DNA of 43,901 nt, from contig JANYAG010000048.1 in NCBI GenBank assembly GCA_025361465.1, forward strand, positions 1 through 43,901, in the 5' to 3' direction. The DNA is from Gemmatimonadota bacterium. Its GTDB lineage: Bacteria; Gemmatimonadota; Gemmatimonadetes; Gemmatimonadales; GWC2-71-9. Under the pieces are notes generated by a model, which was not told the origin of the DNA, did not search any database, and saw nothing but the letters and a program-made list of their open reading frames with translations. The position numbers were made by a program, and so were the translations under genes. Below, one piece after another: positions 1 through 43,901 of the stretch (position 1 is its first letter; each line of letters opens with the position of its first letter).

Positions 1-1
1 G

Positions 2-112
2 GTGATCCTCTTCTCGAACAACCCGATCTACCGCTGGCTGAACCACGGCGAATTCAACATGGTCTTCAACGCGATCCTGAACTGGAACGACGTGCCAATA
101 GCAAAGAAATAG
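2..112 (+). CDS. 3' end of a gene entering the window, probably an M14-family zinc carboxypeptidase-like protein
   Basis: Frame 2 reads VILFSNNPIYRWLNHGEFNMVFNAILNWNDVPIAKK*, which resembles C-termini of large M14-type peptidases (recalled family resemblance only). Confidence 0.55.
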   Translation: MILFSNNPIYRWLNHGEFNMVFNAILNWNDVPIAKK

Positions 113-135
113 GGGCGACGCGCAGGCGTCGCCCC
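112..135 (-). terminator. Intrinsic terminator between convergent genes, best oriented for osmC
   Basis: Perfect 10-bp stem GGGGCGACGC/GCGTCGCCCC with a 4-nt loop, followed on the minus strand by TATTTCTTT. Confidence 0.75.
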
Positions 136-157
136 CGTCCCGGCCAGGCCGACATGT

Positions 158-580
158 TCAGCCCAGCACCACCTTGAGCGTGATCGGCACGGCAGCCAGC
201 GCTTTCGACACCGGGCAGTTCGTCTTGGCATCGGCGCCGATGGTCGCCAGCGTCTCGGCCGTCAAGCCGGGCGCGGCGACCACGGTGTCGAGATGAATGC
301 CGGTGATCGCGAAGCCGGTGGCGCCCTTGTTGAGGTCCACGGTTGCCGTGGTGGCGACACTCGTCGGGACATGCCCGGCGCCGGAGAGTGCCGCAGAGAG
401 TGCCATCGAGAAGCAGCTCGCGTGGGCGGCTGCGATCATTTCTTCGGGGTTGGTCCCGGCGCCGTTCTCGAAGCGGGTGCCGAAGGAATACTGCCCCTCG
501 AACGCCCCCCCACCAAACCGAACGGTACCCTTCCCCGCCTTGAGATCCCCTGTCCAGCGTGCCGACCCGATCCGTTGCAT
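158..580 (-). CDS. osmC: OsmC-family peroxiredoxin
   Basis: W-x-G-D-L-K-x-G-K-G N-terminus, GTNPEEMIAAAHASCFSMAL and NCPVSKAL carry the two catalytic Cys; GGAG upstream. Confidence 0.95.
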   Translation of the reverse strand: MQRIGSARWTGDLKAGKGTVRFGGGAFEGQYSFGTRFENGAGTNPEEMIAAAHASCFSMALSAALSGAGHVPTSVATTATVDLNKGATGFAITGIHLDTVVAAPGLTAETLATIGADAKTNCPVSKALAAVPITLKVVLG

Positions 581-688
581 GGCGCAATTCTCCGAAATGG
601 TGTGAGGGTGAGGTGAATTCTACTCACCTGGCGCTCGGCACAAACGGTTCGATGCTGTGGGAGCACCGCGGCGGGCTCCGCCCCCTAC

Positions 689-716
689 TTGTGCGCCGGG
701 GACCGACCGCTATAAT
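689..716 (+). promoter_or_regulatory. Putative sigma70 promoter for the small membrane-protein gene
   Basis: TTGTGC(689-694)-N16-TATAAT(711-716); a consensus -10 in GC-rich DNA. Confidence 0.5.
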
Positions 717-788
717 GGATCAATACGGGCGGATTCGCTCCGACCGCTCTCTCACTCCAGACACATCACCGATTCTGCCGGAGGCCTT

Positions 789-1070
789 ATGGAGGCCACC
801 ACCCTGCCATGGCTCAACGCCGTGGTCGGCACCATCGCAAGCACCGCGGTGGGCCTGCTCATCGTGGTGAACGGGCTCTTCGCCATTGGCGTGGTTGTTG
901 GTCGTGACCGGAGTTTCGTGAATCGCTGGACCAAGCCGCTGGTGGTAACCGACGCGGCCCTGGTGCTGGCTGCCGTGGGGACCCCGGTGGTGGCGATCGC
1001 CATCAAGCTCGGCGCGAAGGGAGTGATGTTCCTGGCGACCATCCCTCCCAAGCTGATGCCGGGGAAGTAG
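789..1070 (+). CDS. Small hypothetical membrane protein (93 aa, about 2 TM helices)
   Basis: GGAGG just upstream of ATG789; MEATTLPWLNAVVG... has two long hydrophobic segments; GC3-rich codons. Confidence 0.75.
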   Translation: MEATTLPWLNAVVGTIASTAVGLLIVVNGLFAIGVVVGRDRSFVNRWTKPLVVTDAALVLAAVGTPVVAIAIKLGAKGVMFLATIPPKLMPGK

Positions 1071-1078
1071 CCGGGCGG

Positions 1079-1432
1079 TTAGGCTTCCTCGAGGTGGTCG
1101 ACCACCCACCGGCCATTGCTGCCGCACACCGAGCACGCCGCCTTCCCTGACCCATAGAGGATCATCTCGGCCTCGCTGTCGCACGACGGGCAGCGGGCCT
1201 TCACCGTCTGCAGGGTATCGAGCGGGATCCCGTTACGGATGATCCGGCCCACCATGGCGCTCGGTTCGGCGGCGCCGAGCGGGCACATGTTGCCGGTACA
1301 GTGGGAGCCGATCTCGAGACAGACCAGTTCGGCATCGTGAACCGAGGCATGCCCCTCGATGGTGGGGGCCTCGGTGATGAGCACACGCACCGGCCGGTCG
1401 CACGCCCCACAGAACAACTGTTGATTCTTCAT
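1079..1432 (-). CDS. Cys-rich putative metal-binding (Zn-ribbon or Fe-S) protein, 117 aa
   Basis: MKNQQLFCGACDRP...CLEIGSHCTGNMCP...CPSC...CSVC: three CxxC pairs plus three more Cys; G-rich RBS; same strand as apbE, 59 nt downstream. Confidence 0.75.
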   Translation of the reverse strand: MKNQQLFCGACDRPVRVLITEAPTIEGHASVHDAELVCLEIGSHCTGNMCPLGAAEPSAMVGRIIRNGIPLDTLQTVKARCPSCDSEAEMILYGSGKAACSVCGSNGRWVVDHLEEA

Positions 1433-1491
1433 GCTGCCCCCCACACGTCAAGAGTCGCGGTGGCGCCAACGGTGGCGCCCCCCGCATCGGG

Positions 1492-2484
1492 TCAGGTCAG
1501 ACGGACAATCTCTGCATCGACCAGCACGCGGCGCGCGACCCGCCGCGCCTCATCGGTGCTCATCCCGAAGACGGCGGTGCCCGCCGCGTCGGCGTTCAGG
1601 CAATTGTCGCCGGTCACCGTCACGCTGTGGACCGGAGTCCGGCGCGGCGCGGCAGTGACGGGGTCGATCAGGTGGTGATACCGGGTGCCGTGCCAGGTGA
1701 AGAAGCGCTCATAATCGCCGGACGTCGTGACGGCCCGATCGGCCACGTCGAGTTCGCCGGCCAGCCGGTCGAGGTTGTGCGGGTCACGAATGCCGACCTT
1801 CCACGGCGCACCGTCGGGCGCGTGCCCGAGGGCGTAGAGATCGCCGCCCACCGTGACGATCGCGTGGGCGATCCCCTTGGCACGCAGGGCGCTGATCGAC
1901 CGATCGATGCCGTACCCCTTGGCAATGCCACCGAGGTCAAGTCGGACATCACGGTCGTGGAAGCGCACCACGGCGCCCTTGCCCCGCCGAGTGACGTCCA
2001 CCTTCCGCCACAGTCCGCGCGACGCCAGGCGTTTGACCGCGGGTTCGGGTGGCGGTTCATGACGATTGAGCACATCCCAGAGATCCGTGGCCGAGCAGAG
2101 CGCGGGATCGAAGGTGCCGTTGCTCACCAAGGACCAGTGCAACGCCGCCTCGATCACCAGGGCCGTCTCCGCCGACACGACAACACCATCGCGTCCGGCG
2201 CCCAGATTGACGCGGCCAATGTCGGACGTGGGCTGGAGGTGGGTCATGGTCCGATCGACCCACTGCAGCTCGGCGATCGCGGCATCGATGGCGTTCTCCG
2301 CCACCCGCGTGTCGGCATGCGCCACCTGGATGTTGGCGAGCGTTCCCATGACGGGGAACGAGCGCCTGACCAGCGGCATCCGGCGCCGCAGGGCCAGCGG
2401 CATCGACAGGGCGACGAACATCCCGGTGCCGATGGTGAGGAACTCCCGTCGCGTCGGGGGACGCCGGAAGAAATCAGCCGACAT
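1492..2484 (-). CDS. apbE: FAD:protein FMN transferase (ApbE) with a twin-arginine signal
   Basis: VMGT, FDPA, LDLGGIAKGYGID, VGGD, TTSGDYERF, YHHLIDP and ADAAGTA motifs; AAGGAG RBS before ATG2484; N-terminal PTRREFL. Confidence 0.93.
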   Translation of the reverse strand: MSADFFRRPPTRREFLTIGTGMFVALSMPLALRRRMPLVRRSFPVMGTLANIQVAHADTRVAENAIDAAIAELQWVDRTMTHLQPTSDIGRVNLGAGRDGVVVSAETALVIEAALHWSLVSNGTFDPALCSATDLWDVLNRHEPPPEPAVKRLASRGLWRKVDVTRRGKGAVVRFHDRDVRLDLGGIAKGYGIDRSISALRAKGIAHAIVTVGGDLYALGHAPDGAPWKVGIRDPHNLDRLAGELDVADRAVTTSGDYERFFTWHGTRYHHLIDPVTAAPRRTPVHSVTVTGDNCLNADAAGTAVFGMSTDEARRVARRVLVDAEIVRLT

Positions 2485-2623
2485 GGTGCTCTCCTTCCTT
2501 TTCGTGACGTTCACACGAGTTGGTGCACCCAGCGCAATGGCCGGTGCATCCCCGGTGAGGGAACATGCCGTGGAGGACAAACAACGCCGCACACAACCCG
2601 ATGGCGATGACGGTTTGGCTCAC
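2474..2623 (-). CDS. Small Cys-rich membrane-anchored peptide (49 aa), similar in layout to FeoB-associated Cys-rich peptides
   Basis: The GTG start overlaps the rnfA stop (GTGA) and the stop overlaps the apbE start. Sequence MSQTVIAIGLCAALFVLHGMFPHRGCTGHCAGCTNSCERHEKEGEHHVG is a TM helix plus Cx3Cx2Cx3C. Confidence 0.7.
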   Translation of the reverse strand: MSQTVIAIGLCAALFVLHGMFPHRGCTGHCAGCTNSCERHEKEGEHHVG

Positions 2624-3198
2624 TGCGCGCTCCCCATGCCGGCGAAGCCCATGAACGCCATGGACAGGCACGACGCCACGACCAGCACCAGTCCCATGCG
2701 GCGCGCAATGACCGGCACGTCGGCCACTTCGATCCGTTCGCGGATCGAGGCCATCAGGGAGAGTGCCAGGGTCAGTCCGAGCCCGGCGCCGATGGCGAAC
2801 ACCAGCGATTCGATCAGGTTGTACCGGCGCGAGGTCTGGAACAGGGCCAGGCCGAGAATGGCGCAGTTGGTCGTGATCAGCGGGAGATAGATCCCCAGCT
2901 GCCGGAAGAGCACCGGGAAATGCTTCTTGACCGCCATCTCCACGATCTGCACGCCCGAGGCGACCACCACGATGAAGGCGATGGTGCGCAGGAACGGCGT
3001 CTGCATCAGCACGTAGGTGTTGAGCACCCAGGCGCCAACGGCGGTGAGCAGCAGCACGAAGGTATTCGCGAGGCCGAGGCGCCAGGCCGTCTCGATCTTC
3101 GCGGTGACGCCGAAGAAGGAGCACAGCCCCAGGAACATCACCAGGGTGAAGTTGTTGACCAGCAGGGTCGAGACGAAGATCCACGCCAGGTTGCTCAT
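2620..3198 (-). CDS. rnfA: Rnf electron transport complex subunit A
   Basis: LVNNFTLVMFLGLCSF and LGIYLPLITTNCAILG motifs; ATGA overlap with rnfE. Confidence 0.93.
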   Translation of the reverse strand: MSNLAWIFVSTLLVNNFTLVMFLGLCSFFGVTAKIETAWRLGLANTFVLLLTAVGAWVLNTYVLMQTPFLRTIAFIVVVASGVQIVEMAVKKHFPVLFRQLGIYLPLITTNCAILGLALFQTSRRYNLIESLVFAIGAGLGLTLALSLMASIRERIEVADVPVIARRMGLVLVVASCLSMAFMGFAGMGSAQ

Positions 3199-3875
3199 GC
3201 GGCCCTCTCGGCGCGACGACGGCGGAACTCGATGATCCCCGCCAGGCCGAGGAGCGCGATTCCGAGGGTCAGGAAGCCGCCCGGAGGCATCACCATGAAG
3301 ACCCATGGCTCGAAGCGCGGCCCGAGAAGGTCGTAGCCCAGCAACGAACCGTTGCCGAGCAGTTCGCGGATGGCACTCAACAGGGACAGCGAGAAGGTGA
3401 AGCCCAATCCCATCCCGACCCCGTCGGCAACGGCGCGCACCGGCCCGACCTTGGCGGCAAACGCCTCCGCCCGGCCGAGCAGGAGGCAGTTGGCCACGAT
3501 CAGGGGCATGAACGGCCCCAGCGCCTTGCTGATGTCGGGGAAGGTGGCGGCGAGGATCATGTCGGCCAGCGTCACGAAGGTGGCGATGACCAGGATGTAG
3601 GTGGTGATCCGCACTTCATGGGCGATGTACTTGGCCACCAGCGAGACGATCAACCCGGAACCGACCAGCACGAAGAGCGTCGCCATGCCCATCGCGATGC
3701 CGTTGGCGAGCGTATTGGTGACCGCCATGGTGGGACACATCCCGAGAAACTGCACCATCACCGGATTTTCGCGCAGGATGCCGCGCCAGATATCGGCGAC
3801 GACCGTCGCGGGCGGCGGCGTCCCGGGAACGAACTCCGGCGTGCTGGTGGATTGGTCGGTTGTGATGGCGGTCAC
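3195..3875 (-). CDS. rnfE: Rnf electron transport complex subunit E
   Basis: ENPVMVQFLGMCPTMAVT, PLIVANCLLLGRAEAFA, IRELLGNG and PPGGF motifs; GTG start overlaps the rnfG stop. Confidence 0.93.
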   Translation of the reverse strand: MTAITTDQSTSTPEFVPGTPPPATVVADIWRGILRENPVMVQFLGMCPTMAVTNTLANGIAMGMATLFVLVGSGLIVSLVAKYIAHEVRITTYILVIATFVTLADMILAATFPDISKALGPFMPLIVANCLLLGRAEAFAAKVGPVRAVADGVGMGLGFTFSLSLLSAIRELLGNGSLLGYDLLGPRFEPWVFMVMPPGGFLTLGIALLGLAGIIEFRRRRAERAA

Positions 3876-4543
3876 TTGGCCCCTCCCCGGTCCCACGCGT
3901 CGAGCAGCGGGCGCCACTTGGCCACCGCATTGTTGATGATCCGGATCACGGCCCGCGAGGAGATGGTCGCCCCGGTGATGGTCTGGACCTCGCTGGGCGG
4001 CTTCCCTGCGCGGCCCTTGACCCCTTGGAGCGGCACGACGCGTCCGGTGAACTGGGCACCAAACAGGGAGTCCTTCTCGATCTTGTCGCCGAGCCCCGGC
4101 GTCTCCTTTTGGTCGAGCACCTTGTATCCGATCAACGCCCCGCTCGAGGGGTCGAACCCGATCATCAGCGTCAGCAGTTCCTGGAATCCCGGTTCGCTGG
4201 CCGTGATCGCGACACCCACCCGCTTGGCGGAGGCATCGAACCCGACGAACGCCTTGGGAAGGTCGATCGGATCTGCGCCGGACGGGACGGTGCGGGTGAG
4301 CGCGCCGTTCACGAGGTAGAGCGTGTCCCAGCGCGCGGGCGCCTTGAGCACCTCGCTCACGGCGGCGCGTTGCTGCTCGGCCGCGTGCTTCTGCACCGCG
4401 GGCAGGGTCACCTTGTAGACCGATACGACCAGCCAGCCCGACAGGGCGCCGGCAACGGCCAGGGTCAGCAGCAGGCGCCACGCCGGCGTGCTCTTGCCGG
4501 GCGTGAGCACGGCGGGAGTGCCGTGTTGATGCGTCGCGGTCAT
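3872..4543 (-). CDS. rnfG: Rnf electron transport complex subunit G (FMN-binding)
   Basis: N-terminal TM anchor, ETPGLGDKI, flavinylation motif QTITGATISSRAV. Confidence 0.92.
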   Translation of the reverse strand: MTATHQHGTPAVLTPGKSTPAWRLLLTLAVAGALSGWLVVSVYKVTLPAVQKHAAEQQRAAVSEVLKAPARWDTLYLVNGALTRTVPSGADPIDLPKAFVGFDASAKRVGVAITASEPGFQELLTLMIGFDPSSGALIGYKVLDQKETPGLGDKIEKDSLFGAQFTGRVVPLQGVKGRAGKPPSEVQTITGATISSRAVIRIINNAVAKWRPLLDAWDRGGAK

Positions 4544-4547
4544 GCCA

Positions 4548-5951
4548 TCACCTCTGGACCACCACCGGATGGGGTTGCGGTGCCATGAGAGTCACCGGAG
4601 TCGGCTCCACTGCGCCGCGCGGCCTGACGCCTGGGTGGAAGCCAAGCGTCAACATCAGGGCCGCGAAGCCGATGATGTAGGCCGCGGTGACAAACCACCC
4701 TTCCTTGAGCCACCTGGCCGCATTGCGCCCTTCGGGATACATGCTGACGAGTGCCACGCCGGCCGATGAGCCGAACCAGATCATCGAGCCGCCAAACCCG
4801 ACGGTGTAGGCCAGAACGCCCCAGTCATAGCCGCCTTGCTTGAGCGCCAGCGCCGTCAGCGGAATGTTGTCGAACACCGCCGAGACGAAGCCGAGCCCGA
4901 ACGCCGATTGCCAGCCCGCGGCCGGCAGGCGCTCGACCGGCATCATCGAGGCGCACAGCACCAGCGAGAGGAGGAAGGCCGCGCCCTTGAGCGCGGCGGG
5001 CATCAGGCTCCATTCCGGCTTGCGCAGCACGGTGGTCCCCAGGATGGCGACCCACACCGCGGCGCCCAGGAAGGGGAAGCGGTCCGACGATTCGGTGAAG
5101 CGGGTGTTGATCACCACATTGACGATGATCGCCGCCACCAGGATGGAAAGCACCACCGCGACCCGCACCCAGTCCACCCGCGCGTTGGCCGCATCGGCGC
5201 GGTGGATCGGGGAGTAGCTGTGCTGCTTCAGGGCGGCCGGAATGCCGCAGACGAACATCGCGATGAACGAACCGCCGTAGCCGTGGAGCACTTGCAGCGG
5301 GGGCACGCCGGCGATCCACATCATCGTGGTGGTGGTGTCGCCGACGACGCTGCCGGCGCCGCCGGCATTCGAGGCCGCCACGATCGCCGCCAGGTAGCCG
5401 ATATGGATCTTGCCGCGGAAGACGGTGTGCGCCACCGCACCACCGATCAGCGCCGCGGCGATGTTGTCGAGGAAGCTGGAAAGGATGCAGATCATCCACA
5501 GCAGTGCGAAGCCGCCGAGCCAGCCGTCGGGCAGGTACTTGGGCAGCGCGGCCGGCACCTCGCTGTTCTCGAAATGCCTGGCCAGCAGGGCGAAGCCGAC
5601 CAGCAGCAGCAGCAGGTTGGTCAGGATCACCCACTCACTCTGGAGATGCAGCCCGAAGCCCGTGAGGCCGGCACCGGTCCGGAATGGCGACGCGACGATC
5701 TTGTAGATCGCGATGCCGACCGCACCGATGATGGCGACCTTCATGGTCTGGTTGTGCAGGATCGCCACGCCCGCCAGCACCAGGCCGAACAGGATGAACT
5801 CGATCGGCACCGGGCCGAGCTGCGGACCCGAGAACCCGATCTCCGAGGCCGCGGCGAAGGCCCGGCCAGGCGATGCGAGGAGCAACAAGGCCGCGATACC
5901 GAGTGGGCGCATGGTCACCTTGCGAAACATCGAGGTTGAACTCGCACTCAC
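4548..5951 (-). CDS. Ion transporter (IT) superfamily permease, NhaD/ArsB/CitMHS-like
   Basis: About 12 hydrophobic helices; SSFLDNIAAAL, ASNAGGAGSVVGDTTTTMMW, SAVFDNIPLT and GGSMIWFGSSAGV motifs. GTG overlaps the rnfD stop; alternative ATGs at 5930 and 5912. Confidence 0.85.
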   Translation of the reverse strand: MSASSTSMFRKVTMRPLGIAALLLLASPGRAFAAASEIGFSGPQLGPVPIEFILFGLVLAGVAILHNQTMKVAIIGAVGIAIYKIVASPFRTGAGLTGFGLHLQSEWVILTNLLLLLVGFALLARHFENSEVPAALPKYLPDGWLGGFALLWMICILSSFLDNIAAALIGGAVAHTVFRGKIHIGYLAAIVAASNAGGAGSVVGDTTTTMMWIAGVPPLQVLHGYGGSFIAMFVCGIPAALKQHSYSPIHRADAANARVDWVRVAVVLSILVAAIIVNVVINTRFTESSDRFPFLGAAVWVAILGTTVLRKPEWSLMPAALKGAAFLLSLVLCASMMPVERLPAAGWQSAFGLGFVSAVFDNIPLTALALKQGGYDWGVLAYTVGFGGSMIWFGSSAGVALVSMYPEGRNAARWLKEGWFVTAAYIIGFAALMLTLGFHPGVRPRGAVEPTPVTLMAPQPHPVVVQR

Positions 5952-6952
5952 CGTGAGCTCCCCGGGTGGGTGCCGAAGACGCGCGGTTGGGTCGCCCGGT
6001 TGATGAAGGGCACCAGGGCATTCATGAACAGGATGGCGTACATCACGCCCTCGGGCAGCCCGCCCCAGATGCGAATCACCACCACCAGCGCACCGATCCC
6101 GCCCCCGAACACCCAGCGACCACGATTGGTGACCGGTGAGGTCACCATGTCAGTGGCCATATACACCGCGCCAAGCATCAGTCCGCCGGAAAAGAGCATG
6201 AACAGGGCGTCAGGCCGGCGCGGATCCACGAGGTGGATCACGGTACTGAGCACCGCCACCATCACCAGGATGCTGACCGGGATGCGCCAATTGAGGTACC
6301 GCTTCCACGCCAGGAAGGCACCGCAGGCGAGGATCAGCAAGGCCGCCGTCTCCCCCACCGATCCTCCGGTATTGCCGATGATCAGGTGCATCAGCCCGGT
6401 GGTCTTCCCCTCGAACTTCAGGAGACCGAGCGGGGTCGCCGAGGTGACGGCATCGAGCGACGGACGGGTGAACGGAAAGGCGAAGAGATCGCCCTTGAGT
6501 TGCAAGAACGGGCCACCAACCGTTGGCCAGGTGGTGATGGCGACCGGAAAGGCGGCCTGCAGGAAGGCCCGTCCGATCAGCGCGGGATTGAAGACATTCT
6601 GGCCCAGGCCACCCCAGACGACCTTCCCGAAACCGATCCCGAACGCGCCGCCAAGAAACGCCATCCAGAGCGGCATGCCCGAGGGCAGCGACAGGCCGAG
6701 GAGCAGGCCGGTGATGACCGCCGAGCCATCGGCCAGGGTACCCCCGCGGCCAATCGTGCGCTCCGTCAGCAACGCGCCGAGCGACGAGGCGGCGATCACC
6801 AGCAGGGCGCCAATGCCGAAGAACCACCCGGCGGCCACGATGATCGGGACCAGCGAGCCGACCACGTTCCACATGATCACCGGCGTGGAGTCCTGCGAGC
6901 GAACATGCGGTGAGGCGGTGACAACCAGCTTGGGCGTAATCGATTGGCTCAT
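5948..6952 (-). CDS. rnfD: Rnf electron transport complex subunit D
   Basis: ASPHVR, DGSAVITGLLL, GGLGQNVFNPAL, flavinylation site DAVTSATPL, GGSVGET, MATDMVTSP, PEGVMYAIL; ATGA overlap with rnfC. Confidence 0.94.
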   Translation of the reverse strand: MSQSITPKLVVTASPHVRSQDSTPVIMWNVVGSLVPIIVAAGWFFGIGALLVIAASSLGALLTERTIGRGGTLADGSAVITGLLLGLSLPSGMPLWMAFLGGAFGIGFGKVVWGGLGQNVFNPALIGRAFLQAAFPVAITTWPTVGGPFLQLKGDLFAFPFTRPSLDAVTSATPLGLLKFEGKTTGLMHLIIGNTGGSVGETAALLILACGAFLAWKRYLNWRIPVSILVMVAVLSTVIHLVDPRRPDALFMLFSGGLMLGAVYMATDMVTSPVTNRGRWVFGGGIGALVVVIRIWGGLPEGVMYAILFMNALVPFINRATQPRVFGTHPGSSR

Positions 6953-8277
6953 GTGGCACCAGCCTTGACGCGCCGCAGCGCGGCCTTGCTCGCCTGGAAG
7001 AGCTGGGCAAGCGGAATGTTCGACGGGCAGACATAGGCGCACGAACCGCAGAGCATGCAATCGGCCAGGTGCTCGTCAACCATGTCCTTGAAGCGGTGCA
7101 CCCGGGCGAAGTCACCCAGGAGCGACGGATTGAGGAACACCGGACAGGCCTCGAGGCAACGCCCACAGTGGATGCAGGGATAGACCTTGTCGAGCCGGGT
7201 CTCGTGTTTCTCGAGCACCACCACTCCGGTGGTGCCCTTGACGACCGGCGCGTCCAGATTGGCCTGCGCCTGCCCCATCATCGGGCCGCCGATGATCACC
7301 TCGGCCGCATCGGGGGTCACGCCATCACAGAAGGCCAGCAGGTCGCGGAGCTTGGTGCCGACCGGGACGATCAGGTTGGCGGGACGGCGAAGGCCGTGCC
7401 CCGAGACGGTGACGATCCGCTCGATCAGCGGCAACCCGGTCTCGAACACCTCGGCGATGGCCGCCACCGAGCCGACGTTCTGCACCACCACCCCGACGCT
7501 CACCGGCAACTTGCCCGAGGGAACTTCGATCCCGGTCACTGCCTGGATCAGCATCTTCTCAGCACCCTGCGGGTACTTCACCGTCAGCGGCAGGATGGTG
7601 ATGTCGAGATCGGTCGGCAACGCCTGTTGCAGCGCCGCGATCGCGTCAGGCTTGTTCCGTTCGACGCCCACGACGCACTTGGGGACCCCCATGGATTGCA
7701 TCATGACCCGGATCCCGAACAGCACCCGGTCGGGGTACTCTGCCATGGTGCGATGGTCCGACGTCAGGTAGGGCTCGCACTCGGCCCCGTTGATGATCAG
7801 CGTGTGCACCACGAAGTCCGCCGGTGGAGCCAGCTTCACATGGGTCGGGAACGCCGCGCCCCCCAGCCCGACGACGCCGGCGTCCTGCACCGCCTGCACC
7901 ACCTGGTCGACCGTGAGTCCCTCCCAGTGCGGCACCATCCGCGGCCGGGTCATCTGGGGCGCGTAGCGGTCCACCTTGATCCGCACCGCCATCGCCATCG
8001 TCCCGTCGGGATGCGGCCACCAGCCGATGTCCGTCACCGTGCCGGACGCCGAGGCGTGGATCGGGACCGAGATCCAGCCATCGGCCAGACCGACCGGATC
8101 GCCGCGTTCGACATGGTCCCCCACCTTGACGCACAGCGTGGCCGGGTTGCCGGCGTGCTGCCGCAGCGGCAGGACAATCTCGTCGGGATACGGCATCCGT
8201 CGGATCGGGAGTTGACTGGTCAACTCCTTCTCTTCACGAGGATGCACACCGTGACGGAACCCTGAGGAGAGTCTCAT
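6949..8277 (-). CDS. rnfC: Rnf electron transport complex subunit C
   Basis: GVVGLGGAAFPTHVKL, INGAECEPYLTSD, KYPQGAEK, GGPMMG, and two CxxCxxCxxxCP motifs. Confidence 0.96.
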   Translation of the reverse strand: MRLSSGFRHGVHPREEKELTSQLPIRRMPYPDEIVLPLRQHAGNPATLCVKVGDHVERGDPVGLADGWISVPIHASASGTVTDIGWWPHPDGTMAMAVRIKVDRYAPQMTRPRMVPHWEGLTVDQVVQAVQDAGVVGLGGAAFPTHVKLAPPADFVVHTLIINGAECEPYLTSDHRTMAEYPDRVLFGIRVMMQSMGVPKCVVGVERNKPDAIAALQQALPTDLDITILPLTVKYPQGAEKMLIQAVTGIEVPSGKLPVSVGVVVQNVGSVAAIAEVFETGLPLIERIVTVSGHGLRRPANLIVPVGTKLRDLLAFCDGVTPDAAEVIIGGPMMGQAQANLDAPVVKGTTGVVVLEKHETRLDKVYPCIHCGRCLEACPVFLNPSLLGDFARVHRFKDMVDEHLADCMLCGSCAYVCPSNIPLAQLFQASKAALRRVKAGAT

Positions 8278-8284
8278 CCGATGA

Positions 8285-11200
8285 TCAATTGAACTTCGCC
8301 GCGCGTGCGATCCACTTCTCGAGGTCCTTCTCCTTGGAATTCAGCGGGGTGCCGGGATGGATGATCGCCACCGGGCAGCGCTCCGCGGCCGTGACCAACT
8401 GGGCGAACGTGCCAGCCTTGGGGTCCTTGATGACCGCCTGCTTGGTGGCGTTGTACACGAACATCTTCTTGTTGGCGTTGATGCATTCGTTGCACGTGGT
8501 GCAGCGCGCCGAATCGATCCACGGCGCAATGACCATGGCGTCGTCGTCTTCGGCCGTGGGCGCCGCGGCCACTGCGGCGACCGGGGCCTTGGCCGGCGCT
8601 GCCGAGGCCGGGACGTTCGTCACTGGTGCGGCGACCGGGGCGGCCCCGGCGGGCCGCGGCCGTGTCAACGCCGGCAACTCGGCCAGGAACTCCGCCACCG
8701 CCGCCGAGCCGCCAGCCTTGGTGAGCAGCGCCGACGCCAGCCGGCGCGCCATCTGCGCCGGATAGGTCGCGCGGAGGTCGGCCAGTTTCGCTTCATAGTC
8801 GGCCCGCAGCGAGGCCGTCCGGGTTTCGAATTCCGCCTCGACCGAGCTCGCCACCTGGTCGCGAACGCTCGGGGCGATCTCCAACCCGGCGAGTTGGCGC
8901 AGCTGTGACCAGAATTGCTGCCGCTCTTCCGCCAGGTGCACGATCTCGCTCGACACGCTGAGCCGGCGCAGCGTGCGATCCTTCGCGAGCGCCAGGATGT
9001 AGGGGGCATGACCATCGCGCTCCGCGGGGGCAAGCGCGAGATACTCGTGGAACGGCATCATCGCGTCGTCCCACGTGGTCGACGGCACCTCGGCGAAGTG
9101 TTGCTTGAAGCGGCCCTCGGTGGCGGCCCAATCGGCGATGGTCACCGGCAGTTCGAGGGTTTGCTCCGCCCCCGCGCCGTCGAGGTACTTCAACGTGTAG
9201 GTGGGCCAGGCGTCCTCGACCGAGGGATTGCCCTCGAGCGACAACTGGTCGGCATAGGTCGGCCCGGCCTCGGGGTCGAACGTGAGGAACGGGAACGCCC
9301 GGCTTTCCAGCGCCAGGCGAGCCGAGTGCTGCGACGAGTCGTCGGCCAGCCCGTGCTCGACCGGGCAGGGTGTGTACACATTGATCAGCACCGGGCGGCG
9401 CTTGTGCAGGCCCCTCAGCACGCCGCCAATCAGGTGCGACGCCGAGGCTTGCGACGTCTGGTGGACATAGACGCCGCGATGCGCGATGGCGATCAACGCC
9501 AGTTCCTTGCGGACTTCGGTCTTGCCATGCTGCGCCTTGCCGAAGCCGGACATGTCGGCCACCTGTCCCGTGAAGCCCGAGGTGCAGGCCTGGCCACCAG
9601 TGTTGGAGTACACCTGCGTGTCGAGCACCACGACGCGGATCGGCTTGCCGCTCGCCAGCAGGCGCGAGAGGTTCTGGAAGCCGATGTCGAGCATCGCGCC
9701 GTCGCCGCCCATCGCGACGATCGGCGGGCAGAGGGCGAATTCGTCGTCGGTGAACTGCTGCCAGGTGAGCAGCGCCAGGGCCGGTTCATGGAGCGCCGCG
9801 TCGTAGCCGCCGTCGGTCAGCAGTTCGGCGCGACGGATGAGGGCGAAGTTGTCCGCCATCTTGCGCATGTGGGCCTCGAACAGCCCGATCGCGACCGACG
9901 TCGAATCCTGGAAGAGATGGCTCACCCACGGGAACGGATACGGATTGTAGGGATAGGTGCCGCCCCAGACCGAAGAGCAGCCGGTGCTGTTGGCCATCCC
10001 CATCGGGGCACGCCCGGTGCCGCTCGGCCCCGCTTCGTAGCGCCACTTGAGGTCCTTCAGCGCGGCGATGGTGCGGTTGAGCAGCATCAGCTGCTCCTGC
10101 TTGGCCGCATCGATCGGCACGGCCACCGAGCCACCGCCCTGGGCGGCCGCATCGAGGTCGGCGCCCGAGGCGATCAGCTCACGCGCTTCCCGGTCAAGGG
10201 CAGCGAGCAGTTCGTCGAGATGGGCGACGTACCGCTCGATGCGCGGCTGCATCGACGCGAAGATCGAGGAGACGATCAGGTGGACCGCGGTCTTCTCGCC
10301 ACAGCCCATGCAGGCGCCGTCGCCGCCAACCATGGAACGGTAGGTGGCCTTCTTGAGCAGCAGCGAGGACAGCACGCCGATGCCCTCGTCCACATCGCTC
10401 ACGTTGACGAAGCGATTGTCGGTGTCGGGCAGCCGCTGCCAGATGGCCCAATTGCGGCGCAGCTGCTCGAGCGAGGCGTCATCCTGCCGGACCGACACGA
10501 GCGCGCCGTCGGGACAGACCTCGACGCAGAGATTGCACCCCTTGCAGGCCTCGGGATTGACCGTGATCGAGAGCAGGCCGCCGGAGCCCTTCTCCTTCCC
10601 TTCGATCGCGTCAAAGAACGGCCGGGTCCGCGCCACCGGGAACTCGGCCAGCCGCGGCTGCACCACCGCGAACTCCTGGTCGGTCGCCGCGCGACGATCG
10701 GCGTCCCACTTCAGCTTGTCCGCGACGGTCGCATAGCCCTTGGCGAACGCCTCGGTCACCGCCAGCGACGGCTCCTTGGCCAGGAGACGCTGGACTTCCT
10801 TGCCCCAGGGCTTGGCGACCGGCCGCAGGCGATCGACCGTGTGACTGGTGGCCGCCGCTCCGATCGCCGCAGTGATGACCTCCTCGGGGCTGTTGACCAG
10901 CCCGGGGATGGCGGCATCGGGACACTGGGTCCAGCACTGCGCACAGCCGGTGCAGTTGGCGGCCACGAACGCCGGGATCTCCATCCGCACGCCGCTCATG
11001 TCGCGCACCGCGCCGGTGGCGGCCGGGATCGCGCTGATCGCCGCAAACGGATCGGCGATGCCGTCCTGCCCCATCACGCAGAGCGAACACACCTGCTCCC
11101 AGAACCGGCCCGGATTGCCGATGCCCTGCTGGGCGTCGATCACGTCGAGCGAGCCGGGAATGTGCGGGACGGTGCCGAGCGCCATGCTCGCCTCGACCGC

Positions 11201-13321
11201 CGTGGCATCCACCACCAGCACCTGGTCAAACCCGCGGCGAATGACGCGGAGGTTGTCTTCCACCACCGCCTCGCCGCGATGGCCGAACTTCTTCTTGAAC
11301 TGGGCACGGATGCCCTCGAACAGGCGGGCTTCGGTCGTCTCCTCGCGCTGCAGCAGCGGCGAGGTGTTGAAGAAGGCCCCGAGGAACGCCGCACCCTGCA
11401 TCCGGTAGCGCAACTCGACGTCGGACGCTTCTTCCCGCGCGATGGCGAAGGCGTCGAGCACATAGACCCGGATCTTCCGCTCGCGGATGGTCGCGCGCGC
11501 CTGGGCCGGAAGGGTGAGCCAGAACTCGGCCGGGCTCAGGTCGCTCTGGATCACGAAGACGCCACCCGCGGCGAGGCCGGCGAGCGGATCGCTGTGCCGG
11601 AAGACATTCGGGTCGGGCGAGAGGACGACATCGACGTGCCGGAGTTCGCAGTTGAGGCGCACCGGCTCGTGCGACAGCACGGCATAGAACGTCGTCGGCT
11701 GACCCTTCTTTTCCGAGCCGTACTTGGGATTGGCCTTGATCTGCATCCCGAAGAGCTCGAACGCCGTCATCGCGAGGTTCTTGCCCATCGTGATGGCGCC
11801 CCAGCCACCGACGGAGTGGATCCGCACCGCGGTCGAGCCTTCGGGCAGGAGGTTCAGGTCGCCGGCCGACGTGAGCGACAGCTCCCCGATCTCGGGATAG
11901 CTGTCGAGCATCCGTTCCTGCCAGATCTGCAACTTCGGGAGCTTGGTCTCGCGGCGGATGAAGTCGATGCCCAGGTAGAACTGGCGCTTCTGGGCGCCCT
12001 TGGGCAGCATGTTGTCGACGGCCGCGACGATATCGCCGGGCTGCAGGTCGCGGCTGCCGAGGCCGAAACAGCCGGAATGGAAGTTGGGCACCTGGCCTGC
12101 GCCGAGCGCGGCGAGCCCCGGGAATGCGACGGCGCCGCCGGTCGCGACGCGGCCGTTCTCGACCGCCTGCGAGATGGCCGAGCGGATTTCGCGCAGCAGC
12201 GGGGGATCAACAGCCAGCGGCTGGTCGGTACGCTCGAGGACGACGACAGCCTTCTTGCCGGCGAGGGCATGACTGATCAGGTCGGCCGGGAACGGCCGGA
12301 ACATCGTCAGGTTGAGGACACCAATTGCCAGGCCACGCGTGGCGCGCAGGTGATCGACCACCGCCTCGGCATTGGCGACGACCGAGCCCTGTCCGACGAT
12401 CACGTATTCCGCATCGTCGAGACGGTAGCCGGAGACCCGGGCGTACCGGCGACCGGTGAGGGCGGCGAACTCGGCGAACGCCTGGTCGGTCAGGCTGGTG
12501 ATGTGATCGAAATAGAAGGGCCGCTGGGCGGCGACACCTTGGGCGTAGCTGTCCTGGTTCTGCACCACGCCGAGCATCGCCGGGTAATCGAAGTCGAACA
12601 TCTCCGGAATCCGGCGGCGCATCTCCCCGAACACCAGGCGCTGTGACGGCGTCGGCGAGGGGATCATGTCGGCGGGATCGCCGAGATACGTCTTGATGAG
12701 TTCGCGCTCCGGGAGGAGGAGCGACTCGATCACATGGGAGGTGAGGAAGCCGTCCTGGGCGCAGATGCCCGGGTTGAGCGACAGCTCGGCGATCCGGTGG
12801 GCGACCAGGTTGAGGTCGGCCGCTTCCTGGACATCCTTGGCGAACAGCTGGAAGAAGCCGGTGTCGTCGACCGCGTGATAGTCATCGTGACCGGCGTGGA
12901 CATTGAGGGCGTGCTTGGTCATCGCGCGGGCGGCGATGTTGAGCACATACGTCAGCCGCTTGCCGACGGCCGCGTAGAGCGACTCGTGCATGTAGGCGAT
13001 GCCCTGCCCGCTCGAGAAGTTGGTCGCGCGCAGGCCGGACATCGCCATCCCGGCGGTGACCGCGGCGGCGGCATGCTCGCCTTCGGGTTCGAAGAAGAGG
13101 AGGCGCCGGCCGTTGACGTTCAGCTTCCCTTCGGCGACCGCCTGGGCCCACCCTTCACCCATCTGGGTGGAGGGAGTGATCGGATAGGCGCCGGCCGCCT
13201 CGCCGGCGGCAATCTCCATGGCCACGACCGCGGCGCTGCCGTCGAGCGCCTCCAGCGTGCCGGGATAGCGCGGCGTTTCGGGCGCCTTGGAACTGCGCGG
13301 ACTGCGAAGAATCGACGTCAT
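8285..13321 (-). CDS. Large fused pyruvate/2-oxoacid:ferredoxin oxidoreductase (NifJ/PFOR-like, 1678 aa) with an extra C-terminal ferredoxin domain
   Basis: AYPITPS, NPKYGSEKKG, CTGCAQCWTQCP, CKGCNLCVEVCP, GACMGCGE, ANSTGCSSVWGG, GGDG...DTQVYSNTGGQ, and C-terminal CTTCNEC...RCP. ATG13321 overlaps the rnfB stop (ATGA). Confidence 0.92.
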   Translation of the reverse strand: MTSILRSPRSSKAPETPRYPGTLEALDGSAAVVAMEIAAGEAAGAYPITPSTQMGEGWAQAVAEGKLNVNGRRLLFFEPEGEHAAAAVTAGMAMSGLRATNFSSGQGIAYMHESLYAAVGKRLTYVLNIAARAMTKHALNVHAGHDDYHAVDDTGFFQLFAKDVQEAADLNLVAHRIAELSLNPGICAQDGFLTSHVIESLLLPERELIKTYLGDPADMIPSPTPSQRLVFGEMRRRIPEMFDFDYPAMLGVVQNQDSYAQGVAAQRPFYFDHITSLTDQAFAEFAALTGRRYARVSGYRLDDAEYVIVGQGSVVANAEAVVDHLRATRGLAIGVLNLTMFRPFPADLISHALAGKKAVVVLERTDQPLAVDPPLLREIRSAISQAVENGRVATGGAVAFPGLAALGAGQVPNFHSGCFGLGSRDLQPGDIVAAVDNMLPKGAQKRQFYLGIDFIRRETKLPKLQIWQERMLDSYPEIGELSLTSAGDLNLLPEGSTAVRIHSVGGWGAITMGKNLAMTAFELFGMQIKANPKYGSEKKGQPTTFYAVLSHEPVRLNCELRHVDVVLSPDPNVFRHSDPLAGLAAGGVFVIQSDLSPAEFWLTLPAQARATIRERKIRVYVLDAFAIAREEASDVELRYRMQGAAFLGAFFNTSPLLQREETTEARLFEGIRAQFKKKFGHRGEAVVEDNLRVIRRGFDQVLVVDATAVEASMALGTVPHIPGSLDVIDAQQGIGNPGRFWEQVCSLCVMGQDGIADPFAAISAIPAATGAVRDMSGVRMEIPAFVAANCTGCAQCWTQCPDAAIPGLVNSPEEVITAAIGAAATSHTVDRLRPVAKPWGKEVQRLLAKEPSLAVTEAFAKGYATVADKLKWDADRRAATDQEFAVVQPRLAEFPVARTRPFFDAIEGKEKGSGGLLSITVNPEACKGCNLCVEVCPDGALVSVRQDDASLEQLRRNWAIWQRLPDTDNRFVNVSDVDEGIGVLSSLLLKKATYRSMVGGDGACMGCGEKTAVHLIVSSIFASMQPRIERYVAHLDELLAALDREARELIASGADLDAAAQGGGSVAVPIDAAKQEQLMLLNRTIAALKDLKWRYEAGPSGTGRAPMGMANSTGCSSVWGGTYPYNPYPFPWVSHLFQDSTSVAIGLFEAHMRKMADNFALIRRAELLTDGGYDAALHEPALALLTWQQFTDDEFALCPPIVAMGGDGAMLDIGFQNLSRLLASGKPIRVVVLDTQVYSNTGGQACTSGFTGQVADMSGFGKAQHGKTEVRKELALIAIAHRGVYVHQTSQASASHLIGGVLRGLHKRRPVLINVYTPCPVEHGLADDSSQHSARLALESRAFPFLTFDPEAGPTYADQLSLEGNPSVEDAWPTYTLKYLDGAGAEQTLELPVTIADWAATEGRFKQHFAEVPSTTWDDAMMPFHEYLALAPAERDGHAPYILALAKDRTLRRLSVSSEIVHLAEERQQFWSQLRQLAGLEIAPSVRDQVASSVEAEFETRTASLRADYEAKLADLRATYPAQMARRLASALLTKAGGSAAVAEFLAELPALTRPRPAGAAPVAAPVTNVPASAAPAKAPVAAVAAAPTAEDDDAMVIAPWIDSARCTTCNECINANKKMFVYNATKQAVIKDPKAGTFAQLVTAAERCPVAIIHPGTPLNSKEKDLEKWIARAAKFN

Positions 13322-14157
13322 GCTTCCGTGCTCCCAGCCAAAGACGGCATGCGGACGAATTGCGCTCCGTCCAGCCATACGATCGCGCCGGTCGGACAGC
13401 GGGTCACTGCCTGCCGATCGGCCTGTGCGTTGAGTTCATAGTTCACTGTCGCCACACCACTGCTGACACTGATCAGTCCCGGCGCGGCATCCTGCACGCA
13501 CTTGCCGCAGGTCGTGCACGCCACCTGACACTGGTCCAGCACCTCGTCGCCGGCGAGGAGGTTCTTGCACTGCACCAGGAGCCGTTGTTCCACGGGCTGG
13601 AGCACGAACAGTCCCTTCGGGCAGGCCTCGACGCAGTCACCACACGCAGTGCAGGTGACCGGGTCGACCACCGGGAGCCCGGTGTCGCTCATCGTGATCG
13701 CCTTGAAGGCGCACACCCGAGCGCAATCGGCGAGGGAGAGGCAGCCCCAGGCGCAGCCCTTCCCGCCTCCGGCCACGGCCGCGGCCGCGGCACACGTGGG
13801 GAGCCCGCGGTATTCGGCCTGCGACACCGCGACGTCGGTTCCGCCGGCACAGAGCAGTCGCGCGACGCGCCGCTGTGCGGTCCCCGCCGCGACGCCGAGG
13901 AAACCGGCAATCGCCTTGTGCACATCATCGCTGCCCACCGAACACTTCGTCGGCGCGATGATCCCCTCAACCGCCTGCTCGGCAAACGCCCGGCAGCCCG
14001 GCAGCCCGCACGCGCCACAGTTGGCGTTGGGCAGCATCGAGGCGACCGCGTCGATCCGGGGATCTTCCCAGACCCACAGCTTCCGGTTGGCCAGCGCGAT
14101 GAAGACCGCGAAGACCAGCCCCACTCCACCAACAATCAGGATCGCGAGCAGTGTCAT
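13318..14157 (-). CDS. rnfB: Rnf electron transport complex subunit B (polyferredoxin)
   Basis: N-terminal TM, EDPRID, LPNANCGACGLPGC, CAWGCLSLADCARVC, CTACGDCVEACP, CTTCGKC...CPTGAI. Confidence 0.92.
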   Translation of the reverse strand: MTLLAILIVGGVGLVFAVFIALANRKLWVWEDPRIDAVASMLPNANCGACGLPGCRAFAEQAVEGIIAPTKCSVGSDDVHKAIAGFLGVAAGTAQRRVARLLCAGGTDVAVSQAEYRGLPTCAAAAAVAGGGKGCAWGCLSLADCARVCAFKAITMSDTGLPVVDPVTCTACGDCVEACPKGLFVLQPVEQRLLVQCKNLLAGDEVLDQCQVACTTCGKCVQDAAPGLISVSSGVATVNYELNAQADRQAVTRCPTGAIVWLDGAQFVRMPSLAGSTEA

Positions 14158-14179
14158 CGTGACGATTTCCGCATCGGTA

Positions 14180-15181
14180 TCAGCTCTCCCCCAGCCCGGA
14201 TGCACCAAGCAGCCACGCCGCGATCTTCTCCACCGCATCGTCGCCGCTGCCTGCGCGCGGAGCCGATCCGGCACTCGCCGGCGCGGCGATCGGTGCGCGA
14301 GCCAGATCTTCCAGCATGGTTCGGTCTTCCGCCATCTGCCAGGCGCTCATGCCACTGATGGCACGCTTGGGCACCTCGCCCAGCGTCCCCACCGTCAACC
14401 GCTGCCACGGCTCGCGCCCGGCGGCCGGGTCGTGGCAGAAGACCGCGGCGCCGGCCGGCATCACCGCCCCGATCGCCGGCCCGTCAGACAGGGCGACCCG
14501 ATCGAGTCCGCTGCCGTCGATGGTCTGCAACACCAGCGTACCGGGGGTGATGCAGCGCGCGAGTGGCGCCGGCGCCGACGCGCCCCGCACCACCAGCACG
14601 ATCTTCTCGCGACCGTCGGCAAAATCACTCAGGGCCCCGACGTGCAGGTCGGCCCCGTCGAGCGAGACGATCAGGGGCGGGGCGTACCGCCGCTCGGTCT
14701 TGCCCCAGGCACGGAAGTCCAGCGGATCGAGCAACCGATCATGCTCGCTGGCCTGGTAGCGTCCCCCGCGCACCACATCGGTCAGGATCACCGCACCAAA
14801 TGCCCGCCCGAATTCCGCCAGCGCGTCGTTGACCGTGGCACCCAGTCGGCCGCCCGTGGGGAGAGCGATCAGGAAGGCATCCGTGCCGCGCTCGGCGATC
14901 GCGCGCAGCGTGGCGCTGGCACGAGTGAGCGCGGCCACCGCCGCGGGGGACACCGGCGGCACCGCGGGGAAGAGCGTGGCGAACCGCGCCGCGTCCACCC
15001 GGCCGGCTGCAAATTGTCCCAGTGCAATCCCGGCGCGACCGGCCTGCTGACTGCTGTCGGCGGCCTGCTCCGCGAGGAACGCTTCGGCGAGGGCGAGGGC
15101 GCGTTGAATGATCGCGCGAAATTCGGCGATCGGCCGCTCCATGGCCGCCGTGGCCAGGGCAAAGCGCGCGTCAGACGGCAT
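14180..15181 (-). CDS. Hypothetical protein, apparent degenerate paralogue of the PFOR TPP-binding domain
   Basis: The 333-aa ORF fills the korB-rnfB gap with an 11-nt overlap to korB. It shares colinear blocks with the PFOR in this window (see findings). Confidence 0.8.
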   Translation of the reverse strand: MPSDARFALATAAMERPIAEFRAIIQRALALAEAFLAEQAADSSQQAGRAGIALGQFAAGRVDAARFATLFPAVPPVSPAAVAALTRASATLRAIAERGTDAFLIALPTGGRLGATVNDALAEFGRAFGAVILTDVVRGGRYQASEHDRLLDPLDFRAWGKTERRYAPPLIVSLDGADLHVGALSDFADGREKIVLVVRGASAPAPLARCITPGTLVLQTIDGSGLDRVALSDGPAIGAVMPAGAAVFCHDPAAGREPWQRLTVGTLGEVPKRAISGMSAWQMAEDRTMLEDLARAPIAAPASAGSAPRAGSGDDAVEKIAAWLLGASGLGES

Positions 15182-16127
15182 AGCGATCCAGCTCCGCTTC
15201 CATCAGGGTGATCCGCTCGTCGGCGGTGCGCGGCGCCACGCGCAGGAGGTCTTCGTAGCGCGGCCGCGACGGATCGCGGAACAGCACACCGAGGTGGATG
15301 TGGTCGGTGCTCTCGGCGATTCGGCGCGCCGCGTCGAGATCATGCGGATCGTGCGCGACCTGGGTCTTGTAGATCTTCTCGAGATCAGGCACCACCACGC
15401 CGTCGTCGTGGGTCAGCAACGCAATGCGGGCGGGGTCCTGCACCGCCGCCTGGTAGACGGCCGCGGAGTACACCGGACACCGCTGCAGGATGCGCACGAA
15501 GCTCAGGCCGCGATGGTGATAGGCCTCTCGCAGCGTGGCATAGAGGTGCGCCGGGGCCCACTCGGCGGTCTGGGCCACGAACGAGGCGTTGGTCACGCCC
15601 AGCGACACCGTGAGCGGATTGAGCGACGGAAGCCGACTCCCGTTCGGTTGCGTGTTGCTGGGAAATCCCTGCGGGGTGGTCGGTGAGGTCTGCTTCTTCG
15701 TCAGCGCGTAGATGCCGTTGTCGAGGAGGAGGACCGTCATGTTGATGTTGTAGCGCAGGGCGTGGATCCAGTGCGCCGCACCGATCGACGTGCAGTCGCC
15801 ATCGCCCATGACAACAAAGACCGTGAGGTCGGGACGGCTCAGCTTGACGCCGGTCGCCACCGGCAGCGCGCGGCCATGGATGCCGTGGAAGCCGTAGGTC
15901 TTGAGATAATGCGGAAACCGGCTTGAGCAGCCGATGCCCGAGACGAACACCGTCTGTTCCGGGGTGAGCTGCTCGGCGGTCAGCAGCCGCTGCACCGCGG
16001 TCAGGACCGAATGATCGCCGCAACCGGGGCACCAGCGCGCGCGCGCGCCCTCGTAGTCACTCAGCTCGTACTCGGCATCGTGCTCGTCCGGCTGCAGGAC
16101 CGGCAGGAGCCCGCAGGCGATTGTCAT
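15171..16127 (-). CDS. korB: 2-oxoacid:ferredoxin oxidoreductase beta subunit
   Basis: WCPGCGD, VSGIGCSSRFP, HGIHGRALP, MGDGD, DNGIYALTKKQTSPTT, QRCP; ATGA overlap with the alpha subunit. Substrate not determinable. Confidence 0.9.
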   Translation of the reverse strand: MTIACGLLPVLQPDEHDAEYELSDYEGARARWCPGCGDHSVLTAVQRLLTAEQLTPEQTVFVSGIGCSSRFPHYLKTYGFHGIHGRALPVATGVKLSRPDLTVFVVMGDGDCTSIGAAHWIHALRYNINMTVLLLDNGIYALTKKQTSPTTPQGFPSNTQPNGSRLPSLNPLTVSLGVTNASFVAQTAEWAPAHLYATLREAYHHRGLSFVRILQRCPVYSAAVYQAAVQDPARIALLTHDDGVVVPDLEKIYKTQVAHDPHDLDAARRIAESTDHIHLGVLFRDPSRPRYEDLLRVAPRTADERITLMEAELDRYAV

Positions 16128-18016
16128 GCTGCACCTCCCCGCGGCATCCGCTCGCGAATGGCATCCACAATGGATCCGGGACGCAACGGCTCGCCCGGGA
16201 CCCGGGTCCAGCAATCGACGTCCACGAGCGTGGTCGCGCGCAACAGCCAGCTCAGCTGCCCGCGGCGACGGTTCTCCTCCGTGATGAACGGGTCACCCAG
16301 TTCATCGCTGTAGTTGATCTCCACCGTGCAGACCTTCTTGAACTTCGCGAAGATCGCCTTCAGGCCCGGCTCAAGGGGCGAGAGGAAGCGCAGGTGCACC
16401 GATGAAACCCGCATCCCCTCGCGCTTCGCCCGATCCACCGCTTCCTCGATCGCGCCCTTGGTGCTCCCCCAGCCGACCAGCAGCAGGTCGCCCTGGTCGT
16501 CCCCGTACACCGGCGGTGGCGTCAGCATGTTCTGCAGCACGGCCAGCTTGCGGCTGCGCATCGCCGAGCTGTGCTGATGCACGCCCGAGCTGTAGGCCAC
16601 CTTGCTGCGGTTGTCGTGTGAGAGACCGGTGACGGTGTAGGCCCCGCCCGGCTGCCCAGGAATGATCCGCGGGGAAAGCCCGGTCTCCTCGTTCCAGTCG
16701 TAGGCGTGCTGTCCGGCGGCGACCGGCGGCAGGTCGAGCGGAGCCGCCTGCCAGCGGGCATCCAGCTTCGGCCGGGGAAACGGCGTCACACCGGTGGCGA
16801 GGTTGGCGTCGCTGAGCACCATCACCACGGTGCGGAATGCCTCGGCGATCCGGCGCGCGGTGATCATGACATGGAAGCACTCTTCGATCGTGGCAGGCGC
16901 CAGGACCACGTGCGGGGAGTCGCCGGGACTGGCGTACATCGCCGCGAGCAGGTCCGACTGCTCCACCTTGGTCGGCAGCCCCGTGCTGGGACCGCCGCGC
17001 TGCACATCGATGAGCACCAGCGGCATCTCGGTCATCACGGCCAGGCCGAGGAACTCCGTCTTGAGCGCAAGCCCCGGCCCCGACGTCACGGTGAGCGCCA
17101 CCTTGCCGGCGTAGGATGCGCCGATCGCCACGCCCACGGCGGCGATCTCATCCTCCGCCTGGTGCACCACGCCGCCGAAGCGTTCGAACACTTCGCTCAG
17201 GTAGTGCGACACCGAGGTCGCCGGGGTGATCGGATACATCGCGCAGAGCTCCATCCCGGCGGCGACCGCCCCGAGACCCAGCGCCTCGTTGCCGTTCATC
17301 ACGATCAGTGGCTCGGTGACCGGTGCTGGCGGCACCTCGATGCGGAAGTCGATGTGCGCTTCAGCCCAGGCGTAACCGAGCATGAGCAGGGCGACGTTCT
17401 GTTCGTAGACCTGTTCACTCTTCTTGCGGAAGGTCTCGGCGATCTGCTCCTTGATGCGCGCCATGTCGCTGGTGTAAATGCACGCCAGCATTCCGAGCGC
17501 GAACATGTTCTTCCCCTTGCGGGGATTGTCGACGAGGGTGAGGCACTCCACCTCCATCGGCACCGGGATGATGCGGTAGTGCTGGCCCGAGAGCTCGGCC
17601 ATCCCGGCTTCCCAGGCGGCGCGAATGTCCGCGTCCTCGTCGCTGGCCCACTTGTCCTCGACCAGCAGCACGGCGTCAGGCGCCAATGCCTCCAACCGAT
17701 GCCGGGCCAGCAAGACCTGCTCGTTGAAGGCGACGACGAGGTTGGTCGAATCGCCCCAATTGGTCACCGGTCGTTCGCCGATGCGAATCCGGAAGCCGCT
17801 GGCGCCTTCGGGAATCCGCGGCGGCGGCTGGATCTCGGCCGGAATGATCTCAACGGTCCAGACGCCGTTACCCATCTTGGCGCAGACCGCGCCGAAGATC
17901 TGGCCGCACTTCTGGGCGCCTTCCCCGGAGTCGGAGACGATCTCGAGGGTGTGCTCGGGCAGTCGCCGGACGCGCGGCTTGGTCGGGACAATGGTGGCGG
18001 ACGTGGTGGCAGTCAC
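16124..18016 (-). CDS. korA: 2-oxoacid:ferredoxin oxidoreductase alpha subunit (gamma-alpha fusion)
   Basis: SDSGEGAQ, KNMFALG, MNGNEALGLG, YPITPAT, QAEDEIAA, TSGPGLALKTE, VQRGGPSTGLPTKVEQSDL; GAGGA RBS before GTG18016. Confidence 0.92.
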   Translation of the reverse strand: MTATTSATIVPTKPRVRRLPEHTLEIVSDSGEGAQKCGQIFGAVCAKMGNGVWTVEIIPAEIQPPPRIPEGASGFRIRIGERPVTNWGDSTNLVVAFNEQVLLARHRLEALAPDAVLLVEDKWASDEDADIRAAWEAGMAELSGQHYRIIPVPMEVECLTLVDNPRKGKNMFALGMLACIYTSDMARIKEQIAETFRKKSEQVYEQNVALLMLGYAWAEAHIDFRIEVPPAPVTEPLIVMNGNEALGLGAVAAGMELCAMYPITPATSVSHYLSEVFERFGGVVHQAEDEIAAVGVAIGASYAGKVALTVTSGPGLALKTEFLGLAVMTEMPLVLIDVQRGGPSTGLPTKVEQSDLLAAMYASPGDSPHVVLAPATIEECFHVMITARRIAEAFRTVVMVLSDANLATGVTPFPRPKLDARWQAAPLDLPPVAAGQHAYDWNEETGLSPRIIPGQPGGAYTVTGLSHDNRSKVAYSSGVHQHSSAMRSRKLAVLQNMLTPPPVYGDDQGDLLLVGWGSTKGAIEEAVDRAKREGMRVSSVHLRFLSPLEPGLKAIFAKFKKVCTVEINYSDELGDPFITEENRRRGQLSWLLRATTLVDVDCWTRVPGEPLRPGSIVDAIRERMPRGGAA

Positions 18017-18029
18017 GGGGTGAGCATCC

Positions 18030-18332
18030 TCACTCGAGGAGGCGCGAGCTGGATGGCTCGGCCAGGCTCTTCGGGGGTTCGACAACGGGAACGATGGAGG
18101 GCACAGGCTGTTCGGTCGCCTGCATCTCGCGCAGATGCGCCAGTTCACTCAGGAGGTCCTCGTAGACCGCCGGATCAAGCAGCACCGCAGCACTGCGACC
18201 ATGCTGAGTGAGGATCACCGTGCACTTGGTGCTGCGGATCTGTTCGAGGAAAGCTGAGGCGTTCGCCCGGAATTCAGTGACCGGGCGGACATCCTGCGCG
18301 GGGCGGAGGCGGGACATGTTACGGTGCGTCAT
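18030..18332 (-). CDS. Phd/YefM-family antitoxin-like DNA-binding protein with no adjacent toxin
   Basis: DVRPVTEFRANASAFLEQIRSTKCTVILTQHGRSAAVLLDPAVYE matches the Phd N-terminal pattern; alternative start ATG18317. Confidence 0.85.
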   Translation of the reverse strand: MTHRNMSRLRPAQDVRPVTEFRANASAFLEQIRSTKCTVILTQHGRSAAVLLDPAVYEDLLSELAHLREMQATEQPVPSIVPVVEPPKSLAEPSSSRLLE

Positions 18333-18334
18333 GA

Positions 18335-18416
18335 CGTACGCTCACGAGTACACGTAAACGGACAGTGTACGATCCTATCCCGCCAAATGTGAAGAAAAGA
18401 TGAAGTGATTATGAAG
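18335..18416 (-). promoter_or_regulatory. Putative promoter/operator region of the kor-por-rnf operon
   Basis: Minus-strand TTCACA(18393-18388)-N18-TACACT(18369-18364); GTAC cores at 18336, 18348 and 18367; TGAAG at 18390, 18401 and 18412. Confidence 0.55.
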
Positions 18417-18515
18417 GAGTTTTCAGGCATCCGGGGGCAGGAAAATCGGGGTCTTTTGGGGTCGCCGGCGGCCGAAATCAGGGCGTCCGTCCCCAAGTCA
18501 AGAACCCTGCCGGAA

Positions 18516-18545
18516 TTGACCGTCGGGACACGCGGCGGATAGGTT
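18516..18545 (+). promoter_or_regulatory. Putative sigma70 promoter of tig
   Basis: TTGACC(18516-18521)-N18-TAGGTT(18540-18545) immediately before the start codons. Confidence 0.5.
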
Positions 18546-18547
18546 TC

Positions 18548-19810
18548 ATGGCTATGACTGAAATTACCTACGAGACCACCGCCGAGGACGTTGCCTCCCG
18601 CTCCCTCCACGTGTCGGTGCCGGTGGAGAGCCTGGCAGCCGCGGAGCGCAAAGCGGTGCGGCAGTATGCCCGCCAGGCCCGCCTTCCCGGCTTCCGGAAG
18701 GGCCATGCCCCCGAGGCAGTGGTGCGCCGTCGCTTCGAATCGGAAATTCGCCAGTGGATCCTCGAGGAATCGCTGCGTGAGAGCTGGCAGAAGATCCTCG
18801 ACGAGTCCGGCCTCAAGCCGGTGGCCGAGCCGCAGATCCGCAACGTGGCCTTCGAGGCCGGCCAGCCGCTGACCTTCGACCTGATGATCCAGGTCCGGCC
18901 GCAGATCACCCTGAGCACCACCGGCGGCTTCACCGTCGAGCGGACCGTGCCCCGGGTGACCGAGGAGATGGTCCGCGAGCAGCTCGAGCACGTCAGGGAG
19001 CAGCGGGCCACCTGGAACCCGCTCGACGGCGTGCAGCCCAAGCCCGGCCACCTCGTCTCCGTAACCGTGGAGACACTCGAAGAGGGGAAGGAACCGGCCG
19101 CCGGAAAACCGCACTCACTGGTACTCGGCCAGGGATCGGCGATCCCGGAGCTGGAGGACCGGATCATGGCGCTGCGCCCCGGCGAAACCGTCGACGCCGA
19201 CGTCCGCTTCCCTGACGACCACGCCGAGGAGAGCCGCCGCGGGACGTCCCGCAAGGTGCGGATCACCCTGCATGAGGTGAAGGAGCAAGCCCTGCCCCTC
19301 CTCGATGACGCCCTGGCACGGGAGGTTGGCGAATTCGACTCGGTGGCGGCCCTCGAGGCTGCGGTCCGGACCGACCTGGCCGCCGAAGCCAACCGGACGG
19401 CGGAACAGGGGATGCGGGAACAGCTGATCAAGCAGCTGGCAGAGGCCAACAATGTCCCCGCCCCACAATCGCTGGTCCATCGGCTGGTCCACGCCTATGC
19501 CGAAGCCTACCGGATCGAGGAAGCTCAGTTTGAAACGTTCGCCACCTCGTTCCAGACGATAGCGGAATCTCAAGTTCGTCGGGAACTGGTGCTCGAAGCC
19601 GTTTCCACGGCCCAGAACCTGCAAGCAACAGAGTCGGATCTCGACGCCCGGATCGCCGAAATGGCGGCTGCCCGGGGGACCGAACCGGGGAAGCTCTATG
19701 CCTCGCTGGAGCAGGCCAAGCGGCTGGGCGAGCTGGAGCGTGCGTTGACCGAGGAAAAGACCTTCACCTGGCTCCTGAGCCAGTCCACCGTGCATGAGGT
19801 CACTGCGTGA
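18548..19810 (+). CDS. tig: Trigger factor
   Basis: Ribosome-binding [14 protein letters not shown]-like middle domain ([19 protein letters not shown]), tig-clpP-clpX synteny; the start may be ATG18554. Confidence 0.95.
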
Positions 19811-20421
19811 CGTTCGCATCGATCTACCCGCCGACCATCATCGAGCGCTCGTCGCGCGGTGAGCGGCAGTACGACATCTTCTCGCGGTTGCTGATGGACC
19901 GGATCGTCTTTCTGGGCGCCGGCATCAACGACGACGTGGCGAACATCATCATCGCGCAGCTGCTCTTTCTCGAGGCCGACAATCCCGAGAAGGACATCTA
20001 CCTCTACCTGAATTCTCCCGGCGGACAGGTGTCCAGCGGCATGGCGATCTACGACACCATGCAGCACCTGCGGGCGCCGATCAACACCATCTGCATGGGG
20101 ATGGCCGCCTCGATGGGGTCGTTCCTGCTGGCCGCGGGGACCAAAGGGAAGCGCGCCGCGCTGCCGCACTCCCGCATCATGATGCACCAGCCGTCCGGCG
20201 GGGCTCAGGGGTCCGCCGCCGACATCGAGATCCAGGCGAAGGAGATCCTCTACCTTCGCGGCCGGATGAACGAGCTGTACGCGAAGCACACCGGACAACC
20301 GGTGGAACGGATCGAGCGCGACATGGAACGGGACCGCTTCATGAGTGCCGAGGAGGCGAAGGAATACGGGCTGGTGGACACCGTCTTCGCACCGCGGAAG
20401 GGCCTGGACTCACCAGGCTGA
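19807..20421 (+). CDS. clpP: ATP-dependent Clp protease proteolytic subunit
   Basis: [56 protein letters not shown]; GTGA overlap with tig. Confidence 0.98.
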
Positions 20422-20495
20422 TGCTTGACCAGTCCGGCCCCGGGGCACAGGTTCCCTGAACCTACCCGGCCGGACTCCAGCAGCGGGAATCGGCA

Positions 20496-21746
20496 ATGTC
20501 GAACGACAAGCACCTGCGTTGCAGCTTTTGCGGCAAGAGCAAGGACTCGGTCCGGAAGTTCATCTCCGGCCCGTCGGTCTACATCTGCAACGAGTGCATC
20601 ACGCTCTGCAACGAGATTCTCGCCGAGGACGAAGAGCGCGAGACGACCGAGGCACAGCGCCCCGTCCCCGCGCCGCAGGAAATCAAGGACACCCTCGACC
20701 AGTATGTGGTCGGCCAGGAGCGCGCCAAGCGCGCCCTCGCCGTGGCGGTCTACAATCACTACAAGCGCATCAACGCCGGCCCGCGCGACAGCTCCGAAGT
20801 GGAGCTCGAGAAGTCGAACATCCTGCTCCTGGGACCGACCGGCACCGGCAAGACGCTGCTGGCCCAGACGCTCGCCCGGATCCTCGACGTGCCGTTCACG
20901 ATTGCCGACGCCACCACGCTCACCGAAGCGGGATATGTCGGCGAGGATGTCGAGAACATCCTGGTGCGGCTGCTGCAGGCCGGCGACTTCAACGTGTCGG
21001 AGTGCGAGCGCGGCATCGTCTACATCGACGAGATCGACAAGATCGCCCGCAAGTCGGAAAACCCGAGCATCACGCGCGACGTCTCCGGTGAAGGGGTGCA
21101 GCAGGCGCTGCTGAAGATCCTCGAGGGCACCATCGCCTCGGTGCCGCCGCAGGGCGGCCGCAAGCACCCGCAGCAGGAATACATCCAGATCAACACCCGC
21201 GACATCCTCTTCATCTGCGGCGGGGCGTTCGACGGCCTCGAGAAGATCGTGGAGTCGCGGCTGGGCCGGCAGCGGATCGGCTTCGCCAGCGAGCTCTCCA
21301 CCGAAGGCGCGGTGGCCTATGACGAGAAGCACCCCTACGCGCTGGCCGAGCCGGACGACCTCCTGCGGTTCGGCCTGATCCCCGAGCTGGTCGGGCGCCT
21401 GCCGGTGATGGTGCCGCTCGAGACGCTCGACGAGGACGCCCTGGTACGCATCCTGGTCGAGCCGCGCAACGCGCTCACCAAGCAGTACCAGCGCCTCTTT
21501 GCCCTCGAGGACGTCGGGCTCACCTTCAATCCGGAAGCGCTCCGCGCCATCGCCCGCAAGGCGATCACCCGCCAGACCGGGGCGCGCGGACTGCGAGCCA
21601 TCCTCGAGAGCATGATGACCGACATCATGTTCGACCTGCCGTCGCGTCACGACGTGCGCGAGGTCATCATCACGCCTGAAGCCGTCACCCAGGGAGTCTC
21701 ACCGATGATCGTGACCGAACGGGCGCGACAGAAGAAGGAAGCCTGA
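20496..21746 (+). CDS. clpX: ATP-dependent Clp protease ATP-binding subunit ClpX
   Basis: CSFCGK...ICNEC zinc finger, [24 protein letters not shown] loop, IGF loop. Confidence 0.98.
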
Positions 21747-22363
21747 TCGTCACTCCCGAGGCTGCAGCGGCATCACCGCTCGCCACCGTCCCGATCGAAC
21801 TGGTCGGGAGCTTTCCTGACGTCCTGCGCGCCCTCGAGCCCGCCGCCCCGGAGTTCGCCTTCGTGGGACGGTCCAACGTGGGCAAGTCCTCGCTCCTCAA
21901 CGCCCTGGTCGGGCGCCCGCTGGCGCGCGTCAGCGCCACCCCGGGCAAGACGCAGCTGATGAATGCCTATCGGCTGCCGACCTTCTGGTTGCTCGACCTG
22001 CCGGGCTATGGCTTCGCCAAGGCCGACCGCAGCAGCCGTGCCGCGTACCGCGTGATGCTCGAGAAACTGCTGCGCGAGCGCGAGTCGCTCAGCGGCGTGG
22101 TCTGGCTGCTCGACATCCGGCACCCGCCCTCGGCCGACGACGCGGAGTTCCAGGGATTCCTGACCCAGGCCGGCCGCTCGGTGCTGGTGGTGCTGACCAA
22201 GGCCGACAAGCTCCCCTACGCCCAGCGGGGCAAGGCCGCCGCCGAGCGGGCCCGGGAGCTTGGCGTCGACCTCGAACAGATCCAGATTGTCAGCACCCGC
22301 GACAAGCTCGGCATCAACGAGCTGGCCGAATCCCTGCTCTCCGCGGCCGGAGGGATGACATGA
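21743..22363 (+). CDS. engB: Ribosome biogenesis GTP-binding protein YihA/YsxC
   Basis: [35 protein letters not shown]. The frame is open from 21680 with no ATG/GTG/TTG before the P-loop, so the start is placed tentatively at CTG21743. Confidence 0.9.
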
Positions 22364-22989
22364 CGCATCGGCTCGCCCTGCTGGCGCTCGCGCTCCTCGC
22401 CATCATGGCCGGACCGACCGTGGCCCAGCAGCGCGACACGGTGGCCGCCGATGGTTTGCCGCTCGATCGCGGCCGCCTCCGCCAGGACGACCTCGCCCTG
22501 TCGTGGAGCCGGGGCACCCTGGCGATCCGCTTCGTGCCGCTGGATGAACGAGTGGTGCGGCTCCTCGCCCCCGACGCGGCCCAGTCGCTCCACGCCCTGC
22601 GGCAGTCCGAAGCCGCGCGGATCGATTCGGTGGCCGCCCTGCGAGGCCTGCGCGCCCCGGGCATCGCCCTGGTGACCTTCCACGCCCTCGCGCCGGGAAC
22701 ACGCTTCGACCCGCAGTTGTTGACTATCTCAGTGCGCGGCCAGTTGTGGCGGTCCATTGGGGTGGTACCGCTCTCCGCGGCGTTCGGGAACGACCAACTC
22801 GACGTCCGCTCGGCCGCCATCGGGCTGGTGCTCTTCGATCATGAACTGCCGGTGCGGGAGTCCTTTGTCGCCAGCTACGCCGAGGCGAACAGCACCGACT
22901 GGGGGCAGCGCTTGGCGCGCCTCGACACCGAACGCTCACGCATCCTGGCCTCAACCCGCCCCGCCGTCGACAGCATAAAGCAGGACTGA
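22360..22989 (+). CDS. Hypothetical exported protein
   Basis: Signal-peptide-like [24 protein letters not shown]; ATGA overlap with engB; GGAGG RBS. Confidence 0.75.
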   Translation: MTHRLALLALALLAIMAGPTVAQQRDTVAADGLPLDRGRLRQDDLALSWSRGTLAIRFVPLDERVVRLLAPDAAQSLHALRQSEAARIDSVAALRGLRAPGIALVTFHALAPGTRFDPQLLTISVRGQLWRSIGVVPLSAAFGNDQLDVRSAAIGLVLFDHELPVRESFVASYAEANSTDWGQRLARLDTERSRILASTRPAVDSIKQD

Positions 22990-22991
22990 CC

Positions 22992-23834
22992 ATGCCGTTC
23001 TATCCGCTTCGCCAACTCGACCTCCCGGCCGGGGCGCGCCAGCTTCGTGACAGCTGGCTGGCTGATCTCGCCGCCCGCCTCGCCGCGCCGGGCGCCGACT
23101 GGAATGTCCTCACCCGCGAGACGCTGTTCGAGCTGGCCTATCCCGGCCAGGGGCTCTGGGTGGAACGCCACCAGGACGCTTCGCTCCCGATGGCGAGCCG
23201 ACTCGCGCTGGACGCCCTCGATCCGCGCCACATCACGCTCGAACCCGAGTACTACCACGAAGTCGACGTGGCGCGTTTCGCCCGCGTCAAGCCGCTGCTC
23301 TGGCTCTGGTACTCGTTCGACCGGCTGCCGATCGGCGGGCAGAACGTCGACCTGGGGGTGGAGTTCCGGCGGGTGCTGGCGCCGCACATTCTCGGGCGCG
23401 TGGGCAAGAATTTCAAGTGCTTCCAGCACGTCGAATTTTCCTACGGCTACCAGCTCGAAGCCGGCGATGACGTCGTGGTGCACCGCCATGTGCTCCTCGA
23501 CGATCGCGGCGGGATCACGCTCGGGGACCGGGTGTCCATCTCGGACTACGCCAACATCTACTCGCACACCCACAGCATCGTCGAGCAGAAGGACGTGACC
23601 CTGCTCCCCACCGTGCTCGAGGACGACGTGCGCGTCACCTATCACGCCACCGTGCTGGCGGGCGTACGGGTGGGACGCAACAGTATGGTGGGCGCCAGTG
23701 CCCTCGCGACCAAGGACGTGCGGCCCTACCACGTCCATGTCGGGATCCCGGCGAGGTCGGTCCGGGTCAAGCCGAATGCACCGCCCGACGCCACCAGCAC
23801 CTACCGCGTGCCGGACCACCGCGCGAGCGACTGA
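22992..23834 (+). CDS. Hexapeptide-repeat (left-handed beta-helix) acyltransferase
   Basis: GDDVVV, GDRVSI, EDDVRV, GVRVGRNSMVGASALATKDV and VGIPAR repeats; AGGA RBS. Confidence 0.88.
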   Translation: MPFYPLRQLDLPAGARQLRDSWLADLAARLAAPGADWNVLTRETLFELAYPGQGLWVERHQDASLPMASRLALDALDPRHITLEPEYYHEVDVARFARVKPLLWLWYSFDRLPIGGQNVDLGVEFRRVLAPHILGRVGKNFKCFQHVEFSYGYQLEAGDDVVVHRHVLLDDRGGITLGDRVSISDYANIYSHTHSIVEQKDVTLLPTVLEDDVRVTYHATVLAGVRVGRNSMVGASALATKDVRPYHVHVGIPARSVRVKPNAPPDATSTYRVPDHRASD

Positions 23835-23847
23835 CGGTCCGTCTCGG

Positions 23848-24894
23848 TCAGCGGCCTGGCTCGTCCTCGGGCCGCCGCAGGGCGTGCAGCAGCAGCAAGG
23901 CACTGGTGAAGAGCAGGACGGCCATGCCCTGGTGCACCACCCCCAGAACCACCGGCACCATGAGCAGCAGGGTCGCGATGCCGAGCGACAGCTGCAGCAG
24001 TCCCGCGACCGCCAGCCACCCCAGCAGGCGTCGCGTGAGAGGCGAGAGTGCCTGGTGGCGCGCCCGCCACCACAACCCCAGGATCGACAGCACCGTCACA
24101 ATGGCGAGCAGGCGGTGGTCGAACTGCACCGCGCCGGGATTCTCGAACAGGTTGCGCCACCACGGGGAGAAGGCGCCATATCCGGCTGGGACGACCTGGT
24201 CGCCCATCAGGGGAAAGGTGTTGAACACCCGCCCGGCCCGCAGGCCGGCGACGAAGGCGCCGGCGATGGCGGTCAGCACGGTCAGCACGGTGATTGCCCA
24301 CGCCCCGCGCCGCAGCACACGTTCATCCGGGGTCAGCCTGGCGCGCGGCCGCGCCAGGAAATCCGCCGCGGTCCAGACCGTGGCGCCATAGATCAGCAGC
24401 GCGGCCGCGAGGTGTGCCGCCAACCGGTACTGGCTCACCTCGGTGCGGGCGCTGAGCCCGCTCGAGACCATGAACCAGCCCAGCGCGCCCTGCGCCCCGA
24501 GCAGGATGAGCAGCAACCAGAGCCGGCGGCCCATTCCGCGTGGCACCATCCCGCGCACCAGGAAGACCACCAGCGGAATCGCGAACGCGAGGCCGACGAG
24601 GCGTGCCCAGAGACGGTGGGTGTATTCCCAGAGGAAGATCCGCTGGAACTGCGCCAGGGTCATTCCGGCGTGGATCGCGGCGTACTGCGGGATTTGGCGG
24701 TACTGGGTGAAGGCGTCGTTCCACTGCTCGGCACCGATCGGCGGAATAACCCCGGTGACCGGCTTCCACTCGGTGATAGACAGGCCGCTTTCGGTGAGGC
24801 GGGTGGCGCCGCCGATCACGATCAGGGTAAGGAGCATCGCGGCCCAGAGCGCAAGCCAGCGGCCGAGCGGACGGGCGGGCCCAGCCAGGGTCAT
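23848..24894 (-). CDS. ctaA: Heme A synthase, COX15/CtaA type 2
   Basis: IGGATRLTESGLSITEWKP, WEYTHRLWAR, QGALGWFMVSSGL, YRLAAHL, VQFDHR, VVHQ. Confidence 0.93.
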   Translation of the reverse strand: MTLAGPARPLGRWLALWAAMLLTLIVIGGATRLTESGLSITEWKPVTGVIPPIGAEQWNDAFTQYRQIPQYAAIHAGMTLAQFQRIFLWEYTHRLWARLVGLAFAIPLVVFLVRGMVPRGMGRRLWLLLILLGAQGALGWFMVSSGLSARTEVSQYRLAAHLAAALLIYGATVWTAADFLARPRARLTPDERVLRRGAWAITVLTVLTAIAGAFVAGLRAGRVFNTFPLMGDQVVPAGYGAFSPWWRNLFENPGAVQFDHRLLAIVTVLSILGLWWRARHQALSPLTRRLLGWLAVAGLLQLSLGIATLLLMVPVVLGVVHQGMAVLLFTSALLLLHALRRPEDEPGR

Positions 24895-27146
24895 GGGCGA
24901 CGGCGCTGCAGCGCGATCTCGATGCGGGCGGCCAGGGCGCGCGGGCGGAACGGCTTGGAGATGAAGTCGGTCGCACCGAGGCGCAGCGAGCGCACCTCGT
25001 TGTCCTCATCCCCGCGCGCGGAGACGACGAGGATCGGCAGGTCGGCCGTCTGCGTGCGCGAGCGCAGCTGGGTCAGCACCGTGAAGCCGTCGACATTCGG
25101 CAGGTTCAGGTCGAGGAGCACGATATCGGGATTGTGGCGATCCATCTGCTCGAACGCCTCCGATCCGTCGCGCGCTTCAAAGATCAGGTAGCCCTCGGCC
25201 TCGAGCAGGTCGCGCATCACCCGCCGGAGCTGGTCCTCGTCTTCGACCAGCAACACGGTCGCCTTGGTGCCTTCCCCCGGCGCGTTCGTCTCGACGTGCC
25301 CTTCGTCGACCAGCTCGATGTCCTCAAGCAATTGATCGGTGGACTCCGCCAGCTCCACCACCGGCTCGACCGGCTCGCGCACGGCCGAGCGCCCCTTCCC
25401 CTTGGGCCGCGGACGGTTCTGCGGCAACGCCAGCCCGCGCGTGCGCGCCTGCCCCTCGAGGGGAATGTCCGTGACACGCAGGACTTCATCGACGGAGGTG
25501 TCGCCCTCGATCGCGTGGCGGATCGCGCAATCGAAGAGGGTGCGCATCCCCTCGGACTGGGCCGCCTCGGCCAGTTCGTTGGCCATCGCGTTGGCACCGA
25601 CGAGCCGCTCCAGCTCGACGCTCATCACCAGGATCTCGACGATCGAGAAGCGCCCGCGATAGCCGGTCTGGGTGCACTGGCCACAGCCCACGGGCTTCCA
25701 GAGCGTCGCCTTCTTGGGGATGAACGGCTGGATGCGCGCGGGCAGGTCGGCATGGGCCATCGGCGTGCGGCACACCGGACAGAGCCGCCGCATCAGGCGC
25801 TGCGCCACGACGCCCCGCAAGGAGGCGCCGAGCTTGAACGCCTCCAATCCCATGTCCACGAGGCGGGTCACCGTGCTCGGCGCGTCGTTGGTGTGCAGCG
25901 TCGACAGCACCAGGTGGCCGGTCAGCGACGCCTGAATGGCGATCTGCATCGTCTCGAGGTCGCGGATTTCGCCGACCAGGACGATATCGGGATCCTGCCG
26001 CAGGATGGAGCGGAGCGCGGTCGAAAAGGTGAGCCCCGCCTTTTCGTTGGTCTGCACCTGCACGATGTTCTTGCCAAGCCGGTATTCGACCGGATCTTCC
26101 ACCGTGACGATGTTGATCCCCTCGGCCTGGATCTGCTTGATGCAGGCGTAGAGGGTGGTGGTCTTGCCGGAACCGGTCGGCCCGGTGCAGAGAATCACCC
26201 CTTCCTTGTTCGTCAGCAGTTGCTTGATGACATCGCGGTCGTCCTCGTAGAGACCGAGGGAATCGAGTGACAGCATCGTCTGCTGGGTATTCAGGATGCG
26301 GATGACGACCTTTTCGCCGTGCTGCGCCGGGAGCGTGGAGATGCGCAGGTCGATCGGCGCTTCACCGACGGATACCCGTGCGCGGCCATCCTGCGGCCGC
26401 AGGCGGTCGGCGATGTCGAGCCCGGACATGATCTTGATGCGCGAGATTAGCGGAATGCCGGCCTTGCGCGGGATGGTCATCGCCTGCCGCAGCACGCCAT
26501 CGATGCGGTAGCGCACCAGGACGGCCGCCTCGGCCGATTCGATATGGATATCACTCGCCCGCGACGTGATGCCGTCGTGGAGCAGCACGTCGACCAGCTT
26601 GATGATCGGCCGAGAACTCGCCTCGACCTCAACCGCCGCGACGTCGAGATCCTCGACATCCTCTTCGATCGCCGTGAGATCGACATTCTCCATGCCCACG
26701 AGCAGCTCGGCCACGCTGCCGCGGCGCTCCTTGCCATACAGCTCGTCGAGTTTCGCGCGAATGCGGGGCGGCGAGGCCAGCGAGACCCTGACCTCCCGCC
26801 CGGTGGCAAACGCCAGTGACTGCTCGGCGCCGATATCGAACGGATTGGAGGTGGCCACCTCGAGCAGCGCGTCGCTCACCTGCAGCGGAATCAGCAGGTG
26901 TCGCCGCGCCAGCGATTCCGGCACTGCGTCAAGGGCTGCCTGGGTCGCGGCAGAAAGGTCGGCGACGGGCAGGCGGCATCGCGCCGAGAGGGCGGCGAGG
27001 ATCTCGGCCTCCGGCAGCAGGCGCATGTCGATCACCCGCTCCCAGAGCGAGCCCTTCATGTCGCCTTCAGCACGCAGCGGCTCGAGCGCCCCTTCCGACA
27101 GCAGGGGCGAGATGATCGCAGCAAGCCAGTCGTCGTTATACGTCAT
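24891..27146 (-). CDS. PilB/GspE-family secretion ATPase fused to a C-terminal response-regulator receiver domain
   Basis: ASDIHIE, Walker A GPTGSGKTT, TVEDPVEY, LRQDPDIVLVGEIRD, TGHLVLSTLHTND, CPVC...CGQC; receiver motifs VLLVEDE, LLDLNLP, VSA, SKPF. Confidence 0.92.
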   Translation of the reverse strand: MTYNDDWLAAIISPLLSEGALEPLRAEGDMKGSLWERVIDMRLLPEAEILAALSARCRLPVADLSAATQAALDAVPESLARRHLLIPLQVSDALLEVATSNPFDIGAEQSLAFATGREVRVSLASPPRIRAKLDELYGKERRGSVAELLVGMENVDLTAIEEDVEDLDVAAVEVEASSRPIIKLVDVLLHDGITSRASDIHIESAEAAVLVRYRIDGVLRQAMTIPRKAGIPLISRIKIMSGLDIADRLRPQDGRARVSVGEAPIDLRISTLPAQHGEKVVIRILNTQQTMLSLDSLGLYEDDRDVIKQLLTNKEGVILCTGPTGSGKTTTLYACIKQIQAEGINIVTVEDPVEYRLGKNIVQVQTNEKAGLTFSTALRSILRQDPDIVLVGEIRDLETMQIAIQASLTGHLVLSTLHTNDAPSTVTRLVDMGLEAFKLGASLRGVVAQRLMRRLCPVCRTPMAHADLPARIQPFIPKKATLWKPVGCGQCTQTGYRGRFSIVEILVMSVELERLVGANAMANELAEAAQSEGMRTLFDCAIRHAIEGDTSVDEVLRVTDIPLEGQARTRGLALPQNRPRPKGKGRSAVREPVEPVVELAESTDQLLEDIELVDEGHVETNAPGEGTKATVLLVEDEDQLRRVMRDLLEAEGYLIFEARDGSEAFEQMDRHNPDIVLLDLNLPNVDGFTVLTQLRSRTQTADLPILVVSARGDEDNEVRSLRLGATDFISKPFRPRALAARIEIALQRRRP

Positions 27147-27268
27147 GCATCACCAGCACCACCCAGGGGATCGGGAGCTGTCATCGCCCCATCGCGCCGC
27201 GAAAGGTAGACGGCGAGCGGAGCAGGGGCCAACCTGGTTGCGCGGAGCGGCGCTCGCGGGCACAGGCC

Positions 27269-29278
27269 TCAGAAATAGCGCCACCAGTCCGGGTGCAGGT
27301 CAACAGTGAACGCGACCCGACCAGTCCGGAGCGCGAAGCCGCTCTCCAGTCGGACCAAGCGGCCCCAGAGGTCGAGCCGCAACCCTGCCGCCGCCTCGAT
27401 TCGCCCGGACGCCTGCCAGGGCAGCCCGGGCATCGGTCCGCCCGCGATCGCAGCACCTGCCACCAGGGACAACGCGCTGGGCAGGCGGAGGCGCAGGGGG
27501 TTCGCCAGCGGCGGCATGCCGATCGATACCGGCATCGCCCACGCCAGCTCGGCGCGAGCGCTGCGCCGCCCGCCAATCGACCGATCCGGCACGCCAACCA
27601 GCGATCCCCAGCCACCAAGCACGAACGAGCGATATGCCGGGAGGTCGGCCGTGCCGGCACCAAGATCGGCCTGGAAGACCAGCGCGTCGTGGCCGATCGG
27701 CAGGGTTCCCTGCCCCCCGATGGTCGCGCGACCCCACGACGACCCCGCGCGCCCGCCGTCAACGCCGACCGCCCACCCGTCGCCGGCGGCGTTGCGATGC
27801 CAGAACGCGAGACGACCGACCGTCGCAGCACCGACACCCAGCGCGGGATTGGGCCGCATCGTCCCGTCGAGTGCGACGAACGCCGCGGCGACCGAGCGTG
27901 ACCACTCGCGTCCCGCCTCCAGCGTGAGATTGCCGCCCGACAGCGTGGTGGCCAGCCGCACCCCGGCGTGTTCGATGAGGGTGTAGTCGCCGTGATCGCG
28001 ACCAGCGAACACCGTGGCGAGCGAGTTGACCATGCTGCTGATCACCGGCACATCGCCCACGTCCTGGATCACCCGGCCCGCAGAGAGCGTGATCGTCCCC
28101 TGGCGGTAGGCGCGCGTGAGCTCGACCTGTCCCACCACGCGATGATCCGACAACCCGATGCCGGCCTGACCGCGCGCGGTCACGGCCGCGCCAAGCGCCA
28201 GTCGGAGGCCAAAGCCGGGGGTGACGCCCTCGACACGATTGATGCGGAGGAAGTCGCCGAGACCGCGACCGAAGAAGCGCAGCCCCGGCAATCCGTCGAG
28301 AGAGCGGCCGAGGGCAAGGCGAGCGTCGCGCTGTGCCCGCTCGATGTCGGCGTCGTTCGCCGGCATGGTGGTGAGCAACCCGGCAAGTGGCCCATCCCAG
28401 GTGGCGCCGGGCGCCGGGCGACGCAGGCCGTCGATGGGCGCCCCCGTGAAACGATCGAACGGCGGCAAGGCGTCCTGCGCGTAGTCGTCGATTTCCCAGT
28501 CGCCGCGAATGACGGTCTGCCACGGCAGCTCGAGCAGCGGGCTCCCGCGCCGGATGGCGATCGACTGTCGCCACGGCAGCCAGCGGGCGCCTTCGCGCAG
28601 CGAATTCTCGAGGGTGACGGTGAGGTCGGCGACGGTCGCGTCGCGATACGAGGCCGGCGTAAAGGTGAAGCGGAAGCGCACCAGCGCCGCGCGATCGACA
28701 TCGAGGTAGAGCGTGCCGACGACGCCCGCTGCGTTGGCGTCGGCCGGCCGCACCGACACGGCCACCACGCGCACGCGGTCCCGGGCCGTGGCGATCACGA
28801 TGGTGTCGCCAATCGCGAAGCGATAATGCTCCAGCCCGGGCACGGAAAGCGGGTGGATGAGATCACGCACCTCGTCGCCGTCGCCGATCCGGATGGTGCC
28901 GCCGAAGTCGTTGGCGACGATGCCGAGATGGTCGCGGTGATACCGCATGGTGTTGGGAAGGAACGAGGTGTCGCGCCAGGCGACGATCACCTGCTTGGTG
29001 CGGCCCGGCCAGGCGCCGAAGACGTCCACGCGCAGTTCGTCGGCGCGCAGGACGCGCTCGATCTGGTTGGGCGCATCGCCGGTGAGGGAGGTGAAGCGCA
29101 CGATGCCGTGCGCACGGGCATGCCAGTTGGTGAAGGCCGAGTCGGCATCGCGCGACGATCGCTGCGCAGCGGCCCGGCGCACCAGGTCGATGCTGGTCCC
29201 CGGTGCCCACTGCTGTGCCGCAACCGGCCGCGCCGCCACCAGCAGGGCGCCCAGCGTCATGCCTGCCACCCACCGCAT
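27269..29278 (-). CDS. Putative outer-membrane beta-barrel protein (about 669 aa)
   Basis: Signal peptide MRWVAGMTLGALLVAARPVAA-QQ, RINRVEG segment, alternating beta-strand pattern, aromatic C-terminus HPDWWRYF; alternative start 29299. Confidence 0.75.
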   Translation of the reverse strand: MRWVAGMTLGALLVAARPVAAQQWAPGTSIDLVRRAAAQRSSRDADSAFTNWHARAHGIVRFTSLTGDAPNQIERVLRADELRVDVFGAWPGRTKQVIVAWRDTSFLPNTMRYHRDHLGIVANDFGGTIRIGDGDEVRDLIHPLSVPGLEHYRFAIGDTIVIATARDRVRVVAVSVRPADANAAGVVGTLYLDVDRAALVRFRFTFTPASYRDATVADLTVTLENSLREGARWLPWRQSIAIRRGSPLLELPWQTVIRGDWEIDDYAQDALPPFDRFTGAPIDGLRRPAPGATWDGPLAGLLTTMPANDADIERAQRDARLALGRSLDGLPGLRFFGRGLGDFLRINRVEGVTPGFGLRLALGAAVTARGQAGIGLSDHRVVGQVELTRAYRQGTITLSAGRVIQDVGDVPVISSMVNSLATVFAGRDHGDYTLIEHAGVRLATTLSGGNLTLEAGREWSRSVAAAFVALDGTMRPNPALGVGAATVGRLAFWHRNAAGDGWAVGVDGGRAGSSWGRATIGGQGTLPIGHDALVFQADLGAGTADLPAYRSFVLGGWGSLVGVPDRSIGGRRSARAELAWAMPVSIGMPPLANPLRLRLPSALSLVAGAAIAGGPMPGLPWQASGRIEAAAGLRLDLWGRLVRLESGFALRTGRVAFTVDLHPDWWRYF

Positions 29279-29401
29279 TCCAGACGCCTCCCCGAGCATG
29301 CCTGCAAGATGATCGGACGCCGCACGCAGCCGCCACACCCGGCACCGCACCATCCCCTTAGATTCGTCCCCTGAGCCCGGCATCACCGGTCCCCGATCAT
29401 T

Positions 29402-30010
29402 GTGAGCGTCGTGACCACTTTCCTGCGCCCGTTCGCCGCCCTGTCGCTCGCTCTCGTGACGACCACGGCGTGCCATCGCAACACCCTGATCGATCCGGGC
29501 GGGCCGCTGCCGGGGGCGACCCTGTATCGCAATCCGCCACTGGCGGTGGATCGCGTCTGGTTGGCCGAACTCGCCGGAACCACCCCGTCGGATACCACCG
29601 TCACCTTCGCGGCGAACTCCGGCCGGACCATCATCATGCGGCATGGCCCCCCCGACAACGCGATCTTCGCCATCATCGAGTTCGGACCCGGCGCCCTGAA
29701 GCCGCAGTCGGGTGCGATGGCGCAGGTGATCCTGCGCCCGGTGCCCGGCCGGGCCGGCGTCGAAGTGCTTACCCCCGACGTGTTCGGTGCCGGGGCCCGT
29801 GTCACGCTCTCCTATGCGGTCCACTTCCAGGCGCCCAGCAGTGCGCTGGCCAAGTTCGGCAGTGCCGGACGCTTTGAGGGGATGCTCGCGGCGGCGCGCA
29901 CACTGCCCGATGGCCGGCTCCAGTTCCTGAAGACCGATCGGCCCGCGGCCGACATGGTGCGGTTCGCCATCGATGCCTCGGCCATCTACCTCCTCGCCAC
30001 GCCCCGATGA
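29402..30010 (+). CDS. Hypothetical lipoprotein
   Basis: Hydrophobic signal ending in TTAC (lipobox-like); stop overlaps the trpE ATG (ATGA). Confidence 0.7.
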   Translation: MSVVTTFLRPFAALSLALVTTTACHRNTLIDPGGPLPGATLYRNPPLAVDRVWLAELAGTTPSDTTVTFAANSGRTIIMRHGPPDNAIFAIIEFGPGALKPQSGAMAQVILRPVPGRAGVEVLTPDVFGAGARVTLSYAVHFQAPSSALAKFGSAGRFEGMLAAARTLPDGRLQFLKTDRPAADMVRFAIDASAIYLLATPR

Positions 30011-31503
30011 GCGACACCTTCCAGCGGTGTCGCGACGCTGCCCGGCAGGGATGCACCCGGGTCCCGCTGACGCGCGAAGTCGTGCTCGACGGCGACACGC
30101 CGGTCTCCGCATTCGCCAAGCTGCATCGCGGCGCCTACGGCTTCCTGCTCGAATCGCTCGAGGGCGGCGAGCGCTGGGCCCGCTACTCGTTCCTCGCCAC
30201 CGAACCGGCCGCGGTGTATCGCTACCACGGCCGCCGGGTCCAGCGACTCCTGGACGATGGGTCGTGGATGGGGAAGGAACACCAGGAGGCGCCCCTCGCT
30301 CACTTGGCCGAGCTGCTGCGCACCGATCGCTCGCTGGAAGTCGCCGGCTTGCCCCCGTTCACCGGGGGCGCGGTCGGCTTCTGGGGGTACGATGTGGTGC
30401 GGACGATCGAATCGCTCCCCCATGCCCCCCGCGACGATCGCGCGCTACCCGATGCGGTGGTGATGGTGGTGGACACCCTGCTGGTGCTCGACAACCTCTT
30501 CCATCGTGCCACCGTCATCGCCAACGTCACGGTGTCACCCGACCTCACCGACGGCGAACTCGTTCGGCGGATCGCCGCGGCCGAAGCGCAGATGGCGAGC
30601 TGGCTCGCGCGGCTGGCTGCGCCGAACACCCTGACTCCGCTGGCGCTGAAGCCGGGCGTGCGCGTCGCGGCGGCCACCTCGCCGTACGCCGATGCGCGCT
30701 TCCGCGCCGATGTCGATCGCTGCAAGGCGTACATCGCCGCCGGCGATGCCTTCCAGATCGTGCTGTCGCGACGGCTCGACGTGCGACCCGCGCCGGATCC
30801 GTTCCTGACCTATCGCTGGCTGCGCGCCCTCAACCCGGCGCCGTACTGCTATTTCCTCCGGCTCGGCGACCTCACCATCGCCGGCGCCTCACCCGAGGTG
30901 CTGGTGCGGGTCGTCCACGACGAAATCACCCTGCGGCCGATCGCCGGAACCCGACCGCGCGGAATGACGCCCGAGGCGGATGCCGCACACGAGGCCTCGC
31001 TGCGCGCCGATCCCAAGGAAGTGGCCGAGCACCTGATGCTGGTGGACCTGGGCCGGAATGATGTCGGTCGCGTGGCGGAATACGGGTCGGTGCGCGTGGT
31101 GGAGCAGATGGTGGTGGAGCGCTACTCCCACGTGATGCACCTGGTGAGCGAAGTGCGCGGACAGTTGCGCGCCGGACTCGACGCCCTCGATGCCCTCGCC
31201 GCGGCCTTCCCGGCCGGGACGGTGAGCGGCGCCCCCAAGGTGCGCGCCATGCAGATCATCGATGAACTCGAGCCGACGCGGCGCGGTCCCTACGCCGGTG
31301 CGGTCGGATACGTCGGCTTCGGCGCGCGCACGCTCGACACCGCGATCGCGATCCGCACGGTGGTTTTTTCGGGCGACACGGCCAGCGTGCAGGCCGGCGC
31401 GGGACTGGTGACCGATTCGGTGCCCGACACGGAGTTCAAGGAAACGGCGGCGAAGGCGGGGGCGGTGCTGGCGGCGCTGGGGCGAGCTATCGCCCATCGA
31501 TGA
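30007..31503 (+). CDS. trpE: Anthranilate synthase component I
   Basis: FLLESLEGGERWARYSF, GDAFQIVLS, NPAPY, PIAGTRPRG, EHLMLVDLGRND, YSHVMHLVS, FPAGTVSGAPKVRAM; PabB is not fully excluded. Confidence 0.88.
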   Translation: MSDTFQRCRDAARQGCTRVPLTREVVLDGDTPVSAFAKLHRGAYGFLLESLEGGERWARYSFLATEPAAVYRYHGRRVQRLLDDGSWMGKEHQEAPLAHLAELLRTDRSLEVAGLPPFTGGAVGFWGYDVVRTIESLPHAPRDDRALPDAVVMVVDTLLVLDNLFHRATVIANVTVSPDLTDGELVRRIAAAEAQMASWLARLAAPNTLTPLALKPGVRVAAATSPYADARFRADVDRCKAYIAAGDAFQIVLSRRLDVRPAPDPFLTYRWLRALNPAPYCYFLRLGDLTIAGASPEVLVRVVHDEITLRPIAGTRPRGMTPEADAAHEASLRADPKEVAEHLMLVDLGRNDVGRVAEYGSVRVVEQMVVERYSHVMHLVSEVRGQLRAGLDALDALAAAFPAGTVSGAPKVRAMQIIDELEPTRRGPYAGAVGYVGFGARTLDTAIAIRTVVFSGDTASVQAGAGLVTDSVPDTEFKETAAKAGAVLAALGRAIAHR

Positions 31504-31518
31504 TCGAGATTTCACGGA

Positions 31519-31603
31519 GTCGCCCTGAGCGAAGCGAAGGGTTTGCGTGGTCGAGCTTCACCGAAGACCCGCCACGCGAATCCTTCGCTTCGCTCAGGAT
31601 GAC
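31519..31603. repeat. REP-like imperfect palindrome (32-bp arms) between convergent trpE and maf
   Basis: Arms 31519-31550 and 31572-31603 are reverse complements at 28 of 32 positions; a 22-nt exact arm copy recurs at 40382-40403. Confidence 0.85.
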
Positions 31604-32196
31604 CCTTGCCGAGGACTACTCAGCTCGCATCTCGCAAACCGATACGGAAACCCCGCCTCCTCCAGCAGCTGCAGCACCAGCCTCACCGGCAGCCCCATCA
31701 CCCCGAAGAAATCGCCGTCGATCCGTTCCACCAGCGCAGCGCCCCAGCCCTGGATGCCATACGCCCCCGCCTTGTCGAGCGGCTCGCCCGTGGCGATGTA
31801 GTCGCGCAGGAAGTCTTCGCTGCACGGACGGAACGTGACGCGGGTTTCGTCGATGGCGACCCGCTCGACCGCATCGGCGATCAGGCAGATGGCGGTGACC
31901 ACGGTGTGGGTGCGCCCCTGCAGCGCCGTCAGCATGCGGAGCGCGTCGGCGTCGTCCACCGGTTTCTCGAGCAGCTGGTCGTCGAGTACCACGGTGGTGT
32001 CGGCACCGAGCACCAGTCGCCCCGGCACCGCGCGCGCCTTGTCGCGTGCAAGCCGACGCGTGTAGGCCCGCGGGTCCTCGCCCGGCATGGGCGTCTCCAG
32101 CACGTCGGCGGCGCTCACCAGCAGCGGGATGCCGAGCATCTCGAGCAGTTGCCGCCGGCGCGGTGAGGCGGACGCAAGCACCAGGGCGGGCATCAT
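31594..32196 (-). CDS. maf: Maf-family nucleoside triphosphate pyrophosphatase
   Basis: [44 protein letters not shown]. Confidence 0.94.
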
Positions 32197-32639
32197 GCCG
32201 CGTTCCGCTCGAGCTGGAGGGTGACCGGCCCGTCATTGGTGAGCGTCACCTGCATGTCGGCCCCGAACTCGCCGGAGGCGACCGTGGCGCCGCGAGCCGT
32301 GAGGGCGGCGAGGAAGGCTTCATAGAGGGGAATCGCAATTTCCGGCCGCGCCGCGTCGATGAACGAGGGCCGCCGCCCCTTGGCGGTGTCGCCGTAGAGG
32401 GTGAACTGCGAGATGACCAGGATCGCCCCGCCCACCGCCGCGAGATCGAGGTTCATCTTCCCCTCGGCATCGCTGAAGAGCCGCAGTCCGACAATCTTGT
32501 CGGCCAGCCACTGCACTTCGGCCTCGGTGTCCGCCGCCGTAAACCCCACCAGGACCATGACGCCACGACCGATCGCTCCCCGAGTCTCCCCGTGGATCGT
32601 GACCTTGGCTTCCGACACTCGCTGCAGGATGACGCGCAT
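32193..32639 (-). CDS. dtd: D-aminoacyl-tRNA deacylase
   Basis: [35 protein letters not shown]. Confidence 0.96.
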
Positions 32640-32759
32640 GGCCGAAGAAGGTAATCGCGGCAGGCGGGTGTGGCCGAGCGTCGCGCGGTCCCGAAGATGG
32701 TTGAGGGAGCGTTGATACCGCCCGGCGATCCTTCCGCCTCCCCCTGTCGGAGGCGGTGC

Positions 32760-33356
32760 ATGCGTACCCTGTGGATGTCCCTGCTGCTCCTTGTCCCCCT
32801 GCACCCCGCGGCTGCGCAATGGCGCCTCACGGTGCTCCACGGCACCGCCGCGGTGTCCGGTTACTCACGTGATGAGAGCAGCCCCGATCACCCGTCCTTT
32901 CTTCCCGACCGTCCGACCAGCGACATCGTCGCCATCGGTCGCGACCTCGGGCACGGTCGCCTCACCGTCGAGCTGCGGCGGACCAGCGCTGATCTCACCC
33001 TGCGGGGCCCGGGCACCGCGATCGTCACCCGCGGTGCGCTGCACGCCTGGGGCGCGGGCGTCGAAGGCGCACGACGCCTCGCCGGCGTGGCCGGCCGACC
33101 CACACTGCACGCCGGACTCGGCCTGCTGGTGGAGCGCTGGGACTTTGCCGTCGACGCCAACGGCGCCCGCTGGCGCGTGGCCGGGCGCGGCGCCCTCGAG
33201 GTGGGATTGCCGATTACCAGACGATGGCAGGGCGTCGTGCGTGGCGAGGTGACGGCCAGTCCGTCGGTCTTTGCGGCGGAGGAGCTGCCGGGAGGCTACG
33301 TCAGAAGACTGGGGTGGCGACGCGGGATGGAGATCGGCGTGGGGTGGAGATGGTAG
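32760..33356 (+). CDS. Putative small outer-membrane beta-barrel protein
   Basis: GGAGG RBS; signal peptide [20 protein letters not shown]; amphipathic strands; C-terminal IGVGWRW. Confidence 0.7.
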
Positions 33357-33360
33357 GATT

Positions 33361-33414
33361 GAGAAGGGAGAAGGGAGAAGGGAGAAGCGGGAGGTCCCAC
33401 ACTCTCTCTTCTCC
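33361..33414. repeat. Heptamer tandem repeat (GAGAAGG)3-GAGAAGC with a complementary tract forming a hairpin between convergent genes
   Basis: Units start at 33361, 33368, 33375 and 33382; GGAGAAG(33381-87) pairs with CTTCTCC(33408-14). Confidence 0.75.
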
Positions 33415-33416
33415 TG

Positions 33417-35243
<1,827 letters not shown>

Positions 35244-35273
35244 TCCTGCCTCGTTCGTTGTGCCCGGCGGCGT

Positions 35274-36635
35274 TCAGCGCGCGGCGCGCGCCTTGGCGAC
35301 CAGGGCTTCTGCTGCTGCCGCCGTGGGCGCCTCGGCAATCAGCCGGACGATCGGCTCGGTGCCCGAGGGCCGCACATGCAGCCAGCGATCGGACCAGGCC
35401 AGCCGCAGGCCATCCCGCGTATCCGGCTCGGCGTCGGGAAAGATCTCCCGCAGCCTCTGGTAGAGCTGCCCCAGGTCACCGCCGCGGGGGGCCTTCGCCT
35501 TGACGATCACGTATCTCGGCGCCGAGGCCACCAGCTGCGACAGCCGTTTCCCCGAGGTGGCCAGATGTTGCAAGATGAGGGCCGCACCCAGGGGGGCATC
35601 CCGCCCGATGTGCAGGGCCGGCAGGATCACCCCGCCATTCCCCTCCCCGCCAATCAGGGCCCGCTCATCCTTGATGGTCCGGGCCACGTTGGCCTCTCCC
35701 ACCGGCGCCCGGACAAACCGCGCCCCGCCCTCCCGGGCGGCGTCTTCCACCACCAGGGACGTCGAGAGGTTGGCCACCACCACAGGCAGTTTGGCGGCCT
35801 TCCCCTGCCGGGCCAGGACGGCCCGGACGGCCAGGGCCAGGGTGTAGTCCTCGCCAATCGGCGTCCCGGTCTCGTCGACCAGGGCCAGGCGATCGACGTC
35901 CGGGTCCACCGCCATGCCGATGTCGGCACCGGTCCGGCGGACCAGGTCGCCCAAGGCACCGAGGTTCTCGGGGATCGGCTCCGGTTCGCGCGGGAAGCGC
36001 CCATCCGTCTCGAGGTTGATCCCGTCCACCTTCACCGCGAGGCGATCGAATAGCGCCATCATGGTCGGGCCACCTGCGCCGCGCACGCAGTCGAGCGCCA
36101 CGTGGAACTTCCGCTGGCGGATCGGTTCGGCGTCGATCATCGGCAGGGCGAAGATCGCATCGAGGTGTCGGGCGACCGCCTCGCCATCACTGCGCAGTTG
36201 CCCGATGGTGTCCCACCCGGCCCGCGGCGGGCCGACCTCAGCGAGCCGTCGCACTTCCGCACCGGTCGCCGCGTCGAGGAAGATCCCGTCGGGCCCGACG
36301 AACTTGAGTGCATTCCACTCGATCGGATTGTGACTGGCCGTGAGAATCAACCCGGCACCGGCGTGGTGGTACTCGACCGCCATCTGCACCGTGGGGGTGG
36401 GCGCGATGCCGACGTCGATCACGTCCACGCCCACGGACTGGAATCCGGCAGTGGCGGCGTGCGTGAACATCGCCCCCGAGGTCCGCGCATCGCGGCCGAG
36501 GACGACACAGGTGCCGCCGCTGGCGCGCACCCAGGCGCCGAGGGCGGCCGCGTGGCGCGCGACCAGTTCAGGGGTCAGGTCGGTGCCGACGTGCCCGCGA
36601 AGTCCGGACACGGAGATCATCAGCGTTTCTGACAT
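35274..36635 (-). CDS. glmM: Phosphoglucosamine mutase / phosphohexomutase
   Basis: TASHNP phosphoserine loop, DPDVDR metal loop, GGEGNGG, HVRPSGTEPIVR; directly upstream of glmS. Confidence 0.85.
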   Translation of the reverse strand: MSETLMISVSGLRGHVGTDLTPELVARHAAALGAWVRASGGTCVVLGRDARTSGAMFTHAATAGFQSVGVDVIDVGIAPTPTVQMAVEYHHAGAGLILTASHNPIEWNALKFVGPDGIFLDAATGAEVRRLAEVGPPRAGWDTIGQLRSDGEAVARHLDAIFALPMIDAEPIRQRKFHVALDCVRGAGGPTMMALFDRLAVKVDGINLETDGRFPREPEPIPENLGALGDLVRRTGADIGMAVDPDVDRLALVDETGTPIGEDYTLALAVRAVLARQGKAAKLPVVVANLSTSLVVEDAAREGGARFVRAPVGEANVARTIKDERALIGGEGNGGVILPALHIGRDAPLGAALILQHLATSGKRLSQLVASAPRYVIVKAKAPRGGDLGQLYQRLREIFPDAEPDTRDGLRLAWSDRWLHVRPSGTEPIVRLIAEAPTAAAAEALVAKARAAR

Positions 36636-36788
36636 TCGGGCAGCCACCGTCGGGGGACAGGGTCAGTGCTCGGGCACAGCGATCCAGCGCGGAAGCTATT
36701 GCCGCGGGCAGGGGGCGACAATGCCGCGGTGGCTTGCTCCAAGTTGCGGCGCTGCATAACCTTCCGCCTCCTCTCGCCCGGTTCGATC

Positions 36789-37958
36789 ATGACTCGAGTT
36801 GCCAACGCAGATTCCGCCCACCGCCTCGCCACCCTGGCCGTCCATGCCGGCATCGATCACGAGCCACTGGCCGGTGCGGTCATGCCGCCGATCTACCAGA
36901 CCTCGACCTACATGCAGGACCGGCTGGGCGCGCCACACGCCGGCTTCGAATACGCCCGCACGCGCAATCCGACCCGCGAGGTGCTGGAGCGCAACCTCGC
37001 CACGCTCGAGGGCGGGACGCACGGCTTCGCCTTCGGATCGGGACTCGCCGCCCTCGACACCGTGCTCAAGCTGCTCAACGCCGGCGATCATGTCGTGGTG
37101 GGCAACAACATCTACGGCGGCAGTCATCGGCTGATGGAGCGGGTCTACCAGCGCTTCGGCGTCGAGTTCTCGTTCGTGGACATGCGCGACATGAAGAAGG
37201 TCGAGGCGTCAATCCGCAAGACGACCAAGCTGCTCTACTGCGAGACGCCGACCAACCCGATGATGTTCCTTGCCGATCTCCGCGCCCTGGGCGACATCAC
37301 CCAGGCGCTCGGCATCCTCTTCGTCGTCGACAACACCTTTGCGACGCCGGTACTGCAGCGGCCGATCACGTTCGGCGCCGACATCGTGCTCCATTCCACC
37401 ACCAAGTATCTCAACGGCCACTCCGACATGGTTGGCGGCGCCCTCGTCACCAGTCGCGACGACCTCGCCGAGCGAATCGGCTTCCTGCAGAACGCCGCCG
37501 GCGGCGTGCCGGGCCCGTTCGATTGCTGGCTCGCGGTGCGCGGGATCAAGACGCTGCCGCTCCGGATGCGCGCCCACTGCGAGAGCGCGATGCACCTGGC
37601 CACCTGGCTGAGTGGACGGAAGGACGTCCAGAAGGTCTACTACCCGGGTCTCCCCGATCATCCGCAGTTCGAGCTGGCGCGCCGGCAGATGAACAACTTC
37701 GGCGGAATGATCTCGCTCGAGCTCGGCGACGTGGCGCGCGCCAAGCGGATGGTGGAAGCGACCAGGATCTTCGCACTGGCCGAATCGCTCGGCGGCGTCG
37801 AGAGCCTGATCGGCCACCCCGCCTCGATGACCCACGCCTCGGTGCCCAAGGCGATGCGCGACGAGATGGGGCTGACCGATTCGCTGGTGCGCCTCTCGGT
37901 CGGCATCGAGGATGTGGACGACCTGATGCGCGACCTGGACCAGGCGCTGGCGGCCTGA
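36789..37958 (+). CDS. PLP-dependent cystathionine gamma-lyase/synthase (Cys/Met metabolism family)
   Basis: PPIYQTSTY, YARTRNPTR, ETPTNP, VDNTFATP, HSTTKYLNGHSD, AESLGGVESL, LVRLSVGIED. Confidence 0.93.
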   Translation: MTRVANADSAHRLATLAVHAGIDHEPLAGAVMPPIYQTSTYMQDRLGAPHAGFEYARTRNPTREVLERNLATLEGGTHGFAFGSGLAALDTVLKLLNAGDHVVVGNNIYGGSHRLMERVYQRFGVEFSFVDMRDMKKVEASIRKTTKLLYCETPTNPMMFLADLRALGDITQALGILFVVDNTFATPVLQRPITFGADIVLHSTTKYLNGHSDMVGGALVTSRDDLAERIGFLQNAAGGVPGPFDCWLAVRGIKTLPLRMRAHCESAMHLATWLSGRKDVQKVYYPGLPDHPQFELARRQMNNFGGMISLELGDVARAKRMVEATRIFALAESLGGVESLIGHPASMTHASVPKAMRDEMGLTDSLVRLSVGIEDVDDLMRDLDQALAA

Positions 37959-38025
37959 CGATGCATGCTGAAACAGGACCGGGACTTTTCCGTAGGTTCG
38001 GATATCCCCTACTGGTGAGCCACCG

Positions 38026-39051
38026 ATGACCAACCTGCCCGCTGCCCGTCCCCGCGTCGCCCTGCCCGAGATTTCGGGCGTCTCGTGGGAACATCCGGCG
38101 GACCGTGCCGCCCTGCAGGCCCTCCGCGCCATCCCCGGGGTCGATGAAGTCATCCGGAAGATCCTCGGCTTCTTCGGTGGCGAGGAGGGGATCCGGCTCT
38201 TCTTCCAGGGCAACGCAGTGCGGGTGGGGCCGACGCAGTTCCCGCGGCTCTGGGGCCTGCACATCGAGAACTGCGCCACCTTCGGGTGGGAGAAGGTCCC
38301 TGAGCTCTACGTCACCCAGGAACCGATCTTCAACGCCGGCGCGTATGGCATCGAGAATCCGTTCATCGTCATTCACTCCTCGGCGTTCGAGCTGCTGGAT
38401 GACGACGAGATGCGGGTGCTGCTGTCGCACGAACTCGGGCACGTGATCAGCGGTCATTCGCTCTACACCACCATCGCGATGATCATGACGCTGGTATCGC
38501 TGGGCGCGTTGCCGATGCTCGCCGCGATGGTGCTGCTGCCGGTGCGGCTCGCCTTCCTCGAGTGGTCGCGCAAGTCGGAGCTGTCGGCCGATCGCGCCGG
38601 GCTGCTCGGCTCGCAGGACCTTGCAGCGACGATGCGGCTCTTCATGAAGATGGCCGGCGGCGGCAACACCGCGAACATCCGCCCGGGGGACCTCAACCTC
38701 GAGCCGTTCGTGCAGCAGGCCAACGAGTATGCGGTCAACGAGAAGCTCACCAACCTGATCTGGAAGATCCTCAATACGCTGAACCTGTCGCACCCGATGA
38801 ACGTGGTGCGCGCGGCCGAAGTACAGCGCTGGGTGCAGGCGGGCGGGTATGATCGGATCATCCGGGGCGAGTATGTCCGCCGCGGCACCGAGGAGCAGGA
38901 GCGTCCCTTCCGTGACGATCTCCGCGACGCGGCCAAGCATTACGGCGACGAGTTCAAGAGCGCAGCCGAGGACATCAGGAACGCCGCGAAGCGCGCCGCG
39001 AGTCGGGCCAAGGATGCCTACAACGAGGCGAAGGAGAAACACGGCACGTGA
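38026..39051 (+). CDS. M48-family zinc metallopeptidase
   Basis: WEHPAD, NAGAYG, HELGH (HExxH), ELSADRAG, SHP. Confidence 0.88.
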   Translation: MTNLPAARPRVALPEISGVSWEHPADRAALQALRAIPGVDEVIRKILGFFGGEEGIRLFFQGNAVRVGPTQFPRLWGLHIENCATFGWEKVPELYVTQEPIFNAGAYGIENPFIVIHSSAFELLDDDEMRVLLSHELGHVISGHSLYTTIAMIMTLVSLGALPMLAAMVLLPVRLAFLEWSRKSELSADRAGLLGSQDLAATMRLFMKMAGGGNTANIRPGDLNLEPFVQQANEYAVNEKLTNLIWKILNTLNLSHPMNVVRAAEVQRWVQAGGYDRIIRGEYVRRGTEEQERPFRDDLRDAAKHYGDEFKSAAEDIRNAAKRAASRAKDAYNEAKEKHGT

Positions 39052-40316
39052 GGATCCTCATCGTCGGCGGTGGTGGCCGTGAGCATGCCATCGCACTGGC
39101 GGTCGCCGCCGACGATCCGTCCCACCTGGTGTACGTCGCCCCTGGCAATCCCGGGACCGCGACCATCGCCACCAATGTGCCGGTGCCCGCTGACGACATC
39201 GACCGCCTGGCCGATGCCGTCGACATGTATGCCATCGACCTGACGATCATCGGGCCTGAGGTGCCACTGGCCCTTGGCCTGGCCGATCGGCTGCTCGCCG
39301 AGGGGCGGGTGGTGTTCGGGCCGATCGCTGCCGCGGCCGCGATCGAATCGTCGAAGGCGTTTGCCAAGGAGGTGATGGCCGCGGCCGGCGTTCCCACGGC
39401 GGCGAGTCGCACCTTCGACAACCTGCATGACGCGCTCGCCTTCATCGACCGCCATGACGAGCCGCTGGTGGTGAAGGCTTCGGGGCTCGCGGCCGGCAAG
39501 GGCGCCGTGGTCTGTGCCACGCGCTTGGAGGCGCGTGAGGCGGCGCGCGAGATGATTGGTGACCGGCGCTTCGGCAGTGCAGGCGACGTGATTGTCGTCG
39601 AGGATTTTCTTGTGGGCGAGGAGTTGTCGGTGATGGCGGTCACCAATGGCCGCGAGGTGCGGCTCCTCCCTGCAGCCCAGGACCACAAGCGATTGCTCGA
39701 GGGGGACCATGGTCCCAACACCGGCGGCATGGGGGCCTATGCGCCCGTGAAGATCGCCACGCCGGGGGTGCTGGCCCGCATCGTGAATGAGGTGTTGCTG
39801 CCAACGCTCCAGGAACTCGCGGTGCGTGACGCCCCGTTCCGCGGCGTGCTCTATGCCGGGCTGATGATGCATCCCGACGGGACGCCCAACGTGGTCGAGT
39901 TCAACTGCCGGCTGGGCGACCCCGAAACCGAAGCAATCCTTCCCCTGGTCAAGTCCGGGCTGGTGGCGCTCTTCGACGCCGCCGCGCGCGGCGCACCGCT
40001 GCCGCCACTCGAGCTCCATGACGGCGCCGCGGTCACCACCGTGCTCGCGAGCGAGGGGTATCCCGAATCCGCCCGCAAGGATGTGTCGATCACGATTCCC
40101 GGTGACCTTCCCGATGGCGTCACCGTCTATCATGCCGGTACGACCCATCGTGACGATGGGGTGCTGGTCACCAATGGCGGGCGAGTGCTCGCGGTGACGG
40201 CCGTGGCGCCCACCTTCGCCGAGGCGCAGGCGCTGAGTCGCGATGCGGCGGCGCGGATTCAGTTTCAGGGACGGCAGTTCCGGCGCGATATCGGGTGGCG
40301 GGAGAGCAACCGATAA
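39048..40316 (+). CDS. purD: Phosphoribosylamine--glycine ligase
   Basis: GGGGREHA, APGNPG, GPEVPL, VVKASGLAAGKG, QDHKRL...GPNTGGMGAY, EFNCRLGDPE, TNGGRVL, RRDIG. Confidence 0.97.
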   Translation: MRILIVGGGGREHAIALAVAADDPSHLVYVAPGNPGTATIATNVPVPADDIDRLADAVDMYAIDLTIIGPEVPLALGLADRLLAEGRVVFGPIAAAAAIESSKAFAKEVMAAAGVPTAASRTFDNLHDALAFIDRHDEPLVVKASGLAAGKGAVVCATRLEAREAAREMIGDRRFGSAGDVIVVEDFLVGEELSVMAVTNGREVRLLPAAQDHKRLLEGDHGPNTGGMGAYAPVKIATPGVLARIVNEVLLPTLQELAVRDAPFRGVLYAGLMMHPDGTPNVVEFNCRLGDPETEAILPLVKSGLVALFDAAARGAPLPPLELHDGAAVTTVLASEGYPESARKDVSITIPGDLPDGVTVYHAGTTHRDDGVLVTNGGRVLAVTAVAPTFAEAQALSRDAAARIQFQGRQFRRDIGWRESNR

Positions 40317-40403
40317 GCGAGAAGCGAGAAGCGAGGAGCGAGAAGCGAGAAGCGAGAAGCGAGAAGCGAAAGATGGTAACCTCATCCTGAGCGAAGCGAA
40401 GGA
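40315..40403. repeat. (AAGCGAG)8 heptamer array followed by one arm of the REP-like element
   Basis: Eight 7-nt units at 40315-40370 (two with one mismatch), then TCATCCTGAGCGAAGCGAAGGA at 40382-40403. Confidence 0.85.
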
Positions 40404-40567
40404 CCTCGGCCATTGGGCGTCCGACCCGGGACAACGTGAGCGGCACTCCGGGCAAGCAGGCAGCCCCTGTGCACACCACCGCCCCGCCACTCGTCCTTCC
40501 GTTGCACCCCCGAGTAGCTTGAACACCTGACCGATCCCCCAGTCGGTCTCCCGCGAGGATGATCCAA

Positions 40568-41184
40568 ATGCCATTCCTCCGCCGGTGCCTGACGATCTGC
40601 TCGATCTTGTGTTTCGCCACCACACCGGCACGCGCCCAAGCCCCTGCCGACCGTCCATTTGTCGATTCGCTGCTCACCAAGCTCGCCACCGCCTCCACGG
40701 CCGCGGCCCTTCCTTCCGAATCGCTCTGCGGCAATCGCGGCGCCGACCTCGCGCCGACGAGCTGCTCATCCGCTCGGTGAACGATCATTCCGATTGGCCG
40801 ATCGCCTGGTTCGGACTCGGCATCAACCGGCTGTCGCTCGCGCGACTCAAGGTGTTCTCACACGAAGGACCGCTGCTCGGCACCGGCCTGAGCAATGAGG
40901 CCGGCGGGGCGAATGCCCTGGTGCAAGCGCTCAAGCTCGATCCGGGATTCTCGGCCGCGGCGAACGTGCTGGCATTCACGCCGATGCCGCGCGAACGCGA
41001 CGGCGTGCGGATCGACCTCGATACGCTGCGTCAGTTCGCCATGCCGACGCCGCTGACCGACAAGCAGTACCTCACCGGCATTGTCGAGCTCCCGGCACCG
41101 CCGGGCGCGTATGGCGTCTCACTGGTGGTGACCCAGGCCGATATCGCGTGCACGTCACCACGACTGGTGGTGGACGGTCCGTGA
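40568..41184 (+). pseudogene. Frameshifted, probably internally deleted gene for an exported helical-repeat protein
   Basis: GAGGA plus ATG40568 gives signal peptide MPFLRRCLTICSILCFATTPARA-Q but stops at 40780. Protein-like sequence (DWPIAWFGLG, ALVQALKLDPGF) continues in another frame from about 40750. Confidence 0.55.
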
Positions 41185-41225
41185 CGGCGACGGGGTGGAT
41201 GACGATCGTAAAGTGAGACGCAGGC

Positions 41226-43895
41226 TCAGTGCTTGCCAGCCGTCCTGTCGCGCAGCTCCTTGACCCAGTTTTGCACCACGATGAGCTGCCGATCATCATC
41301 CGCCGACTTGAGCATGATGAAGCTCTTGCCGTCGGGCGCGATGTCGTAGTTGGGATGGAAGGGATCGGCCTCATAGGGCGCCTCGAACATCACCCGCTGG
41401 CCGGTCACGGCGAGTGTCGGGGCGGTCACGATCGTCGCCGCCATCAGGTTCGCGCCACTGCGGTAGTAGATCGTCTTCCCGTCGAGCGACCAGAGCGGCT
41501 CGGTGCCGCCGCTGTTCGACACCGGAATCCGGCCCGCTCCGGCCGCCAAGGGCCGGACGTACACCTCGTATTTCCCCGATTCGTCCGAGACGTAGGCCAG
41601 CCACTTGCCATCGCGTGGTGACAGCCGCGGCATCAGCTCGTCGGCGTGCGTATTCAGCAACGGGACCGGAGTCCGGGGTTCTTCCAATGGCAGCAGGAAG
41701 ATGTCGCGGTTGCTGTCGGCGGTGTCCTCGCGATACAGCACGGCTTTTCCGTCGGGCGCCACAATGCCTTCGCGGATCTGGTTCGGAGCGACATACACCA
41801 GTTCGGCAGCCGCGCTCGCATCGGCCAGCTGCCACCAGAGTCCGTATTTCCCGTTCCGGTTCGAGGAATAGAGCACCTTCTTGCCATCCGGTGTCCACTC
41901 CGGGCGGTCGTTGATCCCCTCGGTCGTGAGCGGCTGGTGGGTGCGCGCCGCCACATCATAGATCCAGATGTTGGATCCCTCGGCGCGCTGCACGTCGAAC
42001 GCCAGCCGCCGGCCGTCGGGCGAGAAGCGCGGGTGCCCGTAGGCCTTCTTCTCCTCGATCAACGCGTGGGCTTTGCCGCCGAGATCGACGCTCATCATCT
42101 GTCGGATGCTGCCGCTGTGGATGTAGACGAGCGTGCCAGTCGCCGAGAGCGAGGCCCCCGCGAAGCCAATGGAGGCGGCGATGCTGTCGCCAACCTGCAC
42201 CGGCGTGCCGGCCTGCAGCGTGCGCGGGTTGAACGGTGCCGCCATCAGGGCGCCGTCGACGCGGACGTAGAGCAGCTGGCCGTTGACGAGTCCCAGCGGA
42301 TACCAGCCCGGCAGTCCCTTCAAGATCGTGGCCTTGCCGGTCGCCACCGTGATCACGCCGATGTGCGCATCGGCAATGGCGCCGAGCAGACCGGAGTAGA
42401 ACACCAGCTTGCCGTCGTCGGCCGAACGCGGCGTCCATTGCATCCGCTCGCCGTCGGCCGTATCGACCGACCAGGACTGTCCCGGTTTCCCGCCGTCAGC
42501 CGACACCTGCCACAGTCCGCGCGCCCGGCTGAAGCTTCGGCTACCGTAGACGATGACTTTGTTGGAGAGCCACGTCATCCCGTACGCCCCCAGCGCGGGA
42601 CAGATGGTGGTGATGGCACCACCGTCAACCGACAGCTTGCTGATGTTGTCGTCCTGGGAGAGAAAGGCAATCCACTTGCCATCGGGCGAGAACTCCGGAA
42701 ACCTGGCGTCGGTCGTGCCGGGAAGCGCCCGCGGGCGCAGCTCGTCAACCGACTGCAGGTACAACTGGCTCCCCGACGCCGCACCGGCGGAATACACCAC
42801 CTCGCGGCCATCGGGCGAAATCGCCACCGTAGCCGCGGTGCCGAGGATCGGCAGGGACAGGCGCGCGCCCGCCGCCGGTTGCACGGCGAAGCGTACCACC
42901 CCCGATTCGGTCGCCGACGAATGGCGCGTCCACCCCCAGGTGGCCGCGATGGCCGCCAGGCCAAAGGCGATGGCCCACGGCCACGGCGAGCGCACGCTCC
43001 AGATGGATGGCGATGCGGGGCGGCCGCCCGCGGCCGGACTCGCCCGATTGGTCGCGGCAGCATCTCTCCCGTCAAGCGCCTCACCGAAGGCCGCCGCGGT
43101 TGGCCAGCGATCCGCCGGCAGCTTCTGCAGCGCGGTGTGCAGGGCGTGCTCCAGCCCGGCAGGGACAGTGTCGCGCCGCATCAGGATCGAGACCGGCTTC
43201 TCGGTCATCACCTTGGCGACGACCGCCTGGGCGGTGGGCCCCGTGAAGGGCGGCTCACCGGCCAGCATCTCGTAGAGCACGCAGCCCAGACCGTACACAT
43301 CGGCGCGCGCGTCGAGGTCGCGCTCGCCCATTGCCTGCTCGGGACTCATGTACTGCGGCGTGCCGAGCGACATCCCGGTCTCGGTCATCCGGGAGCCGCC
43401 GGCCTTGCTGGCGGCGAGCGCAATTCCGAAGTCGGCCACCAGCGCACTGCCATCGTGCAGTAGGATATTCTCGGGCTTGATGTCGCGGTGAATCACGCCA
43501 TGACGGTGCGCGTAGTCGAGCGCACCGGCCACCTCGCGGGCGATCCGGACCGCGTCGGCGATCGGCAGCTGCTTCTCACGGACCAGTCGGTCGCGCAGCG
43601 TCTCGCCGTCGATGTACGGCATGACATAGAAGAGGAACGACCCCTCGGCGCCCGAATCAAAGAGCGCCAGAATGTGCGGATGCTGCAGGTTGGCCGTGGT
43701 CTTGATCTCGGCGAGGAACCGCTCGGCGCCGATCACCGCCGCGAGTTCGGGCCGCAGCACCTTGACGGCCACCTGGCGATCGTGGCGCAGGTCGCGGGCG
43801 AGATAGACGGTGGCCATCCCGCCGGCGCCGAGTTCGCGCTCGATGCGATAACGATCAGCAAGGGCCGACGCGAGGCGAGACTGGTCAGTCGACAC
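41226..43895 (-). CDS. Hanks-type Ser/Thr protein kinase with a TM helix and C-terminal PD40/TolB-like beta-propellers
   Basis: LGAGGMATVY, VAVK, IHRDIKPEN, DFGIA, GTPQYMSPEQ; TM WPWAIAFGLAAIAATWGW; repeated SPDG motifs. The start lies at the window edge. Confidence 0.95.
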   Translation of the reverse strand: MSTDQSRLASALADRYRIERELGAGGMATVYLARDLRHDRQVAVKVLRPELAAVIGAERFLAEIKTTANLQHPHILALFDSGAEGSFLFYVMPYIDGETLRDRLVREKQLPIADAVRIAREVAGALDYAHRHGVIHRDIKPENILLHDGSALVADFGIALAASKAGGSRMTETGMSLGTPQYMSPEQAMGERDLDARADVYGLGCVLYEMLAGEPPFTGPTAQAVVAKVMTEKPVSILMRRDTVPAGLEHALHTALQKLPADRWPTAAAFGEALDGRDAAATNRASPAAGGRPASPSIWSVRSPWPWAIAFGLAAIAATWGWTRHSSATESGVVRFAVQPAAGARLSLPILGTAATVAISPDGREVVYSAGAASGSQLYLQSVDELRPRALPGTTDARFPEFSPDGKWIAFLSQDDNISKLSVDGGAITTICPALGAYGMTWLSNKVIVYGSRSFSRARGLWQVSADGGKPGQSWSVDTADGERMQWTPRSADDGKLVFYSGLLGAIADAHIGVITVATGKATILKGLPGWYPLGLVNGQLLYVRVDGALMAAPFNPRTLQAGTPVQVGDSIAASIGFAGASLSATGTLVYIHSGSIRQMMSVDLGGKAHALIEEKKAYGHPRFSPDGRRLAFDVQRAEGSNIWIYDVAARTHQPLTTEGINDRPEWTPDGKKVLYSSNRNGKYGLWWQLADASAAAELVYVAPNQIREGIVAPDGKAVLYREDTADSNRDIFLLPLEEPRTPVPLLNTHADELMPRLSPRDGKWLAYVSDESGKYEVYVRPLAAGAGRIPVSNSGGTEPLWSLDGKTIYYRSGANLMAATIVTAPTLAVTGQRVMFEAPYEADPFHPNYDIAPDGKSFIMLKSADDDRQLIVVQNWVKELRDRTAGKH

Positions 43896-43901
43896 GCAGT
43901 T

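Follow-up and report, generated by a model that had tools for sequence, protein, structure and literature searches.

What is encoded by a reading frame of modest length that lies between the genes of a 2-oxoacid:ferredoxin oxidoreductase and those of an Rnf complex, and that no curated family model recognizes? The window analyzed here—the whole stretch of 43,901 nucleotides of contig JANYAG010000048.1 from a Gemmatimonadota bacterium—carries such a frame at 14180-15181 on the minus strand. Its product of 333 residues (P0001, in the following X) is predicted to combine an N-terminal helical bundle with a degenerate PP-type domain of the ThDP enzymes. An earlier note, made from the letters alone, had read X as a catalytically dead duplicate of the TPP-binding domain of the neighboring PFOR; the frame itself, as well as every peptide quoted there for X or PFOR, lies where that note had placed it. 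In the following, we ask whether this resemblance reflects common descent, what has become of the cofactor sites, and which role such a domain might have within this operon.

Read along the minus strand, on which all of its genes lie, the operon runs in the order korA, korB, X, rnfB, long PFOR, rnfC, rnfD, an unassigned membrane ORF, an rnfE-like ORF, an rnfA-like ORF, and apbE. The korA-type OFOR alpha subunit (P0005, 16124-18148) matches TIGR03710 above the cut-off of this model (3.1e-161), and the korB-type beta subunit (P0004, 15171-16214), which bears an intact GDG...DN motif, matches PF02775 at 2.2e-27 and TIGR02177 at 2.9e-70. The rnfB gene (13318-14157, within an ORF reaching to 14274) encodes a protein of the long polyferredoxin type with PF04060 and Fer4 domains, which NCBIfam RnfB models match at about 1e-50 to 1e-60. 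Between rnfB and rnfC lies the long PFOR (P0002, 8285-13378, 1697 residues), whose Pfam domains are POR_N, PFOR_II, POR, Fer4, TPP_enzyme_C, and Fer4_13—the last one forming the C-terminus together with an Ala/Pro linker—and which TIGR02176 matches with 401 bits, under its cut-off of 911. Pfam further assigns rnfC (6949-8277), rnfD (5948-7060), the rnfE-like ORF (3195-4481), the rnfA-like ORF (2620-3306), and apbE (1492-2592), and the membrane ORF between rnfD and the rnfE-like ORF occupies 4548-5951. Upstream of the operon, trigger factor and clpX are encoded on the opposite strand. The start of X overlaps the korB stop by 11 nt, and korB and X overlap in 30 of 30 loci; a GGAG is located 11 nt 5' of the X start, and the likely ATG of rnfB (14157) follows 22 nt past the X stop.

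Neither Pfam nor NCBIfam holds a model that matches P0001 at E<=1, and this includes PF02775 (TPP_enzyme_C) and TIGR02177 (PorB_KorB). The Rnf subunit models of both collections do not match P0001 either, its neighbors being matched by the RnfB, C, D, and A/E models. On the level of the family the picture is the same, with none of 101 members being matched by a Pfam ThDP family at E<=1, and a search of the ESM Atlas with X gave no usable match. The family is nonetheless sizeable: 703 homologues were found at E<=1e-3 among 8000 candidates scored, there are at least 420 cluster representatives at 50% identity, and the named members are from Gemmatimonadota. A pseudogene or a remnant of gene fission was considered and rejected, as all 30 full-length genomic frames are free of internal stops and the structural models are confident. 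Two longer X-containing proteins, P0286 (651 aa) and P0287 (603 aa), were likewise dismissed as KorB-X or X-RnfB fusions: they carry Arg/Ser/Pro-rich, out-of-frame stretches and are read as frameshifted read-throughs. Hence, the search for longer X homologues yielded no bona fide fusion of X to any neighbor.

On the level of single sequences, the similarity between X and the long PFOR appears marginal. The best BLASTP HSP falls at the place named in the earlier note, X 130-182 and PFOR 1184-1233, at an E-value of 0.094. A full-length Smith-Waterman comparison scores 57, a value attained in 85 of 500 shuffles (50.9±6.7), and takes its best path through an Ala-rich stretch away from the noted blocks. 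When only X 100-300 and PFOR 1100-1430 are compared, 2 of 1000 shuffles (33.6±5.0) attain the score of 55; in the shuffle statistics that had been proposed as a check, the pair thus stands out domain against domain but not over the full length. Taken by themselves, the BLASTP value and the full-length shuffles might suggest that the resemblance is due to chance or to composition in a genome of 68% G+C, and a search of the PDB sequences with the profile of the X family, which returned no PFOR or ThDP match at E<=10, would agree with this. We regard such a coincidence as extremely improbable, since it is contradicted by the comparison of profile with profile and, independently, by the predicted structure.

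For the profile comparison, an alignment of 101 full-length-looking X sequences, out of 150 representatives listed (A1), was set against 27 domain VI segments from long PFORs of related genomes, which span PFOR 1100-1430 (A2). Hereby, hhalign matches X 120-270 (14372-14824) with PFOR 1170-1387—the X-homologous part of domain VI, encoded at 9218-9871 and corresponding to template positions 71-288 of A2—in a colinear alignment of 151 columns with an E-value of 9.8e-6 and a probability of 82.5%. The score of 46.8 lies about 10 SD over 200 shuffles, of which 100 column shuffles of A2 gave 15.0±3.0 (maximum 24.3) and 100 block shuffles gave 15.7±2.7 (maximum 22.5); with the alignment reversed, the score drops to 18.2. 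The register is the one that had been proposed by eye, and all four blocks of that proposal are recovered in colinear order. X and PFOR have subtype-specific stretches in common, namely X 130-170 with PFOR 1180-1230 and, in addition, the pattern F-x-[HY]-D-P-x-x-G. When A1 was run over whole genomes, weak secondary matches appeared in four of them (E 2.1e-5 to 8.4e-4, profile positions 120-197), all within long open frames at the sites of the long-PFOR matches. The N-terminal bundle of X (residues 1-100, 14882-15181; DSSP helices 5-103) was also compared with the helical insert of the long PFOR: a permissive hhalign run gave a colinear alignment of zero confidence, and a restricted run scored 17.4 against 11.6±2.2 with a shuffle maximum of 18.1, which is not significant.

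The AlphaFold2 model of X, calculated with A1, reaches a pLDDT of 94.0 and a pTM of 0.86 and consists of the N-terminal helical bundle (approximately residues 1-100) and an α/β domain. A Foldseek search with the full model lists nothing but PFOR and oxalate oxidoreductase beta in its top 15 rows, though with weak statistics (best E 4.2e-3). Upon realignment of the Foldseek candidates, 6cio_D and 2c3y_B superpose with Z 8.2 over 194-198 residues, and the matched part of the chain, 806/812-1170, is domain VI. An unbiased scan of the PDB with the whole model is less selective, as the N-terminal domain brings generic helical bundles level with PFOR (Z 6.9-7.9); for the bundle itself, the structural matches are generic helical bundles only (Z 6-8). 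Therefore, residues 98-300 were modeled alone, using an alignment of 28 sequences from genomic loci (A8), which gave a pLDDT of 90.8. Scanned against 48,161 representative chains, this domain model finds PFOR 6cin_A first, with Z 8.0 over 159 of 203 residues at an rmsd of 5.0 and again in the region 826-1170 of the chain; the following row has Z 5.7. ThDP enzymes, as judged by title, account for 45 of the best 50 rows, at ranks 1-43, 46, and 47, and Foldseek with the domain model likewise places PFOR on top (E 1.4e-3, probability 0.94). Z-scores of about 8 and Foldseek E-values of 1.4e-3 to 4e-3 are modest in absolute terms, and the fold assignment draws its weight from the uniformity of the match list and its accord with the sequence alignment. 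X is hence predicted to adopt the three-layer α/β ThDP-binding fold and to be superposable on PFOR domain VI—the outcome that had been expected from the letters, now reached by Foldseek and PDB scan alike.

A functional PP domain of a ThDP enzyme bears the motif GDG-X(24-27)-N(N), which binds Mg2+ and the diphosphate of ThDP. In the hhalign alignment, the GGDGA of PFOR stands opposite SLDGA in X, so that L174-D175-G176 (14654-14662) is the relic of the GDG. At position 174, which corresponds to the first Gly of the motif, the family has V, L, I, or T but no G (0/101); the Asp of position 175 is kept in 54 of 101 members and the Gly of position 176 in 96 of 101. The Asn-bearing Mg/ThDP loop of PFOR, DTQVYSNTGGQ..., is without counterpart: X bridges this stretch by about 13 residues, which leaves an alignment gap of about 40. 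The ligand motifs of the proximal [4Fe-4S] cluster in P0002—CxxC, STGC, and TPCP—are without counterpart as well: there is no invariant or near-invariant Cys column in the 101 X sequences, and at the positions of the two Cys of P0001, Leu and Val are found in 94/101 and 61/101 members, respectively. The degraded GDG, the absent loop, and the absent Fe-S Cys motifs, which had been noticed in the single protein, thus hold for the alignment and for 101 sequences. Because the first Gly of the GDG, the loop of about 40 residues, and the conserved Cys are all gone, canonical ThDP/Mg2+ binding and a proximal [4Fe-4S] cluster are excluded for X on sequence grounds. As the curated models, the GDG...N motif, and the cluster Cys all fail, X is classed here as a degenerate derivative rather than a ThDP enzyme.

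The site that has lost its cofactor is also the place where the family is most conserved. Column counts over the 101 sequences single out residues 200-219 (14525-14584), a Pro-rich stretch with the consensus G-x3-PAPLARLITPGTFVxQ, which in the model occupies the former cofactor edge of the sheet; A205 is kept in 99, L207 in 100, P213 in 99, V217 in 99, and Q219 in all 101 sequences. Further conserved residues are W159, E163, R164, D189, R209, H250, and R261. This peak of conservation, the conserved Arg, His, Asp, Glu, and Gln, and the partly kept Asp-Gly of the GDG could mean that the remodeled pocket has acquired a new ligand-binding or catalytic function—for a nucleotide, CoA, or a phosphate compound, for example—and that X is a sensor or regulator of the module. 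We consider this very unlikely, given that searches of Pfam, NCBIfam, and the PDB sequences gave no ligand-binding family and that the Asp is conserved too poorly for an essential metal ligand. The polar residues E163, R164, D189, R209, Q219, H250, and R261 would fit a ligand or catalytic site equally as they would an interface.

Three kinds of PP domain come into question as the source of X: that of the long PFOR, that of ordinary PFORs, and KorB. Compared by hhalign with the operon-type KorB family, A1 gives an E-value of 0.1 over 13 columns, and with 18 domain VI sequences from ordinary PFORs of about 1200 residues of the same phylum (A7) an E-value of 0.41 over 22 columns. The domain VI profiles of long and ordinary PFORs match each other at 5.5e-30, and KorB matches the long-PFOR profile at 0.0045; all of these profiles differ in alignment depth, so that the E-values are not strictly comparable. 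The top-matching stretch, X 120-170, lies where indels separate long from ordinary PFORs. Since X matches the profile of the long PFOR but not those of ordinary PFOR or KorB, the comparison points to a local duplication, by which X may have arisen from the long PFOR's own domain VI. Taking profile homology, predicted fold, lost motifs, and specificity for the long subtype together, the dead duplicate of the earlier note stands, and we are confident that X is a degenerate, cofactor-less paralogue of PFOR domain VI.

How X is distributed was assessed in an even sample of 201 genomes of Gemmatimonadota, 31 of which contain it. Operon-type RnfB (E<=1e-97) and operon-type KorB (E<=1e-130) are both found in exactly these 31 genomes; once weaker paralogues and the unpublished genome G182 are counted in, KorB is found in 133 of 201. 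A different RnfB-like gene with 36-41% identity is present in 12 genomes of another family, none of which has an X match, and in the 3 of these 12 loci examined there is no rnf neighbor within about 9 kb. The long PFOR, searched with its C-terminal 598 residues at E<=1e-140, occurs in 31 genomes as well, 30 of them common to X. One exception, G109, has X but no long-PFOR match, and it lacks the region covered by the long-PFOR query because its contig stops about 1.3 kb past rnfB. The other, the one-contig genome G136, has a long PFOR but no X: the match extends only to residue 1544, the roughly 8 kb around it hold neither KorB, X, and RnfB nor any further rnf gene, and the sole KorA/KorB matches there are weak and lie inside the PFOR frame itself. 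Gene order is constant: korB lies immediately upstream of X in 30 of 30 loci, overlapping it by 8 nt, and rnfB follows immediately downstream in each of the 29 loci whose flank is long enough. A scan of public genomes with X gave 38 loci, mostly labeled Gemmatimonadales or Gemmatimonadaceae; all of them are MAGs, and hence there is no cultured carrier among them. In every case examined, X homologues thus occur only inside the korAB-X-rnfB-PFOR-rnfCD(G)EA module, in line with the phylogenetic profile expected beforehand. This module is inherited as one block with X as part of it, and therefore co-occurrence does not reveal which of KorAB, PFOR, and RnfB is the partner of X.

The same limit applies to the view that X is an adaptor, which would mainly contact RnfB and dock KorAB and/or PFOR onto the Rnf complex. 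Such a docking aid is conceivable because KorAB has no ferredoxin-type domain of its own, and the constant position of rnfB behind X as well as the restriction of X to genomes with this RnfB orthologue (31/31 among the 201 sampled) would suit it. However, KorB co-occurs with X just as strictly and PFOR in 30 of 31 cases, and it is korB to which X is tied by the stop/start overlap, rnfB starting only after the gap of 22 nt. An adaptor dedicated to RnfB therefore seems quite unlikely to us.

Within the module, X has diverged the most. Measured against the proteins of the window, median identity amounts to 41% for X but to 64% for RnfB and 67% for KorB, and in 27 of 28 loci X shows the lowest conservation of the three; faster divergence is usual for non-catalytic subunits. 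This divergence would also be in keeping with a transient helper—either an assembly chaperone on the Pyr-domain face of KorA or PFOR, which would sit there until the cofactor-loaded PP domain docks, or a cap shielding oxygen-labile clusters. According to the predicted fold, X is a cofactor-less mimic of a PP domain and as such suited to the surfaces that bind PP domains; protective partners are a familiar idea for O2-sensitive Fe-S enzymes, and the host bacteria are largely aerobic. On the other hand, the tight translational coupling suggests that X is produced stoichiometrically, and we hold a helper of either kind to be improbable.

The reading that we favor, with a chance slightly better than even for the statement as a whole, is that X is a domain VI paralogue without cofactor sites that has been kept as a non-catalytic accessory subunit. 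By way of the start/stop overlap, X would be translated in step with KorB and would assemble as an accessory structural subunit. In genuine PP domains of ThDP enzymes, the cofactor face contacts the partner domain; the remodeled former cofactor face of X might have become an interface that holds a component of the 2-oxoacid:ferredoxin oxidoreductase/RnfB assembly. KorA/KorB, PFOR, or RnfB are candidate partners. According to Pfam, KorA and the Pyr-type domain I of PFOR both already have intact PP partners in the operon, and since the Pyr-type domains are thus paired, it is not obvious where a pseudo-PP domain would find a free place. Complex predictions of X with KorB 30-347 and with RnfB 27-280 gave ipSAE values of 0.00 and 0.00; run without controls, they weigh neither way.

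A scaffold or docking role of X, as it had been suggested from the start, is a plausible proposal. On the favored reading, low-potential electrons would be handed between the oxidoreductases and Rnf's ferredoxin-entry arm with no need for a freely diffusing carrier. In its most far-reaching form, this would amount to a supercomplex, in which KorAB and the giant PFOR—with its ferredoxin domain on the flexible Ala/Pro tether—are held on RnfB by X as the scaffold, and in which no free ferredoxin would be required for electrons to be exchanged between the ion-pumping Rnf complex and the oxidation of 2-oxoacids (or reductive carboxylation). We put this supercomplex forward tentatively and think it rather unlikely.

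Independent of its exact role, a family of at least 420 clusters at 50% identity that was previously without annotation gains a fold and an evolutionary origin, the former predicted and the latter very probable. The operon is unusual in itself, as it bears a PFOR between rnfB and rnfC and, in addition, a private KorAB. How large redox machines are assembled or regulated can often be explained by inactive paralogues of enzyme domains that have been retained as subunits. If the supercomplex were true, a mostly aerobic phylum would have a hitherto undescribed way to connect its low-potential metabolism with the membrane; if X were only a minor accessory factor, the result would remain a clean annotation. 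We know of no dead PP-domain subunit in the OFOR family, and full-text searches of the freely accessible literature turned up neither one of these nor a PFOR that lies within an rnf operon.

Among the known systems, the closest likeness is to domain VI of PFOR itself. The predicted fold of X is common to domain VI of the enzymes of Moorella thermoacetica (6cin/6cio) and Desulfovibrio africanus (2c3y), and its colinear profile homology of about 150 residues is to domain VI of the long Gemmatimonadota PFORs of approximately 1,700 residues. Unlike PFOR domain VI, X is a stand-alone protein of 333 aa with an extra N-terminal helical bundle, and it bears neither the first Gly of the GDG (absent in 101/101) nor the Mg/ThDP loop nor the conserved cluster Cys. 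In its organization, X resembles the beta subunits of OFORs—KorB/PorB, oxalate oxidoreductase (5exd/5c4i), and the Sulfolobus enzymes (5b46-5b48)—which are likewise PP-type-only polypeptides encoded beside an alpha gene and whose structures match X with Z 4.7-7.1; however, the KorB of this operon keeps the cofactor and cluster motifs that X has lost. A ThDP fold without catalytic competence is also known from the 'inactive beta4 tetramer' of a split-gene transketolase (6yaj), which appears in the structural match lists of X. Yet the halves of the split transketolase still pair into an active site, whereas X appears permanently degenerate and stands beside PP domains that are intact.

Between rnfD and the rnfE-like ORF of the window's operon lies the gene of a polytopic membrane protein of 467 residues (P0285; 4548–5951, minus strand), for which a Pfam search gave no match at E ≤ 0.1 and which is an additional membrane gene within the rnf operon. 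The adjoining rnfE-like ORF (3195–4481, minus strand) encodes 428 residues, whereby the Rnf-Nqr (RnfE/A-type) model covers only residues 231–408 and leaves the first ~230 residues outside the match. This N-terminal part could represent RnfG in a fused or divergent form—a separate rnfG in the operon was not recognised by Pfam—or the start of the ORF may have been called too far upstream. Elsewhere in the window (24891–27146, minus strand), a type II/IV secretion ATPase with T2SSE and MshEN domains bears a response-regulator receiver domain at its C-terminus.

Homologues of X, the cofactor-less paralogue of PFOR domain VI, are also found with 52–72% identity at seven loci (L087, L101, L107, L109, L112, L114, and L115) of metagenome-assembled genomes labelled as Bacillota, Vicinamibacteria, Acidobacteriota, or Gammaproteobacteria. 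The presence of X under such labels could reflect mis-binning, mislabelling, or a lateral transfer of the module. Two public protein records, P0286 and P0287, appear as KorB–X and X–RnfB fusions; their long out-of-frame Arg/Ser/Pro-rich stretches suggest that the records stem from frameshifts in high-GC assemblies, and they were not retained as fusions. RnfB-like genes of ~40% identity occur in another family of the phylum, and at all three loci examined (L080–L082 in genomes G008, G022, and G032), no rnfC, D, E, or A was found within ~9 kb. These genes appear to be solitary polyferredoxins and not Rnf subunits.

The CxxC and STGC cluster motifs lie ~80 residues further apart in the long PFOR (8285–13378, minus strand) than in ordinary PFORs of the same phylum, owing to extra sequence at residues ~1045–1125. 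At the C-terminus of the long PFOR (residues ~1570–1674), an Ala/Pro-rich linker is followed by a single-cluster Fer4_13 domain, and this end of the protein looks like a tethered ferredoxin. Genome G136 encodes a long PFOR with 67% identity to that of the window (L061; G136:C1:3926000–3945900), with korAB, X, and the rnf genes all absent within ~8 kb. This protein can be aligned to the window's PFOR only as far as residue 1544 and is, hence, without the linker and the ferredoxin tail. This single case hints that the ferredoxin tail accompanies the Rnf context.

Follow-up and report, generated by a model that had tools for sequence, protein, structure and literature searches.

A toxin-less Phd/YefM-type protein as putative autorepressor at the head of a 2-oxoacid oxidoreductase/Rnf operon in Gemmatimonadales

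The phd-like gene and the described Phd/YefM systems

YefM-YoeB of E. coli and Axe-Txe share several traits with the locus here presented, namely the Phd/YefM N-terminal domain, an antitoxin gene in first position with tight coupling to the gene after it, and two GTAC-cored palindromes lying 12 bp apart, with the upstream one being longer (PMC1802561, PMC7730913; here and below, sources with PMC numbers are cited for portions of their text). For YefM itself the operator is described as a long and a short palindrome with TGTACA cores separated by 12 bp centre to centre, and in many genomes it lies within 80 bp of the start codon (PMC1802561; also PMC7730913, PMC4803016). E. coli YefM alone represses ~5.5-fold and requires a concentration more than 100-200-fold higher than that of the YefM-YoeB complex to bind its operator (PMC1802561), while turnover of antitoxins is attributed to Lon or Clp (PMC4803016). 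On the contrary, the system under study has no toxin, its protein ends in a variable Pro-rich tail, and its antitoxin gene precedes korA and then about 16 kb of genes for energy metabolism. Its sites adjoin the start codon, whereas those of YefM-YoeB and Axe-Txe are placed over the -10 element or in the spacer, and in many loci its cores read CGTACG or nGTACn, not always TGTACA as in YefM. MqsA, whose fold differs from that of the Phd/YefM protein, keeps its toxin MqsR and exerts its control in trans, over rpoS and csgD, while here the toxin is gone and the protein would target, in cis, the operon to which its own gene belongs. What both have in common is the concept of an antitoxin DNA-binding domain controlling non-toxin genes, with Lon degradation relieving the repression in the case of MqsA (PMC4803016).

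Solo antitoxins are reported in great numbers, and their recruitment as ordinary regulators has been suspected for a long time; Makarova et al. (2009) counted many of them and proposed that they regulate diverse operons (PMC2701414), a prediction with which the present locus agrees, as it does with the precedent of MqsA. In the portions cited here that work is a statistical observation, whereas the present case combines a defined clade, a low-potential electron-transfer operon in a poorly studied phylum, a conserved putative operator, toxin-linked sisters and an apparent intermediate (locus L028), which together allow the passage from selfish module to housekeeping regulator to be tested directly. 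In the titles and opening lines of abstracts retrieved on orphan, toxin-less or Phd-like antitoxins, no Phd/YefM protein heading a metabolic (oxidoreductase or Rnf) operon was found.

The stretch of DNA analysed, hereafter the window, is a whole contig of 43.9 kb. Its phd-like gene (18030..18332, reverse strand), the first of the operon, is an intact ORF with an ATG start that encodes 100 residues followed by a stop codon. The protein matches Pfam PF02604 (PhdYeFM_antitox) over residues 14-74 with E=1.8e-12 and 47.3 bits (cut-off 29.8), as well as NCBIfam TIGR01552 (phd_fam) with 29.1 bits (cut-off 20.8), so that its N-terminal domain (18111..18293, reverse strand) scores above the curated cut-offs for the Phd/YefM family. 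The preliminary description of this DNA, which quoted an identical translation, was thus right in considering the Phd-type N-terminus intact. When solved structures were searched with the single sequence, none was matched at E<=0.01. The family profile gave weak matches to two N-terminal domains, those of the antitoxin RelB (9g12 chain C, depositor's name; E=0.0019) and of M. tuberculosis Rv2865 (3g5o chain A, labelled by its depositor as an uncharacterised protein; E=0.051), both of which we take to be antitoxins from toxin-antitoxin pairs. Membership of a defence system was rejected, PADLOC returning nothing for the phd-like protein, for the 333-residue protein of the same operon (orf333) or for one ParE representative. 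Ten plasmid records also hold relatives, with ~40% identity over residues 5-74 and annotated as Phd/YefM antitoxins; in the single region of this kind inspected, the PLSDB gene table, itself incomplete, lists no toxin.

Toxin genes were searched for across the contig. A ParE profile found nothing in any of the six reading frames of the window, Pfam gave no match for the five ORFs that overlap the phd-like gene or flank it, and only three of the 130 window ORFs of 75-170 aa matched a Pfam family (OsmC, the phd-like protein itself and a GTPase), none of them a toxin family. These results bear out the earlier remark that no toxin ORF lies on either side of the gene. The adjacent cognate toxin gene that characterises a type II module is therefore absent, korA beginning 13 nt after the phd-like gene and a 215-nt spacer preceding it.

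Relatives next to korA and relatives next to ParE

Relatives of the phd-like protein amount to 919 in the protein collection at E<=0.001, and those carrying a name among the best 120 come from Gemmatimonadota MAGs. In an alignment of 55 relatives, 27 columns are invariant, all of them within residues 11-60, while the C-terminus is variable. When species-representative genomes were surveyed with the protein as query, 79 loci were taken in from 207 relatives. The phd-like gene stands immediately before korA in 20 of these loci, from 19 assemblies, which settles affirmatively a check proposed beforehand, namely whether such genes precede korA in related clusters. The series korA-korB-orf333-rnfB-POR lies within the 6-kb flank in 17 of the 20; L006 breaks off after orf333, L015 is at a contig edge, and L011 has an intact phd but a korA similarity that stops after about 45 codons. 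The orf333 gene is found in 18 of them. One further locus, L019, encodes a protein identical to that of L015 on a contig ending 78 nt past the phd stop, and it brings the class, hereafter called kor-linked, to 21 loci from 20 assemblies, or 22 rows counting the window. KorA identity to the window ranges from 81 to 86% across these loci. All are labelled Gemmatimonadota or Gemmatimonadales with the sole exception of L049, labelled Bacillota; since its KorA is 86% identical to that of the window, this contig is probably mis-binned.

In the kor-linked sequences, window counted, the phd-korA junction is either a 4-nt overlap (GTGA or ATGA; 10 of 21) or a gap of 11-13 nt (11 of 21). The window has the latter type, with 13 nt (18017..18029, reverse strand) between the phd stop (TGA, 18030-18032) and the GTG start of korA (18016). 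A GAGGA Shine-Dalgarno-like motif at 18027-18031 covers part of the stop codon, and the overlap between stop and korA ribosome-binding site noted previously is thereby corroborated.

The other 58 loci, from Gemmatimonadaceae, Thermoleophilia, Coriobacteriia and others, constitute the toxin-linked class. A near-full ParE gene begins at the antitoxin stop in 50 of them, ParE is partial in four (L050, L057, L059, L065) and missing from another four (L030, L069, L076, L077), and each of the six intact toxin representatives compared matches Pfam ParE_toxin. These Phd-ParE modules of Gemmatimonadota and Actinomycetota belong to the same family as the window protein, with that of L021 being 56% identical to it over 95 aa, and they share with the kor-linked class the 27 invariant columns, the paired GTAC sites described below and the 4-nt stop/start overlap to the next gene. 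Unlike the kor-linked class, they display a fixed 30-aa C-terminus, the ParE gene and a strong GGAG-type ribosome-binding site. The relatives hence show ParE as the toxin partner that appears to have been lost. The ParE profile, run in six frames over the window and all loci, matched 0 of the 22 kor-linked rows, and a hidden toxin was rejected on this result together with those of Pfam on the 5 and the 130 ORFs.

Differences between both classes concentrate in the C-terminal tail, taken here as the residues after the LLRE/LLRD motif. Toxin-linked tails count exactly 30 aa in 58 of 58 proteins, with a median Pro fraction of 0, whereas kor-linked ones range from 7 to 36 aa, have a median Pro fraction of 0.19, comprise 21 distinct sequences among 22, and carry C-terminal motifs specific to subclades, such as AERRRFGxLT. 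The window tail (residues 69-100; 18033..18128, reverse strand) contains 8 Pro and 6 Ser among its 32 residues, in keeping with its earlier characterisation as Pro/Ser-rich and unlike the fixed tail of the toxin-linked relatives. In a search of 66 sequences with the toxin-type tail profile, kor-linked tails translated in three frames yielded no significant match (best E=0.047, for L002; E=4.6 for the window), and the idea of a frameshifted toxin-type tail was consequently rejected. The conserved toxin-binding C-terminal segment expected from a type II module is absent from kor-linked proteins. Among the best 120 protein clusters of the search that gave the 919 relatives, 93 have tails of non-toxin type and 27 of toxin type, which suggests that the kor-linked type is diverse in nature. 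With both the adjacent toxin and the toxin-binding tail missing, the gene ought not to be classed among type II toxin-antitoxin modules; rather, its product is a Phd/YefM family member whose closest functional counterpart, judging from sequence, would be a YefM-type autorepressor.

A maximum-likelihood tree was built on 66 columns of the N-terminal domain for 80 rows, and it is unrooted. The 22 kor-linked rows make up one side of a branch, as corresponds to a single change of state, with support of 92/65 (not starred). This branch sits in a starred (96/85) set of 55 rows that are mostly labelled Gemmatimonadota and include toxin-linked members. Support for a single origin of the kor-linked class is, thus, moderate, as read from that branch of an unrooted tree. 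L028 is placed as sister to the remaining kor-linked rows. Its 5' region is of toxin type, with AGGAG as ribosome-binding site, its N-terminus is short, its tail has 7 residues and korA overlaps its stop, so that it looks like an intermediate between the toxin-linked and kor-linked forms. Considering that (i) the toxin-linked state is found in several phyla and (ii) L028 combines features of both forms, the change is likely to have proceeded from toxin-linked to kor-linked. Over the N-terminal domain, pairwise dN/dS stands at 0.14 among kor-linked sequences (from 219 of 231 pairs) and at 0.17 among toxin-linked ones (from 825 of 1653 pairs). The kor-linked N-terminal domain is under purifying selection, and the ORF is intact in 22 of the 22 kor-linked rows.

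Paired GTAC sites, promoter region and operon

Just 3 nt from the start codon of the phd-like gene, on its upstream side, the window holds two GTAC cores separated by 12 bp centre to centre (18336..18351), this being the sole exact GTAC-N8-GTAC in the window. The core next to the gene resembles the short palindrome of YefM (18336-18339, within CGTACG at 18335-18340), whereas the distal one (18348-18351) resembles the long palindrome and is embedded in an imperfect 16-bp palindrome (18342-18357). When upstream DNA was lined up on a conserved codon and sequences with at least 80 nt of upstream DNA were counted, GTAC-N8-GTAC was found in 21 of 21 kor-linked regions, at one fixed position in 20 of them, and in 38 of 57 toxin-linked regions, a figure that rises to 53 of 57 with the relaxed RTAC-N8-RTAY. 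The background, true sites counted in, is 71 of 5112 tiles of 150 nt from all the DNA compared. In kor-linked loci the upstream core is often lengthened to a palindrome, reaching the 16-bp TCACATGTACATGTGA in L005 and L007, while the downstream core is short: GCGTACGC. GTAC cores are invariant in the kor-linked alignment, and the mean top-base frequency is 0.79 in the operator block versus 0.51-0.64 in non-coding DNA further upstream.

The window therefore displays the geometry published for YefM-type operators, that is, GTAC-cored palindromes at 12 bp spacing and no more than ~80 bp from the start codon, and on these grounds we infer that the paired cores are a putative operator. Since the cores are kept without a coding reason, they point to DNA binding.

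A sigma-70-like promoter candidate is located at 18364..18393 on the reverse strand, with TTCACA at 18393..18388 as -35 and TACACT at 18369..18364 as -10 element. The candidate -10 is overlapped by a third GTAC (18367-18370), which together with 18348-18353 makes up an inverted repeat. Counted from the predicted start of transcription, the paired cores would fall at about +7 to +22. Sigma-70 scans of the kor-linked loci L005 and L002 gave no matching promoter, and the window candidate is tentative because it does not recur at the same place in either. In the toxin-linked locus L039, the cores flank a -10-like hexamer (TATCAT), on the contrary to the kor-linked arrangement with cores right before the start codon. 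With site placement differing between classes, and a sigma-70-like site seen in the window but not in L005 or L002, the promoter geometry of the kor-linked class is unsettled.

Three TTCAY direct repeats, following each other every 11 nt (18389..18415, reverse strand), partly cover the same region. They are unique in the window, where 0.04 would be expected by chance, and occur as an exact copy in four kor-linked loci and in recognisable form in most others. A riboswitch or structured leader was rejected, the Rfam search of 17900-18700 giving one chance-level match (E=0.94) and folding of the leader RNA being no better than that of shuffled sequence (z=0.02).

Downstream, korA (16124..18016, reverse strand) encodes the alpha subunit of a 2-oxoacid:acceptor oxidoreductase (TIGR03710, 538 bits; cut-off 483). 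The rest of the operon, from korB to apbE, extends over 1492..16214 on the same strand and was assigned by domain matches, with the order korB, orf333 (14180-15181, without family in domain searches), an rnfB-like gene, a fused pyruvate:ferredoxin-oxidoreductase-like POR of 1697 aa (8285-13378), rnfC, rnfD, a 467-aa membrane ORF, rnfG (3872-4543), rnfE, rnfA and apbE. KorB scores below its subfamily cut-off (237 versus 262 bits). KorA being above its curated cut-off and RnfC, D, G, E, A, B-like and ApbE domains being present, the genes correspond to a 2-oxoacid:acceptor oxidoreductase/Rnf operon. On this strand, sigma-70-like matches between 600 and 18600 are just the candidate at 18393..18364 and another at 1451..1424, the latter past apbE, so that none lies between 18364 and 1451; terminator-like matches in the same interval are fewer than the chance level. 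Both observations fit a single long operon of roughly 16.8 kb, predicted to run from phd to apbE.

Proposed role and its alternatives

We propose that the phd-like protein descends from a Phd/YefM-ParE antitoxin, has been fixed without its toxin in a Gemmatimonadales lineage, and acts as autorepressor of the kor-por-rnf operon, a reading to which we assign a probability of about 0.6 and in which binding and repression are predictions. A Phd-ParE module would have been reduced to its antitoxin, losing both the ParE gene and the 30-aa tail linked to ParE, and korA now occupies the position that parE has in the relatives, either overlapping the phd stop by 4 nt or following it by 11-13 nt. A dimer of the protein is envisaged to bind both GTAC sites and, once bound, to repress the only evident promoter of the operon, which would result in negative autoregulation of its ~16.8 kb. 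By analogy with antitoxins, the likeliest route to relief of repression would be turnover by Lon or Clp through the presumably disordered tail. As YefM alone binds poorly and represses only ~5.5-fold, the toxin-less form might be a weak repressor, and by the same analogy it may serve as a mild, homeostatic one unless this is compensated. The idea put forward in the preliminary description, a domesticated antitoxin regulating the kor-por-rnf operon, is in this respect reinforced by the comparison, with 20 loci from 19 assemblies, one branch of the tree, purifying selection and the GTAC site in 21 of 21; its argument from tig-clpP-clpX is dealt with below and did not withstand the comparison.

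A more speculative version, which we regard as rather unlikely, gives the Pro-rich tail the function of a new input module that replaces the toxin as co-repressor or serves as degron, the protein being a switch whose DNA affinity or half-life would depend on protease activity or on a product of the operon (the 333-aa protein or KorAB), and takes L028 as a preserved intermediate of domestication. If true, it would amount to a toxin-free form of "conditional cooperativity" tuning ferredoxin-linked energy metabolism.

Autorepression has to be weighed against the gene being a relic without function, left over from a decayed toxin-antitoxin module and lying before korA by chance. Decay does occur in this family, as the four partial and four missing ParE genes among the 58 toxin-linked loci attest, but a relic would hardly keep 22 of 22 kor-linked ORFs intact at a dN/dS of 0.14, nor its position and junction in 20 loci from 19 assemblies, which are not near-identical strains given their KorA identities of 81-86% to the window. 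Moreover, 93 of the best 120 protein clusters carry the kor-linked tail type, and the GTAC cores show no change in 21 of 21 sequences, unlike the variable non-coding DNA around them. Decay, named from the outset as the finding that would speak against a regulatory role, is at odds with the conserved context, the single branch, the purifying selection and the GTAC pair, and it is judged highly improbable. Conservation of an intact N-terminal domain would also agree with an antitoxin acting in trans, that is, one neutralising a ParE-type toxin encoded elsewhere, as in anti-addiction or immunity, the site close to korA being just convenient for expression. Solo antitoxins in trans are discussed in the cited portions of PMC2701414, some kor-linked tails have a terminal basic/Leu motif, aligned by MAFFT with the C-terminus of the toxin type, and the L002 tail is marginal against the toxin-type profile (E=0.047). 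Yet tails of 7-36 Pro-rich residues contrast with the fixed 30 aa of 58 of 58 toxin-linked proteins, none is significant against that profile in any frame, and the window contains no toxin. Furthermore, 0 of the 20 kor-linked assemblies also gave a toxin-type locus among the 79, a weak argument as some 80 of the 207 relatives were covered and the MAGs are incomplete. Neutralisation in trans is accordingly considered unlikely.

A different function altogether would be non-transcriptional, with the protein serving one of the operon products as partner, as assembly factor or as protease adaptor and being held at a fixed ratio with KorA by translational coupling. The tight stop/start coupling in 21 of 21 sequences agrees with this proposal, the tail, with its subclade motifs (AERRRFGxLT), could work as a short linear motif for interaction, and the antitoxin SocA is described as a ClpXP adaptor (PMC4803016). 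Nonetheless, the ancestral phd-parE pair has the same 4-nt overlap, so the coupling to korA is possibly just inherited; the tail is not conserved across the kor-linked class, and paired GTAC cores conserved without a coding reason argue for DNA binding instead. Such a role appears improbable, and repression of the own operon remains our preferred reading. If it holds, it carries a warning for annotation, since labels of "type II antitoxin" in Gemmatimonadota would in many cases stand for the regulator of an operon instead of a toxin-antitoxin system.

In the window, the 215-nt spacer upstream of phd is followed by tig-clpP-clpX on the opposite strand, and proteolytic derepression had been argued from this divergent arrangement. 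Synteny lends it no support, tig, clpP or clpX being found upstream in 0 of 18 kor-linked loci whose upstream flank reaches 1.9 kb or more, and a ClpXP link by synteny was rejected. Upstream neighbours vary among kor-linked loci, with a GNAT acetyltransferase in seven, a beta-eliminating lyase in about six and a multicopper oxidase in others. The divergent arrangement is peculiar to the window and, because upstream genes vary, it is with phd that the conserved block begins on its 5' side. Proteolysis of the phd-like protein is conceivable from general knowledge of antitoxins, to which the neighbourhood adds nothing. As a separate observation, the toxin-linked locus L065, with its decayed ParE, lies directly upstream of tig-clpP-clpX on the same strand.

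DNA upstream of phd

Upstream of the paired GTAC sites that lie just before the start codon of phd, the toxin-less Phd/YefM antitoxin gene, the minus strand carries three TTCAY direct repeats with an 11-nt period (18389-18415). This triple pattern occurs only once in the window, against 0.04 occurrences expected, and is found as an exact copy in four of the kor-linked loci, those in which phd directly precedes korA, while remaining recognisable in most of the others. The third repeat is also the predicted -35 element of the phd promoter. The TTCAY repeats may belong to the promoter or else be a second regulator's site. Regarding base composition, GC content falls to 0.57 in the segment 18150-18600, where the 5' portion of phd and the adjoining intergenic DNA lie, versus 0.63-0.70 in its flanks.

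Kor-linked relatives of particular form

The phd gene of the kor-linked locus L028 (5863-6276) has its stop codon overlapped by korA and encodes a tail of only seven residues, while its 5' region is of the toxin type, with an AGGAG ribosome-binding site and a short N-terminus. In the tree, L028 is sister to every other kor-linked row, and it appears to be an intermediate form. Locus L011 (6297-6700) displays an intact kor-linked phd followed by ~45 codons of korA before similarity stops, a break due to rearrangement or, alternatively, to a chimeric assembly. Regarding L049, its record is labelled Bacillota, yet its phd-kor-rnf block is Gemmatimonadales-like, its KorA being 86% identical to that of the window and its Phd clustering with that of L055, a locus from a Gemmatimonadales MAG. 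L049 is therefore probably a mis-binned contig.

ParE genes in toxin-linked relatives

In a MAG labelled Slackia (L065, 6001-10047), a toxin-type phd is accompanied by a decayed ParE that retains only profile positions 2-61, and this phd is directly followed by tig-clpP-clpX in the same orientation. Among the 80 sequences, a phd-family gene is thereby found next to tig-clpPX a second, independent time. The ParE gene beside the phd of L059 (6279-8647) appears to be in two pieces, with profile positions 1-33 located at the stop codon of phd and positions 62-98 ~2.2 kb past them, which suggests that it was split by an insertion. Ten other toxin-linked loci (L003, L004, L023, L025, L026, L029, L037, L038, L057 and L067) look like toxin-antitoxin-rich islands, since further ParE-like genes lie within 6 kb.

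Further ORFs among the kor and rnf genes

Between rnfB and rnfC, the minus strand encodes a POR-like single-chain protein of 1697 aa (8285-13378), which combines alpha, gamma, ferredoxin and beta-type domains with an additional C-terminal 4Fe-4S domain, and which scores 401 bits against the standard PFOR equivalog, far under its 911-bit cut-off. A 467-aa ORF (4548-5951, minus strand), inserted between rnfD and rnfG (3872-4543), shows a weak match, far under cut-off, to the Na+/H+ antiporter NhaD. Finally, the 333-aa ORF situated between korB and rnfB (14180-15181, minus strand) gave no matches in Pfam, NCBIfam or PADLOC, and is kept in 18 of the 20 kor-linked loci with identities of 58-76%.
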